In this document: positions 1 through 64,000 of the stretch, piece after piece
Layout of the letters: each line of letters starts with the position of its first letter
How positions within the stretch are numbered: position 1 is the stretch's first letter
IMG/VR virus record: IMGVR_UViG_3300033066_001842
Reading direction: 5' to 3' (one strand)
DNA from: a virus
Length of the DNA: 64,000 nucleotides
Position numbers and translations under genes: made by a program
Notes under the pieces: model-generated
Seen by the model: only the letters and a program-made list of their open reading frames with translations
Told to the model about the DNA's origin: nothing
Database searches by the model: none

Positions 1-109
1 TATTATTAAATTAGCCACAAACGCCTGAGGAAGGAAGGGGAGAAACTTAATCCCTAATGAGAAATAACAGGGCTCCTCTTCCTTTCAAAGGTACAGGTGA
101 ATTTTTTAA

Positions 110-185
110 GCGATTATGGTATTAACGGTAGTATGCGGGTCTTCCAAACCTTGAGGTTTCAGTTCGAATCTGAATAGTCGCTCCA
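110..185 (+). tRNA. tRNA-Gly(UCC)
   Basis: 7-bp acceptor stem GCGATTA/TAGTCGC, T-arm TTCAG-TTCGAAT-CTGAA, anticodon loop CTTCCAA, CCA encoded; one C·U mismatch in the anticodon stem. Confidence 0.65.
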
Positions 186-186
186 T

Positions 187-261
187 GGGGGTATCGTCTA
201 ACGGTTAGGACGGATGTTTTTCAGGCATCCTATACGGGTTCGAATCCTGTTACCCCTACCA
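187..261 (+). tRNA. tRNA-Glu(UUC)
   Basis: acceptor GGGGGTA/TACCCCT, D-arm GTCT-AACGGTTA-GGAC, anticodon loop TTTTCAG, GGTTCGAATCC T-arm, CCA encoded. Confidence 0.65.
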
Positions 262-370
262 TTTTTTTAAAAGCTTGCAGTCATGAAGCAAGGCGGAAAT
301 TACTGGCATAGTAGGGGTAAACCGAAACCAGTTCAGTTTAAATACTCACATCCGCAACCCCAGATTTTTT

Positions 371-446
371 GTGTTGGTAGCTTAATTGGTAAAGTCCAGG
401 ATTGTGTCTCCTGAGTATGTGGGTTCGAAGCCTACCCAACACCCCA
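371..446 (+). tRNA. tRNA-His(GUG)
   Basis: acceptor GTGTTGG/CCAACAC, anticodon stem CAGGA/TCCTG with loop TTGTGTC, T-arm GTGGG-TTCGAAG-CCTAC, CCA encoded; no encoded G-1. Confidence 0.6.
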
Positions 447-452
447 AATTTT

Positions 453-803
453 ATGAAAAGACTATTATTTTCAGTAACAAAAGATGATTTTGTTATGCAA
501 ACATTTACGGTGGGTGGTAACGGTGGTGGTGGAAAAGATACATCTAATAGTGGTGTACGTCTAATCCATAAAGATTCCGGGGCAGTTGGTGAGGGGCGAG
601 AACATCGAACCAATACCCAAAATAAAAAATCAGCTTTCCTCAAGTTAGTTGAATCCCCCAAGTTTAAAGCATGGCACAAACTAGAAACAGCTAAACGTTT
701 AAATAAACCAGTAGTTGAATCTAAAGAAGAAGTGCAAAAAAGAGTAGATAAACAACTAGAAGAAGATTTACAAAAAGGTCTAGTTGTGGTAGAATATTAT
801 TAG
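453..803 (+). CDS. hypothetical protein (ORF 402..803 trimmed to the first ATG after tRNA-His)
   Basis: ORF track; the 5' end of the ORF as called overlaps tRNA-His, so the Met at 453 is the likely start; Gly-rich N-terminus, no motif recognised. Confidence 0.4.
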   Translation: MKRLLFSVTKDDFVMQTFTVGGNGGGGKDTSNSGVRLIHKDSGAVGEGREHRTNTQNKKSAFLKLVESPKFKAWHKLETAKRLNKPVVESKEEVQKRVDKQLEEDLQKGLVVVEYY

Positions 804-824
804 TAAGTGGGTTTGTAGTAGCAA

Positions 825-1250
825 TTGGGAAAACAGGGGTTTTGCAAACCTAAGTTGCCAGTTCAACTCTGGCCTTATCCACCAATATTTTTAGTGTTTA
901 AAGATAAAGAAAAAAGAAAAGCCTACGATACAAATTGGAATAATTTAAATAGGCAACGTAAAAGAGACATAAATAAGAAATGGAAAGCTAAACAGCAAGA
1001 AGCTTTCCAAAGTATTAAAAATTTGTATAAGTGTTATTTTTGTAGTGAAGCTAATTCAGTTTGTTTAGATTTTCATCATGTCAATCCGAAAACTAAAAAA
1101 TTTAATGTAGCTAAAATGTCTGGAAGTTTTAGTATGGAAAATCTACTTAACGAAATTTCAAAATGTGTTGTTCTCTGTGCCAACTGTCATAGAAAATTAC
1201 ATGCCAATCTTCTGCCTGATCCTTTCGATAATCCCACCCAAGGGATATAA
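825..1250 (+). CDS. HNH homing endonuclease
   Basis: CYFCSEANSVCLDFHHVNP...CANCHRKLH: HNH motif with paired Cys zinc knuckle; located inside the tRNA cluster. Confidence 0.7.
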   Translation: MGKQGFCKPKLPVQLWPYPPIFLVFKDKEKRKAYDTNWNNLNRQRKRDINKKWKAKQQEAFQSIKNLYKCYFCSEANSVCLDFHHVNPKTKKFNVAKMSGSFSMENLLNEISKCVVLCANCHRKLHANLLPDPFDNPTQGI

Positions 1251-1287
1251 TATTTTTGCGTTTTCACCCCACATTTTAATTTTTAAG

Positions 1288-1361
1288 CTCCCTTAGTTCA
1301 ATGGTAGAATGCGCCCTTTGTATGGCCGTGACGTGGGTTCGATTCCTACAGGTAGCCCCAT
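1288..1361 (+). tRNA. tRNA-Thr(UGU)
   Basis: acceptor GCTCCCT/AGGTAGC (one C·U mismatch), D-arm GTTC-AATGGTA-GAAT, anticodon loop TTTGTAT, T-arm GTGGG-TTCGATT-CCTAC, CCA encoded. Confidence 0.5.
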
Positions 1362-1375
1362 TTTGAAAGGTTTTT

Positions 1376-1594
1376 ATGAGTAGAACTTTACGAAGACGAT
1401 CCAATTGGTTTTGGGATAATGCCTTTAAAAAAGTCCACAGGGACAGAGGTGGTGTTAATCCTTATGGACCTAGTTTTTACAAACACTGGTTCACCAAGTC
1501 TAATAGATTAGATTGGAGAAAGTTGCTAAAAAATAAAGATTTTGATTTTGATGATTTTGTTGCCCCAATACGCGAATTAGGCTATTGGTGGTAA
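1376..1594 (+). CDS. hypothetical small protein
   Basis: 72-aa ORF between tRNA-Thr and tRNA-Pro; W-rich, no motif. Confidence 0.35.
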   Translation: MSRTLRRRSNWFWDNAFKKVHRDRGGVNPYGPSFYKHWFTKSNRLDWRKLLKNKDFDFDDFVAPIRELGYWW

Positions 1595-1597
1595 TTT

Positions 1598-1671
1598 CGA
1601 GGTAAGGTGTTATGGCCGCACTCCAGTTTTGGGAACTGGAAGTCTAGGTTCGATTCCTAGTACCCCGACCA
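1598..1671 (+). tRNA. tRNA-Pro(UGG)
   Basis: acceptor CGAGGTA/TACCCCG (A3·C70 mismatch), perfect anticodon stem CCAGT/ACTGG with loop TTTGGGA, T-arm CTAGG-TTCGATT-CCTAG, CCA encoded. Confidence 0.65.
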
Positions 1672-1679
1672 TTTTTTTT

Positions 1680-1753
1680 GGTGATGTATCATAATGTAAT
1701 GAGCCACGCTGTCTACGTGTACTATGAGGGTTCAAGTCCCTTCATCATCGCCA
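1680..1753 (+). tRNA. tRNA-Asp(GUC)
   Basis: acceptor GGTGATG/CATCATC (one G·U), D-arm TCAT-AATGTA-ATGA, anticodon loop CTGTCTA, T-arm GAGGG-TTCAAGT-CCCTT, CCA encoded. Confidence 0.55.
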
Positions 1754-1830
1754 CTCCCTTGTAGCTTAACTGGCAAAGCATTCCGCTGTTAACGGAAAGG
1801 ATATAGGTTCGAATCCTATCAACGGAGCCA
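1754..1830 (+). tRNA. tRNA-Asn(GUU)
   Basis: acceptor TCCCTTG/CAACGGA (one mismatch), anticodon stem TTCCG/CGGAA with loop CTGTTAA, T-arm ATAGG-TTCGAAT-CCTAT, CCA encoded; abuts the previous tRNA. Confidence 0.65.
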
Positions 1831-1881
1831 TTTTAAAACCTCTAATATCTGTTAAAATAGGTATTAGAGGTTTTTTTATTT

Positions 1882-2526
1882 ATGCCAATGAAAACGATTT
1901 CCCTTAAAAACATGCTTCCTCATGGAGTAGTTGTTTATCCCAACCAAGCCGAATGGATTAGATTACAAGCAGTTATCCCACCTGTAGACGATACAAAACC
2001 CCGCAAAATCTGGCAAGATTCCACAGCATATTATGTGGATATTTTCAATCCAGGGGCGGGAGATGCTAAAGAGTATTGGATTCTTATGCCAGAACTGTTA
2101 CCCCTTGACCATGTAGACGTGAAAAACTTCTACCTCGAAACAAACAGTTGGAGAGCTTATCAAACAATGATTGAACATTCCTACGCCTTTGTTGGGGGAG
2201 TTCCCTATTGCAAAAAAGTAACTCTGGATAGTATTACCGCAATTAACGCAAACTTCACCCTCAACAATCCCCAAGAAATTACACCACCTGTATATATGGG
2301 AATTGCTAATATGCCCCTTATCCTGTTACCACCCAAATTTACAGGTGAAGTATGCGGAGTAACCTACCAAGAGTTTCTACAAAATCTTCCAAAGGTAGAC
2401 GGGGATGAAGCGGTTCTATCAAAGATTGATACCGTGATGAAAAACACTATGTTCACCCCCAAGCAAAAAGTGGATGCTATCCGTTATTTGGTAACATCCA
2501 CAGTAATTAAGCAGCCCTTAATCTAA
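1882..2526 (+). CDS. hypothetical protein
   Basis: 214-aa ORF preceded by a hairpin plus T-run; no motif recognised. Confidence 0.45.
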   Translation: MPMKTISLKNMLPHGVVVYPNQAEWIRLQAVIPPVDDTKPRKIWQDSTAYYVDIFNPGAGDAKEYWILMPELLPLDHVDVKNFYLETNSWRAYQTMIEHSYAFVGGVPYCKKVTLDSITAINANFTLNNPQEITPPVYMGIANMPLILLPPKFTGEVCGVTYQEFLQNLPKVDGDEAVLSKIDTVMKNTMFTPKQKVDAIRYLVTSTVIKQPLI

Positions 2527-3187
2527 CCAACTCTTCGTATCTATCTAGAAACATTTGTTTAGATTCATCTGGATAAGCAAAGCTTTTAAATCCAGGGTGT
2601 TTCTTTCGAATATGTTCTGGAATTTCTTTGAAACCAAACAATGCCTCAAGTGGTACTTTTTCCCCGCCAGTTAAAGTTATCATTTGGGGCATTAATCTTT
2701 CTGCCTCAATTTGCAAACAGTAACTATCGGCTTCATGTACTGCGGGTGGCAGAGGATATACAGTATTAAAAGCCGCTGCACTCGCTAACATAATACCCTT
2801 TTCCAAAGTTGTGTAACCATACAATTCGTACATCCGTTTAATGGGACGTGCGATATCATTCAAATAAGCTTCAGAAGCATCATGTAACAGACCCTCTAAA
2901 GCGTACTCTTCAGGACACAAATAGCTAACCGCTATAGAGTGTTCGGTCACGCTATAGAAATAGTTACTGTGTCCTGTCCATCTACAAAGCAGCGATAAAG
3001 CATGAGCTATATCAACAATGTTAAAATCTTGTGGTCTTGGGTGTCCAGGATAAAATTGTTTTCCTGAATGTGTAATGATAAAATTGTCCTTAGAACAGTG
3101 GTACTTGTTCTTCGGGATCTTTTGGCTTTCCCTTAAAGGGCTTTTTATAAGCTTCTGTTCTAGGGTATTTAACTCGTAAATCTCCAT
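2507..3187 (-). CDS. HD-domain phosphohydrolase
   Basis: HSIAVSYL...LLHDASEAYLNDI: H...HD...D metal-binding pattern of the HD superfamily, comparable to YfbR-type 5'-nucleotidases. Confidence 0.5.
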   Translation of the reverse strand: MEIYELNTLEQKLIKSPLRESQKIPKNKYHCSKDNFIITHSGKQFYPGHPRPQDFNIVDIAHALSLLCRWTGHSNYFYSVTEHSIAVSYLCPEEYALEGLLHDASEAYLNDIARPIKRMYELYGYTTLEKGIMLASAAAFNTVYPLPPAVHEADSYCLQIEAERLMPQMITLTGGEKVPLEALFGFKEIPEHIRKKHPGFKSFAYPDESKQMFLDRYEELVRLRAA

Positions 3188-4013
3188 CGTTCCAATCCTT
3201 GTATTGTTTCTTGTTTACTTCCAACTCATATTCATTGGGTTCGCCGCCGTGTCTTAAGTAATAGCGAGTTCTAACTTTCCACCATGGCCAAGGTTTCTTA
3301 CTATTGAAAAAACGATGTACCATAATGATCGTATCGGGATCACTAAAGAATCTACTTGAACCTCTGGCATTGTGTACGTCCAAAGGATCATAACCTTCAG
3401 CATACTCTAGGTTTGGGGGTTTTCTAATATGGTGGGAAAAGATAATCGCCATATTAGTATCACTATTAATTTTTTGAAATTCAGCAAATACATTGAAGAT
3501 TTTTCCCATAGCTGTATTATTACTTTCTTCTTGGCTATGAAATTTTCCAATAGGATCAATAATCAAAATATTGGGTTTAACCTCTTCAATTACTTTTGCA
3601 AATAAATCTATACCTTCGTCTGTATCCAATTTGAGCTTTGGATTTTTTGAAACATAGAATAAATTCTTTTCTTTATACTCCTGTTTTACGCCGTCTAAAA
3701 TACGAAGCCCCCTATCTTGGAGGCTTAATTCGCCAACTTCCGCTTCTGCATACAATACCTTTACGGGCTTGGGTATTTTGAAATCCTTAATATTGAATAG
3801 GGTTTCCCCTGTAGCTAGGGCTCTAGCTGCATTGATACAAATAAAGGATTTACCAACTTTTGAATCTCCGTAGATACCAACAATTCCCCCTTGTGGAATA
3901 ATTGCAGGTTCTACATAAGATGCAACATCTTCAAACACCTTATCGGCTAGATGTTGGAAAGATTCAGCTTTTATTGTAGGTTCTTCGGAAGGTTTCTTAT
4001 TAAATACAGACAA
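3090..4013 (-). CDS. RecA-superfamily P-loop ATPase (DnaB C-terminal/RadA-like)
   Basis: Walker A GIYGDSKVGKSF and Walker B ILIIDPIGKF; 307 aa; the called ORF overlaps the 3' end of the neighbouring gene, so the true start may be internal. Confidence 0.45.
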   Translation of the reverse strand: MSVFNKKPSEEPTIKAESFQHLADKVFEDVASYVEPAIIPQGGIVGIYGDSKVGKSFICINAARALATGETLFNIKDFKIPKPVKVLYAEAEVGELSLQDRGLRILDGVKQEYKEKNLFYVSKNPKLKLDTDEGIDLFAKVIEEVKPNILIIDPIGKFHSQEESNNTAMGKIFNVFAEFQKINSDTNMAIIFSHHIRKPPNLEYAEGYDPLDVHNARGSSRFFSDPDTIIMVHRFFNSKKPWPWWKVRTRYYLRHGGEPNEYELEVNKKQYKDWNDGDLRVKYPRTEAYKKPFKGKPKDPEEQVPLF

Positions 4014-4030
4014 GAATCCTCCAAATCAAA

Positions 4031-4477
4031 TTAATTTCCAGTAATAAGGTTTCTCAAAATCCCAATGCGGGAGGGTTTAGGATCTGGAGCTACATAAGTG
4101 TTAGGTTCGAAAGCGGCTGTTTCTTCCTCAATCTTAATAAGTTCTGGCATAGTAACAGCTTCTAACCTCTCCAACTCGCAAGCTGTGGCTACAAACCAAC
4201 CAACTTTTGCTAGATCATCCTCTGGTACACCATCTTTAATTTCCCCAATGTATTCATCAAATTCCAGTTGGTGAATATATATCTTAAGGTGTTTCAAAGC
4301 ATGGTTGGCTCTTTCCAATTGGTACTCTTTATTATTAATACCCTTGCGCCAATTGTTGCGATCATACTTAACCTCACCCTCTCGGAAAATTTTTCCAATA
4401 CGCTTTTCAGCTTCTAGCGGAATCTGTGTTAAATCAAAGTTTTCAATATCAGTTTTAACTGCCATACATTTTACCAT
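4031..4477 (-). CDS. hypothetical protein
   Basis: 148-aa ORF in the minus-strand block. Confidence 0.4.
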   Translation of the reverse strand: MVKCMAVKTDIENFDLTQIPLEAEKRIGKIFREGEVKYDRNNWRKGINNKEYQLERANHALKHLKIYIHQLEFDEYIGEIKDGVPEDDLAKVGWFVATACELERLEAVTMPELIKIEEETAAFEPNTYVAPDPKPSRIGILRNLITGN

Positions 4478-5282
4478 CTACAACAAACTTACCATTATTA
4501 ATAATCACAACATAATCGTTAAAATTTCCATTTGGATAAACATACCCATAATTGAAACCATTAACAATTCTTGTCGGCTTATTTTTCAAAAATGTGGGAT
4601 TCAAATTACTTAAGCAAGGAATCGTAACACCTGTATGATAATCGGATGAGTCAAGACGGTTAATATCCGTATACGCATAATACGTATGAATGTGTCCAGC
4701 CCTAATCGATACCCTAGTTTGGTCAACCAAATATTTGGCAGGATTAACAACAGTATTTCGTCCATTTAATATAACATCCCCATGTACAAAATGAAGTTTC
4801 CCAAGCTTGAAAAACTCCCCTTGTTCATAAATTTTCCAGCCGACATCTCTTAAACTAAAATATGTTTCGGGTTCTAACATCCCTTGAAGTTGTGGGTGTT
4901 TCTCAACAAATTGATCTATCCAAACTTCATGATTACCTTTGAGCCAAACAAGTTCAGTACTAGAACTTTCTTGCAAAGGTACTAAGACATTATGATAAAA
5001 CCCATCCAACTCAGTCTTTAGTCTAAGCTTCTCTCTATATAGTGGTTTATCAGCATTCCAGTGTGAAATGCAACCGCAGTCCAATTGATCGCCACCTAAA
5101 ATAATAGTATCAGGTTCAAAGTCTTCAATAAACTCTAAAGCACTATTTAAAGCTTTTACATTGTGTGTTGTACAGAGTGTATCTTTCCCACCCTTTTTTC
5201 GCCATTCATGCCCATAGTGTATATCATATAAAGCTACAAATTTTTTCACTTCAGTACAATCTCCTGTTGGCAATGGGGACAA
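4455..5282 (-). CDS. calcineurin-like metallophosphoesterase
   Basis: ordered motifs DIHYGH, GGDQLD, GNHEVW, HFVHGD and GHIHT. Confidence 0.65.
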   Translation of the reverse strand: MSPLPTGDCTEVKKFVALYDIHYGHEWRKKGGKDTLCTTHNVKALNSALEFIEDFEPDTIILGGDQLDCGCISHWNADKPLYREKLRLKTELDGFYHNVLVPLQESSSTELVWLKGNHEVWIDQFVEKHPQLQGMLEPETYFSLRDVGWKIYEQGEFFKLGKLHFVHGDVILNGRNTVVNPAKYLVDQTRVSIRAGHIHTYYAYTDINRLDSSDYHTGVTIPCLSNLNPTFLKNKPTRIVNGFNYGYVYPNGNFNDYVVIINNGKFVVDGKMYGS

Positions 5283-5644
5283 TCTAGAATAAGTGGCGGA
5301 AGTTCGGAGCTACCCTGTAACAATTGGTCGGCTTGACCACTTGCAGGATATTTCCCACCCTTCAGTACGTCTTTCACATGTATATAGAAAGCCGCACACA
5401 CCAAAGCAAAAACAGCTTCCTCTGGTTGGATAATACCGTTGTCGATAAAATCCACGTAGGGAGCCATCATATCTTTGCTCATAGTTTGCAAACGTCTTGC
5501 GGCCAAAGCTACAAGCGGTTTGGGGAAAGAAGCTGGATTCCCACTCTTAATAACAGCATTATTTAGGGTGTCCCCAATATCCTTCTTACTATATTTCGGG
5601 ATTTGTAAGGCTTTATCAGCCTTGATCTTGTCTAATTTCTTCAT
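5246..5644 (-). CDS. hypothetical protein
   Basis: 132-aa ORF, same-strand block. Confidence 0.4.
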   Translation of the reverse strand: MKKLDKIKADKALQIPKYSKKDIGDTLNNAVIKSGNPASFPKPLVALAARRLQTMSKDMMAPYVDFIDNGIIQPEEAVFALVCAAFYIHVKDVLKGGKYPASGQADQLLQGSSELPPLILDCPHCQQEIVLK

Positions 5645-5987
5645 CTAGTAAACCTAATACATCCTTACTATACATATGGTCACGCCCATAGTATTGCAAT
5701 CCAATCCTCATACTAGCCAAGTTCAGCATCCCCAACATATTAAGTAGAAATTGTTCCTCAATATCTCTCTCGTGTTCCTCGTCCGTAGTGAGTCTAATCA
5801 TTGACCAATATTCATCATTAAACTCTTTCTCCAAAGTCTCCCAATTATCTTCTACAAATTTCTCAAGTTGGCCAATGTGGCGCGACACTACATAGGCTAG
5901 ATGCGCCGTAAAATCTTGTTTTGTTGGTTTATTCATCTTTTTTTCCAGTATACGTTGATAGAAACTCTTGTAGAATGAAGTCCTCAT
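5616..5987 (-). CDS. hypothetical protein
   Basis: 123-aa ORF. Confidence 0.4.
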   Translation of the reverse strand: MRTSFYKSFYQRILEKKMNKPTKQDFTAHLAYVVSRHIGQLEKFVEDNWETLEKEFNDEYWSMIRLTTDEEHERDIEEQFLLNMLGMLNLASMRIGLQYYGRDHMYSKDVLGLLDEEIRQDQG

Positions 5988-6201
5988 AATGAGAAATTAC
6001 CTTTGAAGCTGCTACTTCCCAAGCTTCTCGTATTTCAATCCTTAAATCTTCCCAACGTGGTAAATTTTCACCAGTAACTAGGGATTTATTGCCAGTATAA
6101 GAACAATATCCCTCATAGGCAAATCTTCCCAAATCGGCGGCTTTAGTTTCAGGCTTAGGGGTTTCGTCATTTTCCATAGATTTTGTTGGTGTAATCATCA
6201 A
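5929..6201 (-). CDS. hypothetical protein
   Basis: 90-aa ORF. Confidence 0.35.
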   Translation of the reverse strand: MMITPTKSMENDETPKPETKAADLGRFAYEGYCSYTGNKSLVTGENLPRWEDLRIEIREAWEVAASKVISHYEDFILQEFLSTYTGKKDE

Positions 6202-6523
6202 TTGCTTTCCTTTCTCTTAGCAACATCCCATATTCGGTAATCAAACAAGTCAACTTTCCGTTCTCCTCTTCAAATGAAATAGACCCATCTACTAGAGGGG
6301 CCGCAACAGGCAAAGGTGTCAACGTATTCAAATCTTTTAAATACATGATCGCCCTATATATCGCCTGTTTAGTAGGGGCTTTAGCTTTCTTCCCATCCCA
6401 TCCAGGACCAAGAAATCCATACGCCATTACCTCCATTAACCTATCATTCAAACTCAATTTCCACATCAGCAATTCAGCCGACTTAGTATTTAAAGTAATT
6501 CCATCAATATCTTCAGTTGTCAT
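6167..6523 (-). CDS. hypothetical protein
   Basis: 118-aa ORF. Confidence 0.4.
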   Translation of the reverse strand: MTTEDIDGITLNTKSAELLMWKLSLNDRLMEVMAYGFLGPGWDGKKAKAPTKQAIYRAIMYLKDLNTLTPLPVAAPLVDGSISFEEENGKLTCLITEYGMLLRERKAIDDYTNKIYGK

Positions 6524-6798
6524 TTACTCTTCCCTAAAACTGGATGCTCCACAATTTCCACAACTATAATTCTCATTTAAATCTCTAGCTGTTTCACAAT
6601 ATATACAATATACAGTTTTCTTTTTTTGGTTTCGTATCCATCTTTAATTTCGCAATAAGATGTTTATCATGAGGGCTCAACCCCGATGGACAGTAAGCGC
6701 TATAGCTAACAACACTACTCGTATAATGAGAACGTCTGTGAGTACTTTTATCGTAGTCATCATCATCCCAATCTCCAGGACCTCCACAGCTTGCCATA

Positions 6799-9630
6799 TT
6801 ATTTAATCCTCTTGATTTGAGCCCAGTTGGCTCCTCTATACATTTTCACAGGACACCAAAATCCTTTAATCCTCTTATCCTCTTGTTCCATAACCGAAAG
6901 AAACTCTATACATTGTTCGTCTGTCCAAACCTTTGGCTTCTCAAATACCAACTCATCGTGGACTTGCAAAAGTGGAACACCATCCATACCATACCTATCA
7001 AAGAAATTAATCATATCCCCTTGAACGTGATCGGCTGAAGTTCCTTGCCCCAAGAATGAAAACGCTTGTTTTGCACATTCCAAAGGCTCATCTTGCAATC
7101 TAATAAATCTACCAGTAGCAGCCTTTAGAATACCAGTTTTTTCAATCTCTTGCAATACCCTCTGTTGCCATTCCCGAATAATCTTAAACTTTCCAAAGTA
7201 TTTCCCTTCCAACAAATCATTAGCTTTGGCACGAGCCTCTAATGACGTATCTTTAAAAATACGTTGGGCCAAATTTACACCAGAAAAAGCAATAATTCCG
7301 CCAGCGTATTCCCAATCATAGTAGGGTACAATCGCCCCCATCTTAATTGCCGCTTTAATCTTGGGTTTAGCTAAGTCCTCTTCTCTCAATAAGATAATAC
7401 CTTCCCCATAATTGCTACCATGGGCCACAGATTTAGCTACCGCTCTCTCCGTTTTGCCCAACATCTTAGCGGCGTCTTTGAATGCCCCATCAGAAACGTT
7501 TACAATCCATTGGAAAGCATCTTTTTCAATCTTGTATGTATCAAATCCGGCATACCACATACAATTATGAGAATAAAAACCATTAGATATATAAGTTTTA
7601 GACGTAGTAGTAATGCAAACTAATGGTTGTGGATTATCATATTCTATAACATTTAATACAGTAGCTCGCCCCTCACCATTTTTACCCCAAGTTCTCTTAC
7701 CATTCCATATTTTTTTAGATTTTTGTAAAAGTCTCTCTGGCCTTTTTTCTCCTAAAAAACGCAAACTATTCCAGATACCTGTTAATTGTATTGTTTTATG
7801 TGTTTTTCTGTATTGAGGTTGTTTCTTTTTTATTGAAATAGAAAAATTAAAACAATCTTTATAAAGAAGTTTTTCTACTTTATCAAAAATAGGTCCATCA
7901 GCTTGCCCAAATTGCACTCCACCAGAAGAAACGCTACCTTCACCATCAAAAATACCAGCAATATACCCATCATTAAATTGTGTTTTTGTAGTCCAAGGTT
8001 CAGCAGTAAATGGTAAAATATCACCAGTTACAATATCTTTCATTTCTACCCAAACCCTAGATAAATAACCTTTTTTTGACTTACGCAAAACAACTACTAA
8101 ATGGTCATCAGCGGCAGTTAGACTACCTCTATTGGTTTCAATAGTAAAAGTTTTTTTTCTTAAGAACTGAAGGTCAGTAATAGAACTTTCTTTAAATCTA
8201 GTACCTCTATTTCCTTGATCTTGGTTTTCATCAAATCCAATCAATTTATCATCTACAAATAAATCTTTAGCATAAATCCAAGTTAAATCTTCTTTCAATA
8301 TTTTTGTGTAGGGATCTACGCACATACGGAATTCCAAATTGGACTTATCAGCTTTAATCAAACATTGGTCATCCCTTTTTGGAATAATAGCAACCCTGGC
8401 TTGAGCAAAGGGGGATTGTTCCTCTTGTGGTGTATCCTCATCATATCCAGGAATATTTTGGAAATTAGGATCTTTAGAACTAAAACGCCCAGTACTTGTA
8501 CCAATAACAATAAATCGCGGATGCATTAAACCGTCATCCCCGAAAAATTTATCGTCAAACCAACTCTTAAAGCCTTTACCCGCACCCTTGTATTGGTACG
8601 CTTTTATCAACAATTGATAGGGTAATGGGTGACTGTCAATTCCCTGTACAAATTCGGTGAGCCCAACATCATTATTATCGGCTAACTCTGTTAGGGCTTT
8701 TTCAATAGCTTCTGCATTAAATTTATCAAGAAAGATCTTGTGCTTTTTGAAATAGTTAACAGCAGCAGCAGGAGCATTAGGATTAAAATGTTCATATTTC
8801 TTAGTTTTTCCGCTCTGTGTATAGGGGAAAAGCTTTTCTTTTTCGTCATCGCTAATCTTATCCAATCTGGCAATTAGATCACGATCTACGCGAACTCCAC
8901 CCTTTTGCATCAAATGAGCAATATAGGAAACCTTCAAAAGATCCCGATAGAATTGATAGGGAACACCCTTCTCTTCCATCTCTTTCAGCATTTCTATAAA
9001 GCCCTCGCGTGCCACATAACTATCCATGGCATTGTAACCAAAGACTTTATGGCTTGGACAGGGGCCAGTACATGTGACGCCACGACACATTTTAAACTGA
9101 GGCAACCCACAATAGAATGTGTTCATTGTCCACAAATTAAGGAATCCTAAGCTTCCTTTTTCTCCACCAACCTTTCCCCCGCTACTCTGTTTCACCAAAT
9201 CCTGATTCAACAAAAAGTGGGTAATCATCCCATCTTCAAAGCAATCTAGGGAAATCTCTCGCCCAAGTACTTTCTCAATAACTTCTTTTTCAGCCCCAAT
9301 AACAGAATAGCCAACCAATCTAGTCATACCTAATTCCGCCACCTGTACAATAAAGTCTACAACTTCTTTACTGTAAGGGGCGGAGGCAGCTAAATTATGG
9401 TTGGCTAAACCTGTAATGGTTGGCTTATTAGTTTTGGGATCGAACTCAAAATCTATTCCCGTAAACTCAGAGGGATTCTCTAAAATTTCACGCAAATATT
9501 TATTCCCTTCGGCATACTTTGGCCAAAAGGATTTTCCATCAAGTGATTTCGAGTTCTCAATACTTGTGAAAAGATTTAACTGTACTTCACGATTCCCGTA
9601 AAGGTCTATCTCTTCGAATCTCTTTGACAT
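6799..9630 (-). CDS. family A DNA polymerase (Pol I-like) interrupted by an intein
   Basis: Pol A motif A DKSNLEFRM (cf. DYSQIELRI), motif B RAVAKSVAHGSNYGEG, motif C LQVHDELVF; the 943-aa length is inflated by a ~253-aa insert. Confidence 0.75.
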   Translation of the reverse strand: MSKRFEEIDLYGNREVQLNLFTSIENSKSLDGKSFWPKYAEGNKYLREILENPSEFTGIDFEFDPKTNKPTITGLANHNLAASAPYSKEVVDFIVQVAELGMTRLVGYSVIGAEKEVIEKVLGREISLDCFEDGMITHFLLNQDLVKQSSGGKVGGEKGSLGFLNLWTMNTFYCGLPQFKMCRGVTCTGPCPSHKVFGYNAMDSYVAREGFIEMLKEMEEKGVPYQFYRDLLKVSYIAHLMQKGGVRVDRDLIARLDKISDDEKEKLFPYTQSGKTKKYEHFNPNAPAAAVNYFKKHKIFLDKFNAEAIEKALTELADNNDVGLTEFVQGIDSHPLPYQLLIKAYQYKGAGKGFKSWFDDKFFGDDGLMHPRFIVIGTSTGRFSSKDPNFQNIPGYDEDTPQEEQSPFAQARVAIIPKRDDQCLIKADKSNLEFRMCVDPYTKILKEDLTWIYAKDLFVDDKLIGFDENQDQGNRGTRFKESSITDLQFLRKKTFTIETNRGSLTAADDHLVVVLRKSKKGYLSRVWVEMKDIVTGDILPFTAEPWTTKTQFNDGYIAGIFDGEGSVSSGGVQFGQADGPIFDKVEKLLYKDCFNFSISIKKKQPQYRKTHKTIQLTGIWNSLRFLGEKRPERLLQKSKKIWNGKRTWGKNGEGRATVLNVIEYDNPQPLVCITTTSKTYISNGFYSHNCMWYAGFDTYKIEKDAFQWIVNVSDGAFKDAAKMLGKTERAVAKSVAHGSNYGEGIILLREEDLAKPKIKAAIKMGAIVPYYDWEYAGGIIAFSGVNLAQRIFKDTSLEARAKANDLLEGKYFGKFKIIREWQQRVLQEIEKTGILKAATGRFIRLQDEPLECAKQAFSFLGQGTSADHVQGDMINFFDRYGMDGVPLLQVHDELVFEKPKVWTDEQCIEFLSVMEQEDKRIKGFWCPVKMYRGANWAQIKRIK
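7564..8322 (-). mobile_element. intein with LAGLIDADG homing endonuclease inside the DNA polymerase
   Basis: the insert starts at Cys (LEFRM|CVDPYTKI) right after Pol motif A and ends SHN|C (codons checked on the DNA: TAT TCT CAT AAT TGT); internal GYIAGIFDGEGSV LAGLIDADG-type motif. Confidence 0.65.
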
Positions 9631-9910
9631 CTAAACTTTCATGACCATCTACAATAAAATTAAAAATCTTGTTTGGATCATGTACCCAAGCAAATTCCCA
9701 ATTGATTCCAAAATAAAAACCACAAAATACACAATTTGGAAAAAGCCTATTTACATAAACATCATCTACACAGTTGGGACAGTGTTGCTTCAAATAAAAT
9801 AAAGGTCTTTGCGGTCCTACTTCAGCGTGCAAATCCCAATTAATATAATCTTCAACAACCCGTAGTTGCCCGCTCTCGACAAGTTTTTGAAATTCTTTCC
9901 ATGAGATCAT
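9587..9910 (-). CDS. hypothetical Cys-rich small protein
   Basis: CPNCVDD...CVFCG zinc-ribbon-like pairs. Confidence 0.35.
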   Translation of the reverse strand: MISWKEFQKLVESGQLRVVEDYINWDLHAEVGPQRPLFYLKQHCPNCVDDVYVNRLFPNCVFCGFYFGINWEFAWVHDPNKIFNFIVDGHESLDVKEIRRDRPLRES

Positions 9911-10148
9911 AGTCTTTTAACCTTAAATTTTCGGGCATCTCTCTATCAAACCGTTCATAACAGAGCCCGTTATTATCCCAATACAAGACTCTTCCATCAG
10001 CGTGGACAGGGATACTCTCCACGAAAATGTCTACATCTGGGTTAAAAACCCAAACAATCCGCTTAACTTCATTGTTACGAAGAACCCAAGTCCCCGTGAA
10101 ATCTATCGTGGGCTTCTCCCTTTGAGGATCTAGCATTTGTATCTCCAT
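9852..10148 (-). CDS. hypothetical protein
   Basis: 98-aa ORF. Confidence 0.35.
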   Translation of the reverse strand: MEIQMLDPQREKPTIDFTGTWVLRNNEVKRIVWVFNPDVDIFVESIPVHADGRVLYWDNNGLCYERFDREMPENLRLKDYDLMERISKTCRERATTGC

Positions 10149-10338
10149 ACATATTTTCTAAAATCTCTACAGCCCTAGCTATATTAACAGCTTGAGCTAT
10201 TTGCACACTAATCATTAAGGGTGTGACATCCAACCCCTTACCTGAAAACTCTGCAATCCGCGATTGTTCTTTCAATTGTTCCAGTGCGGCTTGAATATCA
10301 GCACTCTTAGTTAAATCCAATTCTTTTTCTTGTTTCAT
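10075..10338 (-). CDS. hypothetical protein
   Basis: 87-aa ORF. Confidence 0.3.
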   Translation of the reverse strand: MKQEKELDLTKSADIQAALEQLKEQSRIAEFSGKGLDVTPLMISVQIAQAVNIARAVEILENMYGDTNARSSKGEAHDRFHGDLGSS

Positions 10339-11036
10339 TTACTTGCAAATGGCCATTCGCCAGTCCAATAATGGCCTCTCCACATTCTCAATCCGCCCTT
10401 TCCTGGCATAAAGGGTACAGCATATAACAATTGTACCGCATTTTTACCCATAAGCACAAGGGGGCGGTAGCCTTGCTCATAGAACGTTTTGGCCCTCTTA
10501 ATATCTTCCTGCAACAACCTCAAATACACGAACTGAGTTATAATGTCGCGTGGATGATAGGTACAAATAAATAGATTAGGGTCATAATCCACCAAATGAT
10601 TATCATACATACGGCACATATTTTCACTATTCTTTTTATGTGACGCAGTGGGGTAAACATTGTTTGGTGGTCTACATCTTAAAACGTTCGAAATCAAAAA
10701 ATCATCTCTAGTCAACCCCACATATGGGGCAACTTTAGTCCAAAATATCTCACCACCCTTCCCAGTCAACCCCGCATTATTTACAACATCAGCCGCTCCA
10801 GGGTGGTCACAAAGCAAAGCAATCTTTACATTGGTCCCCTTGCTGTCCGGGCAAAAGCCTTGTCCCGTATAACCGGACACGCAATTTCTGCAAGGTTGTG
10901 GTTTGGCCCCAACTCCTGCGCTAATATGAACGAGAGAATCCCAATCGGAAGGGTCACTTAAAGCAACCTTTCCTTTTGGGATCTCTTTCGTACTTCTATT
11001 TGGTAGACTTTTGTAGTCTACATTATGTAACGGCAT
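10335..11036 (-). CDS. uracil-DNA glycosylase family 4/5-like protein
   Basis: CRNCVSGYTGQGFC Cys cluster, DHPGAADVVNNAGLTGKGGEI (cf. GEAPG...G.PFvG.aG) and NVLRCRPP (cf. NvvkCRPP). Confidence 0.5.
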   Translation of the reverse strand: MPLHNVDYKSLPNRSTKEIPKGKVALSDPSDWDSLVHISAGVGAKPQPCRNCVSGYTGQGFCPDSKGTNVKIALLCDHPGAADVVNNAGLTGKGGEIFWTKVAPYVGLTRDDFLISNVLRCRPPNNVYPTASHKKNSENMCRMYDNHLVDYDPNLFICTYHPRDIITQFVYLRLLQEDIKRAKTFYEQGYRPLVLMGKNAVQLLYAVPFMPGKGGLRMWRGHYWTGEWPFASK

Positions 11037-11521
11037 TACGGTGCGTCAGTTGTCCAATACATTACAGTCAATGAATCACTGGCAGTAAACGGTCTGTACT
11101 CTGGTAGCGTTACCACAACCTGTTTGGGATTAGGGCCAGCTACAGGCTCCAGAAAATCTACCACATCTCCCCCAATCCTAGAACTCTTGAAACTGATTAT
11201 AATCGCCCCTACAGGCGTATAATTAAGATTGTAAGTAATAGGTTGCTGTGGGGCATCAGTAATAAACGTCAAACGTTGAATTACAATGCGTGGCACAGTT
11301 ACGGGGGCAACCGCATTCAGTCTCGGAGGGCTCACTGAAGTATCAATTGTCAATCCCGTTCCCAATGCTACACAAACTGGAACACTTACCAAATTGGCAC
11401 CCACACTAACAGGAATCGAAGCCGCAATTTGTACACTGTTGCCCTTACACTTCTGGTTATTCAACACAGAACTATTCTGTGCAAACAACCCAACTGCAAT
11501 TAACCCAATAAGTAGTTTCAT
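11036..11521 (-). CDS. secreted/exported hypothetical protein
   Basis: N-terminal signal-like MKLLIGLIAVGLFAQ. Confidence 0.4.
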   Translation of the reverse strand: MKLLIGLIAVGLFAQNSSVLNNQKCKGNSVQIAASIPVSVGANLVSVPVCVALGTGLTIDTSVSPPRLNAVAPVTVPRIVIQRLTFITDAPQQPITYNLNYTPVGAIIISFKSSRIGGDVVDFLEPVAGPNPKQVVVTLPEYRPFTASDSLTVMYWTTDAP

Positions 11522-11949
11522 ATTTTCTTACCACCTTCTTTCATTCTATTTTCTTTCTTGTGGTCTGGGCGATTTTTATTGTATTCAAATTTCTCAATAA
11601 TAGCCCCTTCCAAATCCAACTTCAAATATCCAGCTAAATCAAAAATTCGAATACAAGCATCCGCCAATTCAACCTCAATCATTAGACGATTGGGTAAATG
11701 GGTATCATACAAATCTTTCCGATAACCCTCTAAAGCCTCACTCAACTCGGAGTGAATCAAATCCAACTTACTAGCTACAAGAGTTTTATTGAAAAAATCT
11801 AACATTCCACGATTAGCAGAAGAAAGACTTAACAAATATTTAATATCAAGAGCTTCATCCCACCAACCCGAATTAAAAGAAGCAATATAACAAACCTTTT
11901 GCCAATCACTAATTGTGTATTGGTATCCTGGAGGAATTCCTTTATCCAT
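11518..11949 (-). CDS. MazG-like nucleotide pyrophosphohydrolase
   Basis: ELSEALEGYRKD...EVELADACIRIFDLAGY: the EXXE...E/D metal-binding helix pair of the MazG family. Confidence 0.55.
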   Translation of the reverse strand: MDKGIPPGYQYTISDWQKVCYIASFNSGWWDEALDIKYLLSLSSANRGMLDFFNKTLVASKLDLIHSELSEALEGYRKDLYDTHLPNRLMIEVELADACIRIFDLAGYLKLDLEGAIIEKFEYNKNRPDHKKENRMKEGGKKI

Positions 11950-13127
11950 TATTCTGGGTTAACCTTAAGTCCCAAATCTTTTGCAGTTTTAACAGCCAGC
12001 ATATCAGCAAGGGATAGCCCAATATTCCCACCATTGGCACCGCTACCCATAACGACACTGGGAGTAAGTGGATGTTTGCTGTCCTTAATAGCTTGAGCAT
12101 ATCTTTCATGAACATACTTATAAGCCTCCAATTTTTGAGACAAAGCACCGTCAGCACTCATGATAAGCCGACGTTTTTCCGCCTCACCCTGTCCTTCCAG
12201 AATCGCTTTTTGTTTACCAAATTCCGCCGCATCTTTCTGCAATTTCGCAACATCACGTTGTTGTTCTGCTTCAGTAACCGCTTGAGCTTTAATGACTTCC
12301 TGATCCCATTTGGCTTTAGCTGCCTGCGCCTCACCCTCTTTTGCGGCGGTAATTGCGCGTTGTTCGGCTTCTTTTGCTTGAGCAATAGCAGTCTGAACTT
12401 TCATAGCCAAAGCCTGTTGATCTTTGATTTGTGCTTCAACTTGTTTGTCGTAACTCAAATCCTTAATGGCGAAGTTGAACGTTTTCAACCCAAACTCATT
12501 CATTGCTGCTTGTTCCTGGCGTGCAATAAGCCCATTATTTGTTACAATTTGCACAACCGTAACAATCTTCATTTGCTTATCATTGATTGGGTCTGGAACT
12601 TGAATATCCTTTTGCACCGTCTTATAAACACCATTCTTGATTTGGTCTTCAATATAGTGCAAAAGATCATTTCTCTTTTCAGCCGCACTCTCTTTGGAAC
12701 TCATCAGGGGGCCGCTCAAATAAATACACTTGGAAACAGACGTACTCACCAAATTGCTATGTAGTGCCTCGGAGCTTCCATAAGCCTTATGAATCATAGT
12801 CAAATGCTTGCCATCCAAAGGCAATTCAATTTGAACACTTCCCTTTGCGGTTCCATGGCCATTGTCATTAAATCGAATCGGTTGCTCAAACGCATATGTA
12901 GAACGTCTGGGATATACAGTGAGCTTTCCAAAGCCCTGCCACTTCCAGCCCGGTTCGGTATGCCAAGTTAGCTCCCCACTCATGGGAGATTGGACGACCA
13001 TAATATCATGGGCATCCAAGTTTTCAAACATATTTGTAAACATTACGGTTGCAACAATGCAACCTAAAACAGCAAAAATCCCTTTGGCAATAAAACCAAA
13101 CGGACTCGATTCATTATCGTAGCGCAT
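11949..13127 (-). CDS. SPFH/band-7 (stomatin/prohibitin-like) membrane protein
   Basis: N-terminal TM helix, SPFH-like core, long A/E/Q/K-rich coiled-coil tail (AQAKEAEQRAITAAKEGEAQAAKAK...). Confidence 0.5.
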   Translation of the reverse strand: MRYDNESSPFGFIAKGIFAVLGCIVATVMFTNMFENLDAHDIMVVQSPMSGELTWHTEPGWKWQGFGKLTVYPRRSTYAFEQPIRFNDNGHGTAKGSVQIELPLDGKHLTMIHKAYGSSEALHSNLVSTSVSKCIYLSGPLMSSKESAAEKRNDLLHYIEDQIKNGVYKTVQKDIQVPDPINDKQMKIVTVVQIVTNNGLIARQEQAAMNEFGLKTFNFAIKDLSYDKQVEAQIKDQQALAMKVQTAIAQAKEAEQRAITAAKEGEAQAAKAKWDQEVIKAQAVTEAEQQRDVAKLQKDAAEFGKQKAILEGQGEAEKRRLIMSADGALSQKLEAYKYVHERYAQAIKDSKHPLTPSVVMGSGANGGNIGLSLADMLAVKTAKDLGLKVNPE

Positions 13128-13350
13128 CTTTTTCCTTTTCTAATTTTGCGTTTTCTTGGTTAAGTTTGTGTTTCAATTGTAGAAACTCACGATACTCTTC
13201 AATATCGTCAAGCTGTTTATACAATTTTTTCTTTTCTTTATATCTGAACGCTTGAAAAACTTTTTGTCCAGATAGTAGGGGATTAAAAACCTGATCGATG
13301 AAAAATACAACAATCAAAGCTATTCCAATTAATTCAACAAATTGGAGCAT
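13114..13350 (-). CDS. small membrane protein (overlaps the SPFH gene start; NfeD-like partner?)
   Basis: one TM helix IGIALIVVFFI then a charged coiled coil; 4-nt overlap with the downstream SPFH gene suggests translational coupling. Confidence 0.35.
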   Translation of the reverse strand: MLQFVELIGIALIVVFFIDQVFNPLLSGQKVFQAFRYKEKKKLYKQLDDIEEYREFLQLKHKLNQENAKLEKEKDALR

Positions 13351-13505
13351 ATTTTTTCCTTGTTTGAATTTTGAACTATATTTCGCAAATAGTAACAGAG
13401 GGTATTACCCTACCGCTCCCATATTGTAAAGAGCAATCAAACCTTTAGGGTTCTTTTACCCGTGGTGGGAGCAATAAACTATCGGCATCGGTTCAAAAAA
13501 GTTGT

Positions 13506-13638
13506 TGGATGGGGTGAGATTCGAACTCACAACCTCTCGTTTAGCATACGATAAAGTTAATCAAAACGGTTCAAATTTACGTTTGAACTAAAAGGTAGAC
13601 TAACAGTTTTTAGCGCTCTACCATTGAGCTACCCACCC
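13506..13638 (-). ncRNA. tRNA-like RNA with a ~70-nt insert replacing the anticodon arm (element E1)
   Basis: ends pair as a 7-bp acceptor stem GGGTGGG/CCCATCC; D-arm GCTC-AATGGTA-GAGC; T-arm GTGAG-TTCGAAT-CTCAC; discriminator A, no CCA; the insert has a CTAAAA/TTTTAG helix closing a 14-nt loop and a GTTCAAA/TTTGAAC hairpin. Confidence 0.45.
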
Positions 13639-13652
13639 ATAAAAAAATCGGA

Positions 13653-13781
13653 GATTGGTAAAGGGATTCGAACCCTTATTAGCGGCTCTGAATGCAATAA
13701 CCTTTATCTAGTCGGTTCTTATAGAACTAAAAAGGGCGACAAAGATGTTTTTACGCTGTCCTACCATTAGACGATACCAAT
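13653..13781 (-). ncRNA. tRNA-like RNA with a ~70-nt insert replacing the anticodon arm (element E2, paralogue of E1)
   Basis: acceptor ATTGGTA/TACCAAT perfect; D-arm GTCT-AATGGTA-GGAC; T-arm AAGGG-TTCGAAT-CCCTT; no CCA; the insert shares TAAAAAC, a 6-bp helix TAAAAA/TTTTTA closing a 14-nt loop, a GTTC-TATAA-GAAC hairpin and GAACCG with E1. Confidence 0.45.
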
Positions 13782-13856
13782 CATAAAAGAAAATAATTAG
13801 AACTAAAAAGGGCGAAAGAACGTTTTATTCACCACTTCCCCGTATTTGGAGCGCCT

Positions 13857-13930
13857 TTCCAGAATCGAACTGGATACCATTGTTTTGCAGACAATCGACT
13901 AACCATTTGTCTTAAAGTGCATATGGTGGG
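13857..13930 (-). tRNA. tRNA-Cys(GCA)
   Basis: acceptor GCACTTT/AAGGCGC (A3·C70 mismatch), perfect anticodon stem ATTGT/ACAAT with loop CTGCAAA, T-arm TCCAG-TTCGATT-CTGGA, CCA encoded. Confidence 0.65.
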
Positions 13931-13933
13931 GAA

Positions 13934-13961
13934 GGTAAGATTCGAACTTACTATTGATTAA
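13934..13961 (-). other. orphan tRNA 3' half (T-arm plus acceptor 3' strand plus CCA) with no matching 5' half
   Basis: minus-strand read GTAAG-TTCGAAT-CTTAC-CTTCCCC-A-CCA; no complementary GGGGAAG-type 5' strand within 130 nt upstream; the HNH gene starts 90 bp away. Confidence 0.3.
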
Positions 13962-14052
13962 TTATGAGTTAATTGTGTTTACCTATAATTCTTTCAAAGC
14001 GGTTCTAATCACTTTCTTATATCTCTATACTAACATAAATAATGGGAGCCCG

Positions 14053-14472
14053 TCAAGGATTCGATCTTCCATGTTCCCTAATTCTATGACAGTTGGCACA
14101 GAGAACAACACATTTTGAAATTTCGTCATTAAGTTTATCAATAGGACTTAAAGTCATATGACTTACATTATATTTCTTATCCAAAGCATCTAAATGGTGA
14201 AAATCCATTACATAAAAAGGAAATTTTTTATGACAATCGAAACAAGGTTTATTTTTAGCTTCCCTTATAATATTTCTATTTAGTGCTTGTTTTATAACAC
14301 GTTTAATAGCTATTTTTTCTAAACGTTTTTTATTAGTTTTACAATATAAACTATTATGATCTTTTTGACATTGTTTACACCAAGGCTGTTTATAAATTTT
14401 TCCACTTTTATAGCGCCTTATATTAAAACAAGTTAGAGCCTTATTTGTTTGACATCTATTACAAAACTTCAT
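14053..14472 (-). CDS. HNH homing endonuclease
   Basis: CFDCHKKFPFYVMDFHHLD...CANCHRIREH; the C-terminal half resembles the HNH at 825..1250. Confidence 0.7.
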   Translation of the reverse strand: MKFCNRCQTNKALTCFNIRRYKSGKIYKQPWCKQCQKDHNSLYCKTNKKRLEKIAIKRVIKQALNRNIIREAKNKPCFDCHKKFPFYVMDFHHLDALDKKYNVSHMTLSPIDKLNDEISKCVVLCANCHRIREHGRSNP

Positions 14473-14512
14473 TGACTTTGATTCTATTATAACATATCAA
14501 AGTCTTTTTTAT

Positions 14513-14586
14513 GGAAGCGAGAGAAGGAATCGAACCTTCGATCTAACTTTCAAAGAGTTACGTTTTACCAATTAAACTATCTCGCC
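14513..14586 (-). tRNA. tRNA-Gln(UUG)
   Basis: acceptor GGCGAGA/TCTCGCT, D-arm GTTT-AATTGGTA-AAAC, perfect anticodon stem TAACT/AGTTA with loop CTTTGAA, T-arm GAAGG-TTCGATT-CCTTC, CCA encoded. Confidence 0.7.
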
Positions 14587-14640
14587 ATAAATATGAGTCA
14601 AAGTCATTAGTCCTGCCAGTTGAACGAACGGGCCAAAACC

Positions 14641-14898
14641 CTATTCTAACATGGAAGGGTTATCAACAATTGATACATTCTTTCCGGGGCGTGCGAACCA
14701 TATCGTGTTTAGCTTCTTAGCGTTAGGAGCACCCCGCTTCATCCCACTATCCACAACCCAATTTTCTTTCACCAACTGAACTCTTGCGGGTCTTTCTGAG
14801 TCTGGGGCAATATGTAACCCCTTCTGAATTTCTTCATCCGTAGCCCCATGTGGCCCACGTCTGGAAATGAATTCATAAATCTGTTCTTTAATTGTCAC
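14641..14898 (-). CDS. hypothetical small protein (possible winged-helix DNA-binding)
   Basis: 85 aa, basic C-terminal half; weak. Confidence 0.3.
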   Translation of the reverse strand: MTIKEQIYEFISRRGPHGATDEEIQKGLHIAPDSERPARVQLVKENWVVDSGMKRGAPNAKKLNTIWFARPGKNVSIVDNPSMLE

Positions 14899-15077
14899 TT
14901 TTTTGGCCTACATTTTTGACAATCTTTGGCATTTCTGGCGGTAGTTTTAAAGCTTTCTTTGCATTTACGGCAAAAAAACTCTTTTTCTTCCATAATATGC
15001 AATCCGAATTTTCGTGGATTTGTAGACAAACTATGAAAACTATCCAGTTTCCCGTAATCTCTATAAATCTTAGGCAT
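14895..15077 (-). CDS. zinc-ribbon small protein
   Basis: CRKCKESF...CQKCRPKK. Confidence 0.3.
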   Translation of the reverse strand: MPKIYRDYGKLDSFHSLSTNPRKFGLHIMEEKEFFCRKCKESFKTTARNAKDCQKCRPKK

Positions 15078-15226
15078 AAAATCCTTTTATTAGCGGGGAG
15101 CCCGATATACCTTTTATGGACTCCCCTATAAGTTTTTGCTTAATAATTTGTAATCAGAGTAGCCCACCAACACTTGATGTTAATCGTTTTGTTCTACCGC
15201 TGAACTACTCCCGCATAAATATTTTG

Positions 15227-15256
15227 GGGCGGGAGCTTGGATTTGAACCAAGGCAT
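15227..15256 (-). other. second orphan tRNA 3' half, possibly the 3' end of a ~150-nt tRNA-like RNA extending to about 15377
   Basis: minus-strand read CTTGG-TTCAAAT-CCAAG-CTCCCGC-C-CCA; the best upstream partner, GCGGGTT at 15371-15377, gives only 5 of 7 pairs; TTTAAAAACTG motif inside, as in E1/E2. Confidence 0.25.
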
Positions 15257-15408
15257 AAACTTTAGAGTTGTCAGTTGATCTCTTTTGTAATTAAAAGCAG
15301 GTGAACCTTCGGGGTAAAAAGTTAAACTTAAAACATTTCAGTTTTTAAATCTAAACTTTAGCCTGAAGTTAGAAAGGGAAACCCGCTAGGGCTCCCTCCC
15401 CGAAATCG

Positions 15409-16155
15409 TTAAGCGAACAAATAATTCAGAAGGGTTTTCCCAACCTTAATATTCGTGTCCGCTTCAAACTCGTTTGCACGGGCTCTGGCTTTACGGATGG
15501 CGCGAATCAACATATCACACCGATCCAAAACCTCAGCCTTTTGTGCTGGTGTATACTTTGCTGACCATTCCTGTTTGGTAAGGGTTCCAACAGGAACGTC
15601 TTTATCAATCAATTGAACTTGTGCGGGATGCTTATCAGTAGCAGGAGCCAATGTAAGAACCTCTTTATCTTTCTTGGTTCTCACCCCCGTAACAACTCGC
15701 GCCTGATAAATCCCCTTACCCTTTTGTTCATCTGGGCGGAAAGCTTTAGCAGGATCAAGAGTAGGAATCGCACGCGCCAAATTCTGAACTTCTTTCAAAC
15801 TCTTTTCCAGCGCCAAAAGTGCAGTGGCGGGAATATTCTTCAAAAGAATAGTTCCATCCTCCAACACTACATCGGCTTTGGCTTGTGTGTTGGCCACATC
15901 GATTTGAACTGAGGAATCCATAGCTTTGGCTACAATTCCAGAAACCCAATCCAACTCATGCTCCACAGTGGTTTGAATATCCAACTGCTCTTCTGTAACA
16001 GGAGGACGCCCCTCTTCATTACTTTGAAAAGTAAGCAACTTCGATTCAAAAAGCTGCCCCTTATTAGTAAACGTTGTGGTTAAATCTCCAAGGGCTTTAG
16101 TAGCTTGCCCTGCAAGATTGGATTCTACAGCCAAAATTTCATGAAGTTTTGACAT
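15409..16155 (-). CDS. hypothetical protein
   Basis: 248-aa ORF between the tRNA-like region and the Ro60 orthologue; no motif recognised. Confidence 0.45.
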   Translation of the reverse strand: MSKLHEILAVESNLAGQATKALGDLTTTFTNKGQLFESKLLTFQSNEEGRPPVTEEQLDIQTTVEHELDWVSGIVAKAMDSSVQIDVANTQAKADVVLEDGTILLKNIPATALLALEKSLKEVQNLARAIPTLDPAKAFRPDEQKGKGIYQARVVTGVRTKKDKEVLTLAPATDKHPAQVQLIDKDVPVGTLTKQEWSAKYTPAQKAEVLDRCDMLIRAIRKARARANEFEADTNIKVGKTLLNYLFA

Positions 16156-16520
16156 TTTATTTTCCTATATTAGAAATAATTTTAGCTACTTTATCATAGT
16201 GTGTATTACACAAATCACACACACCTATTGCCATAGAAAACAAAATAATAAAGCGTTTAGAAACTTTTTCTTGGGTAGTAAACCCTGGATAATCGCAAAC
16301 TAAAACTTTTTTTCCATAAAAATTGATAGCCCCTTTTAAAAACACCTAAGCCACTTCCCGTCAAGTAGTTTGCTTTTGGTGTTAGCTTTTTGTATTGAGG
16401 TACATAAAAATTAGAGGCTATCAATTTTATCCTCGGACTAAATGGGTTGATCTAGGAGTTTTTTTGTTTACCAATTAAGCAATAACCCTAAATCGAGCGG
16501 CCCAAGGATTTTTTTTAGAA

Positions 16521-18212
16521 TTAATCTTCGTCTTCAGTTAAGGCTTTTTCCGAATTAAACGCATGAATTACACTTGTTACATTCGGATCAAATCCCGTTA
16601 CATCCAACGAATAAGGATCACTATCACTAGCAAAACCAGCAACACCATAACCAGTAGACTGCATACCAAGAGACATCAATCTCGTTTTGGGCTTATTCAT
16701 AAGTTTACGATAATTTTGCGTTAATGTCAAGGGGTGTTCCCCTGTATTGAAATCGTTATCGGTGATATGAATGAAGCAATCCACGTCTTGCTTGTTCTTG
16801 ATAGCATGTTTAATTGGTAAACCTGCATCAGTGTAACCCGTATTATATTTTTTGGCTTTTGTAATAGCCGTTGAAATATTGTCGGTTTTGGTCAATGGCA
16901 AGTCATTCAGAACACTAGAGAAACATTTGACATCACACCATGGTTCTCTTTTTACAATGGTAAGGGCGATTGTGGCGGCGGCTTCACAGAAAGACATTAA
17001 ACCGTTCGCCATCATGCTAGACATTGAGCGCGAAACGTCAACAGAAACCATAAAGTTTTTGCCAGTAGCGGGGGCAACATCGAAAGAGTTGTTGAAAGCT
17101 TCTTCCAAAGCTTCTTGAATTTTGGGAACAGGTTTCCAGGTTAATGAACCTTTCAAACCTTGTCCTTTTCCATAAGTGCGCAGAGCAAACAAAAGTTTAA
17201 GAGGGTGAATTCCAGCTTTTGTCAATTGCTCAATATTGGTAAGGCGACGTACAACCGTTTTGACATCCTCATTAGTTCCTGAAAGTAAACCACTCGCAGT
17301 TAATGAAGAAAGTTGGCGAACGGTTGCCATGTATGGCATTTTCGCAAGTAGGGCTTGTTGAACTTGAGGCACATTTTTAAACCATGTGGGAATCATTTCA
17401 TGGGTCATATCGGTAGCCCCAATCAATTCCACAAGACGTTTAATTTGTGCGTCAGATTTTTCATTTTCTTTCCATGATTGGATTTCAATGAAAGCTTCAA
17501 TCTGGCGTCCCCCCTTTGTCAAAATTTTAGGATCAATATCGGCTAAAGCTTTTAAAACTCCAGCTTCATTTCCATTAACCACATAATTAATGAAAGAGTT
17601 TGTAATTGATCCTTGAAACTCAGGGTGGGAAAGGCGAAGTAAGTCCTGGTGCGACCAACCATCACGTTGACGATACTTCAATAATTGATAAACCAGTGAG
17701 TCAAATGACTTATCGGTGTACCAGTCACCTACATAACGTTTCAACATGCGGCCCCATCCACGCATTCCCGTAACAATTTCCGCAAAGTGAAATAAATCAG
17801 TACCAGTATTGGCAACATGTTTTAGTTCATTGAGGAACATATCACGAACAGTACGACTAGGATGCGATGCGCCTAGAGCCAAAGTATATAACATTGGTTC
17901 TTTTGTAAGAGCACGACGTTGGCTTGAAATTTCTCGAATCTTTTGAACAACTTCTTTGGGGAAATTTTGAATCATCGCTCGGATGTTCGCCGTATTTTGG
18001 GCCAAGAGTTGTTGCGATCCTACAGCAAAGGTATGATTTTCCACACCCAAGATAAGGAATTTTTCGAGAAACTGTTCAGGAGTAAGTTTCAGTGAGTATC
18101 CGCCCCCAAAATTAGGAACAGAGAACTTTGCATTTTTCCCCGTAACAGGTTTTGTTACAGGATTGCTTTTTGCAGTTTTGTTTTTCTTTTGAGAGTAAGT
18201 AGAAATGGGCAT
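16521..18212 (-). CDS. Ro60/Rsr-like protein (TROVE domain plus C-terminal vWA)
   Basis: 563 aa; ~370-aa N-terminal helical-repeat region followed by a vWA fold with MIDAS VSVDVSRSMS (DxSxS); size and domain order match Ro60 orthologues. Confidence 0.55.
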   Translation of the reverse strand: MPISTYSQKKNKTAKSNPVTKPVTGKNAKFSVPNFGGGYSLKLTPEQFLEKFLILGVENHTFAVGSQQLLAQNTANIRAMIQNFPKEVVQKIREISSQRRALTKEPMLYTLALGASHPSRTVRDMFLNELKHVANTGTDLFHFAEIVTGMRGWGRMLKRYVGDWYTDKSFDSLVYQLLKYRQRDGWSHQDLLRLSHPEFQGSITNSFINYVVNGNEAGVLKALADIDPKILTKGGRQIEAFIEIQSWKENEKSDAQIKRLVELIGATDMTHEMIPTWFKNVPQVQQALLAKMPYMATVRQLSSLTASGLLSGTNEDVKTVVRRLTNIEQLTKAGIHPLKLLFALRTYGKGQGLKGSLTWKPVPKIQEALEEAFNNSFDVAPATGKNFMVSVDVSRSMSSMMANGLMSFCEAAATIALTIVKREPWCDVKCFSSVLNDLPLTKTDNISTAITKAKKYNTGYTDAGLPIKHAIKNKQDVDCFIHITDNDFNTGEHPLTLTQNYRKLMNKPKTRLMSLGMQSTGYGVAGFASDSDPYSLDVTGFDPNVTSVIHAFNSEKALTEDED

Positions 18213-18386
18213 ATTTTTCTTTCTTTATATTGAACTAAATGAACGTAAAGGCTAGTGGTATGAATGGTAACTATAAGCCTTATACTGCGGCTCAACACAA
18301 AATGGCTGATTGGACTAAATTAGTTGGCAAGGACGTTGGTATGCAAAGTAACAATAATCGTTGCCATACGGCCCAACCCAATAAAA

Positions 18387-19229
18387 CTAAAATGGTATGT
18401 CATCATCGTCGAAGGTGACTTGGAACATCTTGGGAATTTTGGGCAGAGCTTCTTGTTGATCGGGAGGAAGTTCCTTGTTACGCGCTCGAATTTCAGCCGC
18501 TTTTTCTTTGGCTGATTCGATAGCTTTCTTGGACTTTTCCGCCTTTTCGCGCAATTGCTCTAGCTTTTCCTCGGACGGCCAAAAGAAAGAGGTTTCATAA
18601 AACTTGGTGCGTTTGTAGATTCCCTTTCCTTCTGAATCCTCGCCAACCTTTTCAGATTTTTGCGAAAGGACATAACCAATAACAGGCTTAACAGTTTCAA
18701 AATATTTCTTGAAAGTAACAGTCAACTCTTTCAAGTAAACATTTTTCTTTTGTTCGGCAACCTTTTCTTCATCGGTGTCTTGAATATCAAAAACCACCTT
18801 TGAAAGGGCTTCACAAAGATCCATGAAGCTTTCTTCTGATCCTGCAATACCTTGCAATACTGAAAGTCCAGAAGACGCTACCACATTGGAACCATAAACA
18901 AGGTCTGGGAAACCTTCTTTATTTTCCAAATCTTTTGGATCGAAATCAAAACTCAACCATTGCGGATGAAATGTTAACCAAACTTTAGTGTTTTTTGCGC
19001 TGCCGTTCCCATGAATTTCAAAAGGAACGACTACATAATTTTCACTCTTCGAGAGACGGGCTTTTTCAACGTTTCCGACACGTCCCAAATTGGCCTGAGT
19101 GGGAAGGACGGAAGGTTCGGGAGCCTTAAACCCGCGCTTTGCTGATTCTAATTGTTCTGTAGGCATATATTTTTTATATAAGGTTGGCGGCTTTTGTCGC
19201 ACTAAGTTTGAAAGGAGAACGAAAACCAC
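18387..19229 (-). CDS. SSB-like protein with acidic C-terminal tail
   Basis: ends ...FDDDDIPF, identical in character to the bacterial SSB C-terminal protein-interaction tip (DDDIPF); an OB fold cannot be verified by eye. Confidence 0.4.
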   Translation of the reverse strand: MVFVLLSNLVRQKPPTLYKKYMPTEQLESAKRGFKAPEPSVLPTQANLGRVGNVEKARLSKSENYVVVPFEIHGNGSAKNTKVWLTFHPQWLSFDFDPKDLENKEGFPDLVYGSNVVASSGLSVLQGIAGSEESFMDLCEALSKVVFDIQDTDEEKVAEQKKNVYLKELTVTFKKYFETVKPVIGYVLSQKSEKVGEDSEGKGIYKRTKFYETSFFWPSEEKLEQLREKAEKSKKAIESAKEKAAEIRARNKELPPDQQEALPKIPKMFQVTFDDDDIPF

Positions 19230-19268
19230 TTAGTTAACCGCCAACCTTATATAACTATACTAACAGTA

Positions 19269-20234
19269 TTATTCAGTCTTGTCAAGTAGTTCTGGATCAA
19301 TTAGAGATTGATCGAAACTCTTTTTTCCAATACCGGATTGGTCTACCAACTTTGCCCAAATATCTCCAAAGCTTTTCTCTTGTGGGTCAAGATCGAACCC
19401 ACGATTTTTAGTAAAGGTGAGTTCATCACTTTCAGTTTGGAAATAGTAGACACCTTTTGATTTACCTAAGGGATCACGTTTGTATCCCGCATAAGCAATC
19501 AAATCAAAAGCGCCAAATACAGACATACCCGCTTGCCCAGTCACTTGGGGTTTACGGACCTCAGCCATGATACTAGTTGGAGCCCCATTTTCACCCTTCA
19601 CAGCTTTGGAAGCATAAACCGGATGACAAGTCATTATCTTATGAATAATTTGTCCAGTCTTCTTATTATTGATAGCGAAAAATTTGTTAATGCTCTTAAT
19701 GGTGGCAAGCTTAATTTGGCCATAGTCTGCAATTTCAAACTGCATACCAGCCTCTCTAGCAGCCGACAAATCTTTATCACTAGATGAAGCTTTGTCTTCG
19801 ATATTATCTACTACTTTCCGGTGGATAAAATCAGCTTGAAAGTTAGAATAGCCATCCCAAAATATAATATCAATTCCAATATCGTAAAAACCTTCCACAT
19901 AATTCTCGGGTCTTTCAAGAAACTTAATAACTTGATCGTAAGTTTGGAGATGCTTGCTTTCATATACAATAAGGTTTTCTAATAGGTCTTTCTTATCGGC
20001 TTTACGTAAAGCATTGAATACGGATAGAAGCCCATTTCCACCAATATCGGTAGAGAAATAGAGTACTTTATAACCTTGCTCTAAAAGCTCTGAGATTGTA
20101 CGGGTTTTTCCCACATTTGTAGGCCCATATATCATTACTTTTAGATCATTAATTTCAATTTCAGAAGCTTTCTTGGCTTTAGCTTTCAATTTAACTTCTG
20201 GTGTGTTTATTTCTTTTGTTTTAGTTCCTAACAT
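19269..20234 (-). CDS. P-loop ATPase (RecA/Sak4-like?)
   Basis: Walker A MIYGPTNVGKT, hydrophobic-D Walker B-like DIIFWDG. Confidence 0.45.
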   Translation of the reverse strand: MLGTKTKEINTPEVKLKAKAKKASEIEINDLKVMIYGPTNVGKTRTISELLEQGYKVLYFSTDIGGNGLLSVFNALRKADKKDLLENLIVYESKHLQTYDQVIKFLERPENYVEGFYDIGIDIIFWDGYSNFQADFIHRKVVDNIEDKASSSDKDLSAAREAGMQFEIADYGQIKLATIKSINKFFAINNKKTGQIIHKIMTCHPVYASKAVKGENGAPTSIMAEVRKPQVTGQAGMSVFGAFDLIAYAGYKRDPLGKSKGVYYFQTESDELTFTKNRGFDLDPQEKSFGDIWAKLVDQSGIGKKSFDQSLIDPELLDKTE

Positions 20235-20493
20235 AATCCTCTGGTTTTTTAAATAATTCAGCCATAAGTTCTACCATTTTATTATTGTTATAAATAGAAA
20301 TTTCCAACATTGCATCTAATTTATCAATAGTGCTTTTCATCTCTGGTGCAATGAAACTTGTATATTGTTTCATTAACTCTAAGCATTGAACTGTATGGGT
20401 AATATTATTATTGATTAAATCTAAGTATTTTCGTTGGAGGAAGATGGATTCTTCTCCACGTTCTCTATCTGAAAGACTGCTATGTTGTTCCAT
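20221..20493 (-). CDS. hypothetical protein
   Basis: 90-aa ORF. Confidence 0.3.
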   Translation of the reverse strand: MEQHSSLSDRERGEESIFLQRKYLDLINNNITHTVQCLELMKQYTSFIAPEMKSTIDKLDAMLEISIYNNNKMVELMAELFKKPEDYVRN

Positions 20494-20626
20494 GGAATAT
20501 TAATTTCAATTGAATTGGTATAAATATGAAGACATGTATCTAGTAAAGACCATTTATAGTCATTCTCACTAAAATGTATTTTAGCTTTCCCCGCAATAGG
20601 TTCTTTAGGTATGATTGTTAAAATTT

Positions 20627-21436
20627 TCATAATTTAAATGCTTGGGTATAGACACTAGCTATACCTCGGTGAACTGCGCCACCGAATCTAGTATATCTAG
20701 ACGTTTCTGCATATTTTCCCGCTGTTTCTTCCAAAATTTGTAACAACCTAAATCTTTCAGGACACAATAAAAATGTTTCCGCCGTTGTATAGTGCAATGG
20801 TTTGATTTCAATTAATCGTTCCATTCCTTCTGGGGTTTGATCCTTAGAACACGCTTTGAAAAAGGGACACTCTCTATTGTAGGCGTGGCAAGCGAATGGT
20901 TTGTGACGTGGCCATACAGGTTTATCAATTATTGATCGCTGCATAGCTAAAACATCCTCTATATACTCGATAGCATTGGTTTCATTTTCTTTTGGCACTC
21001 GTAGTAATACAGACTTAGTAGCTCCACTTGCTCTAGACACTCCTCTATATTCAAAACCATGGGATTTCTCAACCATGGAATATAAACGCCATTGCCAACT
21101 ATCTATTTTTTCTTGTTTCCATTTTGTATCAAAAGTTGCGGAGTCTTTTGTCTTCCAATCGACAATCAGAGTTTTACCAATAAAGTCTTCTGGATAATAA
21201 TCCCCTGTATCTATTACAGTAGCCTTAAGGTCCATTGTTCCCTCAAAAACACCTGTAACATTAGTATAATTGATTAATTGTTCTAATGCAAGTACTTTCA
21301 AACACTGTAAATCCCGCCCCAGATATGTTTTTTCCAACACCCCTACCGCTTCAATTATTTCATCAATTTCTTCTGTTGAAATACTCTCTGGTGTATTTTT
21401 AATCTCCTCTAAAGTTTTATTATTTTCGTAAAACAT
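20627..21436 (-). CDS. PD-(D/E)XK nuclease, Cas4/RecB-like exonuclease
   Basis: IDTGDYYPE...LIVDWKTK (D...E/D-x-K) plus C-terminal Cys cluster CHAYNRECPFFKAC typical of Cas4/AddB iron-sulfur nucleases. Confidence 0.5.
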   Translation of the reverse strand: MFYENNKTLEEIKNTPESISTEEIDEIIEAVGVLEKTYLGRDLQCLKVLALEQLINYTNVTGVFEGTMDLKATVIDTGDYYPEDFIGKTLIVDWKTKDSATFDTKWKQEKIDSWQWRLYSMVEKSHGFEYRGVSRASGATKSVLLRVPKENETNAIEYIEDVLAMQRSIIDKPVWPRHKPFACHAYNRECPFFKACSKDQTPEGMERLIEIKPLHYTTAETFLLCPERFRLLQILEETAGKYAETSRYTRFGGAVHRGIASVYTQAFKL

Positions 21437-21439
21437 TAA

Positions 21440-21751
21440 TTAACTACCATATAAAATACTTTTTCCATTAAAAGTATGACAATTACATCCTAAACTATTA
21501 CAACCAGTACATGTATTAGGATATGAAGCCCAAATAGTTGGAATAAATGTTTCAGTTGGTTTTTTATAATACTCTTCTATAACTTTTTTCATTTGTTCTA
21601 TATCTGATAAATCTTTTTTAGGAAATTCAGGAACAAATGTTGTAGAAGTTTCTGTTTTTATTGGACCGCAATAAATACAGTATTCATCCATAGTATAAGC
21701 TTGGTTATGTGTTAAACAGGTTGGCATATTATTCTTGGGGTTTGATATCAA
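21440..21751 (-). CDS. Cys-rich hypothetical protein
   Basis: 103 aa, CLTHNQ...CIYCG...CTGCNSLGCNCH. Confidence 0.35.
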   Translation of the reverse strand: MISNPKNNMPTCLTHNQAYTMDEYCIYCGPIKTETSTTFVPEFPKKDLSDIEQMKKVIEEYYKKPTETFIPTIWASYPNTCTGCNSLGCNCHTFNGKSILYGS

Positions 21752-22244
21752 TTATTTTTTCGGCGGCTTTGGCTAACACACCGTCAAGTTCATTAATGTT
21801 AATTTGGATTCCCGGATTGGGGGGAGTGTTCAGCCCTACATCAGGATCGCTTCCAATCACTTTGGCAGCTTCGATTGCAATCTTTTGTGAGTTGGAATCA
21901 GGTTTTGATACGTTTTCCATAAAGATGCGGTTCAGTCCAGCCCGAATCATTTCCTTACGTATATCATTGGGCATTGACATATTCTCAATTAACTGTTTCA
22001 CTTGTTTCTTGAATGCCTCATTACCCATGATTCCCGACATAGTTGTACCTACGGTTTTGGCGGCTTCGTGTGGTTTGTAACCTTGGCCCACAAGATCCAT
22101 AAAGCGTTTGGCCAAGCTATTTTTTGCGGGTTTGTTTTCGCTGGTTGCATCTATGTCTAGATCGAATCCTTCGGAAATTTCATAAGGTACTGCGTCCTTA
22201 CTATCTTCTTCGTTTAATCTAAGATGTTTATCTTCAGAATCCAT
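21729..22244 (-). CDS. hypothetical protein
   Basis: 171-aa ORF. Confidence 0.4.
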   Translation of the reverse strand: MDSEDKHLRLNEEDSKDAVPYEISEGFDLDIDATSENKPAKNSLAKRFMDLVGQGYKPHEAAKTVGTTMSGIMGNEAFKKQVKQLIENMSMPNDIRKEMIRAGLNRIFMENVSKPDSNSQKIAIEAAKVIGSDPDVGLNTPPNPGIQININELDGVLAKAAEKIIDIKPQE

Positions 22245-22261
22245 ACACTTCCATTATTACA

Positions 22262-22636
22262 TTATTCTGTACTAATATCAATGAAGGATTCCCCTTCTTT
22301 TGGAATATTATAATCCAAAGGAACTTCTATGTTGGAAAGCATTCCAGATTTTAGAAGCGATTCACACACCAAATTGTAGAGGGGGGTGGACATAGCGTGA
22401 AGTTGTTTCTTCATACCAAATGACGGTATGTATGAAACTGGGGGATTCCACTTGAGGGTACCATCCTTGCGATAGAACGCAATGCAATGGTCTATGGAAT
22501 CCCGTATTTCACCAAGAACAGGGTGGGAAAAACTGATCGTTCTTGTAAACTGTAGGAATTTTTGCCGCTTATTTTCCAGAATCTTAAAATTCTGAGTTAT
22601 AATCTTCAACGTACATTTAGATGTTTTTGTGCTCAC
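22262..22636 (-). CDS. hypothetical protein
   Basis: 124-aa ORF. Confidence 0.4.
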   Translation of the reverse strand: MSTKTSKCTLKIITQNFKILENKRQKFLQFTRTISFSHPVLGEIRDSIDHCIAFYRKDGTLKWNPPVSYIPSFGMKKQLHAMSTPLYNLVCESLLKSGMLSNIEVPLDYNIPKEGESFIDISTE

Positions 22637-23219
22637 TCCTCAATTTTACACCCTGCGGGACAAAAACGCCATTATTTCTAATGACATTTGTAAAAATAGA
22701 AATCAAGCGTTGTTTTGGTTTTGGATCTCTCTTAAAATGATACCCCGCTTTTTCTGCAATACGATTAGCTTTTTCTTCCCATTCTTCACTATTGTATTTT
22801 TCGGGTAAGGCACTTTCGTACACAGTGCATACACCATCTTCAAAAGCCCCTTCAATACAGTTTGCATTAAGAGGTCCAATCTTCTTTTGAATATTACCAA
22901 TTTCGCTATCAACACCAATTCTTTCCATTTTTGAAATTGTTAATTTGTTATTTTTAATAACATCGGCAACAATCATGGAACCGATAGCACAAATTTTACA
23001 ATTAACATTTTCAAGTTTTTCTGATTCTTTTGCAAGTTCTTTAAAAAGATTTTGTGCAGAATTTTCAAAATTAGCTGAAAGCCCTTTAACTCGCACATAA
23101 ACGCCTTGGGTGGCTTCAAATTTTTTGCTTGGAATAACTCTAACGAGTACATCCTTTGCAAGAGATATCGCTTTTTTACGCTGCTCTTTTGTGGGCAGCA
23201 ATTCAGGAGGGTAATACAT
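22617..23219 (-). CDS. hypothetical protein
   Basis: 200-aa ORF. Confidence 0.4.
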   Translation of the reverse strand: MYYPPELLPTKEQRKKAISLAKDVLVRVIPSKKFEATQGVYVRVKGLSANFENSAQNLFKELAKESEKLENVNCKICAIGSMIVADVIKNNKLTISKMERIGVDSEIGNIQKKIGPLNANCIEGAFEDGVCTVYESALPEKYNSEEWEEKANRIAEKAGYHFKRDPKPKQRLISIFTNVIRNNGVFVPQGVKLRSEHKNI

Positions 23220-23223
23220 AAAT

Positions 23224-23562
23224 TTAACTTTCTATTTCCTTATTAGTTTTTTCAAAAATGTGGGTGTACAATGTCGGCGGCAGTGTTACAGGCGTGGTAG
23301 CCATCACTACAGGCTTCAATGTAAAATTATACAGGTTTGGCCAATCCATGTCTATCAATTGTTGATACAGCCAAAGGGTGAACTCAGAGTTACCATATAC
23401 TACAGGAATAAAATTCACTCCAGCTTTATAGGCGGGAAAAAGTATAATACCTCTTATAACTCTTACACCCATAATATAAATAACTCCAACTTCGGTTTTC
23501 AAACCAATTGAAAAAGAAATACCATTCTTAATTGGTTCAGGTTGCGAAAATAAAAATTTCAT
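23224..23562 (-). CDS. hypothetical protein
   Basis: 112-aa ORF. Confidence 0.35.
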   Translation of the reverse strand: MKFLFSQPEPIKNGISFSIGLKTEVGVIYIMGVRVIRGIILFPAYKAGVNFIPVVYGNSEFTLWLYQQLIDMDWPNLYNFTLKPVVMATTPVTLPPTLYTHIFEKTNKEIES

Positions 23563-23810
23563 GGTAAATATTTCATCGGAAATTTTCTGGAATTAATAAT
23601 TTTTTGAGTTACTATTATCACTGTTTTTGCATCTTCAAAAGTAGGACAATAATACTCTTTAAATACCCCCACATTAGGTAATAATAAAGTAACAATCCAC
23701 CCATCGAAACTTTTACGAATTATTGCCTTTAGTGTTTTCCACACATTATATTTTCGTGGTACTGCCATTGTTAGGTATTCCTTATTTAATTCTCAAGAGA
23801 CATTATATCT

Positions 23811-24095
23811 TTATCCTCTCGACAAACGCAACCATATGTAGCTAAACAGGTTAGCTAGACCGATGACCGCAAGCCAATTGACGATTACGGAGAAAGGGGA
23901 GGACATAAAGCCATCCCCCACCACCAAGAACATAGCAACCCAATGCGAGAAACAGTAAGGGCATGAAACCAAATTGTACAAAAAATCATTTTTGGTTGCA
24001 ATCCATTCCCGAAATCTCTCAAAAATCAGGGATTTACTTACTGTTATGGATGCCGCATAGGTTGCCAACGCGAGAAATAACAATTTTTCCAACAT
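23811..24095 (-). CDS. small membrane protein
   Basis: 94 aa, 3 predicted TM helices. Confidence 0.35.
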   Translation of the reverse strand: MLEKLLFLALATYAASITVSKSLIFERFREWIATKNDFLYNLVSCPYCFSHWVAMFLVVGDGFMSSPFSVIVNWLAVIGLANLFSYIWLRLSRG

Positions 24096-24098
24096 TTT

Positions 24099-24470
24099 TT
24101 AGTACTCTTTTGAAATCACATAGCGATAGTCTTCACGAGGAAGAGGATCAAGTACAATTTTTCCCCCTTGTGTACTAATTTTTGTTTTACCTTTACTAAT
24201 CCAATCACAACATACAAGTTTTTGTGTTTCCACATTGTAAGTTGTTTCTCGGACTACTTCTTTTGGTTTGTTTTGTGTAACTTCTACAACTTGATCCAAA
24301 AGATTTTCTGGTTGTTTTTCTTTTACTTTTACTTCTACTTTTTCAGTATAAGTAACTGTCGTCTCTTTTTTAGCTCTCGGCATAATTTCTATTTCTTTTT
24401 CTTTTTCCCTTTGAATTTGTTTTTGCCAGTCTTTAACAGGCATCAATCCAGGTATGGTATACATCACCAT
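24099..24470 (-). CDS. hypothetical protein
   Basis: 123-aa ORF, K/E-rich. Confidence 0.4.
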   Translation of the reverse strand: MVMYTIPGLMPVKDWQKQIQREKEKEIEIMPRAKKETTVTYTEKVEVKVKEKQPENLLDQVVEVTQNKPKEVVRETTYNVETQKLVCCDWISKGKTKISTQGGKIVLDPLPREDYRYVISKEY

Positions 24471-24687
24471 CTTACCTCACTAGTCGTTTGTTGTCAAGGG
24501 TTTGCAGGTTTGGCCACTAAATTGCTATATTACATATTATGTTATCTAACTGTAATATTACAATTGAACTATATTGTATTACAGTTATATTGAACATCTA
24601 ACAGAGGGCTTCGAAAAATCTGTTTATTTTTCTCGCCCTATTGGGGGGAGGCCCCCAAACCCCCTCCGTTTTTTCAAAGGACAAATT

Positions 24688-24963
24688 TTAAAAACTATTT
24701 TCTTCGAAATCCAACTCTTCCCAATCTTCCAAGATTGCATCCAAGCTATCACTCTCCTCTTCCACCCCATTCATCTCCCTGTCATGCCTTCCCAGTGGTG
24801 AGTGATAGGCCAACTCTCTATCAATCGTCCTCAGGGCCTCTCTCTCATCCTCAGTGAGCTCTGTAAGCCTCATCCGCGTCACTGGCCCATCGGCCCCCTC
24901 CAACATGACATAGCTATACGCGCCACAATAGCTATTGCTGCTCATTAGAGCCTCCTGGTGCAA
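24688..24963 (-). CDS. hypothetical protein
   Basis: 91-aa acidic ORF. Confidence 0.35.
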   Translation of the reverse strand: MHQEALMSSNSYCGAYSYVMLEGADGPVTRMRLTELTEDEREALRTIDRELAYHSPLGRHDREMNGVEEESDSLDAILEDWEELDFEENSF

Positions 24964-25228
24964 TCGTTTCGGCAGAGGGTATATCTAGCTCCCCCTCAAC
25001 CTTTGCAATGATCTCACAGAGCTTGTCGGCAGGTAACTCCTTCTTAGGTCCTGCAACGTGCGGTATTGTACCACACTTCTTACACGGGTTGCAAGCCAAC
25101 CACTCCAAGGTATCTGTCACCTTTTCCCAACCAATCAATTTCATTCCAATTCCCGTATAAAGCATTTGGGAAATTTCCCACATTTCCATTTGTTCAAAAA
25201 CTGCAATTTCTTTTTTATTAAGCGCCAT
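24932..25228 (-). CDS. hypothetical protein
   Basis: 98-aa ORF with CNPCKKCG. Confidence 0.35.
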   Translation of the reverse strand: MALNKKEIAVFEQMEMWEISQMLYTGIGMKLIGWEKVTDTLEWLACNPCKKCGTIPHVAGPKKELPADKLCEIIAKVEGELDIPSAETIAPGGSNEQQ

Positions 25229-25230
25229 AT

Positions 25231-25473
25231 CTAATAATCTCCTCTTTCATCTTTCACCAATTTAAATGAAGAACATCTTTGTGAATTTAAAATCACCCTA
25301 TTTTTAGGATAAACATCCTGTAAATAAACATCATTTAAATTCTCATAGAAAACTTTTCCCGTCAATTTGTCCCAATTTCGCTGCCTTTCTCTCTCATTCC
25401 TTTCTTTCAAAAACTTTCTATCTAAAGCAGCGCTCTTTTTCTTCCATTCAGCACTCTTATTACCGTTTGGCAT
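25231..25473 (-). CDS. hypothetical protein
   Basis: 80 aa. Confidence 0.3.
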   Translation of the reverse strand: MPNGNKSAEWKKKSAALDRKFLKERNERERQRNWDKLTGKVFYENLNDVYLQDVYPKNRVILNSQRCSSFKLVKDERGDY

Positions 25474-25702
25474 TTAAACAATCCTCGCAATTCAATTTTT
25501 TTACAATGTGTGTCCTAACCCCCATCAATTTCACATGCCCACACTCCAACCTGCACCGATAATACAAAACAGTCTTATTCCCCCATTTATCCCCCTGTCT
25601 CCAAATCTTCTCCACCCCCTCAATTTTCCGTAAAGCCAGTTTTTGCGGCATAAAAACCCCCAAAATCCAATAGGGAGCCCTTTTTGGAAGCCCCCCTATC
25701 AA
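25460..25702 (-). CDS. hypothetical protein
   Basis: 80 aa. Confidence 0.3.
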   Translation of the reverse strand: MIGGLPKRAPYWILGVFMPQKLALRKIEGVEKIWRQGDKWGNKTVLYYRCRLECGHVKLMGVRTHIVKKLNCEDCLNAKR

Positions 25703-25717
25703 ATATTGATACTCTCC

Positions 25718-26206
25718 TTACTTGCTCAGAAAGGCGGGAATCACCTTCTCAATCGCCTCCGACCGCTTCTTATCAATATAATTATTGTAAGCAGTCAGCC
25801 AAGCTTCTTTCCGCCCCTTCATCACATCAAATTCACTCTCGCTATCGGAACAAATGGAGAAACCAAACCCCGCCGTATCATTCAAAGCCCATTCCCCGGC
25901 AAAATACTTTTCCGAAATCTGCATAATCTGCCGTACATTGGAGCCCAACGGAATTTCAGGACACAGCATACAAAGGGTAAAACCCTTTCGTCTCTTATGT
26001 TTCCCCTCCATAACCGTCATAATAGGCTTATCCACAGTAACAAAAATGGCGCTCAACTTGTTACCAATCCCATCATCAAAATTCAACGCAGTAAATTCAT
26101 TTTCCGTAATTTCGTCCAAGGTAATCATGTAATTAGCCGCTGCAAGCAACAAGCTTTTAAACATGCTCATAAAACCTTCATTACCAAAATTCTTATTCAT
26201 TGTCAA
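25718..26206 (-). CDS. hypothetical protein
   Basis: 162-aa ORF; the overlapping plus-strand 252-aa ORF is judged spurious. Confidence 0.4.
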   Translation of the reverse strand: MTMNKNFGNEGFMSMFKSLLLAAANYMITLDEITENEFTALNFDDGIGNKLSAIFVTVDKPIMTVMEGKHKRRKGFTLCMLCPEIPLGSNVRQIMQISEKYFAGEWALNDTAGFGFSICSDSESEFDVMKGRKEAWLTAYNNYIDKKRSEAIEKVIPAFLSK

Positions 26207-26573
26207 TATCCTCTTTCAATTTATTTTCAACTTTTTTCTGTTTCAGGCGTTCTCTCAACTTTTCTAAAGTATCCTCAACGCTCTGTTTACTCGTATTGGT
26301 ATTTTTCTGGGCTTCCAAATTTGTTAAATTCCCGCCCAAAATATTATCAATGTTTTGTTCAACTTGAATCTTCTGTTCATACAGAAGCGCCAAATCCATG
26401 ATTCGCCCACTTTTTTCCATCAATTGTATCCAACACTCAACCAAATGATTGAAATCAGTTGGAATCATAGAAACCGCCCCATTTACGAAAATAAATTCAT
26501 ATCCCGCATCTGTGGATCGAATTTCTCTCATATGATGAGTTTCAAAAATCTGTTTCCCAATCTTAAGAAACAT
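26193..26573 (-). CDS. hypothetical protein
   Basis: 126-aa ORF. Confidence 0.4.
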   Translation of the reverse strand: MFLKIGKQIFETHHMREIRSTDAGYEFIFVNGAVSMIPTDFNHLVECWIQLMEKSGRIMDLALLYEQKIQVEQNIDNILGGNLTNLEAQKNTNTSKQSVEDTLEKLRERLKQKKVENKLKEDIDNE

Positions 26574-27621
26574 TTTCTGTTTCCTCTTTCTTTTTCACAG
26601 GAATAACAATATTATGCAACTCCTTGAAATCATCAATTGCATTCTTAACCAACGTCTCCACAAGATCATTGGCCCTCTGTGGAAAATCCACCCCTTTAAT
26701 TGTACCTCTAAAATAATTGCCAAACAAGGTGCAAACCCTACTTGCATCATCGCTGAGCTTGTTCGAATTCTCCCACTTCGTAATATCATTCCACAAATCA
26801 GTAGGAGATTTCACAAAAGTAGGCGTATGACTGGGCGAACCTGGAACCCGTGGATCGCCGCCAACTCTCGTATCCCCCAATTTCCCCTGTGAATTCCCCA
26901 ATTCTTTGGGATCACCGCTTCCCTCAGAACTCTTATTCTTTTTAACACTGATTTTCCCAGTGTCAGGATCAGTTGCCTTAGTCGCAACATCATCCCTCAA
27001 ATTTTCAGGAACTTTCAAAAGCGCCATTGCATCCGTATAGCTCAACAATCCGGTATGCAACTTATTTTGCAACCCTGCATCCAACTTCATCAAGCTCAAA
27101 TACTGCGAAACAGTACCCTGACTCTTGAAACAAAAGAATTCCGCAATTTCCTGTTGCGTCATCTTAAAATGCTCACTCATAACCTTCATAGACTTTGACA
27201 TATCCATGGGGCTAAAAGTGCGAAAATGATTTTCTCCCAACTGTTTCAGAAAATGGGCCTTCTCATCTTCTTCCCCATTTTCCAAAACATACTTAATCTT
27301 TGTCTTGGGTTTCCCCTCATTTTCCTCAATCTCATTCAAAATCAACAACGCAGTATGGCGACAATACCCAATATCGACAACCAACTGCTTACTCTTATTA
27401 ATCTTACAAACAATTGGCTGCGCTTGTCCATGATCCCGAATATTAAACGCCAGATCATTCAATTGTGCTTGCGTCGGAACCCCAAATCGGCCCTTATTAT
27501 TGCCCCAATCGGCAACAATATTTTCCGCAAACTCTTCCAAAAACCCCGTCTTAGCTTTAGACATTTCTTTTTTCCTTTTCTTTAATAATTTATCTCCAAA
27601 TATGAAGGGGACACCGAACAC
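26563..27621 (-). CDS. ParB-like nuclease-domain protein
   Basis: N-terminal QAQPIVCKINKSKQLVVDIGYCRHTALL resembles the ParB/Srx GxxRxxA core; C-terminal K/E-rich. Confidence 0.45.
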   Translation of the reverse strand: MFGVPFIFGDKLLKKRKKEMSKAKTGFLEEFAENIVADWGNNKGRFGVPTQAQLNDLAFNIRDHGQAQPIVCKINKSKQLVVDIGYCRHTALLILNEIEENEGKPKTKIKYVLENGEEDEKAHFLKQLGENHFRTFSPMDMSKSMKVMSEHFKMTQQEIAEFFCFKSQGTVSQYLSLMKLDAGLQNKLHTGLLSYTDAMALLKVPENLRDDVATKATDPDTGKISVKKNKSSEGSGDPKELGNSQGKLGDTRVGGDPRVPGSPSHTPTFVKSPTDLWNDITKWENSNKLSDDASRVCTLFGNYFRGTIKGVDFPQRANDLVETLVKNAIDDFKELHNIVIPVKKKEETENVS

Positions 27622-27945
27622 TTGGTCCGAAATGTCCCCTTTAAAAAATTTAATAGTTTAGTGGTACTGCTATCACATTGGAGTATTCCCCTTTCTTCAT
27701 AACAATCCCAACACATTTTAAATCAGAAAATCTACAATGATGTCTCCATAGTAAGCGCTTACCGTACACATCAGAGATTTCTGAAACAAAATGTTTACTA
27801 CCTAATATAAATATATATAAAATCGAACAAGCAGCCTAGAAAACAGCCTACAAGGATCTCGGCACCGGAGCACCAAGCATAAGACGCCTTTCTCTAAACC
27901 ACTTTTGGCCACTTTTTAGCTGAACTGTATTTACTAAACTATTGT

Positions 27946-28923
27946 CTAGTAGCCAGCATCAAAGTAGGCAACTCCAAATACTTGATTCAAATATTCGTTA
28001 TCGTTGCCTTTGGCCCATTTTGCCTCAATCTTGTTTTTTCTTAATGTTTCTAGCATTTTTTCCCAATTTGCATTTCCATATTTGCGCAAAAGGATCAACT
28101 GCTTTCCATTTGCTACGGCGAAAACTCTCGCCAAAAAATCGCCCTTACTATCAGGTACAAATATGACTGCTACATCCTTACATTTCAGGTAGAGTCTAGG
28201 GGCATTCTTATTACATCCTTTTGGATTTAAACAACTGTCAAAATGTTTTGTTTTAGAACACCGCAATATATCATTATATTTTGTGGACAATTTAAATTTT
28301 ACCCCACTATTTTTGTCCACAACCTCTTTAATCATCCGCTCATCAATTCCTGGAACAGTCTTCTTCAAATATTTTGGTAAATCCCCTAAACCACTCGCTT
28401 CCACCAACATATCTAAAGAAGTTTTTTCAGAAGTATACCACCCTTCAATACTTCTCAAAAACTTTGTTCTCTCAATCTTCGATTTCTTTGGATACTCCAA
28501 ATAATTCTTTACACTATTTTTACCCGTATACTTATCCCTCTGATATTGTGAATCCACAACAAAAGCCTGCAAATAATATTTAATAGAATTATTAATTGAT
28601 CTCCTAAAGTTGCGATATGCCCCTTTTTTAAATTTTCCCTTCACCAGCCAATCCGATTGTATCGATGAAAATTCCGTTAAAGCAATAGGACACAATTTTC
28701 CACACTCATAGCAAGCGGGAGCCCGATTATACATCATTAGTTCGGGCTCTAAAGAAATAATTCTGTATGTCTGGCAAATACTACAAAAATATGAAAAATC
28801 AAATGAATAAAAAAAAGCGTTTGTCCCTTCCAGCTTATAGTATGGCGCAATCTTCTTATTATATTCAATGAGTTTTGCCGAGTCTACTGATTGATAATTT
28901 ACAATAGTGCCATATACGCTCAT
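27946..28923 (-). CDS. hypothetical Cys-rich protein
   Basis: 325 aa, CSICQTY...CYECGKLC. Confidence 0.4.
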   Translation of the reverse strand: MSVYGTIVNYQSVDSAKLIEYNKKIAPYYKLEGTNAFFYSFDFSYFCSICQTYRIISLEPELMMYNRAPACYECGKLCPIALTEFSSIQSDWLVKGKFKKGAYRNFRRSINNSIKYYLQAFVVDSQYQRDKYTGKNSVKNYLEYPKKSKIERTKFLRSIEGWYTSEKTSLDMLVEASGLGDLPKYLKKTVPGIDERMIKEVVDKNSGVKFKLSTKYNDILRCSKTKHFDSCLNPKGCNKNAPRLYLKCKDVAVIFVPDSKGDFLARVFAVANGKQLILLRKYGNANWEKMLETLRKNKIEAKWAKGNDNEYLNQVFGVAYFDAGY

Positions 28924-29559
28924 TGTATTTTCCTCCTAATTCTCTAAGATATTTAGGCTGCTAAGCACAGTATCAAAAATTTTTCAAGCGTCTCTCCAGC
29001 CGGGCTTTCACCGCTGTCCCTACTCTGTATATTAAATTTCTGAACCTTTAGGGGCCACCATGCTTAGCCCTAAATCTCCTAAAGAAGTGGGGAGACATAA
29101 AAAATGCAAAAACTAGAATTGACTATGAGTCCAATTTCCTCGTCCCACATTTACAACACTCCAACCCTTGCCCGTCCAAAGTTTGTGTCGGTGTGTCTGT
29201 CTCCCACTCTCAAAGGATATCAATTTCTGATAAGGAACGCAACACCTTTTATATAGTACTTTACTCCCAATTCACACTAGTACTACCTTCCTAGTACCTT
29301 TTCAACAATTCCAAATCCAAATTTTCAAAATCCCCTTTGTTCAAAAAAATTGTACGCCGTTATATGTGCGTGGCCGTAAATTAAACCAAATTTTAAAAAA
29401 AAAACGGGATATTAATTATAATATATAAATTCTAAAATATCAATAATTGATATTATCAATAACCGATTATCGATAGCCAACAACCGATACCCAATTAGCG
29501 ATTGAAATATAGGGATTTTTCGCCATGGAAAAAACTTTCAAAAACTTTCATTTTTTCTC

Positions 29560-30768
29560 TTGCAATTTTTCGGAGCCAACTTTAAACTTGTTTATGTAGG
29601 GTGGATGATGATTGACAAACGATCAACGCCCCCTAACATCAAACCTCAAGAAAAAGGACACAAGAAAATGGCTTCGAATATGCTCGATATGGTAATCAAC
29701 AATGCTGTGGCAGGTGCCACTTCTAACATTTGGTGGGCCAATGGCAAAAAAGGCGGTGTTGACGGAACCTCAAAAATCGTCGCACCAACTTCTATTAGAG
29801 GGGATGAATCGGTGGATGAACTGATCCAGCTTCTCAACCTGGATTGGGATCCAATCGCAGAACGGCTAGTGAATCCCTCGACCAAACAAAAGAGCGATGC
29901 ATGGGAGATCTATCGTCCTGATAACGGGGATGTTCTCGCAACAGTTATTTCTTCCAAGAAAGTGGGGATTCCCCCATCTCCGCGTGAGATCCTGGAATTC
30001 ATCTCCTCGATCCGAGAGCAAGTCAATGCCCAATGGGCAACTGGCGGACTCACAACAACAGCCCGTCTGTGGGCAAACATCCGCTTGCCACAAGCAATGG
30101 TGGATATGGGCGGCGGCGACGTGATCCACAACACGTTGATGATGATGTATGACTACAAGGCGCGTAAAGGACGCCTCAAGTTGTGCGCAACCAATGTTGT
30201 GTGTGACAACACTCTCCAGTATGCGCTTGACGAGAAATCCAAGGTTGACGTTGATTGGTCCGACCGCGATGACATCGCCACGGGGAAGCTTCTCAAAGCG
30301 CTCAAGCTTGCCGATGACCGCTTCAACTCCGTCATTAACAAGTTTGGTGTTCTCCAATCGCGTCACGCCGATCTGCGCAACGCGCCCGAGATCATCACCT
30401 ACGCTCATATCCTCGACACACCAGCAGTACTTGCCCGTGTTTTGGATGCACAACAACGTGACGGCGGAGAAGCCTATGATATCGTGCATGACCTTCTCAA
30501 GTCTTATTCCATGCAACGGGCAACGGACTTGACCAGCTTGGGGAAAACCATCATCACCAATATGGTTGCTGGAGTGGGGCAAGAAATGGAAGCACGCAAA
30601 GATAACTGGTATGGGGCCTTGCAGGGCGTTACCTACGCTGTGGATCATGCCATGGGACGTGACGCAGATTCCCGCATTGACTCAGGGTATTTTGGTGCCC
30701 GTTCCGATCTCAAGAGCAATGCCCTCGAAGTTGCGTTGATCGTGTCGGATGTGGCAAAATCAATCTAG
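29560..30768 (+). CDS. hypothetical protein in the GC-rich island (possibly DUF932-type phage/plasmid protein; start likely at Met 29646)
   Basis: 402-aa ORF on the plus strand inside a minus-strand block; local GC about 50% versus about 38% elsewhere; NIWWANGKKGG near the N-terminus; not RtcB-like. Confidence 0.4.
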   Translation: MQFFGANFKLVYVGWMMIDKRSTPPNIKPQEKGHKKMASNMLDMVINNAVAGATSNIWWANGKKGGVDGTSKIVAPTSIRGDESVDELIQLLNLDWDPIAERLVNPSTKQKSDAWEIYRPDNGDVLATVISSKKVGIPPSPREILEFISSIREQVNAQWATGGLTTTARLWANIRLPQAMVDMGGGDVIHNTLMMMYDYKARKGRLKLCATNVVCDNTLQYALDEKSKVDVDWSDRDDIATGKLLKALKLADDRFNSVINKFGVLQSRHADLRNAPEIITYAHILDTPAVLARVLDAQQRDGGEAYDIVHDLLKSYSMQRATDLTSLGKTIITNMVAGVGQEMEARKDNWYGALQGVTYAVDHAMGRDADSRIDSGYFGARSDLKSNALEVALIVSDVAKSI

Positions 30769-30851
30769 CGCCTAAGGGCTAAACCTGCACTCAATTTCGG
30801 GGGAAGCTAAAAAATTCCCCCAAATTTCAATCAAAAAAACGGAGAATTTTC

Positions 30852-31226
30852 ATGGAAACCCCTTACAGTTTGAGAATTGAGCACGGAGCTGGAATGATTA
30901 TCTACACTCTAATTGATCGTGGAGTGTTGCGCGCAACAATGGCCGTTTGTGAAGCTGACGAGAATCTCGGAATGCTCACAACAAATAATCCGGTGAATTA
31001 TTTCTCGGATGCCCCACAATTGCCAGAGCATACGGCGCAAGCGGTTTGTCCTCGCCAATGGGGATATCATCCGAATTATCCACACGTTACGGGCGTTCTC
31101 AAAGCAGCATTGATTACGCACCTGGAAGAGCTTGCAATCAAGGCTACATGTACGATTCAGAGCAGTGTGGTAAAGAGGATCTTACCTACTTCAAACGAGT
31201 CAACACTGAGGCCAATTGGCAACTGA
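30852..31226 (+). CDS. hypothetical protein (island)
   Basis: 124 aa. Confidence 0.35.
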   Translation: METPYSLRIEHGAGMIIYTLIDRGVLRATMAVCEADENLGMLTTNNPVNYFSDAPQLPEHTAQAVCPRQWGYHPNYPHVTGVLKAALITHLEELAIKATCTIQSSVVKRILPTSNESTLRPIGN

Positions 31227-31245
31227 AGGAAGTGGAGTTTTCCTA

Positions 31246-31518
31246 ATGTACTTTAGACGCATAACGAAAACAGCGGCTCGGAAACGGTTCGAGCAAGGGC
31301 TTAATTTCCACATCATTGCACACAAGATGCGGCCCGGATTCCCATTCCAAATGGGAATGGACGTATTCCCCCAATTCATCGCCAACAGAGCTATTGTATC
31401 GGGAGAGTCTAACCAACAAACCTTCGATGCAATGGTGAACCAATTCACGTATTACAATTGCAGCCATGAAACGGGATACTATCCCGCATTCTACATTGTG
31501 GAAAAAGGGGAAAAATGA
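31246..31518 (+). CDS. hypothetical protein (island)
   Basis: ORF 31216..31518 trimmed to Met MYFRRITK. Confidence 0.3.
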   Translation: MYFRRITKTAARKRFEQGLNFHIIAHKMRPGFPFQMGMDVFPQFIANRAIVSGESNQQTFDAMVNQFTYYNCSHETGYYPAFYIVEKGEK

Positions 31519-31647
31519 AATGGTTTGATTGGGCGATCATTCTTTTTATTTGGGTCTTTACAATTCCCGCACAATGCGGGTTTGCGAGGATCTTACACAA
31601 ATGGCTGAAAGGGGAGTTGAAAATATTCCCATGGGAGTGGTAGGAAA

Positions 31648-31851
31648 ATGAAAAACAAACAAAAGATTGAAACGCTTTTTAGGGACAGGTTTCCTGATGT
31701 CCGTATCTTGGGAATGTATCCACTCAAAGCCTATTCTACAGATAGACATCCTGCATGGTGTATCACGGGTGGGGACGGGAATGTTTATCTGTGCGATGAG
31801 GTGAGTATTGAGTGCTATACCAAGGGATTGGTAATCTGGATTTCAACCTAA
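31648..31851 (+). CDS. hypothetical protein (island)
   Basis: 67 aa. Confidence 0.3.
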   Translation: MKNKQKIETLFRDRFPDVRILGMYPLKAYSTDRHPAWCITGGDGNVYLCDEVSIECYTKGLVIWIST

Positions 31852-32044
31852 CCAAAAACATGGTCAAAACATAGGGGCAACATCTAGGAAAGGAAAAATA
31901 TGATTTACATGATAACGGCATTCAGTGCGATTTCGTATCCCGCTACGAGAATGGGATAAAACTCACATAAGGCTAAAAACATAGGGCGCAGCCCCCTCAA
32001 TCAATCGGAAGCAATTCCCTGTAAACCAAGAACATATCTATTAA

Positions 32045-32068
32045 TAGGCCCTTAATTGGGCCTTTTTT
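32045..32068 (+). terminator. rho-independent terminator closing the island operon
   Basis: AGGCCC-TTAATT-GGGCCT followed by TTTTTTATT. Confidence 0.5.
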
Positions 32069-32124
32069 ATTGCCCAAATCCAAAGTGTATATTATCGATA
32101 ATGCTACAGTGGCAATTATATATA

Positions 32125-32400
32125 ATCCCCTAAAGTACTAAAGTACTAAAGTGCTACCTAAGTAACTAATTCTCTTGACTTTATGTAAGTGTATGATAAT
32201 ACAGTACTTACCCCACTGATGCATACTCTGGGCTGTTTGTCAAGTACAAAATGATCTTAGTACTTTAGTACTGATTCAATCGTAGTACATTAGTACTGTG
32301 TCACCTTAGTACTTTAGTACTGTGTCGTACCAGTACTTTAGTACTAGTACTTTTTACTTAGTACGGGGGTACCAGTACCCTTAGTACTTTAGTACTAGAG
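32125..32400. repeat. iteron array built on AGTACT(TTAGTACT) units
   Basis: TTAGTACTTTAGTACT occurs 4 times direct (32267, 32305, 32331, 32378), once inverted as AGTACTAAAGTACTAAAG (32130-32150), plus degenerate copies such as GTAGTACATTAGTACT. Confidence 0.7.
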
Positions 32401-32511
32401 CCCCCCGCCCTCCCCTGTGACCTTGGTCACAGTATGTATATATTTCTACAAAAATTTTAGAATTTAGAACGTTTCGTGTTTCGCTGTACTTCGCTTCGCT
32501 ACGTACAAAAT

Positions 32512-32769
32512 TCACCCCAACCTTGACCCAACATCTTTTGTCCTAAACCTATAAGTCCCACCAATCCCCTTTGGTCCCTCCAATTGCACCGCCGTATAAA
32601 AATACTTATAACTAACAATTCCTTTTGAATTATAATTCAAACTCTTATATACTACAGGGGGGAACCATTTATTCCATCTTTGCAATCCAAAAATTGCAGC
32701 CCCAATTAACGAAAACCAATTTCTTCTACTAAATTTTTTCATTGTACTAATTTCCCGCTGCCTTCCCAT
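32512..32769 (-). CDS. hypothetical protein
   Basis: 85 aa. Confidence 0.3.
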   Translation of the reverse strand: MGRQREISTMKKFSRRNWFSLIGAAIFGLQRWNKWFPPVVYKSLNYNSKGIVSYKYFYTAVQLEGPKGIGGTYRFRTKDVGSRLG

Positions 32770-32978
32770 TCCAACGCTTGTGGTTTAGGAATCCCCGTAT
32801 GTTCCTGTATTGCAACCCCATTAACAAAGTGGGCGCAAAAAAAGTGTGCCTGTTGTCCCAAATATGTCAACTGTCTACCGTCTTCAAAAGCTACAATAAC
32901 CATTTTTACTGGACTATTATCCCCTTTGATTTCCCCATCCTCATTTACAAAATGCGGCGGCATTTTATTTTCTGGCAT
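32739..32978 (-). CDS. hypothetical protein
   Basis: 79 aa. Confidence 0.3.
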   Translation of the reverse strand: MPENKMPPHFVNEDGEIKGDNSPVKMVIVAFEDGRQLTYLGQQAHFFCAHFVNGVAIQEHTGIPKPQALEWEGSGKLVQ

Positions 32979-32979
32979 T

Positions 32980-33417
32980 TTATTTTATTCCAAATTCCTT
33001 TTTTAACCAATTATTAATTTCATTTAACAATTGCATTTCTTCTTTTTTGCCCCCCAAATCTGGGTGATATTTTTTGCTCAACTGTTTAAAACCTGTGGCA
33101 ATTAATTCTCCAACCATTACTTTTTTATTTTCTTCCGTATAAATATAAAGATTTTCAAATTTTGGGGGTTTTTGGTTTTCTTTTGTTCCGTGGGCTCCCG
33201 TTGGTCGCCCTTTTTTAGCATCACCTTTACCAGATCCCCCAAAAAGCATATCTGGAGTAACCACAATAAAGTGTTCTTCCTCCAGAACCTCGATAATCCT
33301 TCCCAACAGTGGGGGGTTGATATCAAGATTTGATAATGCCCAAAGCAAGTAGTCAACCTCGATTTCATCTAACCAGTGTCCCTTCCATTTTCCAAATGGC
33401 ATTTTATGTCTTGACAT
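32980..33417 (-). CDS. DnaJ (J-domain) protein
   Basis: C-terminal KKYHPDLGGKKEEMQLLNEINNWL carries the HPD tripeptide in J-domain context. Confidence 0.5.
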   Translation of the reverse strand: MSRHKMPFGKWKGHWLDEIEVDYLLWALSNLDINPPLLGRIIEVLEEEHFIVVTPDMLFGGSGKGDAKKGRPTGAHGTKENQKPPKFENLYIYTEENKKVMVGELIATGFKQLSKKYHPDLGGKKEEMQLLNEINNWLKKEFGIK

Positions 33418-33472
33418 ACACCTATAATACCAGCTATTCTAAGAGTGGGCAAGGGAAAAGCTTTTAAGCTAT

Positions 33473-33820
33473 TTGAGCCAAGGGTGCCTTATTTGTTTTT
33501 TCCTGCCCCCCCCCAAAAAATATATGTCAAACCTACTAGTTACCAAAGAAACCTTTGAAGCTGTTTGGCTTCAAAACAAAGAAGCTATTGAACGGTCTTC
33601 CCAGTCTTTTACAAAAGATCGTTCTGTTCCAGACACATTCTCTCCTCTCATTTTGGCGGAAAATATGAGCGCTTGTGCCTTAGACTTACAAGTCTTAATG
33701 AACAACAATGACTTTTCCAAAGACTACGAAAAAATTCAAATCGTTTTAACTGAAATTTTTGATAAAGCTTTGGTCTATAAAGCCTACTTCACCCAACTAA
33801 AGAAAAATGGAACCATCTAA
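33473..33820 (+). CDS. hypothetical protein
   Basis: 115 aa. Confidence 0.35.
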   Translation: MSQGCLICFFLPPPKKYMSNLLVTKETFEAVWLQNKEAIERSSQSFTKDRSVPDTFSPLILAENMSACALDLQVLMNNNDFSKDYEKIQIVLTEIFDKALVYKAYFTQLKKNGTI

Positions 33821-34079
33821 AAAATCTCTCCTCTATTGGGAAATTGGCGACCTCTGCGAATATAAAGAAAAAAATGTTTTAATCCCCGTTGAGATTATAG
33901 CCAAACTTAAATCAAAAGAACCTCTTGAGAATAGAGAATATATTCGTTACACTTTCAAACGGTATGACCGCGATCATAAAAACGAATTCTCTCTCTACTT
34001 ATTCTTGGAATTTTTTGAGGACACTATTCCCGAGTGTCCAACACTCCAATCACTAGGAACAGAACTGAAAATAAACTAA
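33807..34079 (+). CDS. hypothetical protein
   Basis: 90 aa. Confidence 0.35.
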   Translation: MEPSKKSLLYWEIGDLCEYKEKNVLIPVEIIAKLKSKEPLENREYIRYTFKRYDRDHKNEFSLYLFLEFFEDTIPECPTLQSLGTELKIN

Positions 34080-34080
34080 T

Positions 34081-34311
34081 ATGTCTACATACAATCCTTA
34101 CCGTGTGAAAAAAGAAAAGCCCCTTATTGAAGAACGCCCAACTATGGAAGTGTTACCTAAAAACCCACACCCCCTAGTTGAAACCAATGAAAAATTTCTC
34201 CGTTGGTTTCATAAACAGGCGCAAACTTTAATGATGCCCTTGGTATATAATCTATTATGTACTGAATTTGAAACGCAAAACCCCGGAGTCAAACTAAAAC
34301 GTTTCTCCTAA
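34081..34311 (+). CDS. hypothetical protein
   Basis: 76 aa. Confidence 0.3.
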   Translation: MSTYNPYRVKKEKPLIEERPTMEVLPKNPHPLVETNEKFLRWFHKQAQTLMMPLVYNLLCTEFETQNPGVKLKRFS

Positions 34312-34317
34312 TTTTAT

Positions 34318-34397
34318 GGCCCTGTACCGCCCTCGCCTTCTAAGCGTGAAAAGCGTAACGGATGAAAATGTGGGTTCGAATCCCTCCAGGGCTTCCA
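34318..34397 (+). tRNA. atypical tRNA-like gene, anticodon arm consistent with Arg(UCU), no canonical D-arm
   Basis: acceptor GGCCCTG/CAGGGCT (G·U at 1-72), T-arm GTGGG-TTCGAAT-CCCTC, CCA encoded; anticodon arm CTCGC-CTTCTAA-GCGTG sits only 5 nt after position 9, then a 21-nt unstructured stretch precedes the T-arm. Confidence 0.3.
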
Positions 34398-34417
34398 TTT
34401 TGTTATTCTAAATATAT

Positions 34418-34492
34418 GGCTAGTTAGCTGAGATGGATTAGCTTTGGTCTGAAAAACCAAGCAGCTTGGATCGTTACCAAGACTAGCCACCA
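34418..34492 (+). tRNA. tRNA-Phe(GAA)
   Basis: perfect acceptor GGCTAGT/ACTAGCC, anticodon stem TTGGT/ACCAA loop CTGAAAA, T-arm CTTGG-ATCGTTA-CCAAG, CCA encoded. Confidence 0.7.
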
Positions 34493-34497
34493 GTTTT

Positions 34498-34574
34498 TGC
34501 ACAGATAGTTTAATTGGTAAAACAATGGATTCCAAACCCATTAGATGAGAGTTCAAATCTTTCTCTGTGTGCCA
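34498..34574 (+). tRNA. tRNA-Trp(CCA)
   Basis: acceptor GCACAGA/TCTGTGT, anticodon loop TTCCAAA closed by AATGG/CCATT with an A·C at 31-39, T-arm GAGAG-TTCAAAT-CTTTC, CCA encoded. Confidence 0.55.
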
Positions 34575-34712
34575 ATCTTACCAGAATTATACCCGTTTAT
34601 TTCTTAGCCGAAACAATAGTCTAGCTACCTATTGCGGGGTTCCGATTATTGCATTTTAGGACGCACAAGGAACATGCATTACTCTAGTGCTATAATTCTG
34701 GTATAGTCTTTT

Positions 34713-34787
34713 GTTCCGAGTTAGCTCAAAGGTAGAGCAAGCGACTGATAATCGTTAGACCATAGTTCGATTCTATGACTCGGAACC
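34713..34787 (+). tRNA. tRNA-Ile(GAU)
   Basis: perfect acceptor GTTCCGA/TCGGAAC, D-arm GCTC-AAAGGTA-GAGC, anticodon loop CTGATAA, T-arm CATAG-TTCGATT-CTATG; CCA not encoded. Confidence 0.65.
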
Positions 34788-34988
34788 ATTTTTATGCCTG
34801 AAACAAAAAAACAAATACAAGATAGACTTAAAACTGTAATGCCAATTGGTGACACAGATTTCACAGACATGTCTGAAACATCTTTTGTCATGTGGTTTAA
34901 TGGTCACTGCTTCCTGTGGAAATTTGATAAAGATTCCCAAAAATGGGATTGTATTGACGAACTCTAGTTTATATGTTATGCTAAATGT

Positions 34989-35064
34989 GGGTCTGTAACT
35001 CAATTGGCAGAGTAATTGGCTTTTAACCAAGAGGTTGGGGGTTCAATTCCCTCCAGACCCACCA
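34989..35064 (+). tRNA. tRNA-Lys(UUU)
   Basis: perfect acceptor GGGTCTG/CAGACCC, D-arm ACTC-AATTGGCA-GAGT, anticodon loop CTTTTAA, CCA encoded. Confidence 0.7.
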
Positions 35065-35073
35065 AATTTTTAT

Positions 35074-35148
35074 GGTCCTTTCGTCTAACGGATAAGGCAT
35101 TGCGCTACGAACGCAAAAATATAGGTTCGATTCCTATAGGGACTTCCA
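35074..35148 (+). tRNA. tRNA-Arg(ACG)
   Basis: acceptor GGTCCTT/AGGGACT (2 G·U), perfect anticodon stem TTGCG/CGCAA loop CTACGAA, T-arm ATAGG-TTCGATT-CCTAT, CCA encoded. Confidence 0.7.
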
Positions 35149-35157
35149 CAATTTTAC

Positions 35158-35248
35158 GGAAAGGTGACAGAGTGGTAATGTGCGATTCTGCTAAAATCAG
35201 GCTAACCTCTAAAGGGTTACGAAGGTTCGATCCCTTCCTTTTCCGCCA
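35158..35248 (+). tRNA. tRNA-Ser(GCU)
   Basis: 91 nt with long variable arm; acceptor GGAAAGG/CTTTTCC, anticodon loop CTGCTAA, T-arm GAAGG-TTCGATC-CCTTC, CCA encoded. Confidence 0.6.
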
Positions 35249-35434
35249 AAACTTTTAAAGGACATTTTTATGGCACGTATTTCTAAAGAACCTTGTGAAT
35301 TTTGCAAGGGTGAAAATTGTGTAGAAGTTTCTCAACCTAATGATTGGGATTCCGATTACAAAATCCATTGCCTAAAATGTGATAAAGTTTATTGGGTAGA
35401 CGGTGAAGACGGTTAATCTGCTATCCTAATTTTA

Positions 35435-35529
35435 TGGGAGTGATGCAAGGTTGGTAGACTTGCGCTGGTCTGTAAAACCAGTCTTTCTTAGAAAGTTAAC
35501 ACATTGGTTCAAATCCATTCACTCCCACC
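35435..35529 (+). tRNA. tRNA-Tyr(GUA)
   Basis: 95 nt with long variable arm; perfect acceptor GGGAGTG/CACTCCC, perfect anticodon stem CTGGT/ACCAG loop CTGTAAA, T-loop TTCAAAT, CCA encoded. Confidence 0.7.
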
Positions 35530-35551
35530 ATTTCTTTTTTAAGGACACCCC

Positions 35552-35929
35552 ATGCTAAGACGTTTTTTCCTAACCCTTCTACCTGCCTCGCTTTTGGCGA
35601 AACCATCCCCCAAAATTTCTACTTTTGAAAAACAATGTAGAATAATTGCATCCGAAAAATTAAAATTTCTTCGGGAAAATGTAACTCAACCGTTAGCTAT
35701 TAACGAACATAGATGGTTTACAAATTCTAAATACATTATATGTTATGAAATGTTTTTAGATGGAACAATCTGTTTACCCAATCCGGCAGGTTTAAAAGGC
35801 ACACAAATAGTTTGTTACGAATGTCCTAGTGATGAATCTAGAAAAAATTTTATCAACCTCTTAATCCTCACCAAGGGTCAATATAATACAGGGCGGTATT
35901 GCATCTTCGAAACTTCCGAATTTCTCTAA
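35552..35929 (+). CDS. secreted hypothetical protein inside the tRNA cluster
   Basis: signal-like MLRRFFLTLLPASLLAKPS; 125 aa, 5 Cys. Confidence 0.4.
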   Translation: MLRRFFLTLLPASLLAKPSPKISTFEKQCRIIASEKLKFLRENVTQPLAINEHRWFTNSKYIICYEMFLDGTICLPNPAGLKGTQIVCYECPSDESRKNFINLLILTKGQYNTGRYCIFETSEFL

Positions 35930-36171
35930 AAATGACACAATTAGAACAAATTATAGAATGGCAAGAACGTCTTGATAAGATACATCTTGCCCTATATCCT
36001 GTTTCTAAAGTGACGCCTATACCTGCCTTTAAAAATATAAACGATATCAAAGCTCTCCCCATATGGAAAATTAAAAAACTATATGGGGAAATTTTCTGTG
36101 CTTACTGTGAATCTGATAAAATCCTCAAACGAGACTCCTGCTCCAACTGTGGGGCTCCATACAACCATTGA
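35899..36171 (+). CDS. zinc-ribbon small protein
   Basis: CAYCESD...CSNCG. Confidence 0.3.
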   Translation: MHLRNFRISLKMTQLEQIIEWQERLDKIHLALYPVSKVTPIPAFKNINDIKALPIWKIKKLYGEIFCAYCESDKILKRDSCSNCGAPYNH

Positions 36172-36209
36172 CTACCTTATCAATAAATGATATAATCTTT
36201 ATATGGAAG

Positions 36210-36301
36210 GTGGGCTGCAATGGTGCGGAAACTGTCTTGAAAACAGTCCTATGTAGCGATCACTGCATAAGGGTTCGATTCCTTCACCTTCCTCCATTTT
36301 A
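36210..36301 (+). tRNA. tRNA-Ser(UGA)
   Basis: 92 nt with long variable arm; perfect acceptor GGAAGGT/ACCTTCC, perfect anticodon stem ACTGT/ACAGT loop CTTGAAA, CCA encoded. Confidence 0.65.
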
Positions 36302-36452
36302 TTTATGAAATATGATAAGGTCCATACTATAAATTGGAAAGTTATTGAAAAACAAATTGGAAAACCAAAAACAATTGACGACTATAGAAGGACTTATAAA
36401 ATAATTAACGGTAAATTAGTAGAGACTACTCCCGATTTACCCCACAAAACTT

Positions 36453-36530
36453 TGGCCTCCTAGCTCCAATCGGTAGAGGCAACGGACTTAAAATCCGTAC
36501 AGTCTGGGTTCGAATCCCAGGGGGGCTACC
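36453..36530 (+). tRNA. tRNA with Leu anticodon UAA but short (5-nt) variable region
   Basis: acceptor GGCCTCC/GGGGGCT (2 G·U), perfect anticodon stem ACGGA/TCCGT loop CTTAAAA, T-arm CTGGG-TTCGAAT-CCCAG, discriminator A73, CCA encoded. Confidence 0.5.
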
Positions 36531-36554
36531 ATTTTTGTTGTAAACTAAATATAT

Positions 36555-36630
36555 GGCGCGTTGATGTAATTGGCAACCATACCAGTCTTAGAAACTGTTT
36601 TTATAGGTTCGAATCCTATACGCGCCACCA
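36555..36630 (+). tRNA. tRNA with Leu anticodon UAG but short (5-nt) variable region
   Basis: perfect acceptor GGCGCGT/ACGCGCC, anticodon loop CTTAGAA (4 bp plus one mismatch in the stem), T-arm ATAGG-TTCGAAT-CCTAT, A73, CCA encoded. Confidence 0.5.
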
Positions 36631-36633
36631 ATT

Positions 36634-36725
36634 CCCCGTTGGGAGGATGGCTCCTCAAGCGGCTTTATAATCCGTCACACCAGATCAGTGTCTAGAACGT
36701 AGTTCGATTCTACGGGCGGGGACCA
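36634..36725 (+). tRNA. aberrant 92-nt type-II-like tRNA with a 9-nt anticodon loop CUUUAUAAU
   Basis: acceptor CCCCGTT/GGCGGGG (2 G·U), D-stem GGAG/CTCC, 4-bp anticodon stem GCGG/CCGT closing a 9-nt loop, variable stem-loop ACAC-CAGATCA-GTGT, perfect T-arm CGTAG-TTCGATT-CTACG, A73, CCA encoded. Confidence 0.35.
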
Positions 36726-36772
36726 ATTTTCTGTCCGAAAAATGTATACAAATTTCCATCAAGGATAAAAAA

Positions 36773-37639
36773 ATGCAATTCCATTATGCCGTCTATTTCT
36801 ATGTCGGCTTTTCTGGACATTCCCCACACAGCAGCTTTAAACATTCTGCTGGTGAAATCCACATTAACTTAGACAAACCCCGTATTGAAAAAGAATTAGA
36901 ACGCAACAATATGGGTATCCTCATAATGGCACGCCTAACCTCCTCTGACGCCATTATGGAAACCATCGGCCTCCTAAACGCCCTAGAACATACATTTCCC
37001 TCTGAAAGAGTGGATCTCTTCATCCCCTATTATCCCTATTCCCGCGCTGACCGCGTAATCGGAAATGGTGGCGGGGATTCTTTTGGCGTAGAAATCATTA
37101 CCAACCTTTTTTCCGATGAAATTTGTCCTAACATTGGAAAAATTATCACCCTGGACACCCATTCTGCCGTTTCTCATTCCGTAGTAGATTCAGATATCCT
37201 CTGTCACTACGAATTATTCCAAGAATCAGGAATTAATATCCCCGTCCACGCCAACATTATTACCGTAGCTCCCGACAAAGGCGCTTCCAATCGTGCTTCC
37301 GTCTTTGCATCCTGTCTCAAAACAGGTTTAATCACTGCTTCCAAAGAACGCGATCTTGGTGGCCACATCTCCTATTACAAAGTTCCAGAAAACCTCCCCT
37401 CCAACGCCTACTACATCGTAATCGATGATATCTGTGATGGGGGCGCAACCTTCAATCTATTAGCAAAAAGTTTGCCCCAAAATGCTAAAAAAATTCTAAT
37501 CGTAACACACGGCATTTTTTCCCAAGGTGTAAATGCTATTCATGGTTATGATTATATTGTTACAACAAATTCAATTCATGATTTTCCAGCAACTTCAAAA
37601 AACTTTATTGTAAAGGATCTTACGAAATGTCTTGTGTAA
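36773..37639 (+). CDS. prs: ribose-phosphate pyrophosphokinase (PRPP synthetase)
   Basis: FIPYYPYSRADR (cf. Prs PYFGYARQDR) and PRPP-binding YIVIDDICDGGATF (cf. VDDIIDTGGT). Confidence 0.65.
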   Translation: MQFHYAVYFYVGFSGHSPHSSFKHSAGEIHINLDKPRIEKELERNNMGILIMARLTSSDAIMETIGLLNALEHTFPSERVDLFIPYYPYSRADRVIGNGGGDSFGVEIITNLFSDEICPNIGKIITLDTHSAVSHSVVDSDILCHYELFQESGINIPVHANIITVAPDKGASNRASVFASCLKTGLITASKERDLGGHISYYKVPENLPSNAYYIVIDDICDGGATFNLLAKSLPQNAKKILIVTHGIFSQGVNAIHGYDYIVTTNSIHDFPATSKNFIVKDLTKCLV

Positions 37640-39078
37640 ACCCTCTCCTCCATACTGATGTTTACAAGATGGGCCACATGGAGCAATATGCCCCTGGAAC
37701 TACCCGTATATATTCCAACATCGTAACCCGTTCCGCAAGAAAATATCCCGCCGTCCTAAATTTCGGAACACAATACTATCTTTCCGAATATCTTTCCAAA
37801 CCAATTACCAAAGCCCATGTGGACGAATTTCTCGACCTAAACAATCGTATCCTTTCCTCCACATCCAACGAAGTTTACACCAAATTACGCGCCCTTGAAA
37901 AATTAGGCTTCGTTCCCCTAATCATCAAAGCTTTACCAGAAGGTAACGTTTACCCAATTGGGACACCCCTTCTCACAGCTACAAACCATCCTGACTATCC
38001 AGAATTCGCGTGGACTGTCGGATTTTACGAAAGCTTACTTCTAAAAATCTGGAACACTTGTACCGTAGCCACTTTTTCGCGCAAACTAAAACAACTGTGC
38101 TACCTTTACGCCGACCTAACCTGTGATTCCAATCTCCATGTGGATTACCAAGTTCACGACTTCGGCTATCGTGGCTGCTCATCTGAAGAAACTGCCGCAA
38201 TCTCCGGTATGTCTCACCTAGTAAATTTTCTAGGCACAGATACCGTTCTCGCCGTAAAATACGCCAAAGACTACTATTACGCAACGGACCCAATCGGTCT
38301 ATCTGTCCCTGCATCCGAACATTCTGTAATGTGTTCTTTTGGCCCAACCAACGAAATCGATGCATTCCGCCACATGCTTAAAACATATCCTACTGGAATT
38401 GTTTCAATCGTGTGTGACACCTACAACATTTGGAAAGTTCTTTCAGAATTCGTACCCCTTCTGAAAGACGAAATTCTTGCGCGTAACGGAAAAGTAGTAT
38501 TTCGCCCCGACTCAGGCGACCAAGAAAAAATCCTTTGTGGAAACCCTGACGCTTCCGACCCTCTAGAAAAGAAAGGTGTCTTCCAACTCCTCTTCGAACA
38601 ATTTGGTGAATTTCCAAACAAAAAAGGATATCGCACCCTCCACCCAAAAGTGGGTGTTGTCTATGGTGACGGATTCTACTACGATAAATTCCACACGGTT
38701 TTCAACCGGATGAAAACTGACAAAATCTCCTCAGCCGAACTAACAGTAGGGGTTGGCGGAATTTTGCTCCAACAACACAACCGCGATGATATGGGTTTTT
38801 CCATGAAAGCCACCTATATCGAACAAAACGGTAACGGCGTAAACATCTTTAAAGACCCAATTACCGATCCTGGCAAAAAATCCCTCAAAGGACTGCTCTC
38901 CGTAACCCAAGAACCCTACCATGGGGGCTATACTTGGAAAACCAACCAAGAAATCACATGGGAACAAGAGAAAAGAGGGGCTTTACAGGTGGTCTTTAAT
39001 CGTGGTAAACTATTAAATCAGACTACTTTTGATGAAATTCGCAAAAGGGCCGATTCCTCAATCGTTAAAAGATATTAA
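37627..39078 (+). CDS. nadV: nicotinamide phosphoribosyltransferase (NadV/NAMPT-like)
   Basis: 483 aa, the size expected for NadV; HDFGYRG motif of the NAPRTase/NAMPT family; sits immediately downstream of prs, whose product PRPP is its co-substrate. Confidence 0.6.
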   Translation: MSCVNPLLHTDVYKMGHMEQYAPGTTRIYSNIVTRSARKYPAVLNFGTQYYLSEYLSKPITKAHVDEFLDLNNRILSSTSNEVYTKLRALEKLGFVPLIIKALPEGNVYPIGTPLLTATNHPDYPEFAWTVGFYESLLLKIWNTCTVATFSRKLKQLCYLYADLTCDSNLHVDYQVHDFGYRGCSSEETAAISGMSHLVNFLGTDTVLAVKYAKDYYYATDPIGLSVPASEHSVMCSFGPTNEIDAFRHMLKTYPTGIVSIVCDTYNIWKVLSEFVPLLKDEILARNGKVVFRPDSGDQEKILCGNPDASDPLEKKGVFQLLFEQFGEFPNKKGYRTLHPKVGVVYGDGFYYDKFHTVFNRMKTDKISSAELTVGVGGILLQQHNRDDMGFSMKATYIEQNGNGVNIFKDPITDPGKKSLKGLLSVTQEPYHGGYTWKTNQEITWEQEKRGALQVVFNRGKLLNQTTFDEIRKRADSSIVKRY

Positions 39079-39083
39079 TTTTT

Positions 39084-39159
39084 GCTTGGGAGGCTGAAGA
39101 GTGGAGGCACCGCCCTTACAAGACGGCTAAAGTGGGTTCAACTCCCACCCCAAGTACCA
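39084..39159 (+). tRNA. tRNA-Val(UAC)
   Basis: acceptor GCTTGGG/CCCAAGT (G·U at 1-72), anticodon loop CTTACAA (stem has one C·A), T-arm GTGGG-TTCAACT-CCCAC, CCA encoded. Confidence 0.55.
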
Positions 39160-39354
39160 AATTTAGGGTGTTTTTAGCCATTTCACCCTAATTTATGGTG
39201 GTTTTGATGGAATTCCACCTATTTAACCTCAGGAGAGGGCCTACTTTCGTAGGTTTTCCTCTTCTGGGGTCTTTTTTTGTGTCTCAACCCATCTTAGCAT
39301 ACTTCATAAATTTGATATAATGAAATTATATTAAAGCAATTTAGTATAGAAAGG

Positions 39355-39585
39355 TTGGGTAACGTAATAGCATCTTATAATATTACAATTACAGACGACG
39401 GAAGTGGGAATTTTACTCCGGTAGCCCGTAGAGGGGGAACTGCCGCATCAGGTGGAACAGCTTTAACGATTCCCGTTTCAGAAAACTCGGATGGTTCTTT
39501 TGGCTCAAACGCAACTAAACTCCTAGGTAAAGCTGTTATGGCTGCTTTAGCTGCTTGCCAAAATGATCGCTCAGTTAATGGTTAA
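39355..39585 (+). CDS. hypothetical small protein (first gene of the virion block)
   Basis: 76 aa, G/S/T-rich. Confidence 0.35.
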   Translation: MGNVIASYNITITDDGSGNFTPVARRGGTAASGGTALTIPVSENSDGSFGSNATKLLGKAVMAALAACQNDRSVNG

Positions 39586-39671
39586 AAGTAAATAGAAAGA
39601 AAGAAGTAGTAACTTAGGCCCCTGGAAGAAATTCTGGGGGCTTTTTTTATTTATTCGTGTAAAATAGAAGT

Positions 39672-40574
39672 ATGGGATGGAAAGATTCAGGCGGTCCAAT
39701 AATTAACGCAACATTTACAGCTTCAAATAAAGTTGATATTGTTGACAATTTAAAAAATCAACTTGTAAATGCTACATGGACAGTAACTAGCGGCTCCTCA
39801 GGTGATTGGATTTTGACAAGTGCGACAACTCCACAATCTCTTGGATGCCGCATTCGAGTTTATGATCCAGGTGGGGTAACAAACTGTGCGCGTGTAAACG
39901 TCCGTAACCAAACAGGATCTCTCGTAGGAACCTCCGATCTATTCGTATACCCTTCTGGAAACGCTTTTCGTATAATTGCGAATCCATACCAGTTTTTCAT
40001 GCAAGAGGACAATGCCCCAACTGCTACTAATCGACGTGATTTCGCGGCTGTAGGGGCTCCATGGGTTCCAACCTTCCCAGGTATCACTGACTGCGTGTGG
40101 TCTTCTTCACGCTGCTGGAATGATACAACAAATGCAGATTTTGCATCTTTCCGCCAACGTTTAAATCAATGTGCTACTGGTATTTCCAACACTGGAAACT
40201 ATGTAACAATTCTTAACGGATCTACGGTAAACGCAAACGCAACCTTCTTAGCTAATGATCCTGGAATTCTTGGTTTCCGTATCGGAACTTCCAGTTACTT
40301 AGAAAGTGATGCTATTGACGCAAACTTTGGGCAAAAATGGTTTGACAATACAATCCTTATGGACACCCCTTACATTTGCTTTGGGCAAACAGGTTCAACC
40401 GACCCTGGAACCATTAACGGTGTGGTATGGGATACAGTACTTGTAGAAGGTGCTTATGCCTATGGCGAAACTTTCACCTTTGATTCAAAGCAATGGTTTG
40501 CTATTACACACAACAATTCAGCATCTTCGGGTGATAAGAATCCTGGCGGAACTTTATTTGCGAGAATTACCTAA
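39672..40574 (+). CDS. putative virion/fiber protein
   Basis: 300 aa, T/S/N-rich, followed by paralogous small domain proteins. Confidence 0.4.
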   Translation: MGWKDSGGPIINATFTASNKVDIVDNLKNQLVNATWTVTSGSSGDWILTSATTPQSLGCRIRVYDPGGVTNCARVNVRNQTGSLVGTSDLFVYPSGNAFRIIANPYQFFMQEDNAPTATNRRDFAAVGAPWVPTFPGITDCVWSSSRCWNDTTNADFASFRQRLNQCATGISNTGNYVTILNGSTVNANATFLANDPGILGFRIGTSSYLESDAIDANFGQKWFDNTILMDTPYICFGQTGSTDPGTINGVVWDTVLVEGAYAYGETFTFDSKQWFAITHNNSASSGDKNPGGTLFARIT

Positions 40575-41198
40575 ATGGGATTTGAAGTACAAAGATATCT
40601 TTTCGATGCACAAACCGTAAACACTGATACCGACATTCCAATTACAACAACTGGAACTGTAGCTGGAGACGATGTTGTTGGGGCGGATTTTGTCATTGGA
40701 TCAATTGTACCTCTCGTAGCTTGGGCATTTGATACTATGTGTGATTGTCCACAATACCCATCTACATCTACAACAACTCCTCCATTTCCACCAGTATATC
40801 CAATCCTATTCTCCTCAGATCTTATCTATGGGCGTGAAAATTTCTCTGCCGAACTAAAAATGATTCGTGGCGACACCTACGGACGTACCCTTATTGTATT
40901 CCAGGACGGCCAATATTTCGATCTTTCAGAATGCTCTGTCCGTATGACATTTAAATGGCACTACGATGATAGTGATGGTGACGCTTTTCTAATCCTAACT
41001 GAAGGTGACGGAATTACCGTAAACGATCCTACGAATGGTCAATTCCAATTTGTAATCCAACCAGAAGATACCGAAAGTTTAGAACCTCGAAAAATTGAAC
41101 TAGTCTATGATGCCCAAGTGGTAGACAATCTTGGAAACGTCTATACAGTTTCTTACGGAAAATTAACTATTATACCGGATGTTACAATTACAACATGA
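40575..41198 (+). CDS. putative virion protein with duplicated domain
   Basis: C-terminal half (MIRGDTYGRTLIV...YGKLTIIPDVTITT) is paralogous to the next gene (MYRGDTLPFRVTV...GFLNVNPDVSITT). Confidence 0.4.
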   Translation: MGFEVQRYLFDAQTVNTDTDIPITTTGTVAGDDVVGADFVIGSIVPLVAWAFDTMCDCPQYPSTSTTTPPFPPVYPILFSSDLIYGRENFSAELKMIRGDTYGRTLIVFQDGQYFDLSECSVRMTFKWHYDDSDGDAFLILTEGDGITVNDPTNGQFQFVIQPEDTESLEPRKIELVYDAQVVDNLGNVYTVSYGKLTIIPDVTITT

Positions 41199-41551
41199 CA
41201 CGTCGCAACCTAGAAATGTACAGAGGAGATACACTCCCGTTCCGAGTAACTGTAACCAATGTGGGCGAACCTGTAAACCTATCAGGTTGCACTTTCACAA
41301 TGACCGCAAAATATGACATCAGTGATACCGATGCAAATGCTGTGTTTTCAATAACTTCACCAGCATACATTGTTATTACCGATGCCATTAACGGTATTAT
41401 TTCCGTCACAATTCCCCCTTCGGCAACAACTTCATTACCACCCCGCAAAGTACAACTATACTATGATATCCAAATGATTGACGGGGCTAACATTTATACT
41501 GTAACTTCTGGATTTTTAAATGTAAATCCTGACGTAAGTATTACAACTTAA
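41195..41551 (+). CDS. putative virion protein (paralogue of the 40575..41198 C-terminal domain)
   Basis: shared RGDT...PDV[ST]ITT termini; 4-nt overlap with the upstream gene. Confidence 0.4.
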   Translation: MTRRNLEMYRGDTLPFRVTVTNVGEPVNLSGCTFTMTAKYDISDTDANAVFSITSPAYIVITDAINGIISVTIPPSATTSLPPRKVQLYYDIQMIDGANIYTVTSGFLNVNPDVSITT

Positions 41552-41590
41552 ATTTGATATAATCATTATGAAAGGTATTTTATAAAATAA

Positions 41591-41881
41591 ATGGCGCAAT
41601 CTATCGGCCCAAATTATGCATACTCAGGACAACAAACTGTCACTTCAGCAACTATTGGTTCTATTACAAACGCAACAGGAACAGACGTAAGTTTAACTGT
41701 CCCCGTTTGGATTGATACTTCCTACGTCCCTTATGTAACTGTGGGTTCTCTGGATGCAGGATTAACAATTGGGCCAGCTTGGGTATCAGCGGCAGGAACA
41801 GTAAAAATTCGAATTTCTAATATTTCAGCATCCCCAATTACACCTGCGGCTTCTCTTGTTTTTAACGTGGTAATTCTATAA
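41591..41881 (+). CDS. hypothetical virion protein
   Basis: 96 aa. Confidence 0.35.
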   Translation: MAQSIGPNYAYSGQQTVTSATIGSITNATGTDVSLTVPVWIDTSYVPYVTVGSLDAGLTIGPAWVSAAGTVKIRISNISASPITPAASLVFNVVIL

Positions 41882-41882
41882 T

Positions 41883-42251
41883 ATGTCAAACGCAAAAAAC
41901 GTTAATTCAAATTATGTTTTTCGCTTACTCAGTTTAGCTTCTACTAACTCAAACTTAGTAAGTGCTTACCCTGTTATAGTTAATGCCATTTCTGTATCAA
42001 ATATCAATGCGGCTGTAGCTTATCTGAAACTTTACAACAAAGCTACGGCCCCCACAGTTGGAACTGACACCCCGGTAGTAACTCTCTTAGTTCCAGGAGC
42101 CACAACAGGAAGTACTCTAAACATTGCAATTCCCAATGGGCTTTATTTTGATGCAGGATTAGGGCTTGGCCTAACTACAGCTTTGGCGGATAACTCAACT
42201 GCTGCTGTAGCTGCGAATGAAGTTGTTGTAAATCTTTTTTACGGAAAGTAA
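41883..42251 (+). CDS. hypothetical virion protein
   Basis: 122 aa. Confidence 0.35.
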   Translation: MSNAKNVNSNYVFRLLSLASTNSNLVSAYPVIVNAISVSNINAAVAYLKLYNKATAPTVGTDTPVVTLLVPGATTGSTLNIAIPNGLYFDAGLGLGLTTALADNSTAAVAANEVVVNLFYGK

Positions 42252-42257
42252 TAAAAT

Positions 42258-42914
42258 ATGGCTGGTTTTACAAATTATTTAGAGGGAAAAGTTTTAGACC
42301 TTATTTTCGGAGCAACTGCATATTCCGTTCCTGGAACATTGTATGCTGCTCTTTTTACTACATGCCCTCTAGATGATGGAACAGGCGGAACTGAAGTTTC
42401 CGGTGGTTCTTATGCACGTGTGGCCATAACCAACAACACAACCAATTTCCCGAGCGCAACCCTTGGCAATCCTTCTACAAAATCAAATGGAACAGTAATT
42501 ACATTCCCCACAGCTACGGCTAACTGGGGAACTGTAATTGGTATGGGTTTCTATGATGCGTCATCATCTGGAAACTTATTAGCTTGGTCGCCTCTCACAG
42601 GAACATCTTATGCTTATACTGCCGCAACTTCAGATACGTTTACCGCCCCTGGTAGCACTTTTTCGAATACGGACACAGTACGCCTATTATTCGACTTAGG
42701 CGGAACTACTCCTACAGGTGTAAATACAACCACAACATATTACATCATTTCAGCCTCAGGAGCTACATTCCAACTATCTCTAACTTCAGGTGGGGCGGCT
42801 GTAGATATTACTGCTGCGGGTTCTGGGCGCATTGCCCTTCTAACTTCAAAAACAATTCAGAATGGAGACACAGCTTCGTTTGCGGTTAGCGCTGTAACGA
42901 TTGCTCTAGACTAA
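42258..42914 (+). CDS. hypothetical virion protein
   Basis: 218 aa, T/S/G-rich. Confidence 0.4.
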   Translation: MAGFTNYLEGKVLDLIFGATAYSVPGTLYAALFTTCPLDDGTGGTEVSGGSYARVAITNNTTNFPSATLGNPSTKSNGTVITFPTATANWGTVIGMGFYDASSSGNLLAWSPLTGTSYAYTAATSDTFTAPGSTFSNTDTVRLLFDLGGTTPTGVNTTTTYYIISASGATFQLSLTSGGAAVDITAAGSGRIALLTSKTIQNGDTASFAVSAVTIALD

Positions 42915-43399
42915 TGGCTGGAAATATTCTTGAAAAGTTTGGCTCAAGTGGTCAAACAATTACATGCTCAATAGCTTCTCTAACTAATAACTCTGCGCGT
43001 CAATCCACAGTTATTGATAACAGTTCTAACCTATATATCGATGCCTTAGTCTTTATCCAAATTGCGTCTCCCTCTGCTTCTACATCCGCTTCAGGATTTG
43101 TGGAAGTATTTGCTTATGGTACCGTAAACGGCGGAACAACTTACACAGAAGGTTGTTCTGGTACCGATGGCTCCCTAACAATGGTTTCTCCCACAAACTT
43201 ACGCCCTCTTGGAATTGTAAACGTTGTGGCAAACTCAACTACATATTACGGTGGCCCTTTTTCTGTAGCCCAAGCTTTTGGTGGAATTCTCCCTGAAAAG
43301 TGGGGAATCGTTCTTCGTAATTCAACAGGTGGAACTCTCAATTCAACTGAGGGTAACCACGCAAAACTATATCAAGGTGTATACGCCCAGTATACATAA
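42914..43399 (+). CDS. hypothetical virion protein
   Basis: 161 aa. Confidence 0.4.
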   Translation: MAGNILEKFGSSGQTITCSIASLTNNSARQSTVIDNSSNLYIDALVFIQIASPSASTSASGFVEVFAYGTVNGGTTYTEGCSGTDGSLTMVSPTNLRPLGIVNVVANSTTYYGGPFSVAQAFGGILPEKWGIVLRNSTGGTLNSTEGNHAKLYQGVYAQYT

Positions 43400-43408
43400 G
43401 GTGTTCTT

Positions 43409-44740
43409 ATGTATATTAGACGCAACTATCCTACAACAAAACCTCTCAATACGGCAACAATTAACCGTACTGCGAAAATTTCACAAAATCTTATTGCTGC
43501 TTACGCTCTAAATCAAGGGGGTGGAAACACACTATATGATCTTGCTGGAAACAATAACATTACTAATTTTTTGCCTGCGGGTGGAGGTTCAGCAACTTGG
43601 AATTCCGGTAAAGTAGCTTTAGACCAATCAACTGGCGGTTGGGCTTTAGCAAGTGATGTTTTTAAAATAAATCCCCCAGTTACAATTGCTTGGTATGGAT
43701 ACATGGTATCTACTCCAGGAAATTTTATTGGATTATTTGGGGCGGATTATGACAATGTGGGTAGCAATCCGTTTACCGCTTATCACATGGTTACTGACAA
43801 TACAGGAAAAATTGCTGGATATTTTAATCGTTCAGGTTCTTTTACTGCTATTATTGGCGGAACTTCAACTTCATCTCTAGTTAACCCAACTAAACCACTT
43901 TTTGTATTATTTACAGGAACAAATAACGATCAACGTCTTTATATTAATAATTATCAAGACGCGGCAAACTCTTTTACCTGGACAGGTATTAACTACAGTG
44001 CTACAACACGTATGGGATTTACAATCCCAACTACCACAACCCAACCAGCCGGATCATGTTTTCAAGGTATTTGGGGCTTAGCGTGGAATCGTCTTTTCTC
44101 CAAAGAAGATGCTCTAGAGCTATACCAAAATCCCTACTCGTGGATGAATCCACAAAGAAGCCCTATCTTCTATTCCATCCCTGGAGTAGCAGGGGCTCAA
44201 ATTGCATTAGCTGGCCTTAGTGAAAGTGCTACGGGAATTGCAGCTTTTGTTTCTGTTTCTAAAACTCTTACCGCCCAACCACAAAGTGCTTCTGGTATTT
44301 CTGCCGCCCTACGTGGTAACCTCCAACTAGCATCAATTATTGATAGCGCTACTGGTATCGACGTACTTCTATACCGTGATACAACCATTGGTTCCGTATC
44401 TCTTCAAAGTGCCTCAACCCTTTCTGTACCTAAACTCTATGCTGCCTATAACTTACCATCTGCAACCCTAAGTAGTGCTTCAACAATTAGCGCCCGTTTA
44501 GGATTACTTCAAGCCCTAACCGTAAATCTGGGTTCACAAAGCGGACTTTTAAGCGGACTTTCTTCACAATTTATTGGGGGTCTAGCTGCGTTTTCTATCC
44601 AGATCCAACCTCTAAGTCCCGTAGCTGCGCTAGATACAGGCAGACGCCCAATCGCCATCATTTCCGCCAATTCGGACAATGAAGCGGCCATCAACCCCAA
44701 TTTACCTAATGAATCTCCTGACGATAATACGTGGTTTTAA
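43409..44740 (+). CDS. putative tail fiber/receptor-binding protein
   Basis: 443 aa; C-terminal region carries repeated SASGISAAL/SATGIDVLL/SASTLSVP-type units. Confidence 0.4.
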   Translation: MYIRRNYPTTKPLNTATINRTAKISQNLIAAYALNQGGGNTLYDLAGNNNITNFLPAGGGSATWNSGKVALDQSTGGWALASDVFKINPPVTIAWYGYMVSTPGNFIGLFGADYDNVGSNPFTAYHMVTDNTGKIAGYFNRSGSFTAIIGGTSTSSLVNPTKPLFVLFTGTNNDQRLYINNYQDAANSFTWTGINYSATTRMGFTIPTTTTQPAGSCFQGIWGLAWNRLFSKEDALELYQNPYSWMNPQRSPIFYSIPGVAGAQIALAGLSESATGIAAFVSVSKTLTAQPQSASGISAALRGNLQLASIIDSATGIDVLLYRDTTIGSVSLQSASTLSVPKLYAAYNLPSATLSSASTISARLGLLQALTVNLGSQSGLLSGLSSQFIGGLAAFSIQIQPLSPVAALDTGRRPIAIISANSDNEAAINPNLPNESPDDNTWF

Positions 44741-44756
44741 CTGTTAAAATATATGT

Positions 44757-45200
44757 ATGAAAGTCATAATTACTAAAGAAATTCAGAAACGTTTGCGCAA
44801 ACATTTCAAAAAGTTTTTCCCAAAAGAACAACTAGCAATTCTTCTCGGAACTGTAGGAAAAGAAGCCTACTACATTGAAGATATTTATATTCCAGAAAAT
44901 CAAAATTGTGGAAATAACTTTGTCTTGATGTCTTACAAAGATTATGATGTGGCTAAAATTCTGGCAAAAGAAAAAAACTTGGAAGTACTAGGAGACATCC
45001 ACTCTCATTGTTTCAAAGTCCCTATTGCTGACGGAGCCCCTTCAGAAGCAGATTGGCGGGGATCGTGGGCTTTAGAAATTGGCTGCACAATTAAAAAGCC
45101 TATATTTGGTATCCTTAAAATAGACAAATTAAATGAACGGTTTAGAACACGTTTTACATTTTGGAATATGGCTTTACCTTTGCCAATAGAAACACAATGA
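44757..45200 (+). CDS. JAMM/MPN-like metalloprotease-domain protein
   Basis: upstream Glu, then GDIHSHCFKVPIADGAPSEAD: H-x-H ... S-x-x-D zinc-ligand pattern with non-canonical spacing. Confidence 0.4.
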   Translation: MKVIITKEIQKRLRKHFKKFFPKEQLAILLGTVGKEAYYIEDIYIPENQNCGNNFVLMSYKDYDVAKILAKEKNLEVLGDIHSHCFKVPIADGAPSEADWRGSWALEIGCTIKKPIFGILKIDKLNERFRTRFTFWNMALPLPIETQ

Positions 45201-47017
45201 AATTTTTTAATTATCACTCATTAGGGGCGGCGCAATATCAAAACCTAAAAAAAGCGCGATGGTTAGCGCGTACCGATCTTCAATTCTTATGCAACGAAGT
45301 ATTAGGTTACACCCATATTCACCGCCCATTCCACAGTGGCCTACTCGAAGTTCTACAAAAATTCCCCTACCCTAATGCTGAACAATTTGAAAAAAATGAC
45401 GATCTTTCATCAGGCTACGTCAAATACGTTCCAATCCAAAACATTGTAACCCTGGAAGGTTCACGCCGTAACCTAATCCTGGACTTTCGCTCATCCATGA
45501 AAACTACAGTGAACGCTATTGCCCACACAATCCAATGGATTCTAAATTACCCCAACATCTCCATCCTTGTAATCCAGTCCAACTCGGAAAAGGCGGAAGA
45601 AATCTTGGGCGAAATCAAGCGCCACTTCCAAACCAACGAAAAATTTCGCCAACTATTTCCTGAACACTGCCCACAAAAGAAAATCTTTGACTGGGGAACC
45701 AAAGCCGAATTCACCACAGAATACCGCAATTTCAACTTCAAAGAAATGCACGCCCAACACAATAACGAGACTCACAAAGAGTCTACTGTTATTACTGCTG
45801 GTATCGATAAAGGAATTGCCGGAAAACACTGTGACGTTCTTAAATTCTCTGACATTGTAGACCCTTCCAACGCCAAAACCGAAAGTGGTTGCCACGAAGT
45901 ACGTAAAAACTACTTCCTTATGGAGCCAATCTTAACTACCCTTTCCTATTGGATCGACGTTGAAGGTACTCGCTACAACTATAACGACCTATACGGTTAC
46001 ATTGCTGAAAAAGAGGCGGAAAAAGCGCCCGAACAACGTGTATGGAAAATTTATGCGCGTTCATGTTACCGCAAAAAAACCAAAGACGGAAAACCTCAGA
46101 AATTCACCATCGATGAACTCGATTTACCCGACCTAACCGACCCATCCAAAGTTACACCGCGTAACCCAAATGGCTATATGTCTTGGTGGGAAGAACGTTT
46201 TGCCGTGGAATTCTTTGAAGATAAACGCCAAACAGAACCTTACACCTTCAGTTCTCAATACCACTTAAAACCTATGGCGGCTGAACCTGGAATGGTTCCC
46301 TTCATCGTAAACGACAAGCTTCCCGTCTTCGTAAAAGCCAAAGCTTTCAAAGACACTATCCCTATTGCTTACTATGACATAGCCGTAGATACCGCTGAAA
46401 CAGACGGAAAACGTTCTAACTTCTCTGCCATTGTAGTTGGTGCATTTACCGCTGGTGGAAACTGTATCATCTGTGACATCATTCACGGTAAATTTCTACC
46501 CGACAAACTAATCGATGAAATCATTTTCGCCTACAACAAATACAACCCTCGTTCCGTAAAAATTGAAAAAACCTCATTTGTGCGTGGACTTATGCCGGGA
46601 CTTCGCAAAGAATGTGAAAAACAAAACATCTTCATCCCAATTGAAGAAGTTGGAGTTTCCAACCGTCTTGCAAAAACCGAAAAAATCATCAAAGTGCTTC
46701 AACCCCTATACGTAAACGGCCACCTGCGTTTTCTCGATAATTTAGCTAAAAAACAAGAACTTCTCCAAGAATTACAAAAATTCCCTGCTTGGGAACGTAA
46801 CGACATCTTAGACGCCATGTCCACACTATTCGACAATAAAGAATATTTTGGGCGTGAAATTCCGCGCAAACACGACGTTTCCCGCGCCCATGCTCTGCAC
46901 CAAGAATACTTAAAACGTTTACCTGCAATGTATAACCAATATTTAGATACAGGAAATTCTGACTTATATTTTGAGGGAATACAAACTGTAAAAGGTTATG
47001 ACCGAACTGGTATATAA
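45161..47017 (+). CDS. putative terminase large subunit
   Basis: 618 aa, positioned directly upstream of the putative portal; deviant P-loop-like DFRSSMKTT; C-terminal acidic-residue nuclease-like region (YDIAVDTAETDGK...FSAIVVG). Confidence 0.45.
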   Translation: MEYGFTFANRNTMKFFNYHSLGAAQYQNLKKARWLARTDLQFLCNEVLGYTHIHRPFHSGLLEVLQKFPYPNAEQFEKNDDLSSGYVKYVPIQNIVTLEGSRRNLILDFRSSMKTTVNAIAHTIQWILNYPNISILVIQSNSEKAEEILGEIKRHFQTNEKFRQLFPEHCPQKKIFDWGTKAEFTTEYRNFNFKEMHAQHNNETHKESTVITAGIDKGIAGKHCDVLKFSDIVDPSNAKTESGCHEVRKNYFLMEPILTTLSYWIDVEGTRYNYNDLYGYIAEKEAEKAPEQRVWKIYARSCYRKKTKDGKPQKFTIDELDLPDLTDPSKVTPRNPNGYMSWWEERFAVEFFEDKRQTEPYTFSSQYHLKPMAAEPGMVPFIVNDKLPVFVKAKAFKDTIPIAYYDIAVDTAETDGKRSNFSAIVVGAFTAGGNCIICDIIHGKFLPDKLIDEIIFAYNKYNPRSVKIEKTSFVRGLMPGLRKECEKQNIFIPIEEVGVSNRLAKTEKIIKVLQPLYVNGHLRFLDNLAKKQELLQELQKFPAWERNDILDAMSTLFDNKEYFGREIPRKHDVSRAHALHQEYLKRLPAMYNQYLDTGNSDLYFEGIQTVKGYDRTGI

Positions 47018-47036
47018 TAGAAACAGGACAATTTAA

Positions 47037-49316
47037 ATGCCAGTTGAAAAGCAACTACCACAAACTCAATACGTCGATTTAGATAGCAAAGATTTTAAAT
47101 TTGGTCAAACTGAAATTGACGATGCTTATGCGTTAAACGTTGTCCAGCAACTTTTCCCAATTGCGGAAAATTATCGTTCCACTTGCTCACACGATCAACG
47201 TTGGAACACTAATGACGCTTTATTTTGTGGTTGGAAAGAAACTCGCACATGGGAAGGGACAACCATCCCTCGTGCCTCTATTGGTATTCCCATCTCTTTC
47301 GATCAAATTGAAGCAGCTTTACCCGTAATCTATTCTGCTATTTTCGCCATCGGTTCCGATTGGTTCTCTGTGGAAGCTGAACCTGGAACAGATCCTAAAG
47401 AAGCTCGCCAACTACAAGACGCAATGAACTACATCATGGAACATTGCCGTGATAACTACAGTTCATCCGTAAAACCCGAAATTAATCTTGCTGTCCTAGA
47501 CCTATTAGTCCATGGAAACGGTGGCTTAACAATGGGTTGGGATTCAGCCCGTAGACGCCCTTTTGTGCGTTGGATCGATCTTCGTAACCTCTATATTGAT
47601 CCGGGTTGCCAAACTCCCGATATTGAAGACTGCCGTTTTGCTTTTGAACGTAACACAATGTCCGTTCAAGAAATCCAAGACTTGCGCCAAAATCCAGCTA
47701 TGAATATTCCAGACGACGGTATATTACAAGCTTTGGCGAAAGCTGGCCCACCTAACGTTATTGCCGACCAAACAAAACGTATGCAAGAAGCGTTTCGTGG
47801 AATCCAATGGAACCCTGGAAACAGTGATTACACTCCTGTTCCAATGGATCGCAAAATTGAAGTTCTCATCTATTACTCAAAAACCCGTATAGTCTGGGTA
47901 TTAAACCGTCAAATAGTAATCTACAACGGCCCAAATCCTTACGGGTTTTATCCTTTCGTATTTGCTCCCTGCTATATCTACGCTTCTCGTTTCTATGCGC
48001 TATCAATGGCTGACGTTCAAGAAGGAAACCAACGTATAATTGAAGGGCTTGTAAATGGTCGCCTAGACGAAATCTCTCTCGCAATTCGCCCACCCCGTAT
48101 TGCAAAACGTGGAATTCTAATGACGCCATCTCAACAAAAATGGCACCCTGGCATGGTTTATCAGGCTGACGATCCAAAACATATGGAGCTATTCCAGCCA
48201 CAAAATAACCTTGCCAACATTTACGCTGAAGTAGAGTATTTCGACAAAGCTGCGGAAAAACGTACTGGTGTTAACTCTATGGCCCAAGGTGTGCCACGTG
48301 GTGGAAACGTTAACCGTACTGCTACAGGTGTCCAAAGTCAAACAAACGCCGCAAACGCCAAACTTCAAAACATTGTCTCAAATATTGAAGACTACATGAT
48401 TTTGCCGCTTCTATACAAGCTGTACAAAATCATGCAATTTAACACAAATCCTGAGGACCAACTACCAACCTCGGGAAGTAACAAAGTACCTGCATATCTC
48501 TTCCAAAAGCCCATCCAGTTCAAAATGAATGCGGCATCGCGTATGATCTCGCGTCAAGAGTTAATGCAGATTTTCCCATTTGTAACCCAATATCTCCTAA
48601 ATGGGCAATTCCTTGGAATGCTCGAACAAGGTGGAAATACTCTCAATTTTGACGAATATTACACATTCTTCCAAGATTGCACAGGTGTATCAAAACGTTA
48701 CAACTTCGTGCGTCCAATCACACCAGAAGAACAGCAACAAAAACAACAACAACAAGAACAAAATCCTGAAACAATCAAACAAAAACAGGATTACGAACTT
48801 GAAAAAGAGAAAAACGACATCGCACGCGAGAAAAATCAAATCGATGCTCAAAAAGGACTTCCAAATCCTCAAGAAATGCAAATCGAAGAACTCAAAGCCA
48901 AAATCGAAATGCAAAAAATGCAAATGGAAGCCCAACTTGAAAAAGATAAAGCTCAACAAGAGATGATTAAAGAGCTTCAAATGGGCAAAATCAAGATTCA
49001 AGCGGAGCAAGAAAAACTTCAAGTCAAACGCGAAGAGTCTCAAATGAAGATGCAAGCCAAATCGCAAGAACTTGCTATGAGCATGAAATCTCAAATGCTG
49101 CAATCGCAAATGGACATCGCTAACCAGCAACGTCAAAGCGAACTGGATGCCATTATGGGACAACAAAACATCCGCCACGCTGAAGAACAGCATCAACAAT
49201 CGCTGAAACACGAAAAAGTATCTGGTGAACAGTCTCTAAAACTAAAAGGTGAAGAAGCCAAACTGAAAGCAAAATCTATGGCGGCAAAACCAAAACCATC
49301 AGGTAAACCACGCTAA
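47037..49316 (+). CDS. putative portal protein with long Q/E/K-rich coiled-coil C-terminal extension
   Basis: 759 aa, sits between terminase and scaffold/capsid genes; the last ~250 aa are low-complexity (QQQKQQQQEQ...MQKMQMEAQLEK...). Confidence 0.4.
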   Translation: MPVEKQLPQTQYVDLDSKDFKFGQTEIDDAYALNVVQQLFPIAENYRSTCSHDQRWNTNDALFCGWKETRTWEGTTIPRASIGIPISFDQIEAALPVIYSAIFAIGSDWFSVEAEPGTDPKEARQLQDAMNYIMEHCRDNYSSSVKPEINLAVLDLLVHGNGGLTMGWDSARRRPFVRWIDLRNLYIDPGCQTPDIEDCRFAFERNTMSVQEIQDLRQNPAMNIPDDGILQALAKAGPPNVIADQTKRMQEAFRGIQWNPGNSDYTPVPMDRKIEVLIYYSKTRIVWVLNRQIVIYNGPNPYGFYPFVFAPCYIYASRFYALSMADVQEGNQRIIEGLVNGRLDEISLAIRPPRIAKRGILMTPSQQKWHPGMVYQADDPKHMELFQPQNNLANIYAEVEYFDKAAEKRTGVNSMAQGVPRGGNVNRTATGVQSQTNAANAKLQNIVSNIEDYMILPLLYKLYKIMQFNTNPEDQLPTSGSNKVPAYLFQKPIQFKMNAASRMISRQELMQIFPFVTQYLLNGQFLGMLEQGGNTLNFDEYYTFFQDCTGVSKRYNFVRPITPEEQQQKQQQQEQNPETIKQKQDYELEKEKNDIAREKNQIDAQKGLPNPQEMQIEELKAKIEMQKMQMEAQLEKDKAQQEMIKELQMGKIKIQAEQEKLQVKREESQMKMQAKSQELAMSMKSQMLQSQMDIANQQRQSELDAIMGQQNIRHAEEQHQQSLKHEKVSGEQSLKLKGEEAKLKAKSMAAKPKPSGKPR

Positions 49317-49319
49317 TTT

Positions 49320-49667
49320 ATGAACTTAGAATACGAACAAATGGAAGATATCATAGCCCTTAAGGACTCTTCCGCTTATAAAAACGTCATCGATCTAATA
49401 AAAGCTGAAATAGACTTTACCTCTCAAGATATGCAAACCCTTGACAACAATTTAGATGTCAAGCTTCTACCATATTGGAAAGCTCTCCATAAAGTCTATT
49501 TCCTTTTGGTTACGGCCCCGGAATCAATACGCGAAGAACTCGAAAACTATCGCAAAAACATCATTGGCGTAAATGCTATGGACTCCTTCATGCATAAACC
49601 TACGCCAGAACTTCTAACTGCTTTAAAAAAGCACTATGAAACATTAAAAAAGCAAGAGAAAGAGTAG
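49320..49667 (+). CDS. hypothetical protein (head morphogenesis region)
   Basis: 115 aa. Confidence 0.35.
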   Translation: MNLEYEQMEDIIALKDSSAYKNVIDLIKAEIDFTSQDMQTLDNNLDVKLLPYWKALHKVYFLLVTAPESIREELENYRKNIIGVNAMDSFMHKPTPELLTALKKHYETLKKQEKE

Positions 49668-49681
49668 TATAATTAAAATAT

Positions 49682-50512
49682 ATGGATATTAATCAAGCAA
49701 TCCATGAAGAATTAACTGGAAACGAAACAACACAAAGTTCTCCACTTTCAGTTGAAATCAATGGTCAAAAAATTACGTTTAACTCTCCTGAAGAATTAAA
49801 TCAAAATCTTCAAGAAGCCCTAAACTCGGTTGGTAACGAATACCGCCAAATGAAGCAACAACTGGCGGAATACCAAGCTGGTTTAAACCAAAACCCCGGT
49901 CAAACCGTTGATACCGACGATTCTGCCGACACTGGTAAATTCAGTCAAGCCCGTTATATCGAACTTCTACGTGATAACGCCCTAGAAGCGGCTGAATACG
50001 TAGATAGCCATCGTTACGGTATCAAAGAAAAACCATCGGAATACATCAAACAAACTCTGCGTCAATCTGAACAATTGCGCGAAGAAAGTGAAGTAAACCG
50101 TTGGATTCGTCTTCACCCTGAATTCCCAGGCGGGGAACATGCTGGAAAACTTGACAAAGTTCGCCAAAGCCTTGGCCTACCTATGACTGCGGAAAACCTG
50201 GAAGTAGCATATCAACGTGCTATCCAAACCAACGTAATCCCAGATTTCAAAACAATCGCTTATCTCAACCAATACAAACAACACCTATTGAACGATATTC
50301 AATCAAAAGGTGGACAACTACCCGACGAATATCAACAAAATATTCCACAGCAACAATTCCAAGCACCACCCCAACGCCCTAGCAACTTTACCCCTCCTCC
50401 ATCTATGCCACGTCCAGGTGGGGGACAAATCGACGTTAATAATGAAGCCTCTCTAGAACAATTGTCACTAACACAACTGGAAGCAATTCTGAAAAGAGCG
50501 GGAGCATTATAA
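49682..50512 (+). CDS. putative scaffolding protein
   Basis: 276 aa, helical and Q/E-rich, immediately upstream of the putative capsid gene. Confidence 0.35.
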   Translation: MDINQAIHEELTGNETTQSSPLSVEINGQKITFNSPEELNQNLQEALNSVGNEYRQMKQQLAEYQAGLNQNPGQTVDTDDSADTGKFSQARYIELLRDNALEAAEYVDSHRYGIKEKPSEYIKQTLRQSEQLREESEVNRWIRLHPEFPGGEHAGKLDKVRQSLGLPMTAENLEVAYQRAIQTNVIPDFKTIAYLNQYKQHLLNDIQSKGGQLPDEYQQNIPQQQFQAPPQRPSNFTPPPSMPRPGGGQIDVNNEASLEQLSLTQLEAILKRAGAL

Positions 50513-50700
50513 AAAATCTTACCTAAGGTGACCCAACGCACCTAAAAATGGGGGCAAATAATTAGTGTGAAAGTTAAAAATGGGTTATGAGCCACTAATT
50601 GCCCCCGGTAAGGTTCTAAAATATACCAAACAAAAAGAGTTCAAAGAAATTCTTGGTATTTTTGATATAATTAAAAGTGAAGGAAGTACATAAATAAAAA

Positions 50701-51690
50701 ATGGCATATACTCCAGCGGCAAATTTAACTAGTTCATCAGGTCTAGCCAACGTCCAAAGTATTTTTTACAAAAAAACCGGACTTGACCGCTTAATGAAGA
50801 AATTCGTTTTCCGCAAACCCTGCATGAAAGATTCCATCCCAAAGGCTAGTGGGCGTACTGTTCAATGGTACCGTTACAACAACCTTTCAACACAAACAAC
50901 ACCTTCAGCCGAAGGACAAGTTGGATCTCCTCAAAGTATCAGCAACAGAATCGTTCAAAGTACTGTATCTCAATATACAGCCTTTATTAACCTTTCTGAT
51001 TTTCTTGTGGATACTGCCATTGATCCTGCTGTACAAAATGCGGCTGAACTACTGGGGTACCAAGCTGGCTACACTGTAGACACTCTTACCCGTACAATTT
51101 TCGATAACGAATCCGCATCTACAGCGCTTTCAACTTTCTCAACATATTTCAAAGTTGCTGACCTACGTAACCTGCGCCACACTCTACAAGCCAACGACGT
51201 TGAGCCTATGGAAGACGGCGAATTCTACGTATATATGCACCCTTATGTATCGTTTGACCTTGTGAACGATCCTGCCGCAAATGGACTTGCCGATATCTTC
51301 AAATACAACACTGACGTAAAAAATACGCCTCTTGTGAAATATGAAGATCGCGGACTAGTTACACACATTGCTGGTTGCCGTGTTGAAGAAACAACAAACG
51401 TTAAAACACTTACTGGGCCAAACCGCTACCGTGTATACGGATTCGGTAAAAATGGTGTAGCTTGTGTTGACCTAGAAGGACGCGGCCCATCTAATGTTAC
51501 AGATCCAGCGAAACAATCGTTTAAAATTAACACCATCAAAGGTACTCCGTCTATGTTTGACCCTGAAGGTGTTATTGGTGCGGCGGTTTCTTACAACTTC
51601 ATCTACTCTGCGGTAGTTGTGGAAGGTCCATCTGGAATTGGTGGAACTTATCGTTTCCGTACATTTGATGCTCAGTCATCAATTGGTTAA
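50701..51690 (+). CDS. putative major capsid protein
   Basis: 329 aa, strong RBS-like AAGGAAG upstream, position after the scaffold; no fold-level evidence. Confidence 0.4.
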   Translation: MAYTPAANLTSSSGLANVQSIFYKKTGLDRLMKKFVFRKPCMKDSIPKASGRTVQWYRYNNLSTQTTPSAEGQVGSPQSISNRIVQSTVSQYTAFINLSDFLVDTAIDPAVQNAAELLGYQAGYTVDTLTRTIFDNESASTALSTFSTYFKVADLRNLRHTLQANDVEPMEDGEFYVYMHPYVSFDLVNDPAANGLADIFKYNTDVKNTPLVKYEDRGLVTHIAGCRVEETTNVKTLTGPNRYRVYGFGKNGVACVDLEGRGPSNVTDPAKQSFKINTIKGTPSMFDPEGVIGAAVSYNFIYSAVVVEGPSGIGGTYRFRTFDAQSSIG

Positions 51691-51714
51691 TTTTTAAGAA
51701 AGGAATAACTAAAA

Positions 51715-52242
51715 ATGGCTGATAGAAAAGTATTATCAAACGATACCTATAGTGCTCCACAAGGGCAAGGACTTGCTTATCAAGAAGAAGTCTTTACAAT
51801 TGCCCTAAACGAAACTTCTGTTCATGGGGCCGCTGCAACTACCCTTCAAGGGATTGCAGGCCCTATGTCCAAACCTGGACGTATCGTAGATTTTGTTATC
51901 GGAGTAGCGGCAATTGCTGTTTCTGCTTCTGGTTTCGTATCTGCAAACGTTTCTGCCGATGTTCGTATCAATTCTGCGCCTGTGTGTTCAACTCAACCTG
52001 CAATCCCTGGTCCTGTAGGATCAGCGGGAGCCGCATTCAGAATTGCTACAAACTCAACATTTACTTCTGCTGCTGGAAAACCAAGTCCAACTTCAGCGGT
52101 AATTAACGCAGCTTCGGCTAACTTCAGCGCTGGCGACATGATCTCAATGGATTATGCCCTTGGTTCTGCGGGTTCTGCTGCCGCTGGAACTTCTGGTAAA
52201 GGTTTCTATGGGCAAGTAACAGTTCGTTACGCTGCACAATAA
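51715..52242 (+). CDS. putative head decoration/accessory protein
   Basis: 175 aa, A/G/S-rich. Confidence 0.3.
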   Translation: MADRKVLSNDTYSAPQGQGLAYQEEVFTIALNETSVHGAAATTLQGIAGPMSKPGRIVDFVIGVAAIAVSASGFVSANVSADVRINSAPVCSTQPAIPGPVGSAGAAFRIATNSTFTSAAGKPSPTSAVINAASANFSAGDMISMDYALGSAGSAAAGTSGKGFYGQVTVRYAAQ

Positions 52243-52366
52243 CTTGACAACAACCCTTAATTAGGCTATTATAAAGATAGCCACACTGTCTGTACAAGAT
52301 AAGCCACCCTAGCGAAAGCGGAGGTGGTTTTCTTGCATTTGTGGGGATTTTTTAAAAGGAAATACA

Positions 52367-52714
52367 ATGAAAGATTTTTGTGAAGAATGGGTAGGCTTTG
52401 ACCTCGATAGAACTCTAGCCCACTATGACAAATTCAGAGGTTTAGACCACATAGGGGAACCAATCCCCGCTATGGTCACCATCCTAAAAAACTATCTAGC
52501 CCGTGGCGTTAAATGTAAAATTTTCACTGCCCGTGTATGCAACCTAGACGGTCAAGCGGATTTTGCCGAAAACGAAATACGTACTTGGTGCCTAAAGCAC
52601 ATTGGTCAAGAACTCGAAGTAACTTGTGTAAAAGATTATGGTATGACTAAACTCTATGACGACCGTGCAGTAGGAGTAGTTCCCAACACTGGGATTCTAG
52701 TACAATATATTTAA
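52367..52714 (+). CDS. hypothetical protein
   Basis: 115 aa. Confidence 0.35.
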   Translation: MKDFCEEWVGFDLDRTLAHYDKFRGLDHIGEPIPAMVTILKNYLARGVKCKIFTARVCNLDGQADFAENEIRTWCLKHIGQELEVTCVKDYGMTKLYDDRAVGVVPNTGILVQYI

Positions 52715-53074
52715 ATGTTCATCTATCATCAAAAAACTGGAAACTTATTCCATAACGCAACAATCATCGAAACGGGCTACTCAGGTACCAAAAAAGGGCG
52801 TAATAACCCCGAAATGGAAGCTGTCCCCAACGTGGGGCCTATACCCAAGGGTGATTACAAAATTGCTAATTTCCCTATAAATTCCAAAAAACTTGGCCCC
52901 TACAGCATTCCCCTTTATCAAAAAGTAATGCCCACTACCCATACTCGTTCAGGGTTTTGGATTCACGGCAACAATTCCAAAAATGATGCTTCAACAGGTT
53001 GCATAATTTTATCTCGTGCGGCGAGAAATCATATCATTGCGAGTGGCGACAAAGATTTATCCGTAGTAGAATAG
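52715..53074 (+). CDS. L,D-transpeptidase (YkuD)-like domain protein
   Basis: FWIHGNNSKNDASTGCIIL: the His-Gly ... Ser/Thr-x-Gly-Cys catalytic signature of L,D-transpeptidases. Confidence 0.45.
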   Translation: MFIYHQKTGNLFHNATIIETGYSGTKKGRNNPEMEAVPNVGPIPKGDYKIANFPINSKKLGPYSIPLYQKVMPTTHTRSGFWIHGNNSKNDASTGCIILSRAARNHIIASGDKDLSVVE

Positions 53075-53079
53075 TATAT

Positions 53080-54177
53080 ATGTCTGCTGTTTGTTTTTAT
53101 TCGCCCATCTGTCTAGAACCTTGGGATTTTAACACACCTAATACAACTGGAATTGGAGGTTCCGAAACTTCCCACATAGAACTAGCCAAACGTTTCGCCC
53201 TTTCCGGTTATGAAACAACTTCTTTTAACTCCATTGAAACCATTACCAAATCGCCAGAAGGTGTCATATATTACCCGCTATCCGACTTTAGACTGGAAAG
53301 TAGTACCCATTACTTCGTGTACCGAGATCCCCAATTTTTTGACAATGAAAGTCTGGCAGGGCTCAACAACAAATACTATTTTATTGCTCAAGATGTAGAT
53401 TACGATTGGAACCCTACCCGTCTATCAAGAATTGATAGATACATCTGCCTTTGTCAAACTCACGCCCGTTACACCCTCAACAAATACCCCGCCCTCAAAG
53501 GGCGCATTATCATCTCTTCCAACGGCATTGATTCTGAAGGAATTGGTTTCGATAATGCTGCCACCTTCTCACTAAATCCCGAATATCGCAACCCCAAACA
53601 TCTAATGTATGCATCCTCTCCAGATCGCGGGTTACTCCTAATCCTGGAAAATTGGTTCCGCATAAAAGAACGTGTCCCTGAAGCCGAGCTATCTATCTAC
53701 TATGGGTTCAATAACATGGACACCATCATTAAAAAAATGGGTGGAAATGCCGACCTCGAATATCTCAGAAAGAATATCGAAACGTTAATGCATCAACCTG
53801 GAATTCATTGGAAGGGGCGCAAACCACAATCTGACATTCATATGTCTTGGCGCAAAGCTGGCGTCTTTTTCTATCCATCCAATTGGCCAGAAACTTCCTG
53901 CATCTCAATCATGGAAGCTCAAGCTTGTGGGGCTATCCCCGTAATTAACCGCCATTGGGCTCAGGGTGAAAATTGTCTGGGCGGTATAAATCTTACCGGA
54001 AACGTTCCTCAAGAAGACGACTTAATGAAAGTCCGTCTCATCCGTTATTGTTGCGACGTTTTAAATGATTCAGCTTACCAAGAAGAACACCGACCCAAAA
54101 TAATGCAAGACGCTTTAGACACCTTTTCGTGGGACAAAGTTTACACCCAAATGGTTAACCTTGTGGAGGGAAAATGA
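53080..54177 (+). CDS. glycosyltransferase, GT-B fold (GT4-like)
   Basis: FFYPSNWPETSCISIMEAQACGAIPVIN is a typical GT4 E-x7-E region; the ORF track starts at 52999 but the Met at 53080 follows the upstream stop. Confidence 0.5.
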   Translation: MSAVCFYSPICLEPWDFNTPNTTGIGGSETSHIELAKRFALSGYETTSFNSIETITKSPEGVIYYPLSDFRLESSTHYFVYRDPQFFDNESLAGLNNKYYFIAQDVDYDWNPTRLSRIDRYICLCQTHARYTLNKYPALKGRIIISSNGIDSEGIGFDNAATFSLNPEYRNPKHLMYASSPDRGLLLILENWFRIKERVPEAELSIYYGFNNMDTIIKKMGGNADLEYLRKNIETLMHQPGIHWKGRKPQSDIHMSWRKAGVFFYPSNWPETSCISIMEAQACGAIPVINRHWAQGENCLGGINLTGNVPQEDDLMKVRLIRYCCDVLNDSAYQEEHRPKIMQDALDTFSWDKVYTQMVNLVEGK

Positions 54178-54878
54178 ACATAGATAACCGCGAATACAAA
54201 TATACAGTTGGGCGTATGTTCTCAACTTCCCCTGGAGAATATTTCCTAGACTCTTGGGAAAAAATGATCCTATACAATAATGAATTTCTTTGTAATGATG
54301 AATACAAAGTTCATTACGTAAAAGGAACTGTATCTTACCACGAAATTGGACGCCAACAAATTGTAGATGGGGCAAAAGGCGATTGGTTATTACTCCTCGA
54401 TACGGACCACCAATTTGCGCCCGATCTATTAGACCGTCTTCTAGTCTATGCGAAACGTCACAAATCCCGCGTCTTATCTGGCTGCTACCAATACAAAGTT
54501 CCGCCCCATAGTCCCGTAGTGTGTCTATGGAAGTCTCCCGACCTAAACAACACAGAACTGTGTCCCATTTACGATTGGAAATGTGACCCTGGAGAAGTTG
54601 TATCTGTTGGTGCTGTAGGTGGAGGCTGTCTCCTGGTTGATACATCCGTATTTACCCAAATCAAACGTGAATTTGGAGTAAACCCCTTTGAAAAAGTTGC
54701 TCGCCTCTCGGAAGATTATTCCTTCTGCTACTACTGTAAAAAATTGGGAATCCCCGTACACTGGACACCCCACGTACAAAGCCACCACATATTAAACGCC
54801 ATATTAAACATAAATGACTACAATTATGCGGGAAAAGGTTTAAAGGTTTCCACCGAAAACGGGAAAATTATACTATAA
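54174..54878 (+). CDS. glycosyltransferase, GT-A fold (GT2-like)
   Basis: LLLLDTDHQF D-x-D-type motif in an ~230-aa protein; 4-nt overlap with the upstream glycosyltransferase. Confidence 0.4.
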   Translation: MNIDNREYKYTVGRMFSTSPGEYFLDSWEKMILYNNEFLCNDEYKVHYVKGTVSYHEIGRQQIVDGAKGDWLLLLDTDHQFAPDLLDRLLVYAKRHKSRVLSGCYQYKVPPHSPVVCLWKSPDLNNTELCPIYDWKCDPGEVVSVGAVGGGCLLVDTSVFTQIKREFGVNPFEKVARLSEDYSFCYYCKKLGIPVHWTPHVQSHHILNAILNINDYNYAGKGLKVSTENGKIIL

Positions 54879-54902
54879 TAATAATAATAGTTAGTTTTAT
54901 CG

Positions 54903-54976
54903 CGGAATAGTGAAACGGTATCATGCTAGTCTCATACGCTTGAGTTAAGGGTTCAACTCCCTTTTCCGCAACCAAT
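54903..54976 (+). tRNA. tRNA-Met(CAU) with unpaired C1·A72 (initiator-like)
   Basis: acceptor CGCGGAA/TTCCGCA with the first pair C·A, D-arm GTGA-AACGGTA-TCAT, anticodon loop CTCATAC, T-arm AAGGG-TTCAACT-CCCTT, CCA encoded; the anticodon stem lacks the three G-C pairs of canonical initiators. Confidence 0.5.
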
Positions 54977-54991
54977 TTTTATAGGAAACAA

Positions 54992-55408
54992 ATGGCAAGT
55001 ACTCCCCGTTATGGAAAATTTTCACAAGACACTACAGTAACCTGGAGTGACGGAACTCTATTTACAGGTATCCTTTACGTAGCTCTCGTTCCCCCATCTT
55101 ATGACACTCTAACCGATGATGACGCCACAGAAGTAGATTACTCTGCCTTTTTCCCCGCTATTAAAATCCCTACCCGTATGGGAATCCCCGTTGTCCAGGG
55201 AAAGTATGCAAACCAACTTGGGCTCTATTACAATGAGGACTTAGTTCCTCCCAATTCCCGTTATGCCTGCAAACTCTATGATTCTACGGGACGTTCTGTA
55301 TCTTCTATGTCTGCTCTTTTTGCTGTGGACTCAAACCCAATAGATACACTTCCGACAATTACACCAACTGCACCCTCAGTAGGAGACAATATCCCCCAAC
55401 CGAATTGA
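54992..55408 (+). CDS. hypothetical protein
   Basis: 138 aa. Confidence 0.4.
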   Translation: MASTPRYGKFSQDTTVTWSDGTLFTGILYVALVPPSYDTLTDDDATEVDYSAFFPAIKIPTRMGIPVVQGKYANQLGLYYNEDLVPPNSRYACKLYDSTGRSVSSMSALFAVDSNPIDTLPTITPTAPSVGDNIPQPN

Positions 55409-55641
55409 GCGCTTATATGACAGAAATTTATTCTTTAGGTTTAGGACTTGTAACATCAATTGTAATTATTGGAATTGCATGGGGAAAACTTTCTTCCCGT
55501 ATTGATAATCTCGAAAAGAAAGTGGACAACTGGGATATTACCAAAGAACTTCTTACCCAATTACGCCTAGATGTTGCTAAAATTGGAGTAGAACTACACG
55601 CATTGCGTCAACTATATGAAGTCAAATCTAATCATCAATGA
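55405..55641 (+). CDS. small membrane protein (holin-like?)
   Basis: 78 aa, one TM helix LGLGLVTSIVIIGIAWG then a charged helix. Confidence 0.3.
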   Translation: MSAYMTEIYSLGLGLVTSIVIIGIAWGKLSSRIDNLEKKVDNWDITKELLTQLRLDVAKIGVELHALRQLYEVKSNHQ

Positions 55642-56275
55642 TACGGAGCACCAACAAAAAGTAGCTATTCGTAAAGCTTACGATACCGACTACGAAAAAA
55701 AGCTACAATGGGCGAAAGAAAACGAAGCCCATAACATCTACCTCGAAGACGAAAACATTTCTCCTGCAAACGCGGCATCACAATTAGGTAGACCGTTATC
55801 ATCCCACCAGCTAGAAAACATACTATCGAAACTAAACCCAAACCTAATATTTGAATACAACTGGTGGAATCCAGGTATGAAAGCAATGTATATTCCCGAA
55901 AAAGGTGAAAAAAAATATTTACTTTCATATCACGTTTTTATGCCTGAACACTCCGTAATGAAACGTAAAGAAGAAACCGTTATCGATTACGAGCAACTAA
56001 AAACACCGTTGAAACGTTCTGATCTCCCCAAACACGAATGGGTTCCTGGAAAAGGTTACGTATTCGATGGGCTACCCCCTGGTTGGAAAAAAGTTCAACG
56101 CCCTTGGGGTGAACAAACTCGCGGTTGGAGAACAGTATTACTAAAACTTATCATTGAAAAAATAATCACCGTCTCCCAAGTGGAAAAATATTTCTCTAAC
56201 CCATCCTCAAAGTTTGGGCAACGTGCTTGGGCCTACCATACCGGAGCCCAACCAAAGGCGGAAATACCCTTCTAA
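55616..56275 (+). CDS. hypothetical protein
   Basis: 219 aa. Confidence 0.4.
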   Translation: MKSNLIINDTEHQQKVAIRKAYDTDYEKKLQWAKENEAHNIYLEDENISPANAASQLGRPLSSHQLENILSKLNPNLIFEYNWWNPGMKAMYIPEKGEKKYLLSYHVFMPEHSVMKRKEETVIDYEQLKTPLKRSDLPKHEWVPGKGYVFDGLPPGWKKVQRPWGEQTRGWRTVLLKLIIEKIITVSQVEKYFSNPSSKFGQRAWAYHTGAQPKAEIPF

Positions 56276-56622
56276 TTATGTCAAAAACTGAAGAAAAACA
56301 ACTCTGTGAAAATTGCCTCTATTGGGCTCTACAACCCAATTCCAACGACATTGGTATTTGCCAAATAGAGCGCATTTTTGCTCCAAACACCCACTCACAA
56401 TTGGGTGGAAAACTATTCACCGATTACAACTTTGGTTGCACTCAATTTACACCTTCTGAGGAATATGCCAAAGTGCTAATCCTACCAACTCGTAATACAG
56501 AAAATGAAAAAGGGAAGCTCTCCAATCAATCTGAAGGAAAAGCTTCCCTAACAAAACCACCAACCAAACGTCTAGCTACTTCCGAACCAACAAATCCGTT
56601 CCCCGCACAAGCTTCCGATTAG
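56227..56622 (+). CDS. hypothetical protein
   Basis: 131 aa. Confidence 0.35.
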   Translation: MGLPYRSPTKGGNTLLIMSKTEEKQLCENCLYWALQPNSNDIGICQIERIFAPNTHSQLGGKLFTDYNFGCTQFTPSEEYAKVLILPTRNTENEKGKLSNQSEGKASLTKPPTKRLATSEPTNPFPAQASD

Positions 56623-57649
56623 GGCTCTTGCTCTGAACGAAAATATCCCAATTTGCATGATTCCCTGGAGAAACCCTCAAAATAGTTCCACTCTGGGGAA
56701 CCATGTTTAACGCTTTCCGCACGTCTCCCCCAAAAATCCGCTTAGTAACCTTATCCCGAACCACAATCTCTTTATCGGGTTGAATCAACTCACGTTTCAT
56801 CAACGTATAAAAAGCTTTCCCCTCTGCTGGCGAATAATTCTTACCAGTCTTATATTGATAAAAGCTGGTAATATCCGTTTCCTTATCAATCTTGTGGCTC
56901 TTATAATCCGTTGTTACATCAACCAACTTATCTTTCTTGGGATCAAGGTTTGAGGCATCGGAATAAAAACTTGCAGTCTTAGTTTGTCCTGCCGCTCTCG
57001 AAGCCATATAAGATTGTGTAGCTGCTAACGTTTGTGTTTGAACTTTCCCGTAGCTTGCTTCCGTTTTTCCATCCCATTCCGTAATATTTTCCAATGGAAT
57101 GACATATCTTGAACCAATTATAGCTTTTGTTCCTTGCGGAACAAGCATACAAAAGGTATAGTGATCCCCCTTTTGCTTCAACTCAATCATTTTGCGAACT
57201 GCATAATCCTTGTATAGTGAAGACTGATTTTCTTCCCCATCAGTCATTACAATAATTAGGTATCCCCAATCATCAGTTACCGCATCATCAATACTTTCAA
57301 AAGGCTGCAAAAGATCAATGGACTTACCGATACCATCATTTAGGGCAGTCCAACCATTACAACTATACCTCAGATCGTCTAATCCTGAGGAATTAATATT
57401 TAGATTCATTTTTTGAAACTTAACTTCGGTTTGAAAAGTTCCAACTGAAACAAAAGTTTCGCCAACTTGGGATTCACGAAGTTTGGCAATTTGTTTGGCA
57501 AAACTTTCTTTTACCTTTGGAGTTAGGGAAATCATTGACCCTGACTCATCCAACATAATAACTACTCGTGTAATAGATCCTCCCTTTTTCACAGGTTTGT
57601 TTACAATTTCGGGCGTTACAAAAAGATTTTTACGACTATTTGAACTCAT
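56576..57649 (-). CDS. von Willebrand factor A domain protein
   Basis: N-terminal VVIMLDESGSMISL (MIDAS DxSGS) followed by a vWA-like alpha/beta region; the only minus-strand gene in the virion block. Confidence 0.5.
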   Translation of the reverse strand: MSSNSRKNLFVTPEIVNKPVKKGGSITRVVIMLDESGSMISLTPKVKESFAKQIAKLRESQVGETFVSVGTFQTEVKFQKMNLNINSSGLDDLRYSCNGWTALNDGIGKSIDLLQPFESIDDAVTDDWGYLIIVMTDGEENQSSLYKDYAVRKMIELKQKGDHYTFCMLVPQGTKAIIGSRYVIPLENITEWDGKTEASYGKVQTQTLAATQSYMASRAAGQTKTASFYSDASNLDPKKDKLVDVTTDYKSHKIDKETDITSFYQYKTGKNYSPAEGKAFYTLMKRELIQPDKEIVVRDKVTKRIFGGDVRKALNMVPQSGTILRVSPGNHANWDIFVQSKSPNRKLVRGTDLLVRK

Positions 57650-57830
57650 ATTTCCTCGTTTTTCAAAAAAATTTAAACCTCACCAAAGAGAGGGAAAGGT
57701 TAGGCGGTTGCAGAACCTCGCCCTCGTGCTTCGGTTTTTGGTGGCTAACCCAATGATACCAAATTAGACAAGCGGTGTCAATACCTCGAATATCAATAGT
57801 TGATACGTGGTAAAATAATATTAGGATTTT

Positions 57831-58244
57831 ATGGCAAAAGAAACAAATCTTATTTCAGGTTTATCAACCGAACAATTGGCAATTATTGCGCAAGCTATTT
57901 CTTCAGCTTCAGGTGGTGGTTCTGACGCCATCAACAAAATGGTTGAAAACATCAACCGTAGAATGCAGAAACAGGAAGCAGAAGAGGAAGAAACCTTACG
58001 TGTTGCGATGGAGCAACGTAAACAAGGGGCTCTAAACTGGGCGAAGAAAGTAAAAGATGAGGAAGCAAAACAAGAAAGTTGCGCTCACATTAAACCTAAT
58101 CGTCAAACAGCTATTTGCGGCCAACGTGACCACGGACACAATACCCACTATTTCTGTATGCTTTGCAACAAGCATTTCTTAGGTCAAGAACTTCCCAATT
58201 GGTTAGCTCCTGATCCTATGATTATTGGAGGGCCAGTACTGTAA
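57831..58244 (+). CDS. hypothetical protein
   Basis: 137 aa, C-terminal CAHIKP...CMLCNKH Cys pairs. Confidence 0.35.
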   Translation: MAKETNLISGLSTEQLAIIAQAISSASGGGSDAINKMVENINRRMQKQEAEEEETLRVAMEQRKQGALNWAKKVKDEEAKQESCAHIKPNRQTAICGQRDHGHNTHYFCMLCNKHFLGQELPNWLAPDPMIIGGPVL

Positions 58245-58933
58245 TGTCCGCAACTATCCGTCCAGTGGACGCGCTAGAATATGCTAAAAAATTCATTAAA
58301 AATATGCCTTTGGAGCAACTTCAAGCGCGTATTCTTGATGATGCGAATAAGTATATCTGGATGGCGGCTCCCTGGAGATGGACAGTTAGTTCGATTTCAA
58401 CAACAATTCCCCTAGTATCTGGAACCGTTGATTATACATTATCGACACCTACTAATTTTTTACGAGCGTTAAATGCTTATATTTCAGACGGTTCCACTCC
58501 TAATCAATATTTAGATATTGCCCCTTCTCTCCCTACAACAATGGTACAACGTGGTGTTCCTACCCGTATTGCATATATGGGCTCGAATACTTGGCGTGTG
58601 TATCCAAAACCTGTAGTACCAACATCTCAAGAAGTGGTAATTGAGTACAAGAAAAAAGCCCCAGTAATTACTAATCAAACTTCATATACACCTGGATTTT
58701 TGGAAATGGATGATGAATGGTTCTGGGTATATGAACAAGCTGTATTATATAAAGCATATTGGTATGCTGACGATTTTCAAAAAGGTGGAAATACACAGTA
58801 TGCCGATGGGCGTTATAGTATGACTGCCGCACGTGGAGAATTGGAAACTTCTATCCAAATGATGAGAGAACGTGAACCAATTCCAATTTATCAATTCCAA
58901 ACTGTTCCTGATTTGAAAGCTGGTACAAGATAA
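58244..58933 (+). CDS. putative tail/baseplate protein
   Basis: 229 aa, translationally coupled to its neighbours. Confidence 0.35.
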   Translation: MSATIRPVDALEYAKKFIKNMPLEQLQARILDDANKYIWMAAPWRWTVSSISTTIPLVSGTVDYTLSTPTNFLRALNAYISDGSTPNQYLDIAPSLPTTMVQRGVPTRIAYMGSNTWRVYPKPVVPTSQEVVIEYKKKAPVITNQTSYTPGFLEMDDEWFWVYEQAVLYKAYWYADDFQKGGNTQYADGRYSMTAARGELETSIQMMREREPIPIYQFQTVPDLKAGTR

Positions 58934-59679
58934 TGGCATACACATATGACCAAATGTTACGCATCCTAACTCGACAAGTGCCTAAAAACATTGTGGAGGA
59001 TCATGGTTCTGAAATCTGCAATCTTGTAACGCAAGAAGTGTGGCGCAAATATGATTGGCGTGAAACTCTAAAAACCTTACCACCTTTCTACCTAATCCCT
59101 AATCAACAGGATTATGGAGCCCCATTTGTATCTGTACCTTCTGATTTCTACGGAATTCGACAAGCTTATTACTCATATCTGGGGCAAACACCAACTTTAC
59201 GCCGTATGTTAAAGGTAGTAAAGGACTTACAGTTAACCACAGCACGTCAATTACCAACATCAATTTGTTATAATCCCGACACTTCATCTTTCCGCATTTT
59301 CCCACGTGTACCGGAAAGTTGTGGAGCCCCTAACTATATGGTTGACGGAACCTATAAAAAGCTTCCTACAGCGATTACAACGGCCAATATGACAAGTAAT
59401 CTTCCAATTGCACCCATGTATTTCCAAATGTGGCTAAGCGGCTTCTTATGGGCTGGAAAAATGCTTATGGGTGATCCTGGCGCGGGACAATCTCAATATG
59501 GAGATGGCCAAGTTTCTTATACTGGTTATCTGGCTAACTTCCAATTGCATATGGATAGAGCGGCTGAAGCTGAAGGATTAGAACTTGGTGACCCAACAAT
59601 TGCGCCCTCCGAACCTTTGATTTGGGGAACTTTCCAACAAGGTATCGGCTATGGTGGAAACTATGGATTCTTTTTTTAA
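58933..59679 (+). CDS. putative tail/baseplate protein
   Basis: 248 aa. Confidence 0.35.
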   Translation: MAYTYDQMLRILTRQVPKNIVEDHGSEICNLVTQEVWRKYDWRETLKTLPPFYLIPNQQDYGAPFVSVPSDFYGIRQAYYSYLGQTPTLRRMLKVVKDLQLTTARQLPTSICYNPDTSSFRIFPRVPESCGAPNYMVDGTYKKLPTAITTANMTSNLPIAPMYFQMWLSGFLWAGKMLMGDPGAGQSQYGDGQVSYTGYLANFQLHMDRAAEAEGLELGDPTIAPSEPLIWGTFQQGIGYGGNYGFFF

Positions 59680-59763
59680 GGAGTAATTATGCATAAAGCA
59701 AAAAATAAAAAAGTAAAACCCCTCTCTAAAGGGGCTATGGATAAGCTAAAGAAAGGCTGCTAA

Positions 59764-60015
59764 ATGAACGACTTAACGGATTTCCTTTTTGGAAAAAAAG
59801 TGCTTAAGAAAGCTGCGGGAGAAACTGAAACTCCCAAACCAACTACACAATCTACAGATTATGTAGCAGAGCAAATTAAAAAATCTAAAAAAAGCACAGA
59901 ACCTCCAATTGAATATGATTTTAATCCAAATCAAGTAAAAGACGCTAAAAAGCCAGCTAAACCTATGGCTCCCACAGCTTTAGATAAATTAAAAAAACCT
60001 CAACCTAAATATTGA
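59764..60015 (+). CDS. hypothetical K-rich small protein
   Basis: 83 aa. Confidence 0.3.
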   Translation: MNDLTDFLFGKKVLKKAAGETETPKPTTQSTDYVAEQIKKSKKSTEPPIEYDFNPNQVKDAKKPAKPMAPTALDKLKKPQPKY

Positions 60016-60037
60016 TATAATATTAGTTGAGGATATT

Positions 60038-60550
60038 ATGATTAATAAGGATAGCCGTTATTTATTTCAAGTTTTTCAAACTAATGATGATTTACGCAGT
60101 GTTGGGCTTGAAGTTACACCATACAACGACAAGAAACCCCGTAAACATTGGATTGACCCAAACCCAAAGCTTAATGAAGATGGCTTAGCCGAATACAAAG
60201 TATTTGCATATGCTGGAAGTGTGGTAAAAACTACACCTTCTGGCCAACCCAAATTTACAACACTTCTGTTAACTCCTGAAGATGCTAAATCATTTAATAT
60301 TCCTGACATTGATTTTTCTGGAAAACGCCCTGAACCTGTGCAAATTGGAACAGTGCCTACACCTTTACGTGAATTAAAAGAAAATGAAACTTGGAAAATT
60401 CAACTATTTGGAGAACCTTTAATCGTTACCAAAGACCCTGTTAAAGTACCTGAAGCGGGAACTTCACTATCTCTTGACAAGGTTTATGATGCAATTCAAG
60501 AGGTTTCAGAAAAACTAAACCGAATCATGAACCTATTAGGGGGTAATTAA
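60038..60550 (+). CDS. hypothetical virion protein
   Basis: 170 aa. Confidence 0.35.
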   Translation: MINKDSRYLFQVFQTNDDLRSVGLEVTPYNDKKPRKHWIDPNPKLNEDGLAEYKVFAYAGSVVKTTPSGQPKFTTLLLTPEDAKSFNIPDIDFSGKRPEPVQIGTVPTPLRELKENETWKIQLFGEPLIVTKDPVKVPEAGTSLSLDKVYDAIQEVSEKLNRIMNLLGGN

Positions 60551-62031
60551 TGGCTCAAATCAATCTAGATGATTACATTCCAGCGGGAGGGTATGGCGGA
60601 TTTCGTAGAGGTACTGAGGAATCCAATCCTACAAATTACAACCCTACAGCGGGAATGATTAACTGGGCTCCGCAAACTCCAGGTGGGGCTTTCGCAATGA
60701 CTCCAGGAAGTCAAGGAAACCCTTTTGCTGGAACTCTTGTAGACAATGCTGGTACAACTGACGATCCAAATTCCAATTCTATTTTAGCTTGGTTACAAGC
60801 AAATGGAATTACTCCACCAACTGATCCAGTTACAGGTGGAGGGGGAACACCATCAACTCCGGGAAATCCACCACCCCCTCCAAGTACTTCGCAAGGGAAT
60901 CCACCAACTTTTGCGCCAACTAGTGCTCAAGTAGCTGCTAATCCTGGTGCATATCGTGGAACTTCGTTTGATCCTACTCGTAGCGCCCAAAGTGAAGGTT
61001 ATGGTCCTTCTGGCGGTGCGAATACTCCTATGTCCGATTATGTAAACGGGGCGGGAGAAACAATTCATGGTTATATTCAACCAAATACTGTAAATCCAAA
61101 GGGAGATGGTTCGGTATTAGACTGGTTACGTAAAGTTGACCAAGTTTCTTTCCAAAACCATCTTTCTCCATTCTTACAACAAAATGGACTAATGCAAGAT
61201 ACGCCTGAAGCTAAAGCAAAGCTTCAACAACTTGGTACCGGATTTTTTGAAAACTTAATCAAACAAGGAATTACTCGCCAAGGTGGGGGAAAATATGCGT
61301 TAGGTTCGCAATCTTTTGACGTAGCAGGGCCAATTAATTCAGCAATGAATAACCCTAATTTCTACGCAAACCAAAATCGCGGAGGAGTTCCAGGACCACA
61401 AAATACAGGAAATGCAACACCGCCTCCAGGTGGGCAAGCGCCTCCTCCAAAAGTTCCAGATACTAAAGCAATCCCTACAGGTGGTTTAGATCCTGGCCCA
61501 GGTGCGAATACTCAAACACCCTGGAACCAATCTTCACAATACAATGCCCTGCAAGAACAAATTAAAAACGGTTCTGCTGTAAATCCCATCTATCAAATGA
61601 TGATGATGGCGGCAAAAGGTGGAGGCCCAGATATTACGGGACAAGTAAAACCTGAATGGAGTTTTGACAATTATACAAAAGCTGGTGGACAAACTCAAGG
61701 CTACGATAATTGGCTAGGACAACAATTAGCTACAAATGGCGGAACTGCTCCGCAAACACAACAACAAGCTAATGCTCTGCAATCGTCAATGACCCAACCA
61801 TATCAAAATCCTCAAAAAGATTTTAATACAAATTGGGGACCAACTGATAGTGCTAGTGGTGGTTTAGCTAGTACTGCTGCTGGACAAACAGGTGGTTCAA
61901 CTCCTCCCGCAACTCCAGGGGCAGCTTCATCATTATCTAGACCCTCTGCCCTTCCAGGTGGAGGTTATAACCGCAATACAGCCGAAAGCGGAAATAACAA
62001 CAATTGGTCATACTTCTCTAAATTCGCCTAA
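60550..62031 (+). CDS. low-complexity G/P/N/Q-rich virion protein
   Basis: 493 aa, PPPPP and GG runs, no catalytic motif. Confidence 0.4.
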   Translation: MAQINLDDYIPAGGYGGFRRGTEESNPTNYNPTAGMINWAPQTPGGAFAMTPGSQGNPFAGTLVDNAGTTDDPNSNSILAWLQANGITPPTDPVTGGGGTPSTPGNPPPPPSTSQGNPPTFAPTSAQVAANPGAYRGTSFDPTRSAQSEGYGPSGGANTPMSDYVNGAGETIHGYIQPNTVNPKGDGSVLDWLRKVDQVSFQNHLSPFLQQNGLMQDTPEAKAKLQQLGTGFFENLIKQGITRQGGGKYALGSQSFDVAGPINSAMNNPNFYANQNRGGVPGPQNTGNATPPPGGQAPPPKVPDTKAIPTGGLDPGPGANTQTPWNQSSQYNALQEQIKNGSAVNPIYQMMMMAAKGGGPDITGQVKPEWSFDNYTKAGGQTQGYDNWLGQQLATNGGTAPQTQQQANALQSSMTQPYQNPQKDFNTNWGPTDSASGGLASTAAGQTGGSTPPATPGAASSLSRPSALPGGGYNRNTAESGNNNNWSYFSKFA

Positions 62032-62038
62032 TAACTAA

Positions 62039-64000
62039 ATGTCTTTAAATATCGATTGGGATACAATTCAATTCTCTAAATGCGAGTTTCCATATAACCG
62101 CATTGAGGCGGAACTGTCTGAAACTCCACGTATATTTAGGGGCCTAAACTCATATGTAACTTATGGGGGAAAGTTAGGTAAACGCTCTGGTACAACCAAG
62201 ATCGACAATACCGATATCACCAAAAGATGTGATAGACTATGGACATATGAGACTCTTGAATCGCCTCCGAAAATCTATATTATTGGTAGTTTCTACAATC
62301 CTACAACGGGTTATTGGGAACTGTACTATAATAGACTTTCTGGAGGCTCCCCCGGATGGACCGCAGTACCAACCTATAGGGATTCGCAGAGATCGACGCG
62401 GCCACACGTACTTGCTGTATCAAGAGGACTTGCCTACATTACATGCTTTCCAAGTAGCGGCAGTTCTGAAAAACTTGGAACTATCGTCTTTGACGGTTCA
62501 GGAATCTCAAGTCCTGTTACACGCCCTTGGGGATTGCTTGGACCAACTACGCCAGCAGCCCTCGTTGGATCTATCACGCGGACCACAGCAGATATCACAG
62601 CATCGGCCACCACAATTAACTGCGACGACTTATCAACATTCCCGGCCACCCCGTTTATCATACAAATCGATTTCGAACAAATCAACGTAACTACAGTTGT
62701 TGGTGATAACATAACAGCTTGCACACGTGGATACAATGGTACAACCGCTGAAGCTCACGTTGCGAATTCAATTTTAATTTACCGTAATTGGTCGGCTTCC
62801 GATCACAGAGTAGATGTTAACTGGTACTGGCGCTACTCTTATTGCTGGAAAACCGTAACTGGACAACTATCAAATAGAGCCCCATTAGAAACAAACGTAG
62901 ATAAACTACCTTCATCTACTGGGCCTTTTATTGATCTTATTCCAAAGTTTACATTAACCGCGCCACTCGATACAACCAATTTTCCGAAACTTGTAGTATT
63001 TCGTTCTACAGACGGTGGAGGAACTTATTTTGATCTTGAGGAAATAGATAATCCTGGAAGCACGCCTTTTAACTACGAAGACGATTCACTAGAAACTGGT
63101 ACGTCTGGAGGAACTTTCCAAGATCCCGTTCCTGACGACCTTCTAGACACAGCTACAAACGCGCCATCTCTCGTTACAAATTCACCGCCACCAACTGTAT
63201 TAGCTCCTCTTGAAACGGGAGTTGATACACCAGCGGCATGTACACCAATTGCCTATTACTCAGGGCGCTTTTGGAAAGGTATTGGTAACGTTGTTTTCTT
63301 CTCTGGACTTGAAGAAATTAGTGAAGGTATTCCAGAAGAATGTTGGCCTAGCGGGTTACGTGGAAACTTTTTCCGTTTCCAATACCCTATTACCAACCTC
63401 ATTGGAACTGCCGATGCTCTATATGTATTCACCATCCAAAGCATCTACCAAATAACCGGAACCAACAGAGAAACGTTTTCGGTTCGCCCAATTTTCGACA
63501 ACATTGGTCACCCTTACGGACACCCATTAGGTGTAACACGTTGGGGCGACACTATTGCGTTTTTAACACACGATTTCCGTATCGCTGTAGCAAGTGACAG
63601 CAACTTAATCATTGTATCTGACCCTCTATTTACAGATATTGTTGACCAATCATCTCTATATAATGCTCAATTTGACCTTAAATATTGGGGCGACATTGAT
63701 AAAGAATACCTAGTTGTAACTGGCCACGTAATTAACGATACTTCTGCCACTCGCCAATGGGTAATGGATATCAAAAAAACTGGAAAGAAATCCAATTTCC
63801 AGGAATATGAATCTTTCTGGTACACCCCTTGGTCAATTCGTTCTACAGCCTCTCTAAGCGCCCGTATTACAGAAGGTACAGGACAAAGAAGACTTGTATT
63901 TTTCGTTTGGAACAATACAGATAACGTGGGATGCCTTGTTATGCAAGATCCAACTGGGCGAACTGGAACAGATTGGTATCCTGCCGACAACGATAACAAC
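62039..64000 (+). CDS. large tail/fiber-like protein, 3' end beyond the window (partial)
   Basis: ATG at 62039 right after the upstream stop; I read 654 codons through to position 64000 without a stop; absent from the ORF track, presumably because it is open-ended. Confidence 0.55.
   Translation, partial: MSLNIDWDTIQFSKCEFPYNRIEAELSETPRIFRGLNSYVTYGGKLGKRSGTTKIDNTDITKRCDRLWTYETLESPPKIYIIGSFYNPTTGYWELYYNRLSGGSPGWTAVPTYRDSQRSTRPHVLAVSRGLAYITCFPSSGSSEKLGTIVFDGSGISSPVTRPWGLLGPTTPAALVGSITRTTADITASATTINCDDLSTFPATPFIIQIDFEQINVTTVVGDNITACTRGYNGTTAEAHVANSILIYRNWSASDHRVDVNWYWRYSYCWKTVTGQLSNRAPLETNVDKLPSSTGPFIDLIPKFTLTAPLDTTNFPKLVVFRSTDGGGTYFDLEEIDNPGSTPFNYEDDSLETGTSGGTFQDPVPDDLLDTATNAPSLVTNSPPPTVLAPLETGVDTPAACTPIAYYSGRFWKGIGNVVFFSGLEEISEGIPEECWPSGLRGNFFRFQYPITNLIGTADALYVFTIQSIYQITGTNRETFSVRPIFDNIGHPYGHPLGVTRWGDTIAFLTHDFRIAVASDSNLIIVSDPLFTDIVDQSSLYNAQFDLKYWGDIDKEYLVVTGHVINDTSATRQWVMDIKKTGKKSNFQEYESFWYTPWSIRSTASLSARITEGTGQRRLVFFVWNNTDNVGCLVMQDPTGRTGTDWYPADNDNN

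Follow-up and report, generated by a model that had tools for sequence, protein, structure and literature searches.

The minus strand of the window, the whole 64,000-nucleotide stretch of viral DNA analysed here (IMG/VR record IMGVR_UViG_3300033066_001842), carries two segments shaped like the 3' halves of tRNA genes, and the question raised by this locus is to which RNA such halves belong. The unit A segment ('orphan 1') consists of the T-arm GTAAG-TTCGAAT-CTTAC (13951-13935), the acceptor strand CTTCCCC (13934-13928) and A followed by CCA (13927-13924). The O2 segment ('orphan 2') consists of the T-arm CTTGG-TTCAAAT-CCAAG (15252-15236), the acceptor strand CTCCCGC (15235-15229) and C followed by CCA (15228-15225). 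A preliminary description had reported a T-arm, a 7-nt acceptor strand, a discriminator and an encoded CCA at both sites, and the letters bear this out. Its coordinates need adjustment, since 13934..13961 was shifted by 10 nt from the true 13951-13924 and 15227..15256 should read 15252-15225. The lack of a 5' acceptor strand at the normal distance is likewise real: in the census, the ordinary tRNA T-arms of the window with a strict 7/7 partner have it 63-82 nt upstream, whereas no 7/7 partner was found upstream within 300 nt of either flagged segment.

Downstream partners and the O2 RNA family

The complementary strands lie on the other side. The O2 segment has a 7/7 Watson-Crick partner, GCGGGAG, at 15214-15208 (+21), 10 nt past the CCA and directly followed by TA and GTTC-AGCGGTA-GAAC, a textbook D-arm. 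The partner of the unit A segment, GGGGAAG, is also a 7/7 Watson-Crick match and is placed at 13841-13835 (+93), beyond a nested tRNA-Cys. By chance, a 7/7 Watson-Crick match would arise within 100 nt with a probability of about 100/16384 per segment, or about 4e-5 for the two together. The 5-of-7 pairing with GCGGGTT proposed earlier does exist at 15378-15372, but it is irrelevant given the true partner downstream. Both orphan 3' halves are very probably the T-arm and acceptor 3' strand of circularly permuted tRNA-like modules with the architecture of the YrlA-type bacterial Y RNAs (PMC4201824; Wang et al. 2018, bioRxiv 10.1101/312249). The gene order is T-arm, 7-bp acceptor stem with a loop that opens on the discriminator and CCA, and D-arm, and a long flank stem encloses all of these. 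Of the earlier suggestion that the segments are 3' pieces of further insert-containing tRNA-like RNAs, the tRNA-like non-coding RNA is retained, and the insert is replaced by a circularly permuted gene in the YrlA order.

The O2 RNA core (15150..15297, minus strand) is delimited by the census, covariation, RNAalifold, the flank duplexes and the covariance model (CM) R1, which scores it at 104 bits. The two strands of the long stem (15297-15261 and 15185-15150) lead into an anticodon-stem analogue, GTTT (15260-15257) with AAAC (15189-15186), and the acceptor loop (15224-15215) and the D-arm (15205-15191) complete the module. The leader ATATTTAT|G of the O2 5' strand is identical to that of a bona fide tRNA-Gln (tRNA-Gln'). 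The presumed transcript region also includes a 5' domain (15300..15408, minus strand), folded by MFE as a hairpin closed by TTTCGGGG and CCCCGAAG. It holds CCCCGAAGG (15314-15306) as well as TTTAAAAACTG at about 15350-15340, where the preliminary description had noticed it in the interval upstream of the O2 segment. The closing GGGG/CCCC is changed to GGAG/CTCC in the relative L005. The sequence of this domain is kept across the 8-sequence alignment A8, from which no consensus structure was obtainable for it. On the 3' side, a conserved hairpin GGGGAG...CTCCCC (15095..15126, minus strand) has the loop motif AAGGTATAT and no T-run; hairpin and motif are likewise found in L005, L081 and L085.

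Alignment A3 gathers 23 O2-family sequences, including those of the isolates Rhizobium phage RHph_Y65, Ralstonia RSL1, Vibrio K479 and Gordonia Ziko. In A3, 95.7% of the cells are paired vs 58% in shuffles, and the covariation score is 0.99 vs 0.24 (0/500 shuffles as high); in a sliding control the pairing falls to 38-51%. Compensatory changes occur in 7/7 acceptor pairs, 4/4 D-stem pairs and 4/4 pairs of the anticodon-stem analogue (columns 33-36/131-134, 84.8% paired). The 100% pairing of the acceptor helix is partly due to selection, because the acceptor hairpins entered A3 via a script demanding 7/7 pairing; no such selection applied to the D stem or the anticodon-stem analogue. Within the encoded CCA, C66 never varies and the conservation of A68 is 90% or higher. 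RNAalifold predicts the same four helices on A8, a separate alignment whose eight loci are also within A3. Long, imperfect flank duplexes (25-35 nt, -10.5 to -30 kcal/mol) are present in 15/15 members tested. Outside its training set, R1 recovers the family in L084 (56.8 bits), Klebsiella phage KpLz-2_45 (57.9 bits) and Arthrobacter phage Talia1610 (53.6 and 45.6 bits).

The gene placed ahead of the O2 RNA (15409..16155, minus strand) encodes a DUF7873 protein of 248 aa. An O2 element, at 45 bits or more or in the training alignment, accompanies 28 of the 30 DUF7873 loci examined; the Pseudanabaena PA-SR01 locus gave only weak R1 matches (31 and 28.7 bits), and at the Lak-C1 locus R1 found no O2 element. 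In the overall count, the family stands downstream of the DUF7873 gene in 29 of 30 loci, which come from phages or metagenomes and of which several have no Ro60. In the Ro60-phage clade, O2 occurs in 3/3 loci with DUF7873 and in 0/4 without it. O2 is a member of a conserved RNA family whose place in many phages is behind the DUF7873 gene, whether or not Ro60 is present. The region is unannotated in the cultured carriers RSL1, RHph_Y65, Vibrio K479, Gordonia Ziko, Klebsiella KpLz-2_45 and Arthrobacter Talia1610. In many of these taxa no Ro60 is detectable, so that Ro60 may not be the partner of O2. DUF7873 has at least 2500 homologues; the searches returned no family annotation of its function, no PDB sequence relative, no fold match and no recognisable RNA-binding fold, and the literature searched contained no mention of it.

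A tentative reading, possible rather than probable, is that O2 is not simply a Ro60 Y RNA but, as a two-piece, anticodon-less tRNA mimic with a conserved genomic CCA end in tRNA-rich phages, the RNA component of a distinct and widespread phage RNP with DUF7873. In this role, the RNA might be aminoacylated, or it might serve as a decoy, or as a tether, for those host enzymes or defence toxins whose recognition depends on the tRNA elbow, acceptor stem and CCA end. What is new is a conserved, covarying RNA family with a 7-bp acceptor stem and a conserved encoded NCCA, in tight linkage with an uncharacterised phage protein of very high abundance. This linkage offers DUF7873 a testable function, as the candidate partner of a tRNA mimic, and annotators gain a model for the 'empty' intergenic stretch that recurs next to phage tRNA clusters.

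The Ro60 locus and its further RNAs

Upstream of the DUF7873 gene lies rsr (16521..18212, minus strand), a Ro60 orthologue of 563 aa with TROVE and Ro60-type vWA domains (Pfam TROVE 4e-27, vWA_Ro60 1e-36). The product matches NCBIfam RNA-bind_Rsr at 1.8e-86, under the equivalog cutoff, and PHROG 850, RNA-binding protein; its identity to the 'Ro-like RNA binding protein' of 353 GenBank phages is about 30-33%. O2 is 1.2 kb and unit A about 2.5-2.6 kb downstream of rsr, all on one strand, and the array 3' of rsr comprises at least five RNAs of this kind (O2, A, E2, E1 and F). CCA is encoded in 20/20 tRNAs of the window. Among GenBank phages, no relative of the region came up in a nucleotide search, and IMG/VR scans with the single Ro60 protein and with a Ro60 alignment gave nothing useful. 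A metagenome scan returned only two already-known close relatives and distant Ro60 loci, and a DNA-pattern scan with the E-type core added a single new locus, L079, besides a chance match.

Unit A (13784..14022, minus strand) is a Ro60-locus Y-like RNA whose acceptor loop contains an entire tRNA-Cys gene, as supported by the census, the MFE fold and the homologues; its R1 score is 31 bits, at a level (near 30 bits) that overlaps tandem-tRNA false positives. In the MFE fold a 17-bp terminal stem closes the whole unit (14022-14005 with 13800-13784). It is followed by GAAC-CG (14005-14000), a helix GAAAGAA/TTCTTTC and an anticodon-like arm (13973-13957, CAU) ahead of the T-arm. The nested tRNA-Cys (13920-13847) separates the ACCA from the acceptor 5' strand, which is followed by AAAAC and then CCCTTTTTA-GTTC (13812-13800). 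The T-arm and the acceptor stem are present; no D-arm follows the acceptor 5' strand, and a degenerate D region is found upstream only. The homologues in related Ro60 phages, L004 and L008 (CCTCTCC/GGAGAGG at +22/+23) and L011 (TTCCCCC/GGGGGAA at +18), have no tRNA-Cys, and the hairpin is kept in them with differing sequences.

The neighbouring units vary the same parts. E2 (13650..13782, minus strand) is a tRNA-order version of such an RNA, with its acceptor partner at -121: the 5' acceptor strand and D-arm come first, followed by AAAAAC, a capped bulged helix GTTC-tataa-GAAC, the T-arm and the 3' acceptor strand. With its two halves joined again, E2 can be aligned collinearly to the units that relatives have in YrlA order. 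E1 (13503..13638, minus strand) is built as E2. Unit F (13373..13494, minus strand), read from the letters as GAACCG ... GCTCCC-ACCA ... ATAT-GGGAGC ... GTTC, is an acceptor-like hairpin without T and D arms and has a homologous slot in L004, L007 and L008. In the relatives, ordinary tRNAs occur inside the same bulged leader/trailer stem. The locus illustrates free rearrangement, with a tRNA gene in a loop that is probably discarded at processing and with neighbours re-permuted to the tRNA order. Every one of these RNAs is missed or miscalled by tRNA finders; E1, for instance, is to Rfam a tRNA with an insert of 74 nt. The shared motifs AAAAAC, CCTTTTTAGTTC and GAACCG had first suggested short tRNA introns or a permuted, self-splicing arrangement of introns and exons, an idea that was abandoned when the Ro60 gene and the YrlA-order homologues came to light.

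The kinship to YrlA is seen in the order of T-arm, acceptor-like stem-loop and D-arm (in unit A without the downstream D-arm), in the anticodon-stem analogue that runs into a long flank stem (in the O2 family, and in unit A via the terminal stem), in the several Y RNAs per locus and in the position of O2 and unit A, which share the strand of rsr and are no more than about 4 kb away from it. The A-rich AAAAAC 3' of the D-arm in the E and A units aligns to the Rfam consensus, and the 7-bp acceptor stem is shared with M. smegmatis YrlA; RNase P cuts that RNA in vivo as well as in vitro, and it acquires a CCA (PMC4201824). Unlike YrlA, the RNAs described here have an encoded and conserved CCA rather than an added one, the O2 family is tied to DUF7873 also in taxa without detectable Ro60, one member holds a tRNA gene in the acceptor loop, and E1 and E2 are re-permuted to the tRNA order, a hairpin capping their bulged stem. 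For GNCGAAN0-1G, the putative Ro60-contact motif, only near matches were found: CCCCGAAGG upstream of the O2 module and, where units A, E and F have their 5' end, GAACCG in the window and GGGTCG or GAGTCG in relatives.

All members stay under the Rfam RF02553 gathering score of 69 bits. The model has no match at O2 of the window even at E<=10 and only a chimeric 26.6-bit match elsewhere in the window (13593-13704); in the relatives its matches are sub-threshold (25-41.9 bits), those to family members in full length reaching 27.7-41.9 bits. RF02553 also found nothing at 13 other rsr loci, and its threshold is therefore very strict. With R1, about 10 of 13 unrelated Ro60 loci were seen to have T-arm/acceptor-stem/D-arm modules immediately next to rsr. 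Y RNAs with tRNA-like modules beside Ro60 are already known from bacteria and some phages, so that the design as such is no novelty. Thermus phage phiLo likewise encodes Ro60 with adjacent Y-like RNAs, Yrl1 and Yrl2, and a complex of phage Ro60, Y RNA and host PNPase is documented for it (PMC12135203). Yrl1 and Yrl2 were identified by a CGAA motif and stem-loops, and the phiLo paper, unlike the present case, has no report of tRNA-like permuted modules, encoded CCA or DUF7873 (PMC12135203).

Alternative origins of the tRNA-like halves

The preliminary description had offered disruption of tRNA genes by endonuclease-mediated insertion and att-like recombination remnants as explanations. The former fits another, unflagged pair in the same span. 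As judged from the sequence, the resident tRNA-Gln(UUG) is split by a mobile cassette (14053..14586, minus strand; ARAGORN, Rfam) of tRNA-Gln' (14586-14512) and an HNH endonuclease gene (14472-14053; PHROG HNH 1e-26), of which homologues are found in L004 and L007. The cut-off 5' half (14593..14634, minus strand), with acceptor GGCCCGT, D-arm and anticodon arm, aligns to the intact tRNA-Gln of L008, L011 and L005 up to ..GACTCAT. The 3' remnant (14043..14072, minus strand) has a degenerate T-arm, ACGGGCT (14053-14047), C and CCA; ACGGGCT complements GGCCCGT 7/7 with G1.U72, and L004 retains an exact 20-nt remnant of an L008-type tRNA-Gln. The HNH gene lies between the flagged segments and its cassette did split a tRNA there, yet the fragments of that event are others (14634-14593 and 14072-14043), the flagged segments keep their 7/7 downstream partners, and the permuted layout also occurs in relatives and in distant phages without a nearby HNH gene. 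The comparison with HNH-free relatives, which had been proposed as a check, restores no ordinary tRNA at the flagged segments and reveals the same permuted layout instead; at the O2 site, an ordinary tRNA is restored in none of the relatives. An origin of the segments from tRNA genes that an HNH insertion destroyed is consequently extremely unlikely. That they copy host tRNA 3' ends in the manner of attP sites, for integration, is likewise extremely unlikely, even though T-arm-to-CCA pieces of host tRNAs are frequent in phage att sites: the acceptor sequences differ in every homologue and the downstream partners co-vary, the position is fixed relative to DUF7873 or rsr in unrelated phages, the segment is not isolated since the complementary strand and the D-arm follow, and 0/8 ORFs scanned from 11518 to 18212 match an integrase family in Pfam. 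Support for this reading in the form of identity to a host tRNA 3' end combined with prophage junctions at the site was not seen. Both readings are unsupported for the flagged segments, because the complementary partners are intact and the HNH-free homologues are equally permuted.

True circularly permuted tRNA genes, which yield functional tRNAs through a circular intermediate, are another parallel. In those of Cyanidioschyzon merolae, other algae and Thermofilum pendens, the 3' half with the CCA-proximal acceptor strand also comes first, and the acceptor stem starts as a closed hairpin that is opened by RNase P or RNase Z. Complementary acceptor strands, a short linker and an encoded CCA are common to both, the AUUAGRC after the anticodon-stem analogue resembles the 5' part of a Leu-type anticodon loop, and the possibility was raised for YrlA itself (Wang et al., bioRxiv 10.1101/312249). 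On the other hand, the flanks here are long imperfect duplexes instead of a bulge-helix-bulge, a complete anticodon loop is not consistently assembled across the family or reconstitutable here, and unit A already has a closed anticodon-like arm. This origin is thus very unlikely and the product is probably not a decoding tRNA. A splicing endonuclease for such genes is not known from bacteria or phages. Similarly little probability is given to decayed, functionless tandem tRNA genes (the T-arm of one and the D-arm of the next) or two-piece tmRNA-like genes. Tandem tRNAs do score 27-29 bits with R1, and an evolution of YrlA from dimeric tRNAs is probable; adjacent acceptor strands of tandem genes, however, need no complementarity, and here every member pairs 7/7 with compensatory changes and with helix 1 and the long stem conserved too. 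In the two-piece tmRNA of alpha-proteobacteria, cyanobacteria and some beta-proteobacteria, the T-arm, acceptor 3' strand and CCA also precede the 5' acceptor strand, and excision of the intervening loop, presumed to occur here as well, leaves a two-piece RNA with a CCA end. Permuted tmRNA models give weak partial matches limited to the T-arm/acceptor region, but the elements here are much shorter, without tag reading frame or pseudoknots, have a canonical 4-bp D stem and carry G3-C70, not G3.U70, as the third pair. The tmRNA itself was rejected on a negative ARAGORN result and the lack of a tag ORF.

Proposed processing and transcription

The anatomy of the RNAs, their conservation and covariation and their gene linkage are demonstrated by the present data. 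For the YrlA-type modules preferred here, we infer the following course of processing, protein binding and function. The RNAs would fold to a tRNA-like L, and the host RNase P would cleave at the tRNA-type junction of leader and +1 (TTTAT|G). Subsequently, 3' trimming would lay bare the encoded CCA and the loop would be set free, in unit A together with the tRNA-Cys. By analogy with M. smegmatis YrlA, the likely product of this RNase P cleavage is a two-piece, CCA-ended tRNA mimic, joined by the acceptor stem and the long stem. The long bulged stem may then bind Ro60 and/or DUF7873, while the tRNA-like module could draw in a tRNA-recognising or RNA-decay partner, such as PNPase.

In a promoter and terminator scan of the region, the site count was not above the shuffle expectation. 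A weak promoter lead, TTGACG-18-TAGTAT with a TG, is located at 14056-14027, just upstream of the 5' stem of unit A.

Order of the acceptor strands

The two minus-strand segments described as orphan tRNA 3' halves belong to a known kind of RNA, the tRNA-mimicking Y RNA of the YrlA type. As read from the sequence, both consist of a perfect T-arm followed by seven nucleotides, a discriminator and CCA, as the preliminary description had stated: CTTGG-TTCAAAT-CCAAG, CTCCCGC, C and CCA at 15252-15225 (orphan 2, O2) and GTAAG-TTCGAAT-CTTAC, CTTCCCC, A and CCA at 13951-13924 (orphan 1, unit A). The segments hold as described, and the interval given earlier for unit A is displaced by 10 nt. A census script applied to the whole window recognized T-arms by a 5-bp stem with a TTCRANN-type loop, read the 7 nt after the T-arm as the 3' acceptor strand, and looked up to 300 nt in both directions for a 7-mer complementing it. 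Where an ordinary tRNA T-arm has a strict partner, this lies 63-82 nt upstream. For both flagged segments the 300-nt search returns no upstream partner and exactly one downstream partner, complementary in 7/7 Watson-Crick pairs: GCGGGAG at 15214-15208 (minus; +21) for O2 and GGGGAAG at 13841-13835 (minus; +93) for unit A. The lack of an upstream 5' acceptor strand had therefore been observed correctly, and the strand reported as missing sits downstream. In both elements the 3' half precedes the 5' half. GCGGGAG is followed by TA GTTC-AGCGGTA-GAAC, read from the sequence as a canonical D-arm, and a complete tRNA-Cys (13920-13847, minus; ARAGORN; Rfam 45.5 bits) lies between the acceptor strands of unit A.

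On the plus strand, a T-arm with GGCGGGG ACCA at 36698-36725 has its partner 81 nt upstream and is called by neither ARAGORN nor Rfam, and tRNAs at 809-881 and 39084-39156 are called by Rfam only. These may be further atypical tRNAs or tRNA-like RNAs.

The Ro60 locus and its tRNA-like units

The flagged elements share the strand of rsr (18212-16521, minus), which encodes a Ro60/Rsr orthologue of 563 aa (Pfam TROVE 4e-27, vWA_Ro60 1e-36; NCBIfam Rsr 1.8e-86, under the equivalog cutoff), about 30-33% identical to the 'Ro-like RNA binding protein' of 353 GenBank phages. The next gene (16155-15409, minus) encodes a DUF7873 protein. The YrlA are bacterial Y RNAs bound by Ro60, whose effector module mimics tRNA in the order T-arm, acceptor-like stem-loop, D-arm, and in which a long stem made by the two ends of the RNA takes the place of the anticodon stem; their genes, reported for 254 bacteria and 22 phages, lie at most 4 kb from rsr on the same strand (PMC4201824). 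Wang et al. explicitly compared YrlA to a circularly permuted tRNA (bioRxiv 10.1101/312249). The sole Rfam YrlA match of the region, at 13593-13704, is sub-threshold (26.6 bits). Six relatives, contigs found via Ro60 homologues of 47-53% identity (L004, L005, L007, L008, L011 and L081), all have, downstream of rsr, sub-threshold YrlA matches (25-34 bits), several tRNA-like units with the partner 16-27 nt past the 3' strand, and a tRNA-Gln with or without an HNH gene.

The proposal that an endonuclease had split tRNA genes applies to the resident tRNA-Gln(UUG) and not to the flagged segments. A minus-strand cassette of a second tRNA-Gln (tRNA-Gln', 14586-14512) and an HNH endonuclease (14472-14053) interrupts the resident gene after the anticodon stem, and both halves persist. 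Alignment of the 5' half (14634-14593, minus) with the intact resident tRNA-Gln of L008, L011 and L005 extends through the anticodon stem. The 3' remnant (14072-14043, minus) ends in ACGGGCT C CCA, complementing GGCCCGT, and its degenerate T-arm encodes the HNH C-terminus. L004 and L007 carry a homologous cassette, and behind the HNH gene of L004, 20 nt from the 3' part of the L008-type tRNA-Gln survive unchanged. The cassette looks like a homing endonuclease travelling with its own replacement tRNA.

Unit A (14022-13784, minus) has clear homologues in L004 and L008, with conservation in alignment A6 running from GGTAAA through an anticodon-like arm and the T-arm to CC-TC-CC ACCA. In L004 and L008 a loop of 11-12 nt with TTAT at its end closes the acceptor hairpin (CCTCTCC ACCA actaaaattat GGAGAGG), and L011 has a reduced version of the unit (TTCCCCC/GGGGGAA); unlike these relatives, the window has the tRNA-Cys inserted in the acceptor loop. 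In the MFE fold, 14022-14005 pair with 13800-13784 as a 17-bp terminal stem that closes the entire unit, tRNA-Cys included. With R1, a covariance model of the O2 family, unit A scores 31 bits, within the false-positive range of tandem tRNAs, so what speaks for it is the 7/7 complementarity, together with the three differing homologous hairpins and the enclosing stem. In L007 (7010-7140) and L081 (6525-6665) the slot is occupied by an ordinary, normally ordered tRNA (Met-CAU in L007), flanked by a pairing leader and trailer. Their helix (GGGTCG ... TTTTTTATCC) is the conserved bulged helix of the Y-like units, which, as read from the sequences, covaries between units (GGGT/ATCC, GAGT/ATTC, GAAC/GTTC). 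The arrangement is in effect a pre-tRNA carrying a Y-RNA-like stem, possibly the state from which unit A derives. A promoter-like sequence (TTGACG-18 nt-TAGTAT, preceded by TG; 14056-14027, minus) stops 5 nt short of the predicted 5' stem of unit A, and the tRNA-Gln remnant supplies its -35 element; promoter-like sites are no more numerous in the region than expected by chance.

Downstream of unit A, the RNAs E2 (13782-13650) and E1 (13638-13503; both minus) have tRNA order, and in the census the acceptor strands of E1 and E2 pair with partners at -125 and -121. With the 3' half moved before the 5' half, both align collinearly from end to end with the YrlA-order units of L004, L005, L007, L008, L011 and L079 (alignment A7). 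Judged from this alignment, E1 and E2 are therefore YrlA-type RNAs re-permuted in this phage, with ends predicted at the acceptor stem. Their Ro-site-like bulged helix is hairpin-capped, and in the YrlA-order units it is made by the RNA ends. The re-permutation explains the Rfam call of E1 as a tRNA holding a 74-nt insert, and also why AAAAAC had been seen inside 'inserts': in the YrlA consensus this motif aligns with the A-rich strand that follows the D-arm. Unit F (13494-13373, minus; GAACCG to ATAGTTC) has an acceptor-like hairpin (GCTCCC-ACCA...ATAT-GGGAGC) and no T- or D-arm. The F slot of L004, L007 and L008 holds another permutation (acceptor hairpin, D-arm, anticodon arm, T-arm), broken between the T-arm and the 3' acceptor strand.

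The O2 family and the DUF7873 gene

O2 spans 15297-15150 (minus). An O2-type element follows the DUF7873 gene in L005 and L081, the sole relatives also carrying this gene, and its acceptor stems there are entirely different (CAGCCTC/GAGGCTG and GGGGCCA/TGGCCCC). Among 18 loci fetched via the DUF7873 alignment (17 from IMG/VR, one from a MAG), the script finds a T-arm, 7 nt, NCCA, 19-48 nt and a perfect complement in 17/18, roughly 130-330 nt past the DUF7873 stop; in the 18th (L084) the covariance model recovers the element (56.8 bits). The element also occurs, unannotated, in four cultured phages (Rhizobium RHph_Y65, Ralstonia RSL1, Vibrio K479 and Gordonia Ziko). Tandem copies are seen in RSL1 (L101; 3395-3475 and 3573-3724) and in Arthrobacter phage Talia1610 (L107; 2284-2413 and 2437-2589).

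Four helices specified by the analyst were tested on 23 aligned O2 sequences (A3) against 500 shuffles. They are 95.7% paired vs 58% in the shuffles, with a covariation of 0.99 vs 0.24 that 0/500 shuffles reach, and pairing falls to 38-51% when the 3' partners are slid by 1-3 columns. The acceptor hairpin (100% paired, 7/7 pairs compensatory) and the T stem (100%) had been selected for pairing by the script; the D stem (93.5%) and a 4-bp anticodon-stem analogue (84.8%, 4/4 pairs compensatory) had not. RNAalifold returns the same four helices from A8, a separate alignment of eight sequences whose loci are also within A3. Within the CCA, C66 of A3 is invariant and A68 is conserved to 90% or more. 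The flanks of the module pair into long duplexes (-10.5 to -30 kcal/mol) in 15/15 members tested, the long stem of the Y-RNA type.

R1, trained on A3, has non-training matches in Klebsiella jumbo phage KpLz-2_45 (57.9 bits) and Talia1610 (53.6 and 45.6 bits) and weak ones in Pseudanabaena phage PA-SR01 (31 and 28.7 bits); its search of Lak-C1 gave no match. It finds T-arm/acceptor-stem/D-arm modules at 29-47 bits beside rsr in about 10/13 unrelated metagenomic Ro60 loci (among them L015, L021, L022, L024, L025, L026, L030, L036, L037), whereas Rfam YrlA at its gathering score has 0 matches in the same 13. The O2 core is thus YrlA-like, and failing the Rfam threshold, which looks too stringent for a large part of the YrlA range, is weak negative evidence.

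The DUF7873 phages of GenBank are mainly those of Vibrio, Rhizobium, Klebsiella/Serratia, Prevotella (Lak), Ralstonia and Arthrobacter, host groups of which Vibrio alone appears among the 353 Ro60-positive records, with one record. In the Ro60 clade, O2-type matches are confined to the three loci having DUF7873. It is therefore DUF7873, and not Ro60, that is the conserved partner gene of O2. For DUF7873, no family annotation, sequence relative in the PDB, fold match or literature mention was found.

The 5' domain of O2 (15408-15300, minus) holds CCCCGAAGG at 15314-15306, which resembles the vertebrate Y RNA GGUCCGAAGG and the bacterial GNCGAAN0-1G motif; related ACCCRAWAG motifs occur in DUF7873 phages without Ro60. 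The stem enclosing this domain covaries (GGGG/CCCC to GGAG/CTCC in L005). A hairpin GGGGAG...CTCCCC (15126-15095) with loop motif AAGGTATAT and no T-run after it is kept 3' of the O2 RNA in L005, L081 and L085.

Proposed processing and binding

The YrlA of M. smegmatis, whose acceptor stem counts 7 bp, is cut by RNase P both in vivo and in vitro, and it gains CCA (PMC4201824). The CCA acquired there is encoded here, and all 20 tRNAs of the window encode theirs. The leader of the O2 5' strand (ATATTTAT followed by G) is that of the bona fide tRNA-Gln'. Given the 7-bp acceptor stems and the conserved NCCA that opens the loop, the simplest reading is that RNase P would cut at +1, with 3' trimming in addition. 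The product would be a two-piece tRNA mimic with a CCA end, as demonstrated for M. smegmatis YrlA, and a tRNA inserted into the discarded loop would be neutral, just co-released. The encoded CCA, the DUF7873 linkage independent of Ro60, the nested tRNA and the permutation in both directions are new.

The bulged long stems of units A, E and F are candidate Ro60 sites, and that of O2 is a candidate site for DUF7873 and/or Ro60. The tRNA-like module may engage a tRNA-recognising or RNA-decay factor, by analogy with the known Ro60-Y RNA-PNPase complexes, one of which is from a phage (PMC12135203).

Follow-up and report, generated by a model that had tools for sequence, protein, structure and literature searches.

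We identify a Ro60 orthologue, with its RNA-binding and MIDAS residues kept, in an uncultivated tailed phage represented by a 64,000-nucleotide stretch of DNA (the window). Four RNA elements encoded downstream of it (C, Z, A and B) combine an elbow resembling that of tRNA with a stem that bears a bulged C-CG(A) motif. Two of these, A and B, are topological isomers of YrlA and belong to an RNA class found beside same-strand Ro60 genes in numerous unrelated genomes of phages and bacteria. From these features we infer that the phage Ro60 probably forms a ribonucleoprotein with phage Y RNAs derived from the same-strand downstream tRNA cluster. Ro60-Y RNA particles are conserved from bacteria to humans, and human Ro60 is a major autoantigen in lupus and Sjögren's syndrome. 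The novelty of the locus rests in its RNA part (C, Z, A and B) and not in the phage Ro60 itself.

Table 1. Features of the Ro60 locus, with positions in the window
Feature	Coordinates	Strand	Basis or remark
Element B, tRNA-order Y-like RNA	13503..13638	minus	Rfam, pairing scanner, leave-out model R2
Element A, tRNA-order Y-like RNA	13650..13781	minus	Pairing scanner, leave-out model R2
Element Z, permuted Y-like RNA	13787..14018	minus	Co-fold of two flanks
HNH endonuclease	14053-14472		
tRNA-Gln(UUG)	14512..14586	minus	Ordinary tRNA, CCA encoded
Element C, YrlA-layout (circularly permuted) tRNA-like RNA	15166..15279	minus	Pairing-scanner match
Conserved hairpin CUUC-A-GG...CC-C-CGAAG	15306..15368	minus	Upstream of element C
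DUF7873 protein	15409..16155	minus	Between Ro60 and element C; confined to clade
Ro60/Rsr orthologue, 563 aa	16521..18212	minus	TROVE HEAT-repeat ring and Ro60-type vWA, complete MIDAS

A Ro60 orthologue in an uncultivated phage lineage

The boundaries of the Ro60 reading frame are exact, from ATG to stop. The original prediction, made from the letters alone, had assigned its product the TROVE and vWA architecture of Ro60, and Pfam, phmmer and predicted-structure comparisons agree. The helical N-terminal region matches TROVE (PF05731, E 4.2e-27, 95.8 bits against a cut-off of 23) and residues 387-552 match vWA_Ro60 (PF25045, E 1.1e-36), both well over the curated Pfam cut-offs. Residues 28-557 resemble PHROG 850, "RNA-binding protein" (E 1.8e-45). 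With phmmer the protein has full-length matches to human Ro60 (E 7.7e-72), Xenopus Ro60 (1.4e-70) and Deinococcus Rsr (1.8e-65), it matches solved Ro60 structures along its whole length at E 1e-72, and a profile search reaches E 1e-185. The kinship extends to the predicted structure: the AF2 model (pLDDT 84.5) is all-helical over residues 45-376, has the closed-ring fold of solved Ro60 structures, and returns only Ro60 among its best Foldseek matches in the PDB (TM 0.86/0.91, rmsd 2.8 Å). Superposition on 9nep, 1yvp and 2i91 gives TM 0.85-0.93 and rmsd 2.8-3.3 Å over ~540 columns.

K179 and R183 (K170 and R174 of Ro60), which we take to be among the RNA-binding residues, are invariant in a 25-sequence alignment. 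The Y RNA-binding surface is also kept at H196, which is near-invariant in the same alignment and corresponds to vertebrate H187 inside the KYRQRDGWSHQDLLRLSH motif; the H187S mutant of Ro60 loses Y RNA binding (PMC11277228). The MIDAS had been called intact from the stretch DVSRSMS (residues 392-398), and all five residues of the DxSxS...T...D pattern defined in PMC11277228 (D392, S394, S396, T461 and D485) are present and invariant across the 25 sequences. We propose that the reading frame encodes a functional Ro60 ring protein, predicted from its sequence to bind Y RNA.

Phage Ro60 proteins were already known from 353 annotated phage records and a solved Thermus phage structure, so the window protein is a further member of the family, in a deep-branching uncultivated clade; viral contigs hold at least 440 matches to Ro60. 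The clade has nine members at 47-53% identity with synteny kept. TerL and the major capsid protein of the window phage are 24-30% identical to those of any cultured phage, a megablast of 20 kb of the window against the phage collection gave zero DNA matches, and a scan of viral contigs with a single protein gave just one poor match. The host could not be inferred through Ro60, whose closest cellular homologues are at most 38% identical and spread across many phyla. The "Ro-like RNA binding proteins" of actinophages (mycobacteriophage, Streptomyces and Gordonia phages) are of the same family, at most 33% identical to the window Ro60, and the window phage is unrelated to those phages. Thermus phage phiLo (NAR 2025, PMC12135203; PDB 9KOP, 9L5Y) likewise combines a Ro60 with nearby phage-encoded Y-like RNAs, Yrl1 and Yrl2. 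Its Ro60 is distant from ours (profile E 7e-19, TM 0.53-0.54 versus 0.86 to vertebrate Ro60), and its Yrls are described as stem-bulge-stem RNAs identified via a CGAA motif, with a tRNA-like module unmentioned (PMC12135203).

The window Ro60 lies within the replication module, beside a set of 22 tRNA genes, an arrangement that the window adds from an uncultivated lineage. The large tRNA set of the original prediction corresponds to 20 genes found by ARAGORN and two more by Rfam, and an HNH endonuclease, of the kind that it had placed in the neighbourhood, is there; HNH endonucleases are frequent in phage tRNA arrays, including arrays without Ro60 in the fetched flanks. The suggested RNA quality-control or tRNA-surveillance module may be one reading of this neighbourhood. 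A search of the 39 other window ORFs for an exonuclease, ligase or RtcB partner found none, and DUF7873 was rejected as a general Ro60 partner, the gene being confined to the clade of the window phage. The tRNA-Gln gene is kept in the RNA cluster of 7/7 clade loci with sufficient downstream flank. Elsewhere the phage encodes NAMPT and PRPP synthetase, another likely counter-defence module.

Four Y-like RNAs on the Ro60 strand

The tRNA-like RNAs that had been linked to Ro60 can now be sharpened to four Y-RNA-like elements on its strand, at most 3 kb downstream, and the "orphan tRNA halves" noted nearby exist as portions of these structured elements. C lies 1.24 kb past the Ro60 stop and Z 2.5 kb past it, with A and B at 2.7 and 2.9 kb; all are on the minus strand and within the range set for YrlA (at most 4 kb from Ro60, same strand; Chen et al. 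2014, PMC4201824). The elbow in each consists of a T-arm, a D-arm or D-position hairpin, and a 7-bp acceptor. [quoted passage not shown]

Elements C and Z share the permuted topology of YrlA. C has the T-arm (15252-15236), acceptor and D-arm (15205-15191) in permuted order inside a terminal stem (15279-15274/15171-15166), its acceptor being a 7-bp hairpin (15235-15208) whose loop begins C-CCA. The four helices pair perfectly and covary in three loci of differing sequence (the window, L005 and L012), and C follows the DUF7873 gene in 3/3 loci that carry this gene. The hairpin upstream of C folds identically in the same three loci, with one compensatory change (GG/CC to GA/UC), and its CCGAAG (CCCGAAGG) resembles GNCGAAN0-1G, the Ro60-recognition motif near the YrlA 5' end (PMC4201824), with the first G replaced. 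A scan of viral contigs with this hairpin pattern found no further C-type copies. In Z, a terminal stem of 17 bp is combined with a T-arm and an acceptor of 7 bp (CUUCCCC/GGGGAAG); the 5' half of the element terminates in ACCA, and its motif variant is CCGCU. It departs from the YrlA layout in two ways: a whole tRNA-Cys gene (13847-13920) is nested in its acceptor loop, and the D position holds a non-canonical hairpin. The two flanks of Z co-fold at -45.1 kcal/mol versus -24.7 ± 2.8 for shuffles (z -7.2, 0/300).

A and B read in tRNA order. In A, the acceptor AUUGGUA/UACCAAU and D-arm are followed by AAAAAC, a basal helix and the cap hairpin GUUCUauaAGAAC, then by CCGAC, UUAU, a V region and the T-arm; CCA is not encoded and the tail is CUCC. 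In B, the acceptor GGGUGGG/CCCAUCC and D-arm GCUCAAUGGUAGAGC are followed by GCUAAAAAC, a basal helix (GUUAGUC/GAUUAAC), a cap hairpin, CCGUU, UUUAUC, a V hairpin ending GAGAGG and the T-arm, with the tail AACAAC and then U6. Both have an open 7-bp acceptor and a Y-type stem in place of the anticodon arm, with 80-84 nt separating the D- and T-arms and the anticodon loop absent. CCA is encoded in 20/20 ordinary tRNA genes of the window and in neither A nor B, which thus lack both the anticodon stem-loop and the encoded CCA of a canonical tRNA, as well as the permuted order of YrlA. The recognition motif, degenerate in A and B compared with YrlA, is nowhere exact in A (CCGAC) or B (CCGUU); exact GNCGAAN0-1G occurs in 6/21 viral tRNA-order elements tested.

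Published YrlA descriptions place the T-arm 5' of the D-arm, which is precisely the difference from tRNA. A and B reverse this topology, with the D-arm 5' of the T-arm, the acceptor open and the Ro-type stem closed. The two layouts interconvert on paper: closing the YrlA 5'/3' terminal helix with a loop and opening its acceptor yields an RNA that reads D-arm first and T-arm last, as A and B do. The YrlA consensus termini, "AcUuGucGcc / acggCgaAuG", also correspond to "aCuuGcCc-loop-gGgcCGAAgg" of the tRNA-order class. A reversed orientation is also described for Yrn1 in the Deinococcus radiodurans Rsr-Yrn1-PNPase complex (RYPER), whose Rsr is orthologous to the window Ro60 (E 1.8e-65): its T and D features are oriented opposite to those of YrlA relative to the RNA ends, its Ro60-binding stem is built from the RNA's own 5'/3' ends, and its D arm is doubtful (Chen et al., PMC4201824). 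Unlike Yrn1, A and B have a canonical 7-bp acceptor at their free ends and the Ro-type stem at the position of the anticodon arm.

In the ribonucleoprotein that we favour, the RNA cluster would be transcribed together with Ro60 or after it, and RNase P with 3' trimming would cleave at the 7-bp acceptor stems, as in M. smegmatis YrlA. Such cleavage would cut tRNA-Cys out of Z, open the hairpin of C where CCA is encoded, and leave A and B with tRNA-like ends. The CUU...C-CGAAG-type bulged stem may bind Ro60 on the outside of its ring, with the region of H196 taking part, and the tRNA-like elbow may attract a host tRNA-binding factor or exoribonuclease. PNPase offers a precedent, since a phage Ro60-Yrl-PNPase complex that hijacks the host exoribonuclease was reconstituted for phiLo (PMC12135203). 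The complex could then deal with structured or damaged RNA during infection, plausible targets being the phage's large tRNA pool or RNA damaged by a tRNA-attacking host defence. This would fit recent suggestions that the Ro60 proteins of phages take over host PNPase or work against host defences.

Ro60 might instead counter host defence mainly at the protein level and independently of Y RNA, for instance as an inhibitor of a host immune nuclease, with the RNA linkage as an evolutionary relic. Phage Bas63 is reported to counter the Ppl defence system through its Ro60-like gp130 (PhageMaP preprint), other proteins use the vWA/MIDAS face to interact with proteins (PMC11277228), and NAMPT and PRPP synthetase give the window phage a likely counter-defence module. 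We consider this improbable: the RNA-binding residues of Ro60 are conserved, its strand retains four structured Y-like RNAs whose helices covary, and the PhageMaP preprint itself raises the possibility that nearby tRNA genes are Y RNAs. A counter-defence role is also compatible with a Ro60-Y RNA particle, since the particle itself could be the counter-defence agent.

The tRNA-order class across Ro60 loci

RNAs of the tRNA-order class, of which A and B are members, run through acceptor, D-arm, A-rich leader, basal helix, cap hairpin, C-CGA motif, UUAUC, V hairpin, T-arm and acceptor over a total of ~115-140 nt. The analysis found more than 60 members, and the class is defined by covariance models R1 and R2, the latter trained solely on unrelated viral Ro60 loci with the window excluded. 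This leave-out model scores B at 78.1 bits (E 5.7e-18) and A at 66.6 bits (E 4.8e-15), both over the full model length; true window tRNAs score at most 51.4 bits, and the maximum in 481 kb of controls, including dense tRNA arrays, is 54.5 bits. Matches of at least 64 bits occur in 20/80 cellular Ro60 loci, every one on the Ro60 strand. Among 80 viral Ro60 loci, a pairing scanner found permuted cores in 30 and tRNA-order elements in 17, again all on the Ro60 strand. Altogether about 19 viral and 20 cellular loci have a member of the class beside Ro60 and on the same strand. Four phage-like tRNA arrays (L013, L022, L045 and L061) also contain permuted B-type RNAs but no Ro60 in the 5-10 kb that was fetched, so linkage to Ro60 is not obligatory or these contigs are incomplete.

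Because the scanner selected tRNA-order elements by their acceptor, D and T helices and did not inspect the inserts, the insert helices and the covariance-model tests are the sole independent evidence for the class. The inserts share one folded architecture, and 21/22 are stabler than their shuffles (mean z -1.36). In the tRNA-order alignment, 89.6% of cells are paired, versus 64% when shuffled and 35-45% when slid; the insert helices, located by counting pairs between columns and by a structure line drawn up manually, show 71-86% pairing and compensatory changes. RNAalifold on a MAFFT alignment recovered the tRNA helices alone, since the insert helices are out of register in that alignment.

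These data bear on a reading in which Ro60 is real, A and B are mere tRNA genes or pseudogenes with intron-like or decayed insertions, and the tRNA-like pieces around them are the debris of a fast-evolving, HNH-ridden array unrelated to Ro60. Rfam takes B for a tRNA carrying an insertion of 74 nt and gives the tRNA label to comparable elements elsewhere, phage tRNA arrays with HNH genes hold many odd tRNA-like fragments, and Chen et al. warn that tandem tRNAs can mimic YrlA (PMC4201824). We nevertheless regard debris as quite unlikely. The insertion architecture is conserved and its helices covary across unrelated genomes; the insert bears the YrlA terminal motif and, in the viral subset noted above, exact GNCGAAN0-1G; the anticodon loop is missing, and A and B are the sole tRNA-like genes of the window without an encoded CCA. 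The class adjoins Ro60 repeatedly, with 0 occurrences in the 481 kb of controls, and blocks of B are common to permuted, YrlA-layout RNAs of sister phages (L004, L005, L007, L008 and L011).

It is very unlikely that the A-B tandem is a single permuted YrlA spanning the junction (with A giving the T-arm, the spacer the acceptor loop and B the D-arm), with tRNA order as a tandem-repeat artefact. The best window match to Rfam YrlA (RF02553; 13593-13704, 26.6 bits, E 0.02) does cross this junction, the A descending strand can pair with the B ascending strand (GACUAG/UUAGUC and GAAC/GUUC), and two viral loci with tandem units (L129, L158) are flagged under both readings; however, that match lies 42 bits under the gathering score of 69 bits, which none of the window elements reaches, UACCAAU...GGGUGGG pairs poorly whereas the within-unit acceptors are perfect 7-bp stems of unrelated sequence that unconstrained MFE folds regain, and a cross-unit reading is impossible for the single-copy tRNA-order elements at L144, L091, L122, L159, L176, L234 and L236. 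Relatives score 25-44 bits against Rfam YrlA, and 14 Ro60 loci with tRNA-order elements gave no YrlA match at the gathering level.

If A and B are Ro60-linked RNAs in tRNA order with a free acceptor, they would alter the stated definition of bacterial Y RNAs, in which the T-arm lies 5' of the D-arm, and the class would offer a concrete intermediate for the dimeric-tRNA origin model. They would also be simple single-piece substrates on which to study cleavage by RNase P, the addition of CCA, effector recruitment and possible aminoacylation. Annotation by Rfam, and perhaps by other tRNA finders, currently calls such RNAs tRNAs with insertions or misses them. Within the literature open to search, no description of the tRNA-order topology was found. 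A broader reading, which we put forward tentatively and think rather doubtful, is that tRNA-order Y RNAs are an unrecognised major class of Ro60 partners, matured by RNase P and the CCA-adding enzyme, and maybe the ancestor of permuted YrlA. YrlA would then have arisen via tandem duplication, and Z-A-B with the copies in sister phages would represent interconversion in progress. The phage RNAs could also, on the same broader reading, be tRNA decoys or sensors that direct Ro60, along with a nuclease recruited from the host, to tRNA-targeting defences or damaged phage tRNAs.

Further scans of the locus were less informative. Promoter and terminator scans gave matches below chance, the motif GGTTATYG is unenriched in the window (6 observed versus 4.6 expected), and a metagenome pattern scan returned 69 loci, mostly chance matches that the demand for a T-arm and D-arm context removed. 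The 365-nt gap directly after the Ro60 stop (16156-16520) was rejected as a structured RNA (fold z -1.45, no comparators); it contains a stretch like a tRNA 5' half, together with GUCCGAGG.

The Ro60 protein and its phage

The minus-strand ORF at the head of the RNA cluster is, with near certainty, a Ro60, as the original prediction of a 563-residue phage Ro60 orthologue at exactly this position had it. Both predicted domains are found in Pfam far above their curated thresholds, TROVE (PF05731, E = 4.2e-27) and the Ro60-type vWA (PF25045, residues 387-552, E = 1.1e-36), and residues 28-557 match PHROG 850 'RNA-binding protein'. Across all PDB chains, full-length phmmer matches are to human Ro60 (7.7e-72), Xenopus Ro60 (1.4e-70) and Deinococcus Rsr (1.8e-65); with a 25-sequence profile these become 1e-185, 2.5e-184 and 4e-169, against only 7e-19 for the Thermus phage Ro60 of known structure. 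An AlphaFold2 model (pLDDT 84.5, pTM 0.83) fits Ro60 structures with TM 0.86/0.91 and 2.8 Å across ~540 columns; RNA-bound vertebrate Ro60 is a closer match than either Rsr (TM 0.64) or the protein of the Thermus phage (TM 0.53-0.54). The MIDAS motif, predicted to be intact, is invariant in the alignment with relatives (D392, S394, S396, T461, D485), as are K179, Y180, R183 and W186 of a KYRQRDGW motif. Conservation extends to the Y-RNA-binding surface: the nearly invariant H196 aligns with vertebrate H187, a residue whose change to serine (H187S) reportedly eliminates Y RNA binding (PMC11277228).

Phage Ro60 is not new as a kind, and this protein adds a member to a known family; phage Ro60 with Y-like RNAs in a tRNA cluster is likewise a known kind of system. 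Ro60 and YrlA RNAs occur in >250 bacteria and 22 phages (Chen et al. 2014, PMC4201824), a Thermus phage Ro60 whose structure was solved with phage-encoded Y-like RNAs assembles with host PNPase (a 2025 paper, PMC12135203), and the Ro60-like protein of coliphage Bas63, with tRNA genes downstream, counters the Ppl defence system (a 2024 preprint). 'Ro-like RNA binding proteins' stand in 353 annotated phage records, mostly actinophages and all ≤33% identical to the window protein, relatives of which are encoded on at least 440 viral contigs. The clade to which it belongs is distinct and numbers nine metagenomic sequences (47-53% identity); relatives beyond it reach ≤39%. In this clade Ro60 is preceded by genes for a PD-(D/E)XK nuclease, a Sak4-like annealing protein and a 250-280-aa protein, and followed by small genes with or without DUF7873, the RNA cluster, a UDG-like gene and DNA polymerase A. 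Genes for a large terminase, portal, major head protein and podophage fibre protein mark the window as a genuine tailed phage; its structural genes share only 24-30% identity with those of any cultured phage, and no DNA match to it was found.

Features of the Ro60 locus and of other parts of the window
Feature	Coordinates	Strand	Basis or remark
Rfam tRNAs without ARAGORN call (two)	809-881 and 39084-39156	+	35.5 and 43.1 bits
Element B, tRNA order	13638-13503	-	same blocks as B-type RNA
Element A, tRNA order	13781-13650	-	same blocks as B-type RNA
Element Z, permuted, fourth window element	14018-13787	-	co-fold of tRNA-Cys flanks
HNH endonuclease, between tRNA-Gln and element Z in the RNA cluster	14053-14472	-	PHROG 2255, 1.4e-26
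Element C, C-type permuted	15279-15166	-	pairing scanner
Conserved hairpin upstream of C, with CCGAAG	15368-15306	-	one compensatory change
tRNA-5'-half-like stretch GGGUUAUUGCUUAAUUGGUAAAC, then AAAAAAAC and GUCCGAGG	16385-16512	-	directly 3' of Ro60 stop codon
Ro60 ORF, ATG start, 563 aa	16521..18212	-	ORF call
PRPP synthetase (ribose-phosphate pyrophosphokinase) next to nicotinamide phosphoribosyltransferase	36773-39078	+	PHROG 619, 1.7e-50; PHROG 448, 9e-151

Permuted and tRNA-order RNAs downstream of Ro60

Since Ro60 biology depends on Y RNAs, we examined the same-strand region downstream of the gene. The sole Rfam match to YrlA, the permuted bacterial Y RNA, is weak (13593-13704, 26.6 bits against a gathering score of 69), and 13506-13638 is labelled 'tRNA' with a 74-nt insertion. 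Sister phages carry, 3' of tRNA-Gln, a conserved ~140-nt RNA of YrlA layout: terminal stem, V hairpin (UUAUCGUAUG..ACGAGAGGUU), T-arm and closed 7-bp acceptor hairpin, followed by D-arm, GCUAAAAAC and return strand, with covarying terminal and acceptor stems. Permuted elements, located by a pairing scanner, fall into two types, of which the B-type is present in L004, L005, L007, L008, L011 and L067. The C-type lies directly 3' of the DUF7873 gene in all three loci with that gene (the window, L005 and L012); although the copies differ in sequence, 3/3 show perfect pairing in terminal stem, T-arm, acceptor hairpin and D-arm, and the acceptor loop starts N-CCA. In element Z, the flanks of tRNA-Cys co-fold at -45.1 kcal/mol versus -24.7 ± 2.8 when shuffled (z -7.2) into a 17-bp terminal stem, T-arm and acceptor stem CUUCCCC(ACCA)/GGGGAAG, which places the whole tRNA-Cys gene within the acceptor loop. 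These data show that C and Z have the YrlA layout. Further permuted tRNA-like modules occur 3' of the B-type RNA in L008 (8440-8760) and the same region of L004, one resembling Z/A (T-arm, CCUCUCC-ACCA-loop-GGAGAGG, then CUUCUCGCCUUUUUAUCC) and another reading GUUUCCC-ACCA...GGGAAAC, then D-arm, anticodon-like arm and T-arm.

Elements A and B run from acceptor 5' strand through D-arm, GCUAAAAAC, ascending strand, capping hairpin and C-CG motif to descending strand, UUAUC, V hairpin, T-arm and acceptor 3' strand. Published YrlA, unlike tRNA, has its T-arm 5' of the D-arm; its acceptor loop is closed and it lacks a free CCA end. A and B are instead in tRNA order, and the variation on the known system lies in this RNA topology. 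Each acceptor stem is a perfect 7 bp, unrelated in sequence to the other and recovered by unconstrained MFE folding. A and B are probably not ordinary tRNAs, as neither encodes CCA, unlike all 20 ordinary tRNA genes of the window (20/20). Tandem tRNAs can be misread as YrlA, a dimeric-tRNA artefact of which Chen et al. 2014 (PMC4201824) warned. Reading the A/B junction as one permuted YrlA is rejected: the junction 'acceptor' pairs poorly, and single-copy tRNA-order elements elsewhere allow no cross-unit reading. A and B very probably belong to a Ro60-linked class of structured RNAs.

Within this clade the RNA clusters have a mosaic make-up that combines permuted with normal tRNA-like units. 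One and the same RNA is permuted in sister phages, and the window has it in tRNA order, beside a tandem Z-A-B array. Dimeric tRNA transcripts are the proposed origin of YrlA, and both forms within one clade are how permutation by duplication is expected to look.

The tRNA-order class at other Ro60 loci

The tRNA-order topology is no quirk of this phage. Among 80 independent viral Ro60 loci, 30 have permuted cores and 17 have tRNA-order long-insert elements, all on the Ro60 strand and mostly <1 kb from the gene. The scanner required acceptor, D and T helices, which are thus not independent evidence; the inserts lay outside its criteria. They share a single folded architecture, with an exact GNCGAAN0-1G just 3' of the capping hairpin in 6/21 viral elements, and are stabler than dinucleotide shuffles in 21 of 22 cases. 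In a 22-sequence alignment 89.6% of cells are paired, versus 64% when shuffled (0/500 reach the observed value) and 35-45% when slid, and in the insert helices, where compensatory changes are many, pairing is 71-86%. A covariance model trained on viral sequences only, the window left out, gives B 78.1 bits and A 66.6 bits, against 51.4 bits for the window's best true tRNA; across 481 kb of control loci, dense phage tRNA arrays included, none of its matches exceeds 54.5 bits. It reaches ≥64 bits in 20/80 cellular Ro60 loci of many phyla, in every case on the strand of Ro60 and no farther than ~2.5 kb from it. Together these analyses show that a tRNA-order RNA class exists, covaries and is linked to Ro60, with A and B as members.

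At gathering thresholds Rfam calls ten class members 'tRNA' with a large insertion and makes no call for the others covered; it never calls YrlA in the covered loci. The YrlA termini (3' ...AcUuGucGcc / 5' acggCgaAuG...) match aCuuGcCc-loop-gGgcCGAAgg of the class, and because these consensus ends correspond, the tRNA-order form is YrlA with its terminal helix loop-closed and its acceptor loop opened. In Rfam 15 and the papers that could be searched, no description was found of a tRNA-order class or of a Y RNA whose acceptor loop holds a nested tRNA.

Many cellular Ro60 genes likewise neighbour same-strand arrays, each of 10-25 tRNA genes interspersed with tRNA-order Y-like RNAs, in Polyangium (L170-L172) and in Chloroflexota and others (L175, L178, L184, L188, L205, L238), so the pairing recurs in bacteria or in prophages within them. 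At a Chthonomonadaceae Ro60 gene (L213), gathering-level Rfam matches to the nematode sRNA family ceN72-3_ceN74-2 (2546-2617, 3381-3450) alternate with tRNA-order elements. We take this family to be a stem-bulge Y-RNA homologue, and the arrangement suggests that canonical stem-bulge and tRNA-order Y RNAs coexist in one locus.

Possible roles and neighbouring features

In M. smegmatis, the 7-bp acceptor stem of YrlA is cut by RNase P, the 5' half gains CCA, and both halves stay Rsr-bound. In C and Z, too, the acceptor stem is 7 bp long and an encoded N-CCA comes next, and by analogy both may be processed likewise; release of tRNA-Cys would necessarily open Z. The bulged CUU/C-CGAAG-type stem would dock on the Ro60 outer face near H196, and the tRNA-like elbow may bring in a host factor, a role for which PNPase sets the precedent in Deinococcus and in the Thermus phage. 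By these parallels, we consider the full Ro60-Y RNA RNP mechanism likely. Such a particle could keep the phage's pool of 22 tRNAs under quality control, deal with RNA that host defences have damaged, or act in counter-defence. A search of 39 other window ORFs revealed neither a nuclease nor a ligase as partner. Counting against strict coupling to Ro60 are the C-CG(A) motif, degenerate in A and B, and B-type RNAs in tRNA arrays lacking Ro60 within the fetched flanks.

Several metagenomic contigs (L013, L022/L029/L048, L045/L071, L061) carry 12-30 tRNA genes per ~12 kb and, besides several HNH endonucleases, encode a CspA-like protein, with a B-type permuted Y-like RNA directly 3' of its gene; no Ro60 was found within their fetched flanks. 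The window's own HNH endonuclease is probably a homing element of a sort common in phage tRNA arrays. The stretch directly 3' of the Ro60 stop codon has no T-arm, no significant fold (z -1.45) and no comparators, and its GUCCGAGG resembles vertebrate Ro-binding GGUCCGA; it could be a YrlB-like or decayed element. The two Rfam tRNAs are probably real, if unusual, because encoded CCA follows both, as in the window's other tRNAs. Directly 3' of the second tRNA cluster (34418-36630), the PRPP synthetase and nicotinamide phosphoribosyltransferase genes form an NAD+-salvage pair of the kind reported to counter NAD-depleting host defences.

What the first reader, a model, noticed from the sequence alone, without database searches (positions are those of the whole stretch)
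29230..32460. GC-rich plus-strand island bracketed by AGTACT-based repeats
Genes 29560..31851 are on the opposite strand to the whole surrounding ~26-kb block. They have visibly higher GC (about 50% versus about 38%) and end in a strong terminator (32045..32068). Upstream (29230-29290: TAGTACTTTA, CTAGTACTACC, CTAGTACCTT) and downstream (32125-32400) the same AGTACT-containing motifs recur. The encoded proteins (402 aa, 124 aa, 91 aa, 67 aa) have no motifs I can identify. The largest has a faint resemblance to DUF932-type phage/plasmid proteins. The region looks like a horizontally acquired cassette (a moron, possibly anti-defence or defence), or alternatively the replication origin region with its own initiator.
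Basis: seen in the sequence. Interest (0 to 1): 0.65.

Follow-up and report, generated by a model that had tools for sequence, protein, structure and literature searches.

The report
DUF932 operon flanked by palindrome arrays
A self-contained, unusually GC-rich gene unit in a roughly 72-kb tailed phage, built around a protein of unknown function (DUF932) and bracketed by arrays of short palindromic protein-binding boxes, is an old conserved part of this phage lineage and not a recently imported cassette; which protein the boxes recruit is still open.

Summary
A plus-strand unit (29668-31851) interrupts a 31-kb minus-strand block. Its GC is 0.45-0.54 against 0.29-0.40 in the flanks. It ends in an intrinsic terminator (32046-32069). 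AGTACT boxes lie on both sides: 13 of the window's 31 copies fall in 263 bp.

The largest protein is a genuine DUF932 member, and its true start is 29668.

Five relatives with 26-45% identical DUF932 carry the same layout, and those whose contigs reach the flanks have the same flanking genes. They show the same GC3 excess and positionally homologous box arrays.

Boxes are often paired as AGTAC-N4-GTACT. That fits the published cyanobacterial LexA-box formula, but the host is unknown and other details argue against LexA.

One relative carries a perfect canonical parS inside the homologous array. A ParB-like gene is conserved nearby.

The operon avoids the codons read by the phage's own tRNAs.

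Best reading, at moderate confidence: an ancient operon, probably expressed very early, insulated or regulated by centromere- or operator-like arrays that a phage protein binds. ParB-like is the best candidate binder.

DUF932 has no solved structural relative, so its function remains unknown.

The parts
28924..29667 (.). Upstream non-coding control region, 744 bp, lying between the leftward early genes and the DUF932 operon.
   Evidence: No credible ORF. Blocks are conserved with relative L023, for example TCCCACTCTCA..ATATCAA..TGATA and AACGGGATATTAATTATAA.
29253..29300 (.). Three TAGTAC-type boxes: TAGTACTT, CTAGTACTAC and CTAGTACC.
   Evidence: The equivalent boxes occur upstream of DUF932 in L023 (8183-8202, 8570-8583) and L037 (417-452).
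29415..29443 (-). Sigma-70-like promoter TTGATA-17-TATAAT (11 of 12 matches) pointing left. It overlaps the conserved block AACGGGATATTAATTATAA (29403-29421).
   Evidence: The block is identical in L023. Function is inferred.
29459..29507 (.). Degenerate heptad run (ATAACCG ATTATCG ATAGCCA ...) containing TTATCGATA. It is the weak counterpart of the strong TTATCGATAA/ATAATCR arrays of the relatives.
   Evidence: The arrays are in L001 240-500, L023 8251-8518, L022 2775-2893 and L026 1545-1610. The heptad is not enriched in the window as a whole.
29668..30768 (+). DUF932 (PF06067 / TIGR03299-type) protein, 366 aa.
   Evidence: Pfam E 2.2e-10, and phrog_1221. There are 815 relatives at E<=1e-3. 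Conserved residues are VVCxNT (C179, N181), R83, Q104, D151 and D326-H327. The AF2 model has pLDDT 89.
30852..31226 (+). ORF of 124 aa with no known family. Lineage-specific cargo.
   Evidence: The identical protein occurs in a second sample, and a 79% relative exists. No homologue in L001, L022, L023 or L026. No Pfam, PHROG or PADLOC hit.
31246..31518 (+). ORF of 90 aa with no known family.
   Evidence: Called as a gene in L038.
31515..31643 (+). ORF of 42 aa, hydrophobic. A possible small membrane peptide.
   Evidence: Not called in L038. Status uncertain.
31648..31851 (+). ORF of 67 aa with no known family.
32046..32069 (+). Intrinsic terminator of the DUF932 operon.
32091..32102 (.). ATTATCGATAAT box, at the same relative position as ACCGATAATCGAT in the relatives.
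32130..32400 (.). Array of 13 AGTACT hexamers. Seven sites fit the AGTAC-N4-GTACT dyad. A left arm (32130-32157) is inverted relative to the right arm (32254-32400). Two inverted (A)GTAC-TTGAC(A/T) composites face each other at 32175 and 32243. A G/C hairpin, GGGGGTACC..CCC, lies at 32365-32380.
   Evidence: The array is positionally homologous to those of L001, L022, L023 and L026, and box columns are more conserved than spacers (0.82 against 0.70).
32414..32431 (.). Conserved hairpin CTGTGACC-TT-GGTCACAG, followed by TATGTATATA and AAACGTTT. It closes the array.
26563..27621 (-). ParB-like protein with a GxxRxxA patch and a ParB HTH domain. Candidate binder of the boxes.
   Evidence: PF17762 E 1.7e-10, and phrog_1033 E 1.6e-15. 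It is 40% identical to the syntenic gene of L023. Binding is inferred and untested.
32739..33417 (-). Syntenic marker genes to the right of the array: a 79-aa protein, and a 145-aa protein that is QSregVF_b plus J-domain-like.
   Evidence: Homologues lie at the same side and strand in L022 and L026.

Best explanation
The island is an ancient, vertically inherited, autonomous transcription unit of this podophage lineage. It has its own control region, a DUF932 gene, a slot that holds lineage-specific small ORFs, and an intrinsic terminator. It is read against the surrounding early genes.

Two long non-coding regions bracket it. They are packed with dyad-symmetric protein-binding boxes. The core is TAGTACTA, often paired as AGTAC-N4-GTACT. 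TTATCGATAA-type heptads occur as well.

Proposed mechanism: the operon is translated with the host's tRNA set straight after DNA entry. Its codon usage avoids the codons served by the phage's own tRNAs. The box arrays are high-density sites for a phage-encoded dimeric DNA-binding protein. The best candidate is the conserved ParB-like protein encoded 1.6 kb to the left. That protein would build a centromere-like or KorB-like nucleoprotein complex on both sides of the operon, insulating it from the convergent and divergent neighbouring transcription and timing or silencing it. DUF932 would then be an establishment protein, as its position in other mobile elements suggests (from memory).

Shown here: the anatomy, the conservation, the enrichment statistics and the codon bias.

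Inferred: the identity of the binder, the timing of expression, and the role of DUF932.
For: 1. Same layout in relatives. L001, L022, L023, L026 and L037 have DUF932 only 26-45% identical, yet wherever the contig extends far enough they show the order GC-rich DUF932, variable small ORFs, terminator, AGTACT array, with boxes upstream as well.

2. Vertical descent. Flanking genes have diverged in step with DUF932.

3. Selection on the boxes. The arrays can be aligned between phages whose proteins are only about 30-45% identical. Box columns are more conserved than spacer columns.

4. Protein-binding geometry. AGTACT is enriched 3-fold in the window, and all of the excess lies in 263 bp. The 14-bp dyad occurs at 7 sites there, against 0.5 expected for the whole window. 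Dyad symmetry with an 8-bp pitch fits a dimeric DNA-binding protein.

5. ParB link. A ParB-like gene is conserved 1.6-3 kb to the left in W, L023 and L038. A perfect canonical parS, TGTTCCACGTGGAACA, lies inside the homologous array of L022; its chance expectation is about 2e-6. A ParB-family gene also lies five genes upstream of DUF932 in the cultured Edwardsiella phage vB_EpM_ZHS.

6. Codon usage. GC3 is 0.57, against 0.33 +/- 0.06 in other genes. TTA plus CTA make up 41% of Leu codons in the genome but 3% in DUF932, although the phage encodes tRNA-Leu(TAA) and tRNA-Leu(TAG). The same GC3 excess is seen in L001, L022 and L023.

7. Lineage-specific boxes elsewhere. More distant DUF932 operons carry arrays of different palindromes: TAGTCGCGACTA in L027, and CCATGCATGG in L039 directly after the operon terminator. 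That pattern is expected for a co-evolving phage protein and its site.
Against: There is no direct evidence that ParB-like, or any named protein, binds the boxes.

The boxes do not resemble canonical parS. The canonical parS occurs in one relative only.

No ParA was found.

No ParB-like gene was seen in the sampled parts of L019, L027 or L039.

Unrelated phages (L009, L010) carry the same AGTACT dyads with no shared protein detected. That fits a host factor better.

Several DUF932 loci have no arrays within reach.

Early expression is inferred from codon usage alone. A conserved strong promoter in front of DUF932 was not found.

The downstream array sits between convergent operon ends. Any regulation from there would have to act at a distance or as a roadblock.
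Confidence: 0.4

Rival explanations
1. Host LexA-box array. The AGTAC-N4-GTACT dyads are binding sites for a host LexA of the cyanobacterial or Gram-positive type. The locus would either sense the SOS state or titrate LexA as a sponge.
For: The published cyanobacterial LexA box is RGTACNNNDGTWCB, with consensus AGTACWNWTGTACT (PMC3091678). Seven sites in 32134-32396 fit the IUPAC form exactly, against 0.5 expected for the whole window. The same dyad arrays occur in unrelated phages (L009, L010, L019) that share no detectable protein apart from DUF932 in L019. A host factor would explain that.
Against: The host is unknown. The nearest cultured relatives by TerL and portal infect alphaproteobacteria, Vibrio and similar hosts, at only 22-25% identity, so they give no firm host assignment. 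Relative L023 encodes a Ros/MucR protein, a family I associate with alphaproteobacteria; the LexA boxes of that group are quoted as GTTC-N7-GTTC in PMC3091678.

Listed host sites almost always have T at position 9, while every site here has A.

Many boxes in the relatives are single TAGTACTA hexamers or AGTACTATTGACA composites, which are not LexA dyads.

Distant DUF932 loci use quite different palindromes.

The same 13-mer pairs also occur in Methylophilaceae, Lachnospiraceae and other genomes.

LexA regulons use one or two boxes in a promoter, not 7-13 between convergent genes.
Confidence: 0.12
2. Replication origin. The box arrays are iteron-like initiator sites flanking an initiator gene (DUF932 or a neighbour), and the 29%-GC stretch at 29250-29550 is the unwinding element.
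For: Repeated boxes lie on both sides of a gene, as in P4 ori/crr (from memory). An AT-rich region with a block conserved between W and L023 lies upstream. The box sequence co-varies with lineage. The locus lies about 1-4 kb left of the point (about 33.44 kb) where the leftward and rightward gene blocks diverge.
Confidence: 0.13
3. Recently acquired foreign cassette (moron).
For: GC and codon usage differ from the rest of the genome. The unit is on the opposite strand with its own terminator. The small ORFs downstream of DUF932 differ between lineages. DUF932 genes in other elements also tend to be GC-richer than their surroundings.
Against: The module is syntenic in five relatives, and the flanking genes have diverged equally. 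The GC3 excess is conserved across lineages with background GC of 0.32-0.40. No integrase, transposase or target duplication was found.
Confidence: 0.05
4. Packaging signal or genome terminus. The arrays would be terminase recognition sites, as the hexamer arrays of P1 pac are (from memory).
For: In L009 and L010 the same dyad arrays lie directly upstream of the small and large terminase genes. Inverted arms flank a central spacer of about 100 bp.
Against: In the window TerL lies 13 kb away, at 45161-47017. The island is 7-10 kb inside the 48.8-kb assembly of the same phage. That contig starts at window position 22389 and is collinear with the window over the 18.8 kb compared, so it should run past the window's right end. 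A 71.7-kb contig also carries the 124-aa ORF. The arrays of L010 and L019 are internal to their contigs.
Confidence: 0.05
5. The downstream array encodes a small non-coding RNA of about 235 nt. It would run from the TTGACT promoter-like site at 32175 to the hairpin at 32414-32431 and carry repeated AGUACU motifs that sequester an RNA-binding protein.
For: L023 and L026 have a full TTGACA-16/17-TATAGT promoter at the homologous place. A conserved hairpin ends the array. The predicted fold is more stable than shuffles, z = -4.4.
Against: The promoter match is poor in W, L001, L022 and L019. The fold score is expected for any palindrome array. No Rfam family passes threshold. The boxes occur in both orientations and also upstream of the operon.
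Confidence: 0.05

Closest known systems
DUF932 / TIGR03299 'phage/plasmid-like protein' family (PF06067)
   Same: The 366-aa protein passes the Pfam threshold. It shares the family's invariant residues (VVCxNT, DH, R, Q, W). It aligns end to end with about 120 members.
   Different: It belongs to a deep sub-clade: only 3 relatives at E<=1e-30 among 1.8 billion representatives. The N-terminus differs, and the common SHDGS motif is replaced. The family has no known function, and no solved structure resembles the model.
ParB-parS centromeres and KorB-type operator sets. Examples from memory: the parS-L/parS-R repeat arrays flanking parAB in mycobacteriophage RedRock, and the KorB OB palindromes of RK2.
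   Same: Clusters of short symmetric boxes lie in non-coding DNA on both sides of an operon. A ParB-like protein (GxxRxxA patch plus ParB HTH domain) is encoded nearby and conserved. A canonical parS lies inside the homologous array of one relative.
   Different: The boxes are not parS-like. No ParA was found. The operon that the arrays flank is DUF932, not parAB. The phage appears lytic, with no integrase or plasmid genes in 64 kb. Binding is untested.
Cyanobacterial / Gram-positive-type LexA boxes (RGTACNNNDGTWCB; CGAAC-N4-GTTCG)
   Same: The 14-bp geometry is identical, and the sites fit the IUPAC formula exactly.
   Different: There are arrays of 7-13 sites instead of 1-2. They lie between convergent genes and not in a promoter. 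Position 9 is always A. Single hexamers are common. The host is unknown.
Iteron-type phage/plasmid origins with a separate cis site (P4 ori/crr, from memory)
   Same: Two clusters of the same short repeat lie about 3 kb apart around a gene, with an adjacent AT-rich stretch.
   Different: The boxes are dyads, not direct iterons. There is no skew inflection. There is no recognisable initiator.
First-expressed establishment genes of mobile elements: plasmid leading regions and the early left end of T7 (from memory)
   Same: DUF932 genes are typical of ICE, plasmid and prophage islands and often lie near ParB-like genes. Here the operon is codon-tuned to work without the phage's tRNAs.
   Different: No timing data exist. 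The operon is mid-genome and not at a DNA end. There is no match to known anti-defence or defence models.

Membership tests
DUF932 (PF06067) | Score above the Pfam gathering threshold. | tested here: met
   41.1 bits against a cut-off of 23, E 2.2e-10, covering residues 141-366 of the 402-aa ORF. Also phrog_1221, E 1.2e-12.
DUF932 (PF06067) | The family's conserved residues and full-length collinearity. | tested here: met
   C179 and N181 are invariant. T182, R83, Q104, W135, D151, D326 and H327 are at least 90% conserved in 125 sequences.
DUF932 (PF06067) | A known biochemical activity. | not testable with these tools
   None is described in the searchable literature. There is no PDB fold relative.
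ParB-parS partition/centromere system | A ParB protein with an N-terminal GxxRxxA (ParB/Srx) patch and an HTH domain. | tested here: met
   HTH_ParB E 1.7e-10. GYCRHTA aligns with GFCRIEA and GERRLTA.
ParB-parS partition/centromere system | 16-bp parS-type palindromes bound by that ParB. | tested here: inconclusive
   No parS-like site in the window (at least 3 mismatches). A perfect parS lies in the homologous array of relative L022. Whether ParB-like binds the AGTACT boxes cannot be tested here.
ParB-parS partition/centromere system | A partner ParA ATPase. | tested here: not met
   The Pfam sweep of 74 further window ORFs, together with the individually scanned ORFs, found no ParA/CbiA-type ATPase. 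About 8 kb of the genome lies outside the window.
LexA (SOS) regulon operator | A sequence fitting the host LexA box. | tested here: inconclusive
   Seven exact fits to the cyanobacterial formula. The host and its LexA motif are unknown.
LexA (SOS) regulon operator | One or two boxes overlapping a promoter of the regulated gene. | tested here: not met
   The main array lies downstream of the operon terminator, between convergent genes.
Iteron-type replication origin | A GC-skew turning point or other origin signature at the site. | tested here: not met
   Cumulative skew is monotonic over 64 kb.
Iteron-type replication origin | A recognisable initiator next to the repeats. | tested here: not met
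   No Rep, DnaA, helicase-loader or primase domain is found in the island. The AAA_25 helicase lies at 3090-4010.
Genomic island / moron | Composition that deviates from the host genome. | tested here: met
Genomic island / moron | Patchy presence: absent from, or differently placed in, related genomes. | tested here: not met
   The module is present in all five relatives found, and in the same place wherever the contig reaches the flanks.
Intrinsic terminator | A G+C-rich stem-loop followed by a T run. | tested here: met
   32046-32063 plus TTTTTT, -12.1 kcal/mol.

The most novel reading that the evidence does not exclude
DUF932 operons together with lineage-specific palindrome arrays (AGTACT here, TAGTCGCGACTA in L027, CCATGCATGG in L039) form a previously undescribed cis/trans module of phages. 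In it, either DUF932 itself or an obligate partner reads the array. The module could be a new kind of origin or centromere. Alternatively, the array could titrate a global host regulator such as LexA while an immediate-early establishment protein is made. Either outcome would give a first function to a family that is widespread in phages, plasmids and ICEs.
Probability: 0.15. Interest if true: 0.7.

Novelty: new variant of a known kind. Interest (0 to 1): 0.45.

Why it matters
DUF932 is one of the commonest uncharacterised protein families of phages, plasmids and integrative elements. No structure or activity is known for it.

This lineage offers an unusually clean handle on the family. The gene sits in a small insulated operon. 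Its non-coding flanks are under visible selection, with alignable box arrays between phages whose proteins are only 30-45% identical. Its synonymous codon usage has been kept apart from the rest of the genome over deep time, and it specifically avoids the codons that the phage's own tRNAs read.

That combination yields testable predictions:
- Expression before the phage tRNAs accumulate.
- A defined binding motif, AGTAC-N4-GTACT.
- A candidate binder, the ParB-like protein.

It also cautions against reading every GC-rich, opposite-strand block as recent horizontal transfer.

Tried and rejected
- DNA-level matches. The 8-kb region has no match in the phage or plasmid collections.
- Close-relative searches in IMG/VR. 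Searches with DUF932, the neighbouring 325-aa protein, a DUF932 clade alignment and a ParB alignment found nothing. The genome collection also gave no DUF932 relative.
- "Arrays lie at contig ends, so they mark genome termini". This looked attractive for L009, L010 and L019. It turned out to be an artefact of how loci are stored: L010 and L019 are internal to their contigs. The same phage is assembled with the island well inside the contig.
- Promoter reading of the AGTACTA-TTGACA composites. Only L023 and L026 have a proper -10 element.
- A phiEco32-type TATGTATA promoter motif. It is not repeated elsewhere in the window.
- Rfam. There is only a sub-threshold miRNA artefact caused by the palindromes.
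- PADLOC. No defence models hit any of the island or flanking proteins scanned, 29668-31848 and six neighbours.
- Host inference. The closest cultured relatives by TerL and portal are only 22-25% identical and point to mixed hosts.
- Pairs of the dyad in bacterial genomes. The hits are heterogeneous tandem repeats in unrelated taxa and give no host clue.
- Literature. Searches for DUF932, YfjQ, YafZ and TIGR03299 gave no functional study. The only lead is a preprint noting selection on a DUF932 gene after phage exposure.

Full report
CONTEXT

The window is part of a large, previously unsampled tailed phage.
- It carries 20-23 tRNA genes.
- It encodes a DNA polymerase, a Sak4-like protein, a T7/ICP2-type large terminase (45161-47017), a portal, and SU10/GP4-type adaptor and fibre proteins.
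- It has no nucleotide match in the phage or plasmid collections.
- The same phage (99.98% identity over 18.8 kb) was assembled from a second sample as a 48.8-kb contig. A 71.7-kb contig also holds one of the island proteins.
- Genes run leftward from about 33.4 kb to 2.5 kb and rightward from 33.5 kb onward. The island interrupts the leftward block.

CHECKING THE OBSERVATION

- Strand: plus-strand ORFs occupy 29560/29668-31851.
- Composition: GC in 300-bp windows is 0.43-0.54 across the unit, against 0.29-0.40 in the flanks.
- Terminator: a 6-bp G+C-rich stem with a T6 tail at 32046-32069, -12.1 kcal/mol.
- Motif: AGTACT occurs 31 times, against 10.2 +/- 3.4 expected. Thirteen copies lie in 32134-32396. 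Two copies plus a near copy lie at 29255-29297.
- Protein: the large protein is a true DUF932 member (Pfam E 2.2e-10, above threshold).
- Start codon: alignment with homologues puts the start at ATG 29668, giving 366 aa.

IS IT A FOREIGN CASSETTE? NO.

Only one relative shares 5-residue words with the protein in a database of 5.8 billion sequences. An exhaustive HMMER scan found 815 family members, of which only three score at E<=1e-30. Fetching the contigs of the closest relatives, plus one metagenome scan, gave five related loci:
- L001: 44-45% identity.
- L022: 39-40%.
- L023: 28%.
- L026: 26% to the window protein over the C-terminal fragment held, and 76% to L023.
- L037: 29%.

All have the same layout as far as their contigs extend:
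- a DUF932 gene at about 50% GC in a background of 30-40% GC;
- a few small plus-strand ORFs;
- a terminator;
- an AGTACT array;
- boxes upstream as well.

Where the contigs are long enough, the neighbours are the same as in the window.
- A ParB-like gene lies to the left (40% identical in L023).
- A 79-aa protein and a QSregVF_b/J-domain-like protein lie to the right, on the minus strand (37-41% and 39% identical in L022 and L026).

The flanking genes have diverged as much as DUF932, so the module has been inherited vertically for a long time.

Only the small ORFs behind DUF932 are lineage-specific. The four ORFs at 30852-31851 have no homologues in the relatives and no family assignment. At least the 124-aa ORF is a real gene, because a 79% relative exists elsewhere.

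THE COMPOSITIONAL ANOMALY IS A MAINTAINED TRAIT

- GC3 of DUF932 is 0.57 in the window. It is 0.58, 0.55 and 0.54 in L001, L022 and L023. Neighbouring genes have GC3 of 0.19-0.44.
- Against 31 other window genes (0.33 +/- 0.06, maximum 0.44), the operon lies 4 SD out.
- The shift is codon-specific. Leu TTA plus CTA fall from 41% to 3%. Ile ATC rises from 27% to 76%. Val GTA falls from 36% to 7%.
- The phage itself encodes tRNA-Leu(TAA) and tRNA-Leu(TAG), and mostly tRNAs that read A-ending codons.

The operon therefore avoids the codons that the phage's own tRNAs serve. The simplest reading is that it is translated when only host tRNAs are available, immediately after entry. This is inference; no expression data exist. 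Strand inversion cannot explain a change in G+C content.

THE BOXES

The downstream non-coding region (31852-32511, 660 bp) and the upstream one (28924-29667, 744 bp) are large for a phage.

The downstream array is built mostly of 14-bp dyads, AGTAC-N4-GTACT. That explains the 8-bp pitch of the hexamers. A left arm is inverted relative to the right arm.

The arrays of W, L001, L022, L023 and L026 can be aligned, and several box pairs are invariant. Box columns are more conserved than spacers (0.82 against 0.70). One caveat applies: an aligner tends to stack repeats.

The conserved order is:
1. the terminator region;
2. an ATTATCGATAA-type box;
3. an inverted pair AGTACTAAAGG..CCTTAGTACT;
4. 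two facing AAGTACTA-TTGACA composites 50-70 bp apart;
5. further dyads;
6. in L022 and L026, a run of ATAATCR heptads;
7. a GGGGGTACC..CCCCC hairpin;
8. a last dyad;
9. a closing hairpin with TATGTATA and AAACGTTT.

This density, symmetry and conservation mark a multi-site protein-binding locus.

WHO BINDS? THREE LEADS, NONE DECISIVE

1. LexA.
- For: the dyad fits the published cyanobacterial LexA box, RGTACNNNDGTWCB (PMC3091678). There are seven exact fits in the array, against 0.5 expected for the whole window. Similar arrays occur in otherwise unrelated IMG/VR phages, L009 and L010 upstream of the terminase genes and L019 upstream of a DUF932 operon. A host factor would explain that.
- Against: host boxes nearly always carry T at position 9, while these always carry A. 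Many boxes in the relatives are single hexamers. The host is unknown, and the weak hints point elsewhere. An array between convergent genes is not how LexA operators are laid out.

2. ParB.
- For: a ParB-like protein with a GxxRxxA patch and a ParB HTH domain is conserved 1.6-3 kb away. A perfect canonical parS, TGTTCCACGTGGAACA, sits inside the homologous array of L022, with a chance expectation of about 2e-6. A ParB-family gene lies five genes upstream of DUF932 in the cultured Edwardsiella phage vB_EpM_ZHS.
- Against: no ParA was found, and the boxes are not parS-like.

3. Co-variation with lineage.
- For: more distant DUF932 operons have arrays of other palindromes. L027 has more than 20 TAGTCGCGACTA-type sites upstream. 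L039 has 11 CCATGCATGG sites directly after the operon terminator, at a convergent junction. This favours a phage-encoded binder that co-evolves with its site.
- Against: several other DUF932 loci show no arrays within the DNA available.

WHAT DUF932 IS

A 125-sequence alignment gave a confident model (pLDDT 89, pTM 0.88). It has an N-terminal beta-sheet domain and a C-terminal helical bundle.

The invariant C179 and N181, together with the conserved D326-H327, suggest an active site, but this is speculation.

The searchable literature holds no functional study.

RIVALS

- Origin: there is no GC-skew turning point at the island, no initiator-like domain, and the boxes are dyads, not iterons. 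It is not excluded.
- Terminus or pac site: the island is internal to the 48.8-kb assembly of the same phage, and TerL lies 13 kb away.
- ncRNA: promoter-like sites are good in only two relatives. The favourable fold (z = -4.4) is expected for palindromes. Rfam is silent.
- Defence or anti-defence: there are no PADLOC hits. An anti-defence or establishment role for an early-expressed DUF932 remains possible but untested.

VERDICT

The horizontal-transfer interpretation is rejected for the core of the module. The small downstream ORFs may be exchangeable cargo.

The best-supported picture is a conserved, insulated DUF932 operon that is probably expressed very early and is bracketed by centromere- or operator-like arrays of AGTAC-N4-GTACT boxes. 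The conserved ParB-like protein is the leading candidate binder. Confidence in the mechanism is about 0.4, and much higher for the anatomy and conservation.

It is a new variant of known kinds of element, not a demonstrably new category. Its value lies in offering a defined, testable entry point into the function of DUF932.

Noticed in passing
window 36773-39078 (+): Adjacent genes: a ribose-phosphate pyrophosphokinase-like gene (weak Pfam hits) and a NAMPT/NAPRTase-family gene (E 1.9e-41). The pair resembles the phage NAD+ reconstitution pathway type 1 that I recall from the literature.
   Followed up: partly
window 16521-18212 (-): A 563-aa protein matching phrog_850 'RNA-binding protein' (E 1.8e-45), possibly Ro60/TROVE-like. 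No partner Y-RNA-like gene was found by Rfam at the gathering threshold.
   Followed up: partly
window 110-1830, 13506-14586, 34418-36630, 39084-39156, 54901-54974: There are 20 tRNA genes by ARAGORN. Rfam adds three tRNA-like hits (809-881, 13506-13638 with a long insert, 39084-39156). Most anticodons read A-ending codons.
   Followed up: partly
L022 2609-2624: A perfect canonical chromosomal-type parS, TGTTCCACGTGGAACA, lies inside the non-coding array of a relative. No other locus has fewer than 3 mismatches.
   Followed up: partly
L022 about 100-200 and L023 about 9040-9140: The DUF932 5' leaders share two hairpins. The stems show compensatory changes (GAGATAG/CTATCTC against GGGTAG/CTACCC), and the loop GAGTGACAGAC is conserved. 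This may be a regulatory leader RNA. It is not evident in the window.
   Followed up: no
L009 150-780: An IMG/VR phage has a series of about eight long perfect palindromes. The stem sequences differ, but the apex is conserved (..TAGTACTAAAGTACTA.. or ..TAGTCAAAGACTA..). They lie directly upstream of the small terminase gene. This looks like selection for hairpin or cruciform formation.
   Followed up: partly
L027 240-1250 and 8286-9245: A distant DUF932 operon in a 67-kb marine contig is preceded by more than 20 copies of TAGTCGCGACTA or AAAATAGTCGC half-sites. The same locus encodes a C5 cytosine methylase.
   Followed up: partly
L039 7262-7500: Eleven CCATGCATGG palindromes lie directly after the terminator of another DUF932 operon, at a convergent junction next to an AAA_25 helicase gene.
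   Followed up: partly
window 1133-1194 and 14082-14143: A 62-nt inverted repeat, 89% complementary, with arms 12.9 kb apart. Both arms lie near tRNA clusters.
   Followed up: no
window 28924-29250: The left part of the upstream non-coding region shares blocks with L023 (CCACTCTGTAT.TAT, TCCCACTCTCA). It could be a leader or a small RNA of the leftward operon.
   Followed up: no
window, individual ORFs mostly not located (Pfam sweep of 74 ORFs): The sweep hit dGTP_diPhyd_N (dATP/dGTP diphosphohydrolase), Prok-JAB, DUF1360, DUF7873 (15409-16152), UDG-like (10335-11033), PD-(D/E)XK (20627-21433), AAA_25 helicase (3090-4010) and Metallophos (4455-5279). No integrase, ParA or LexA/S24 was found.
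   Followed up: partly
window 31515-31643; L001 1908-1988: A very short hydrophobic ORF follows the DUF932 gene in L001, overlapping its stop codon. In the window a similar 42-aa ORF is the third ORF behind DUF932. It may be a conserved small membrane peptide. Homology was not tested.
   Followed up: no
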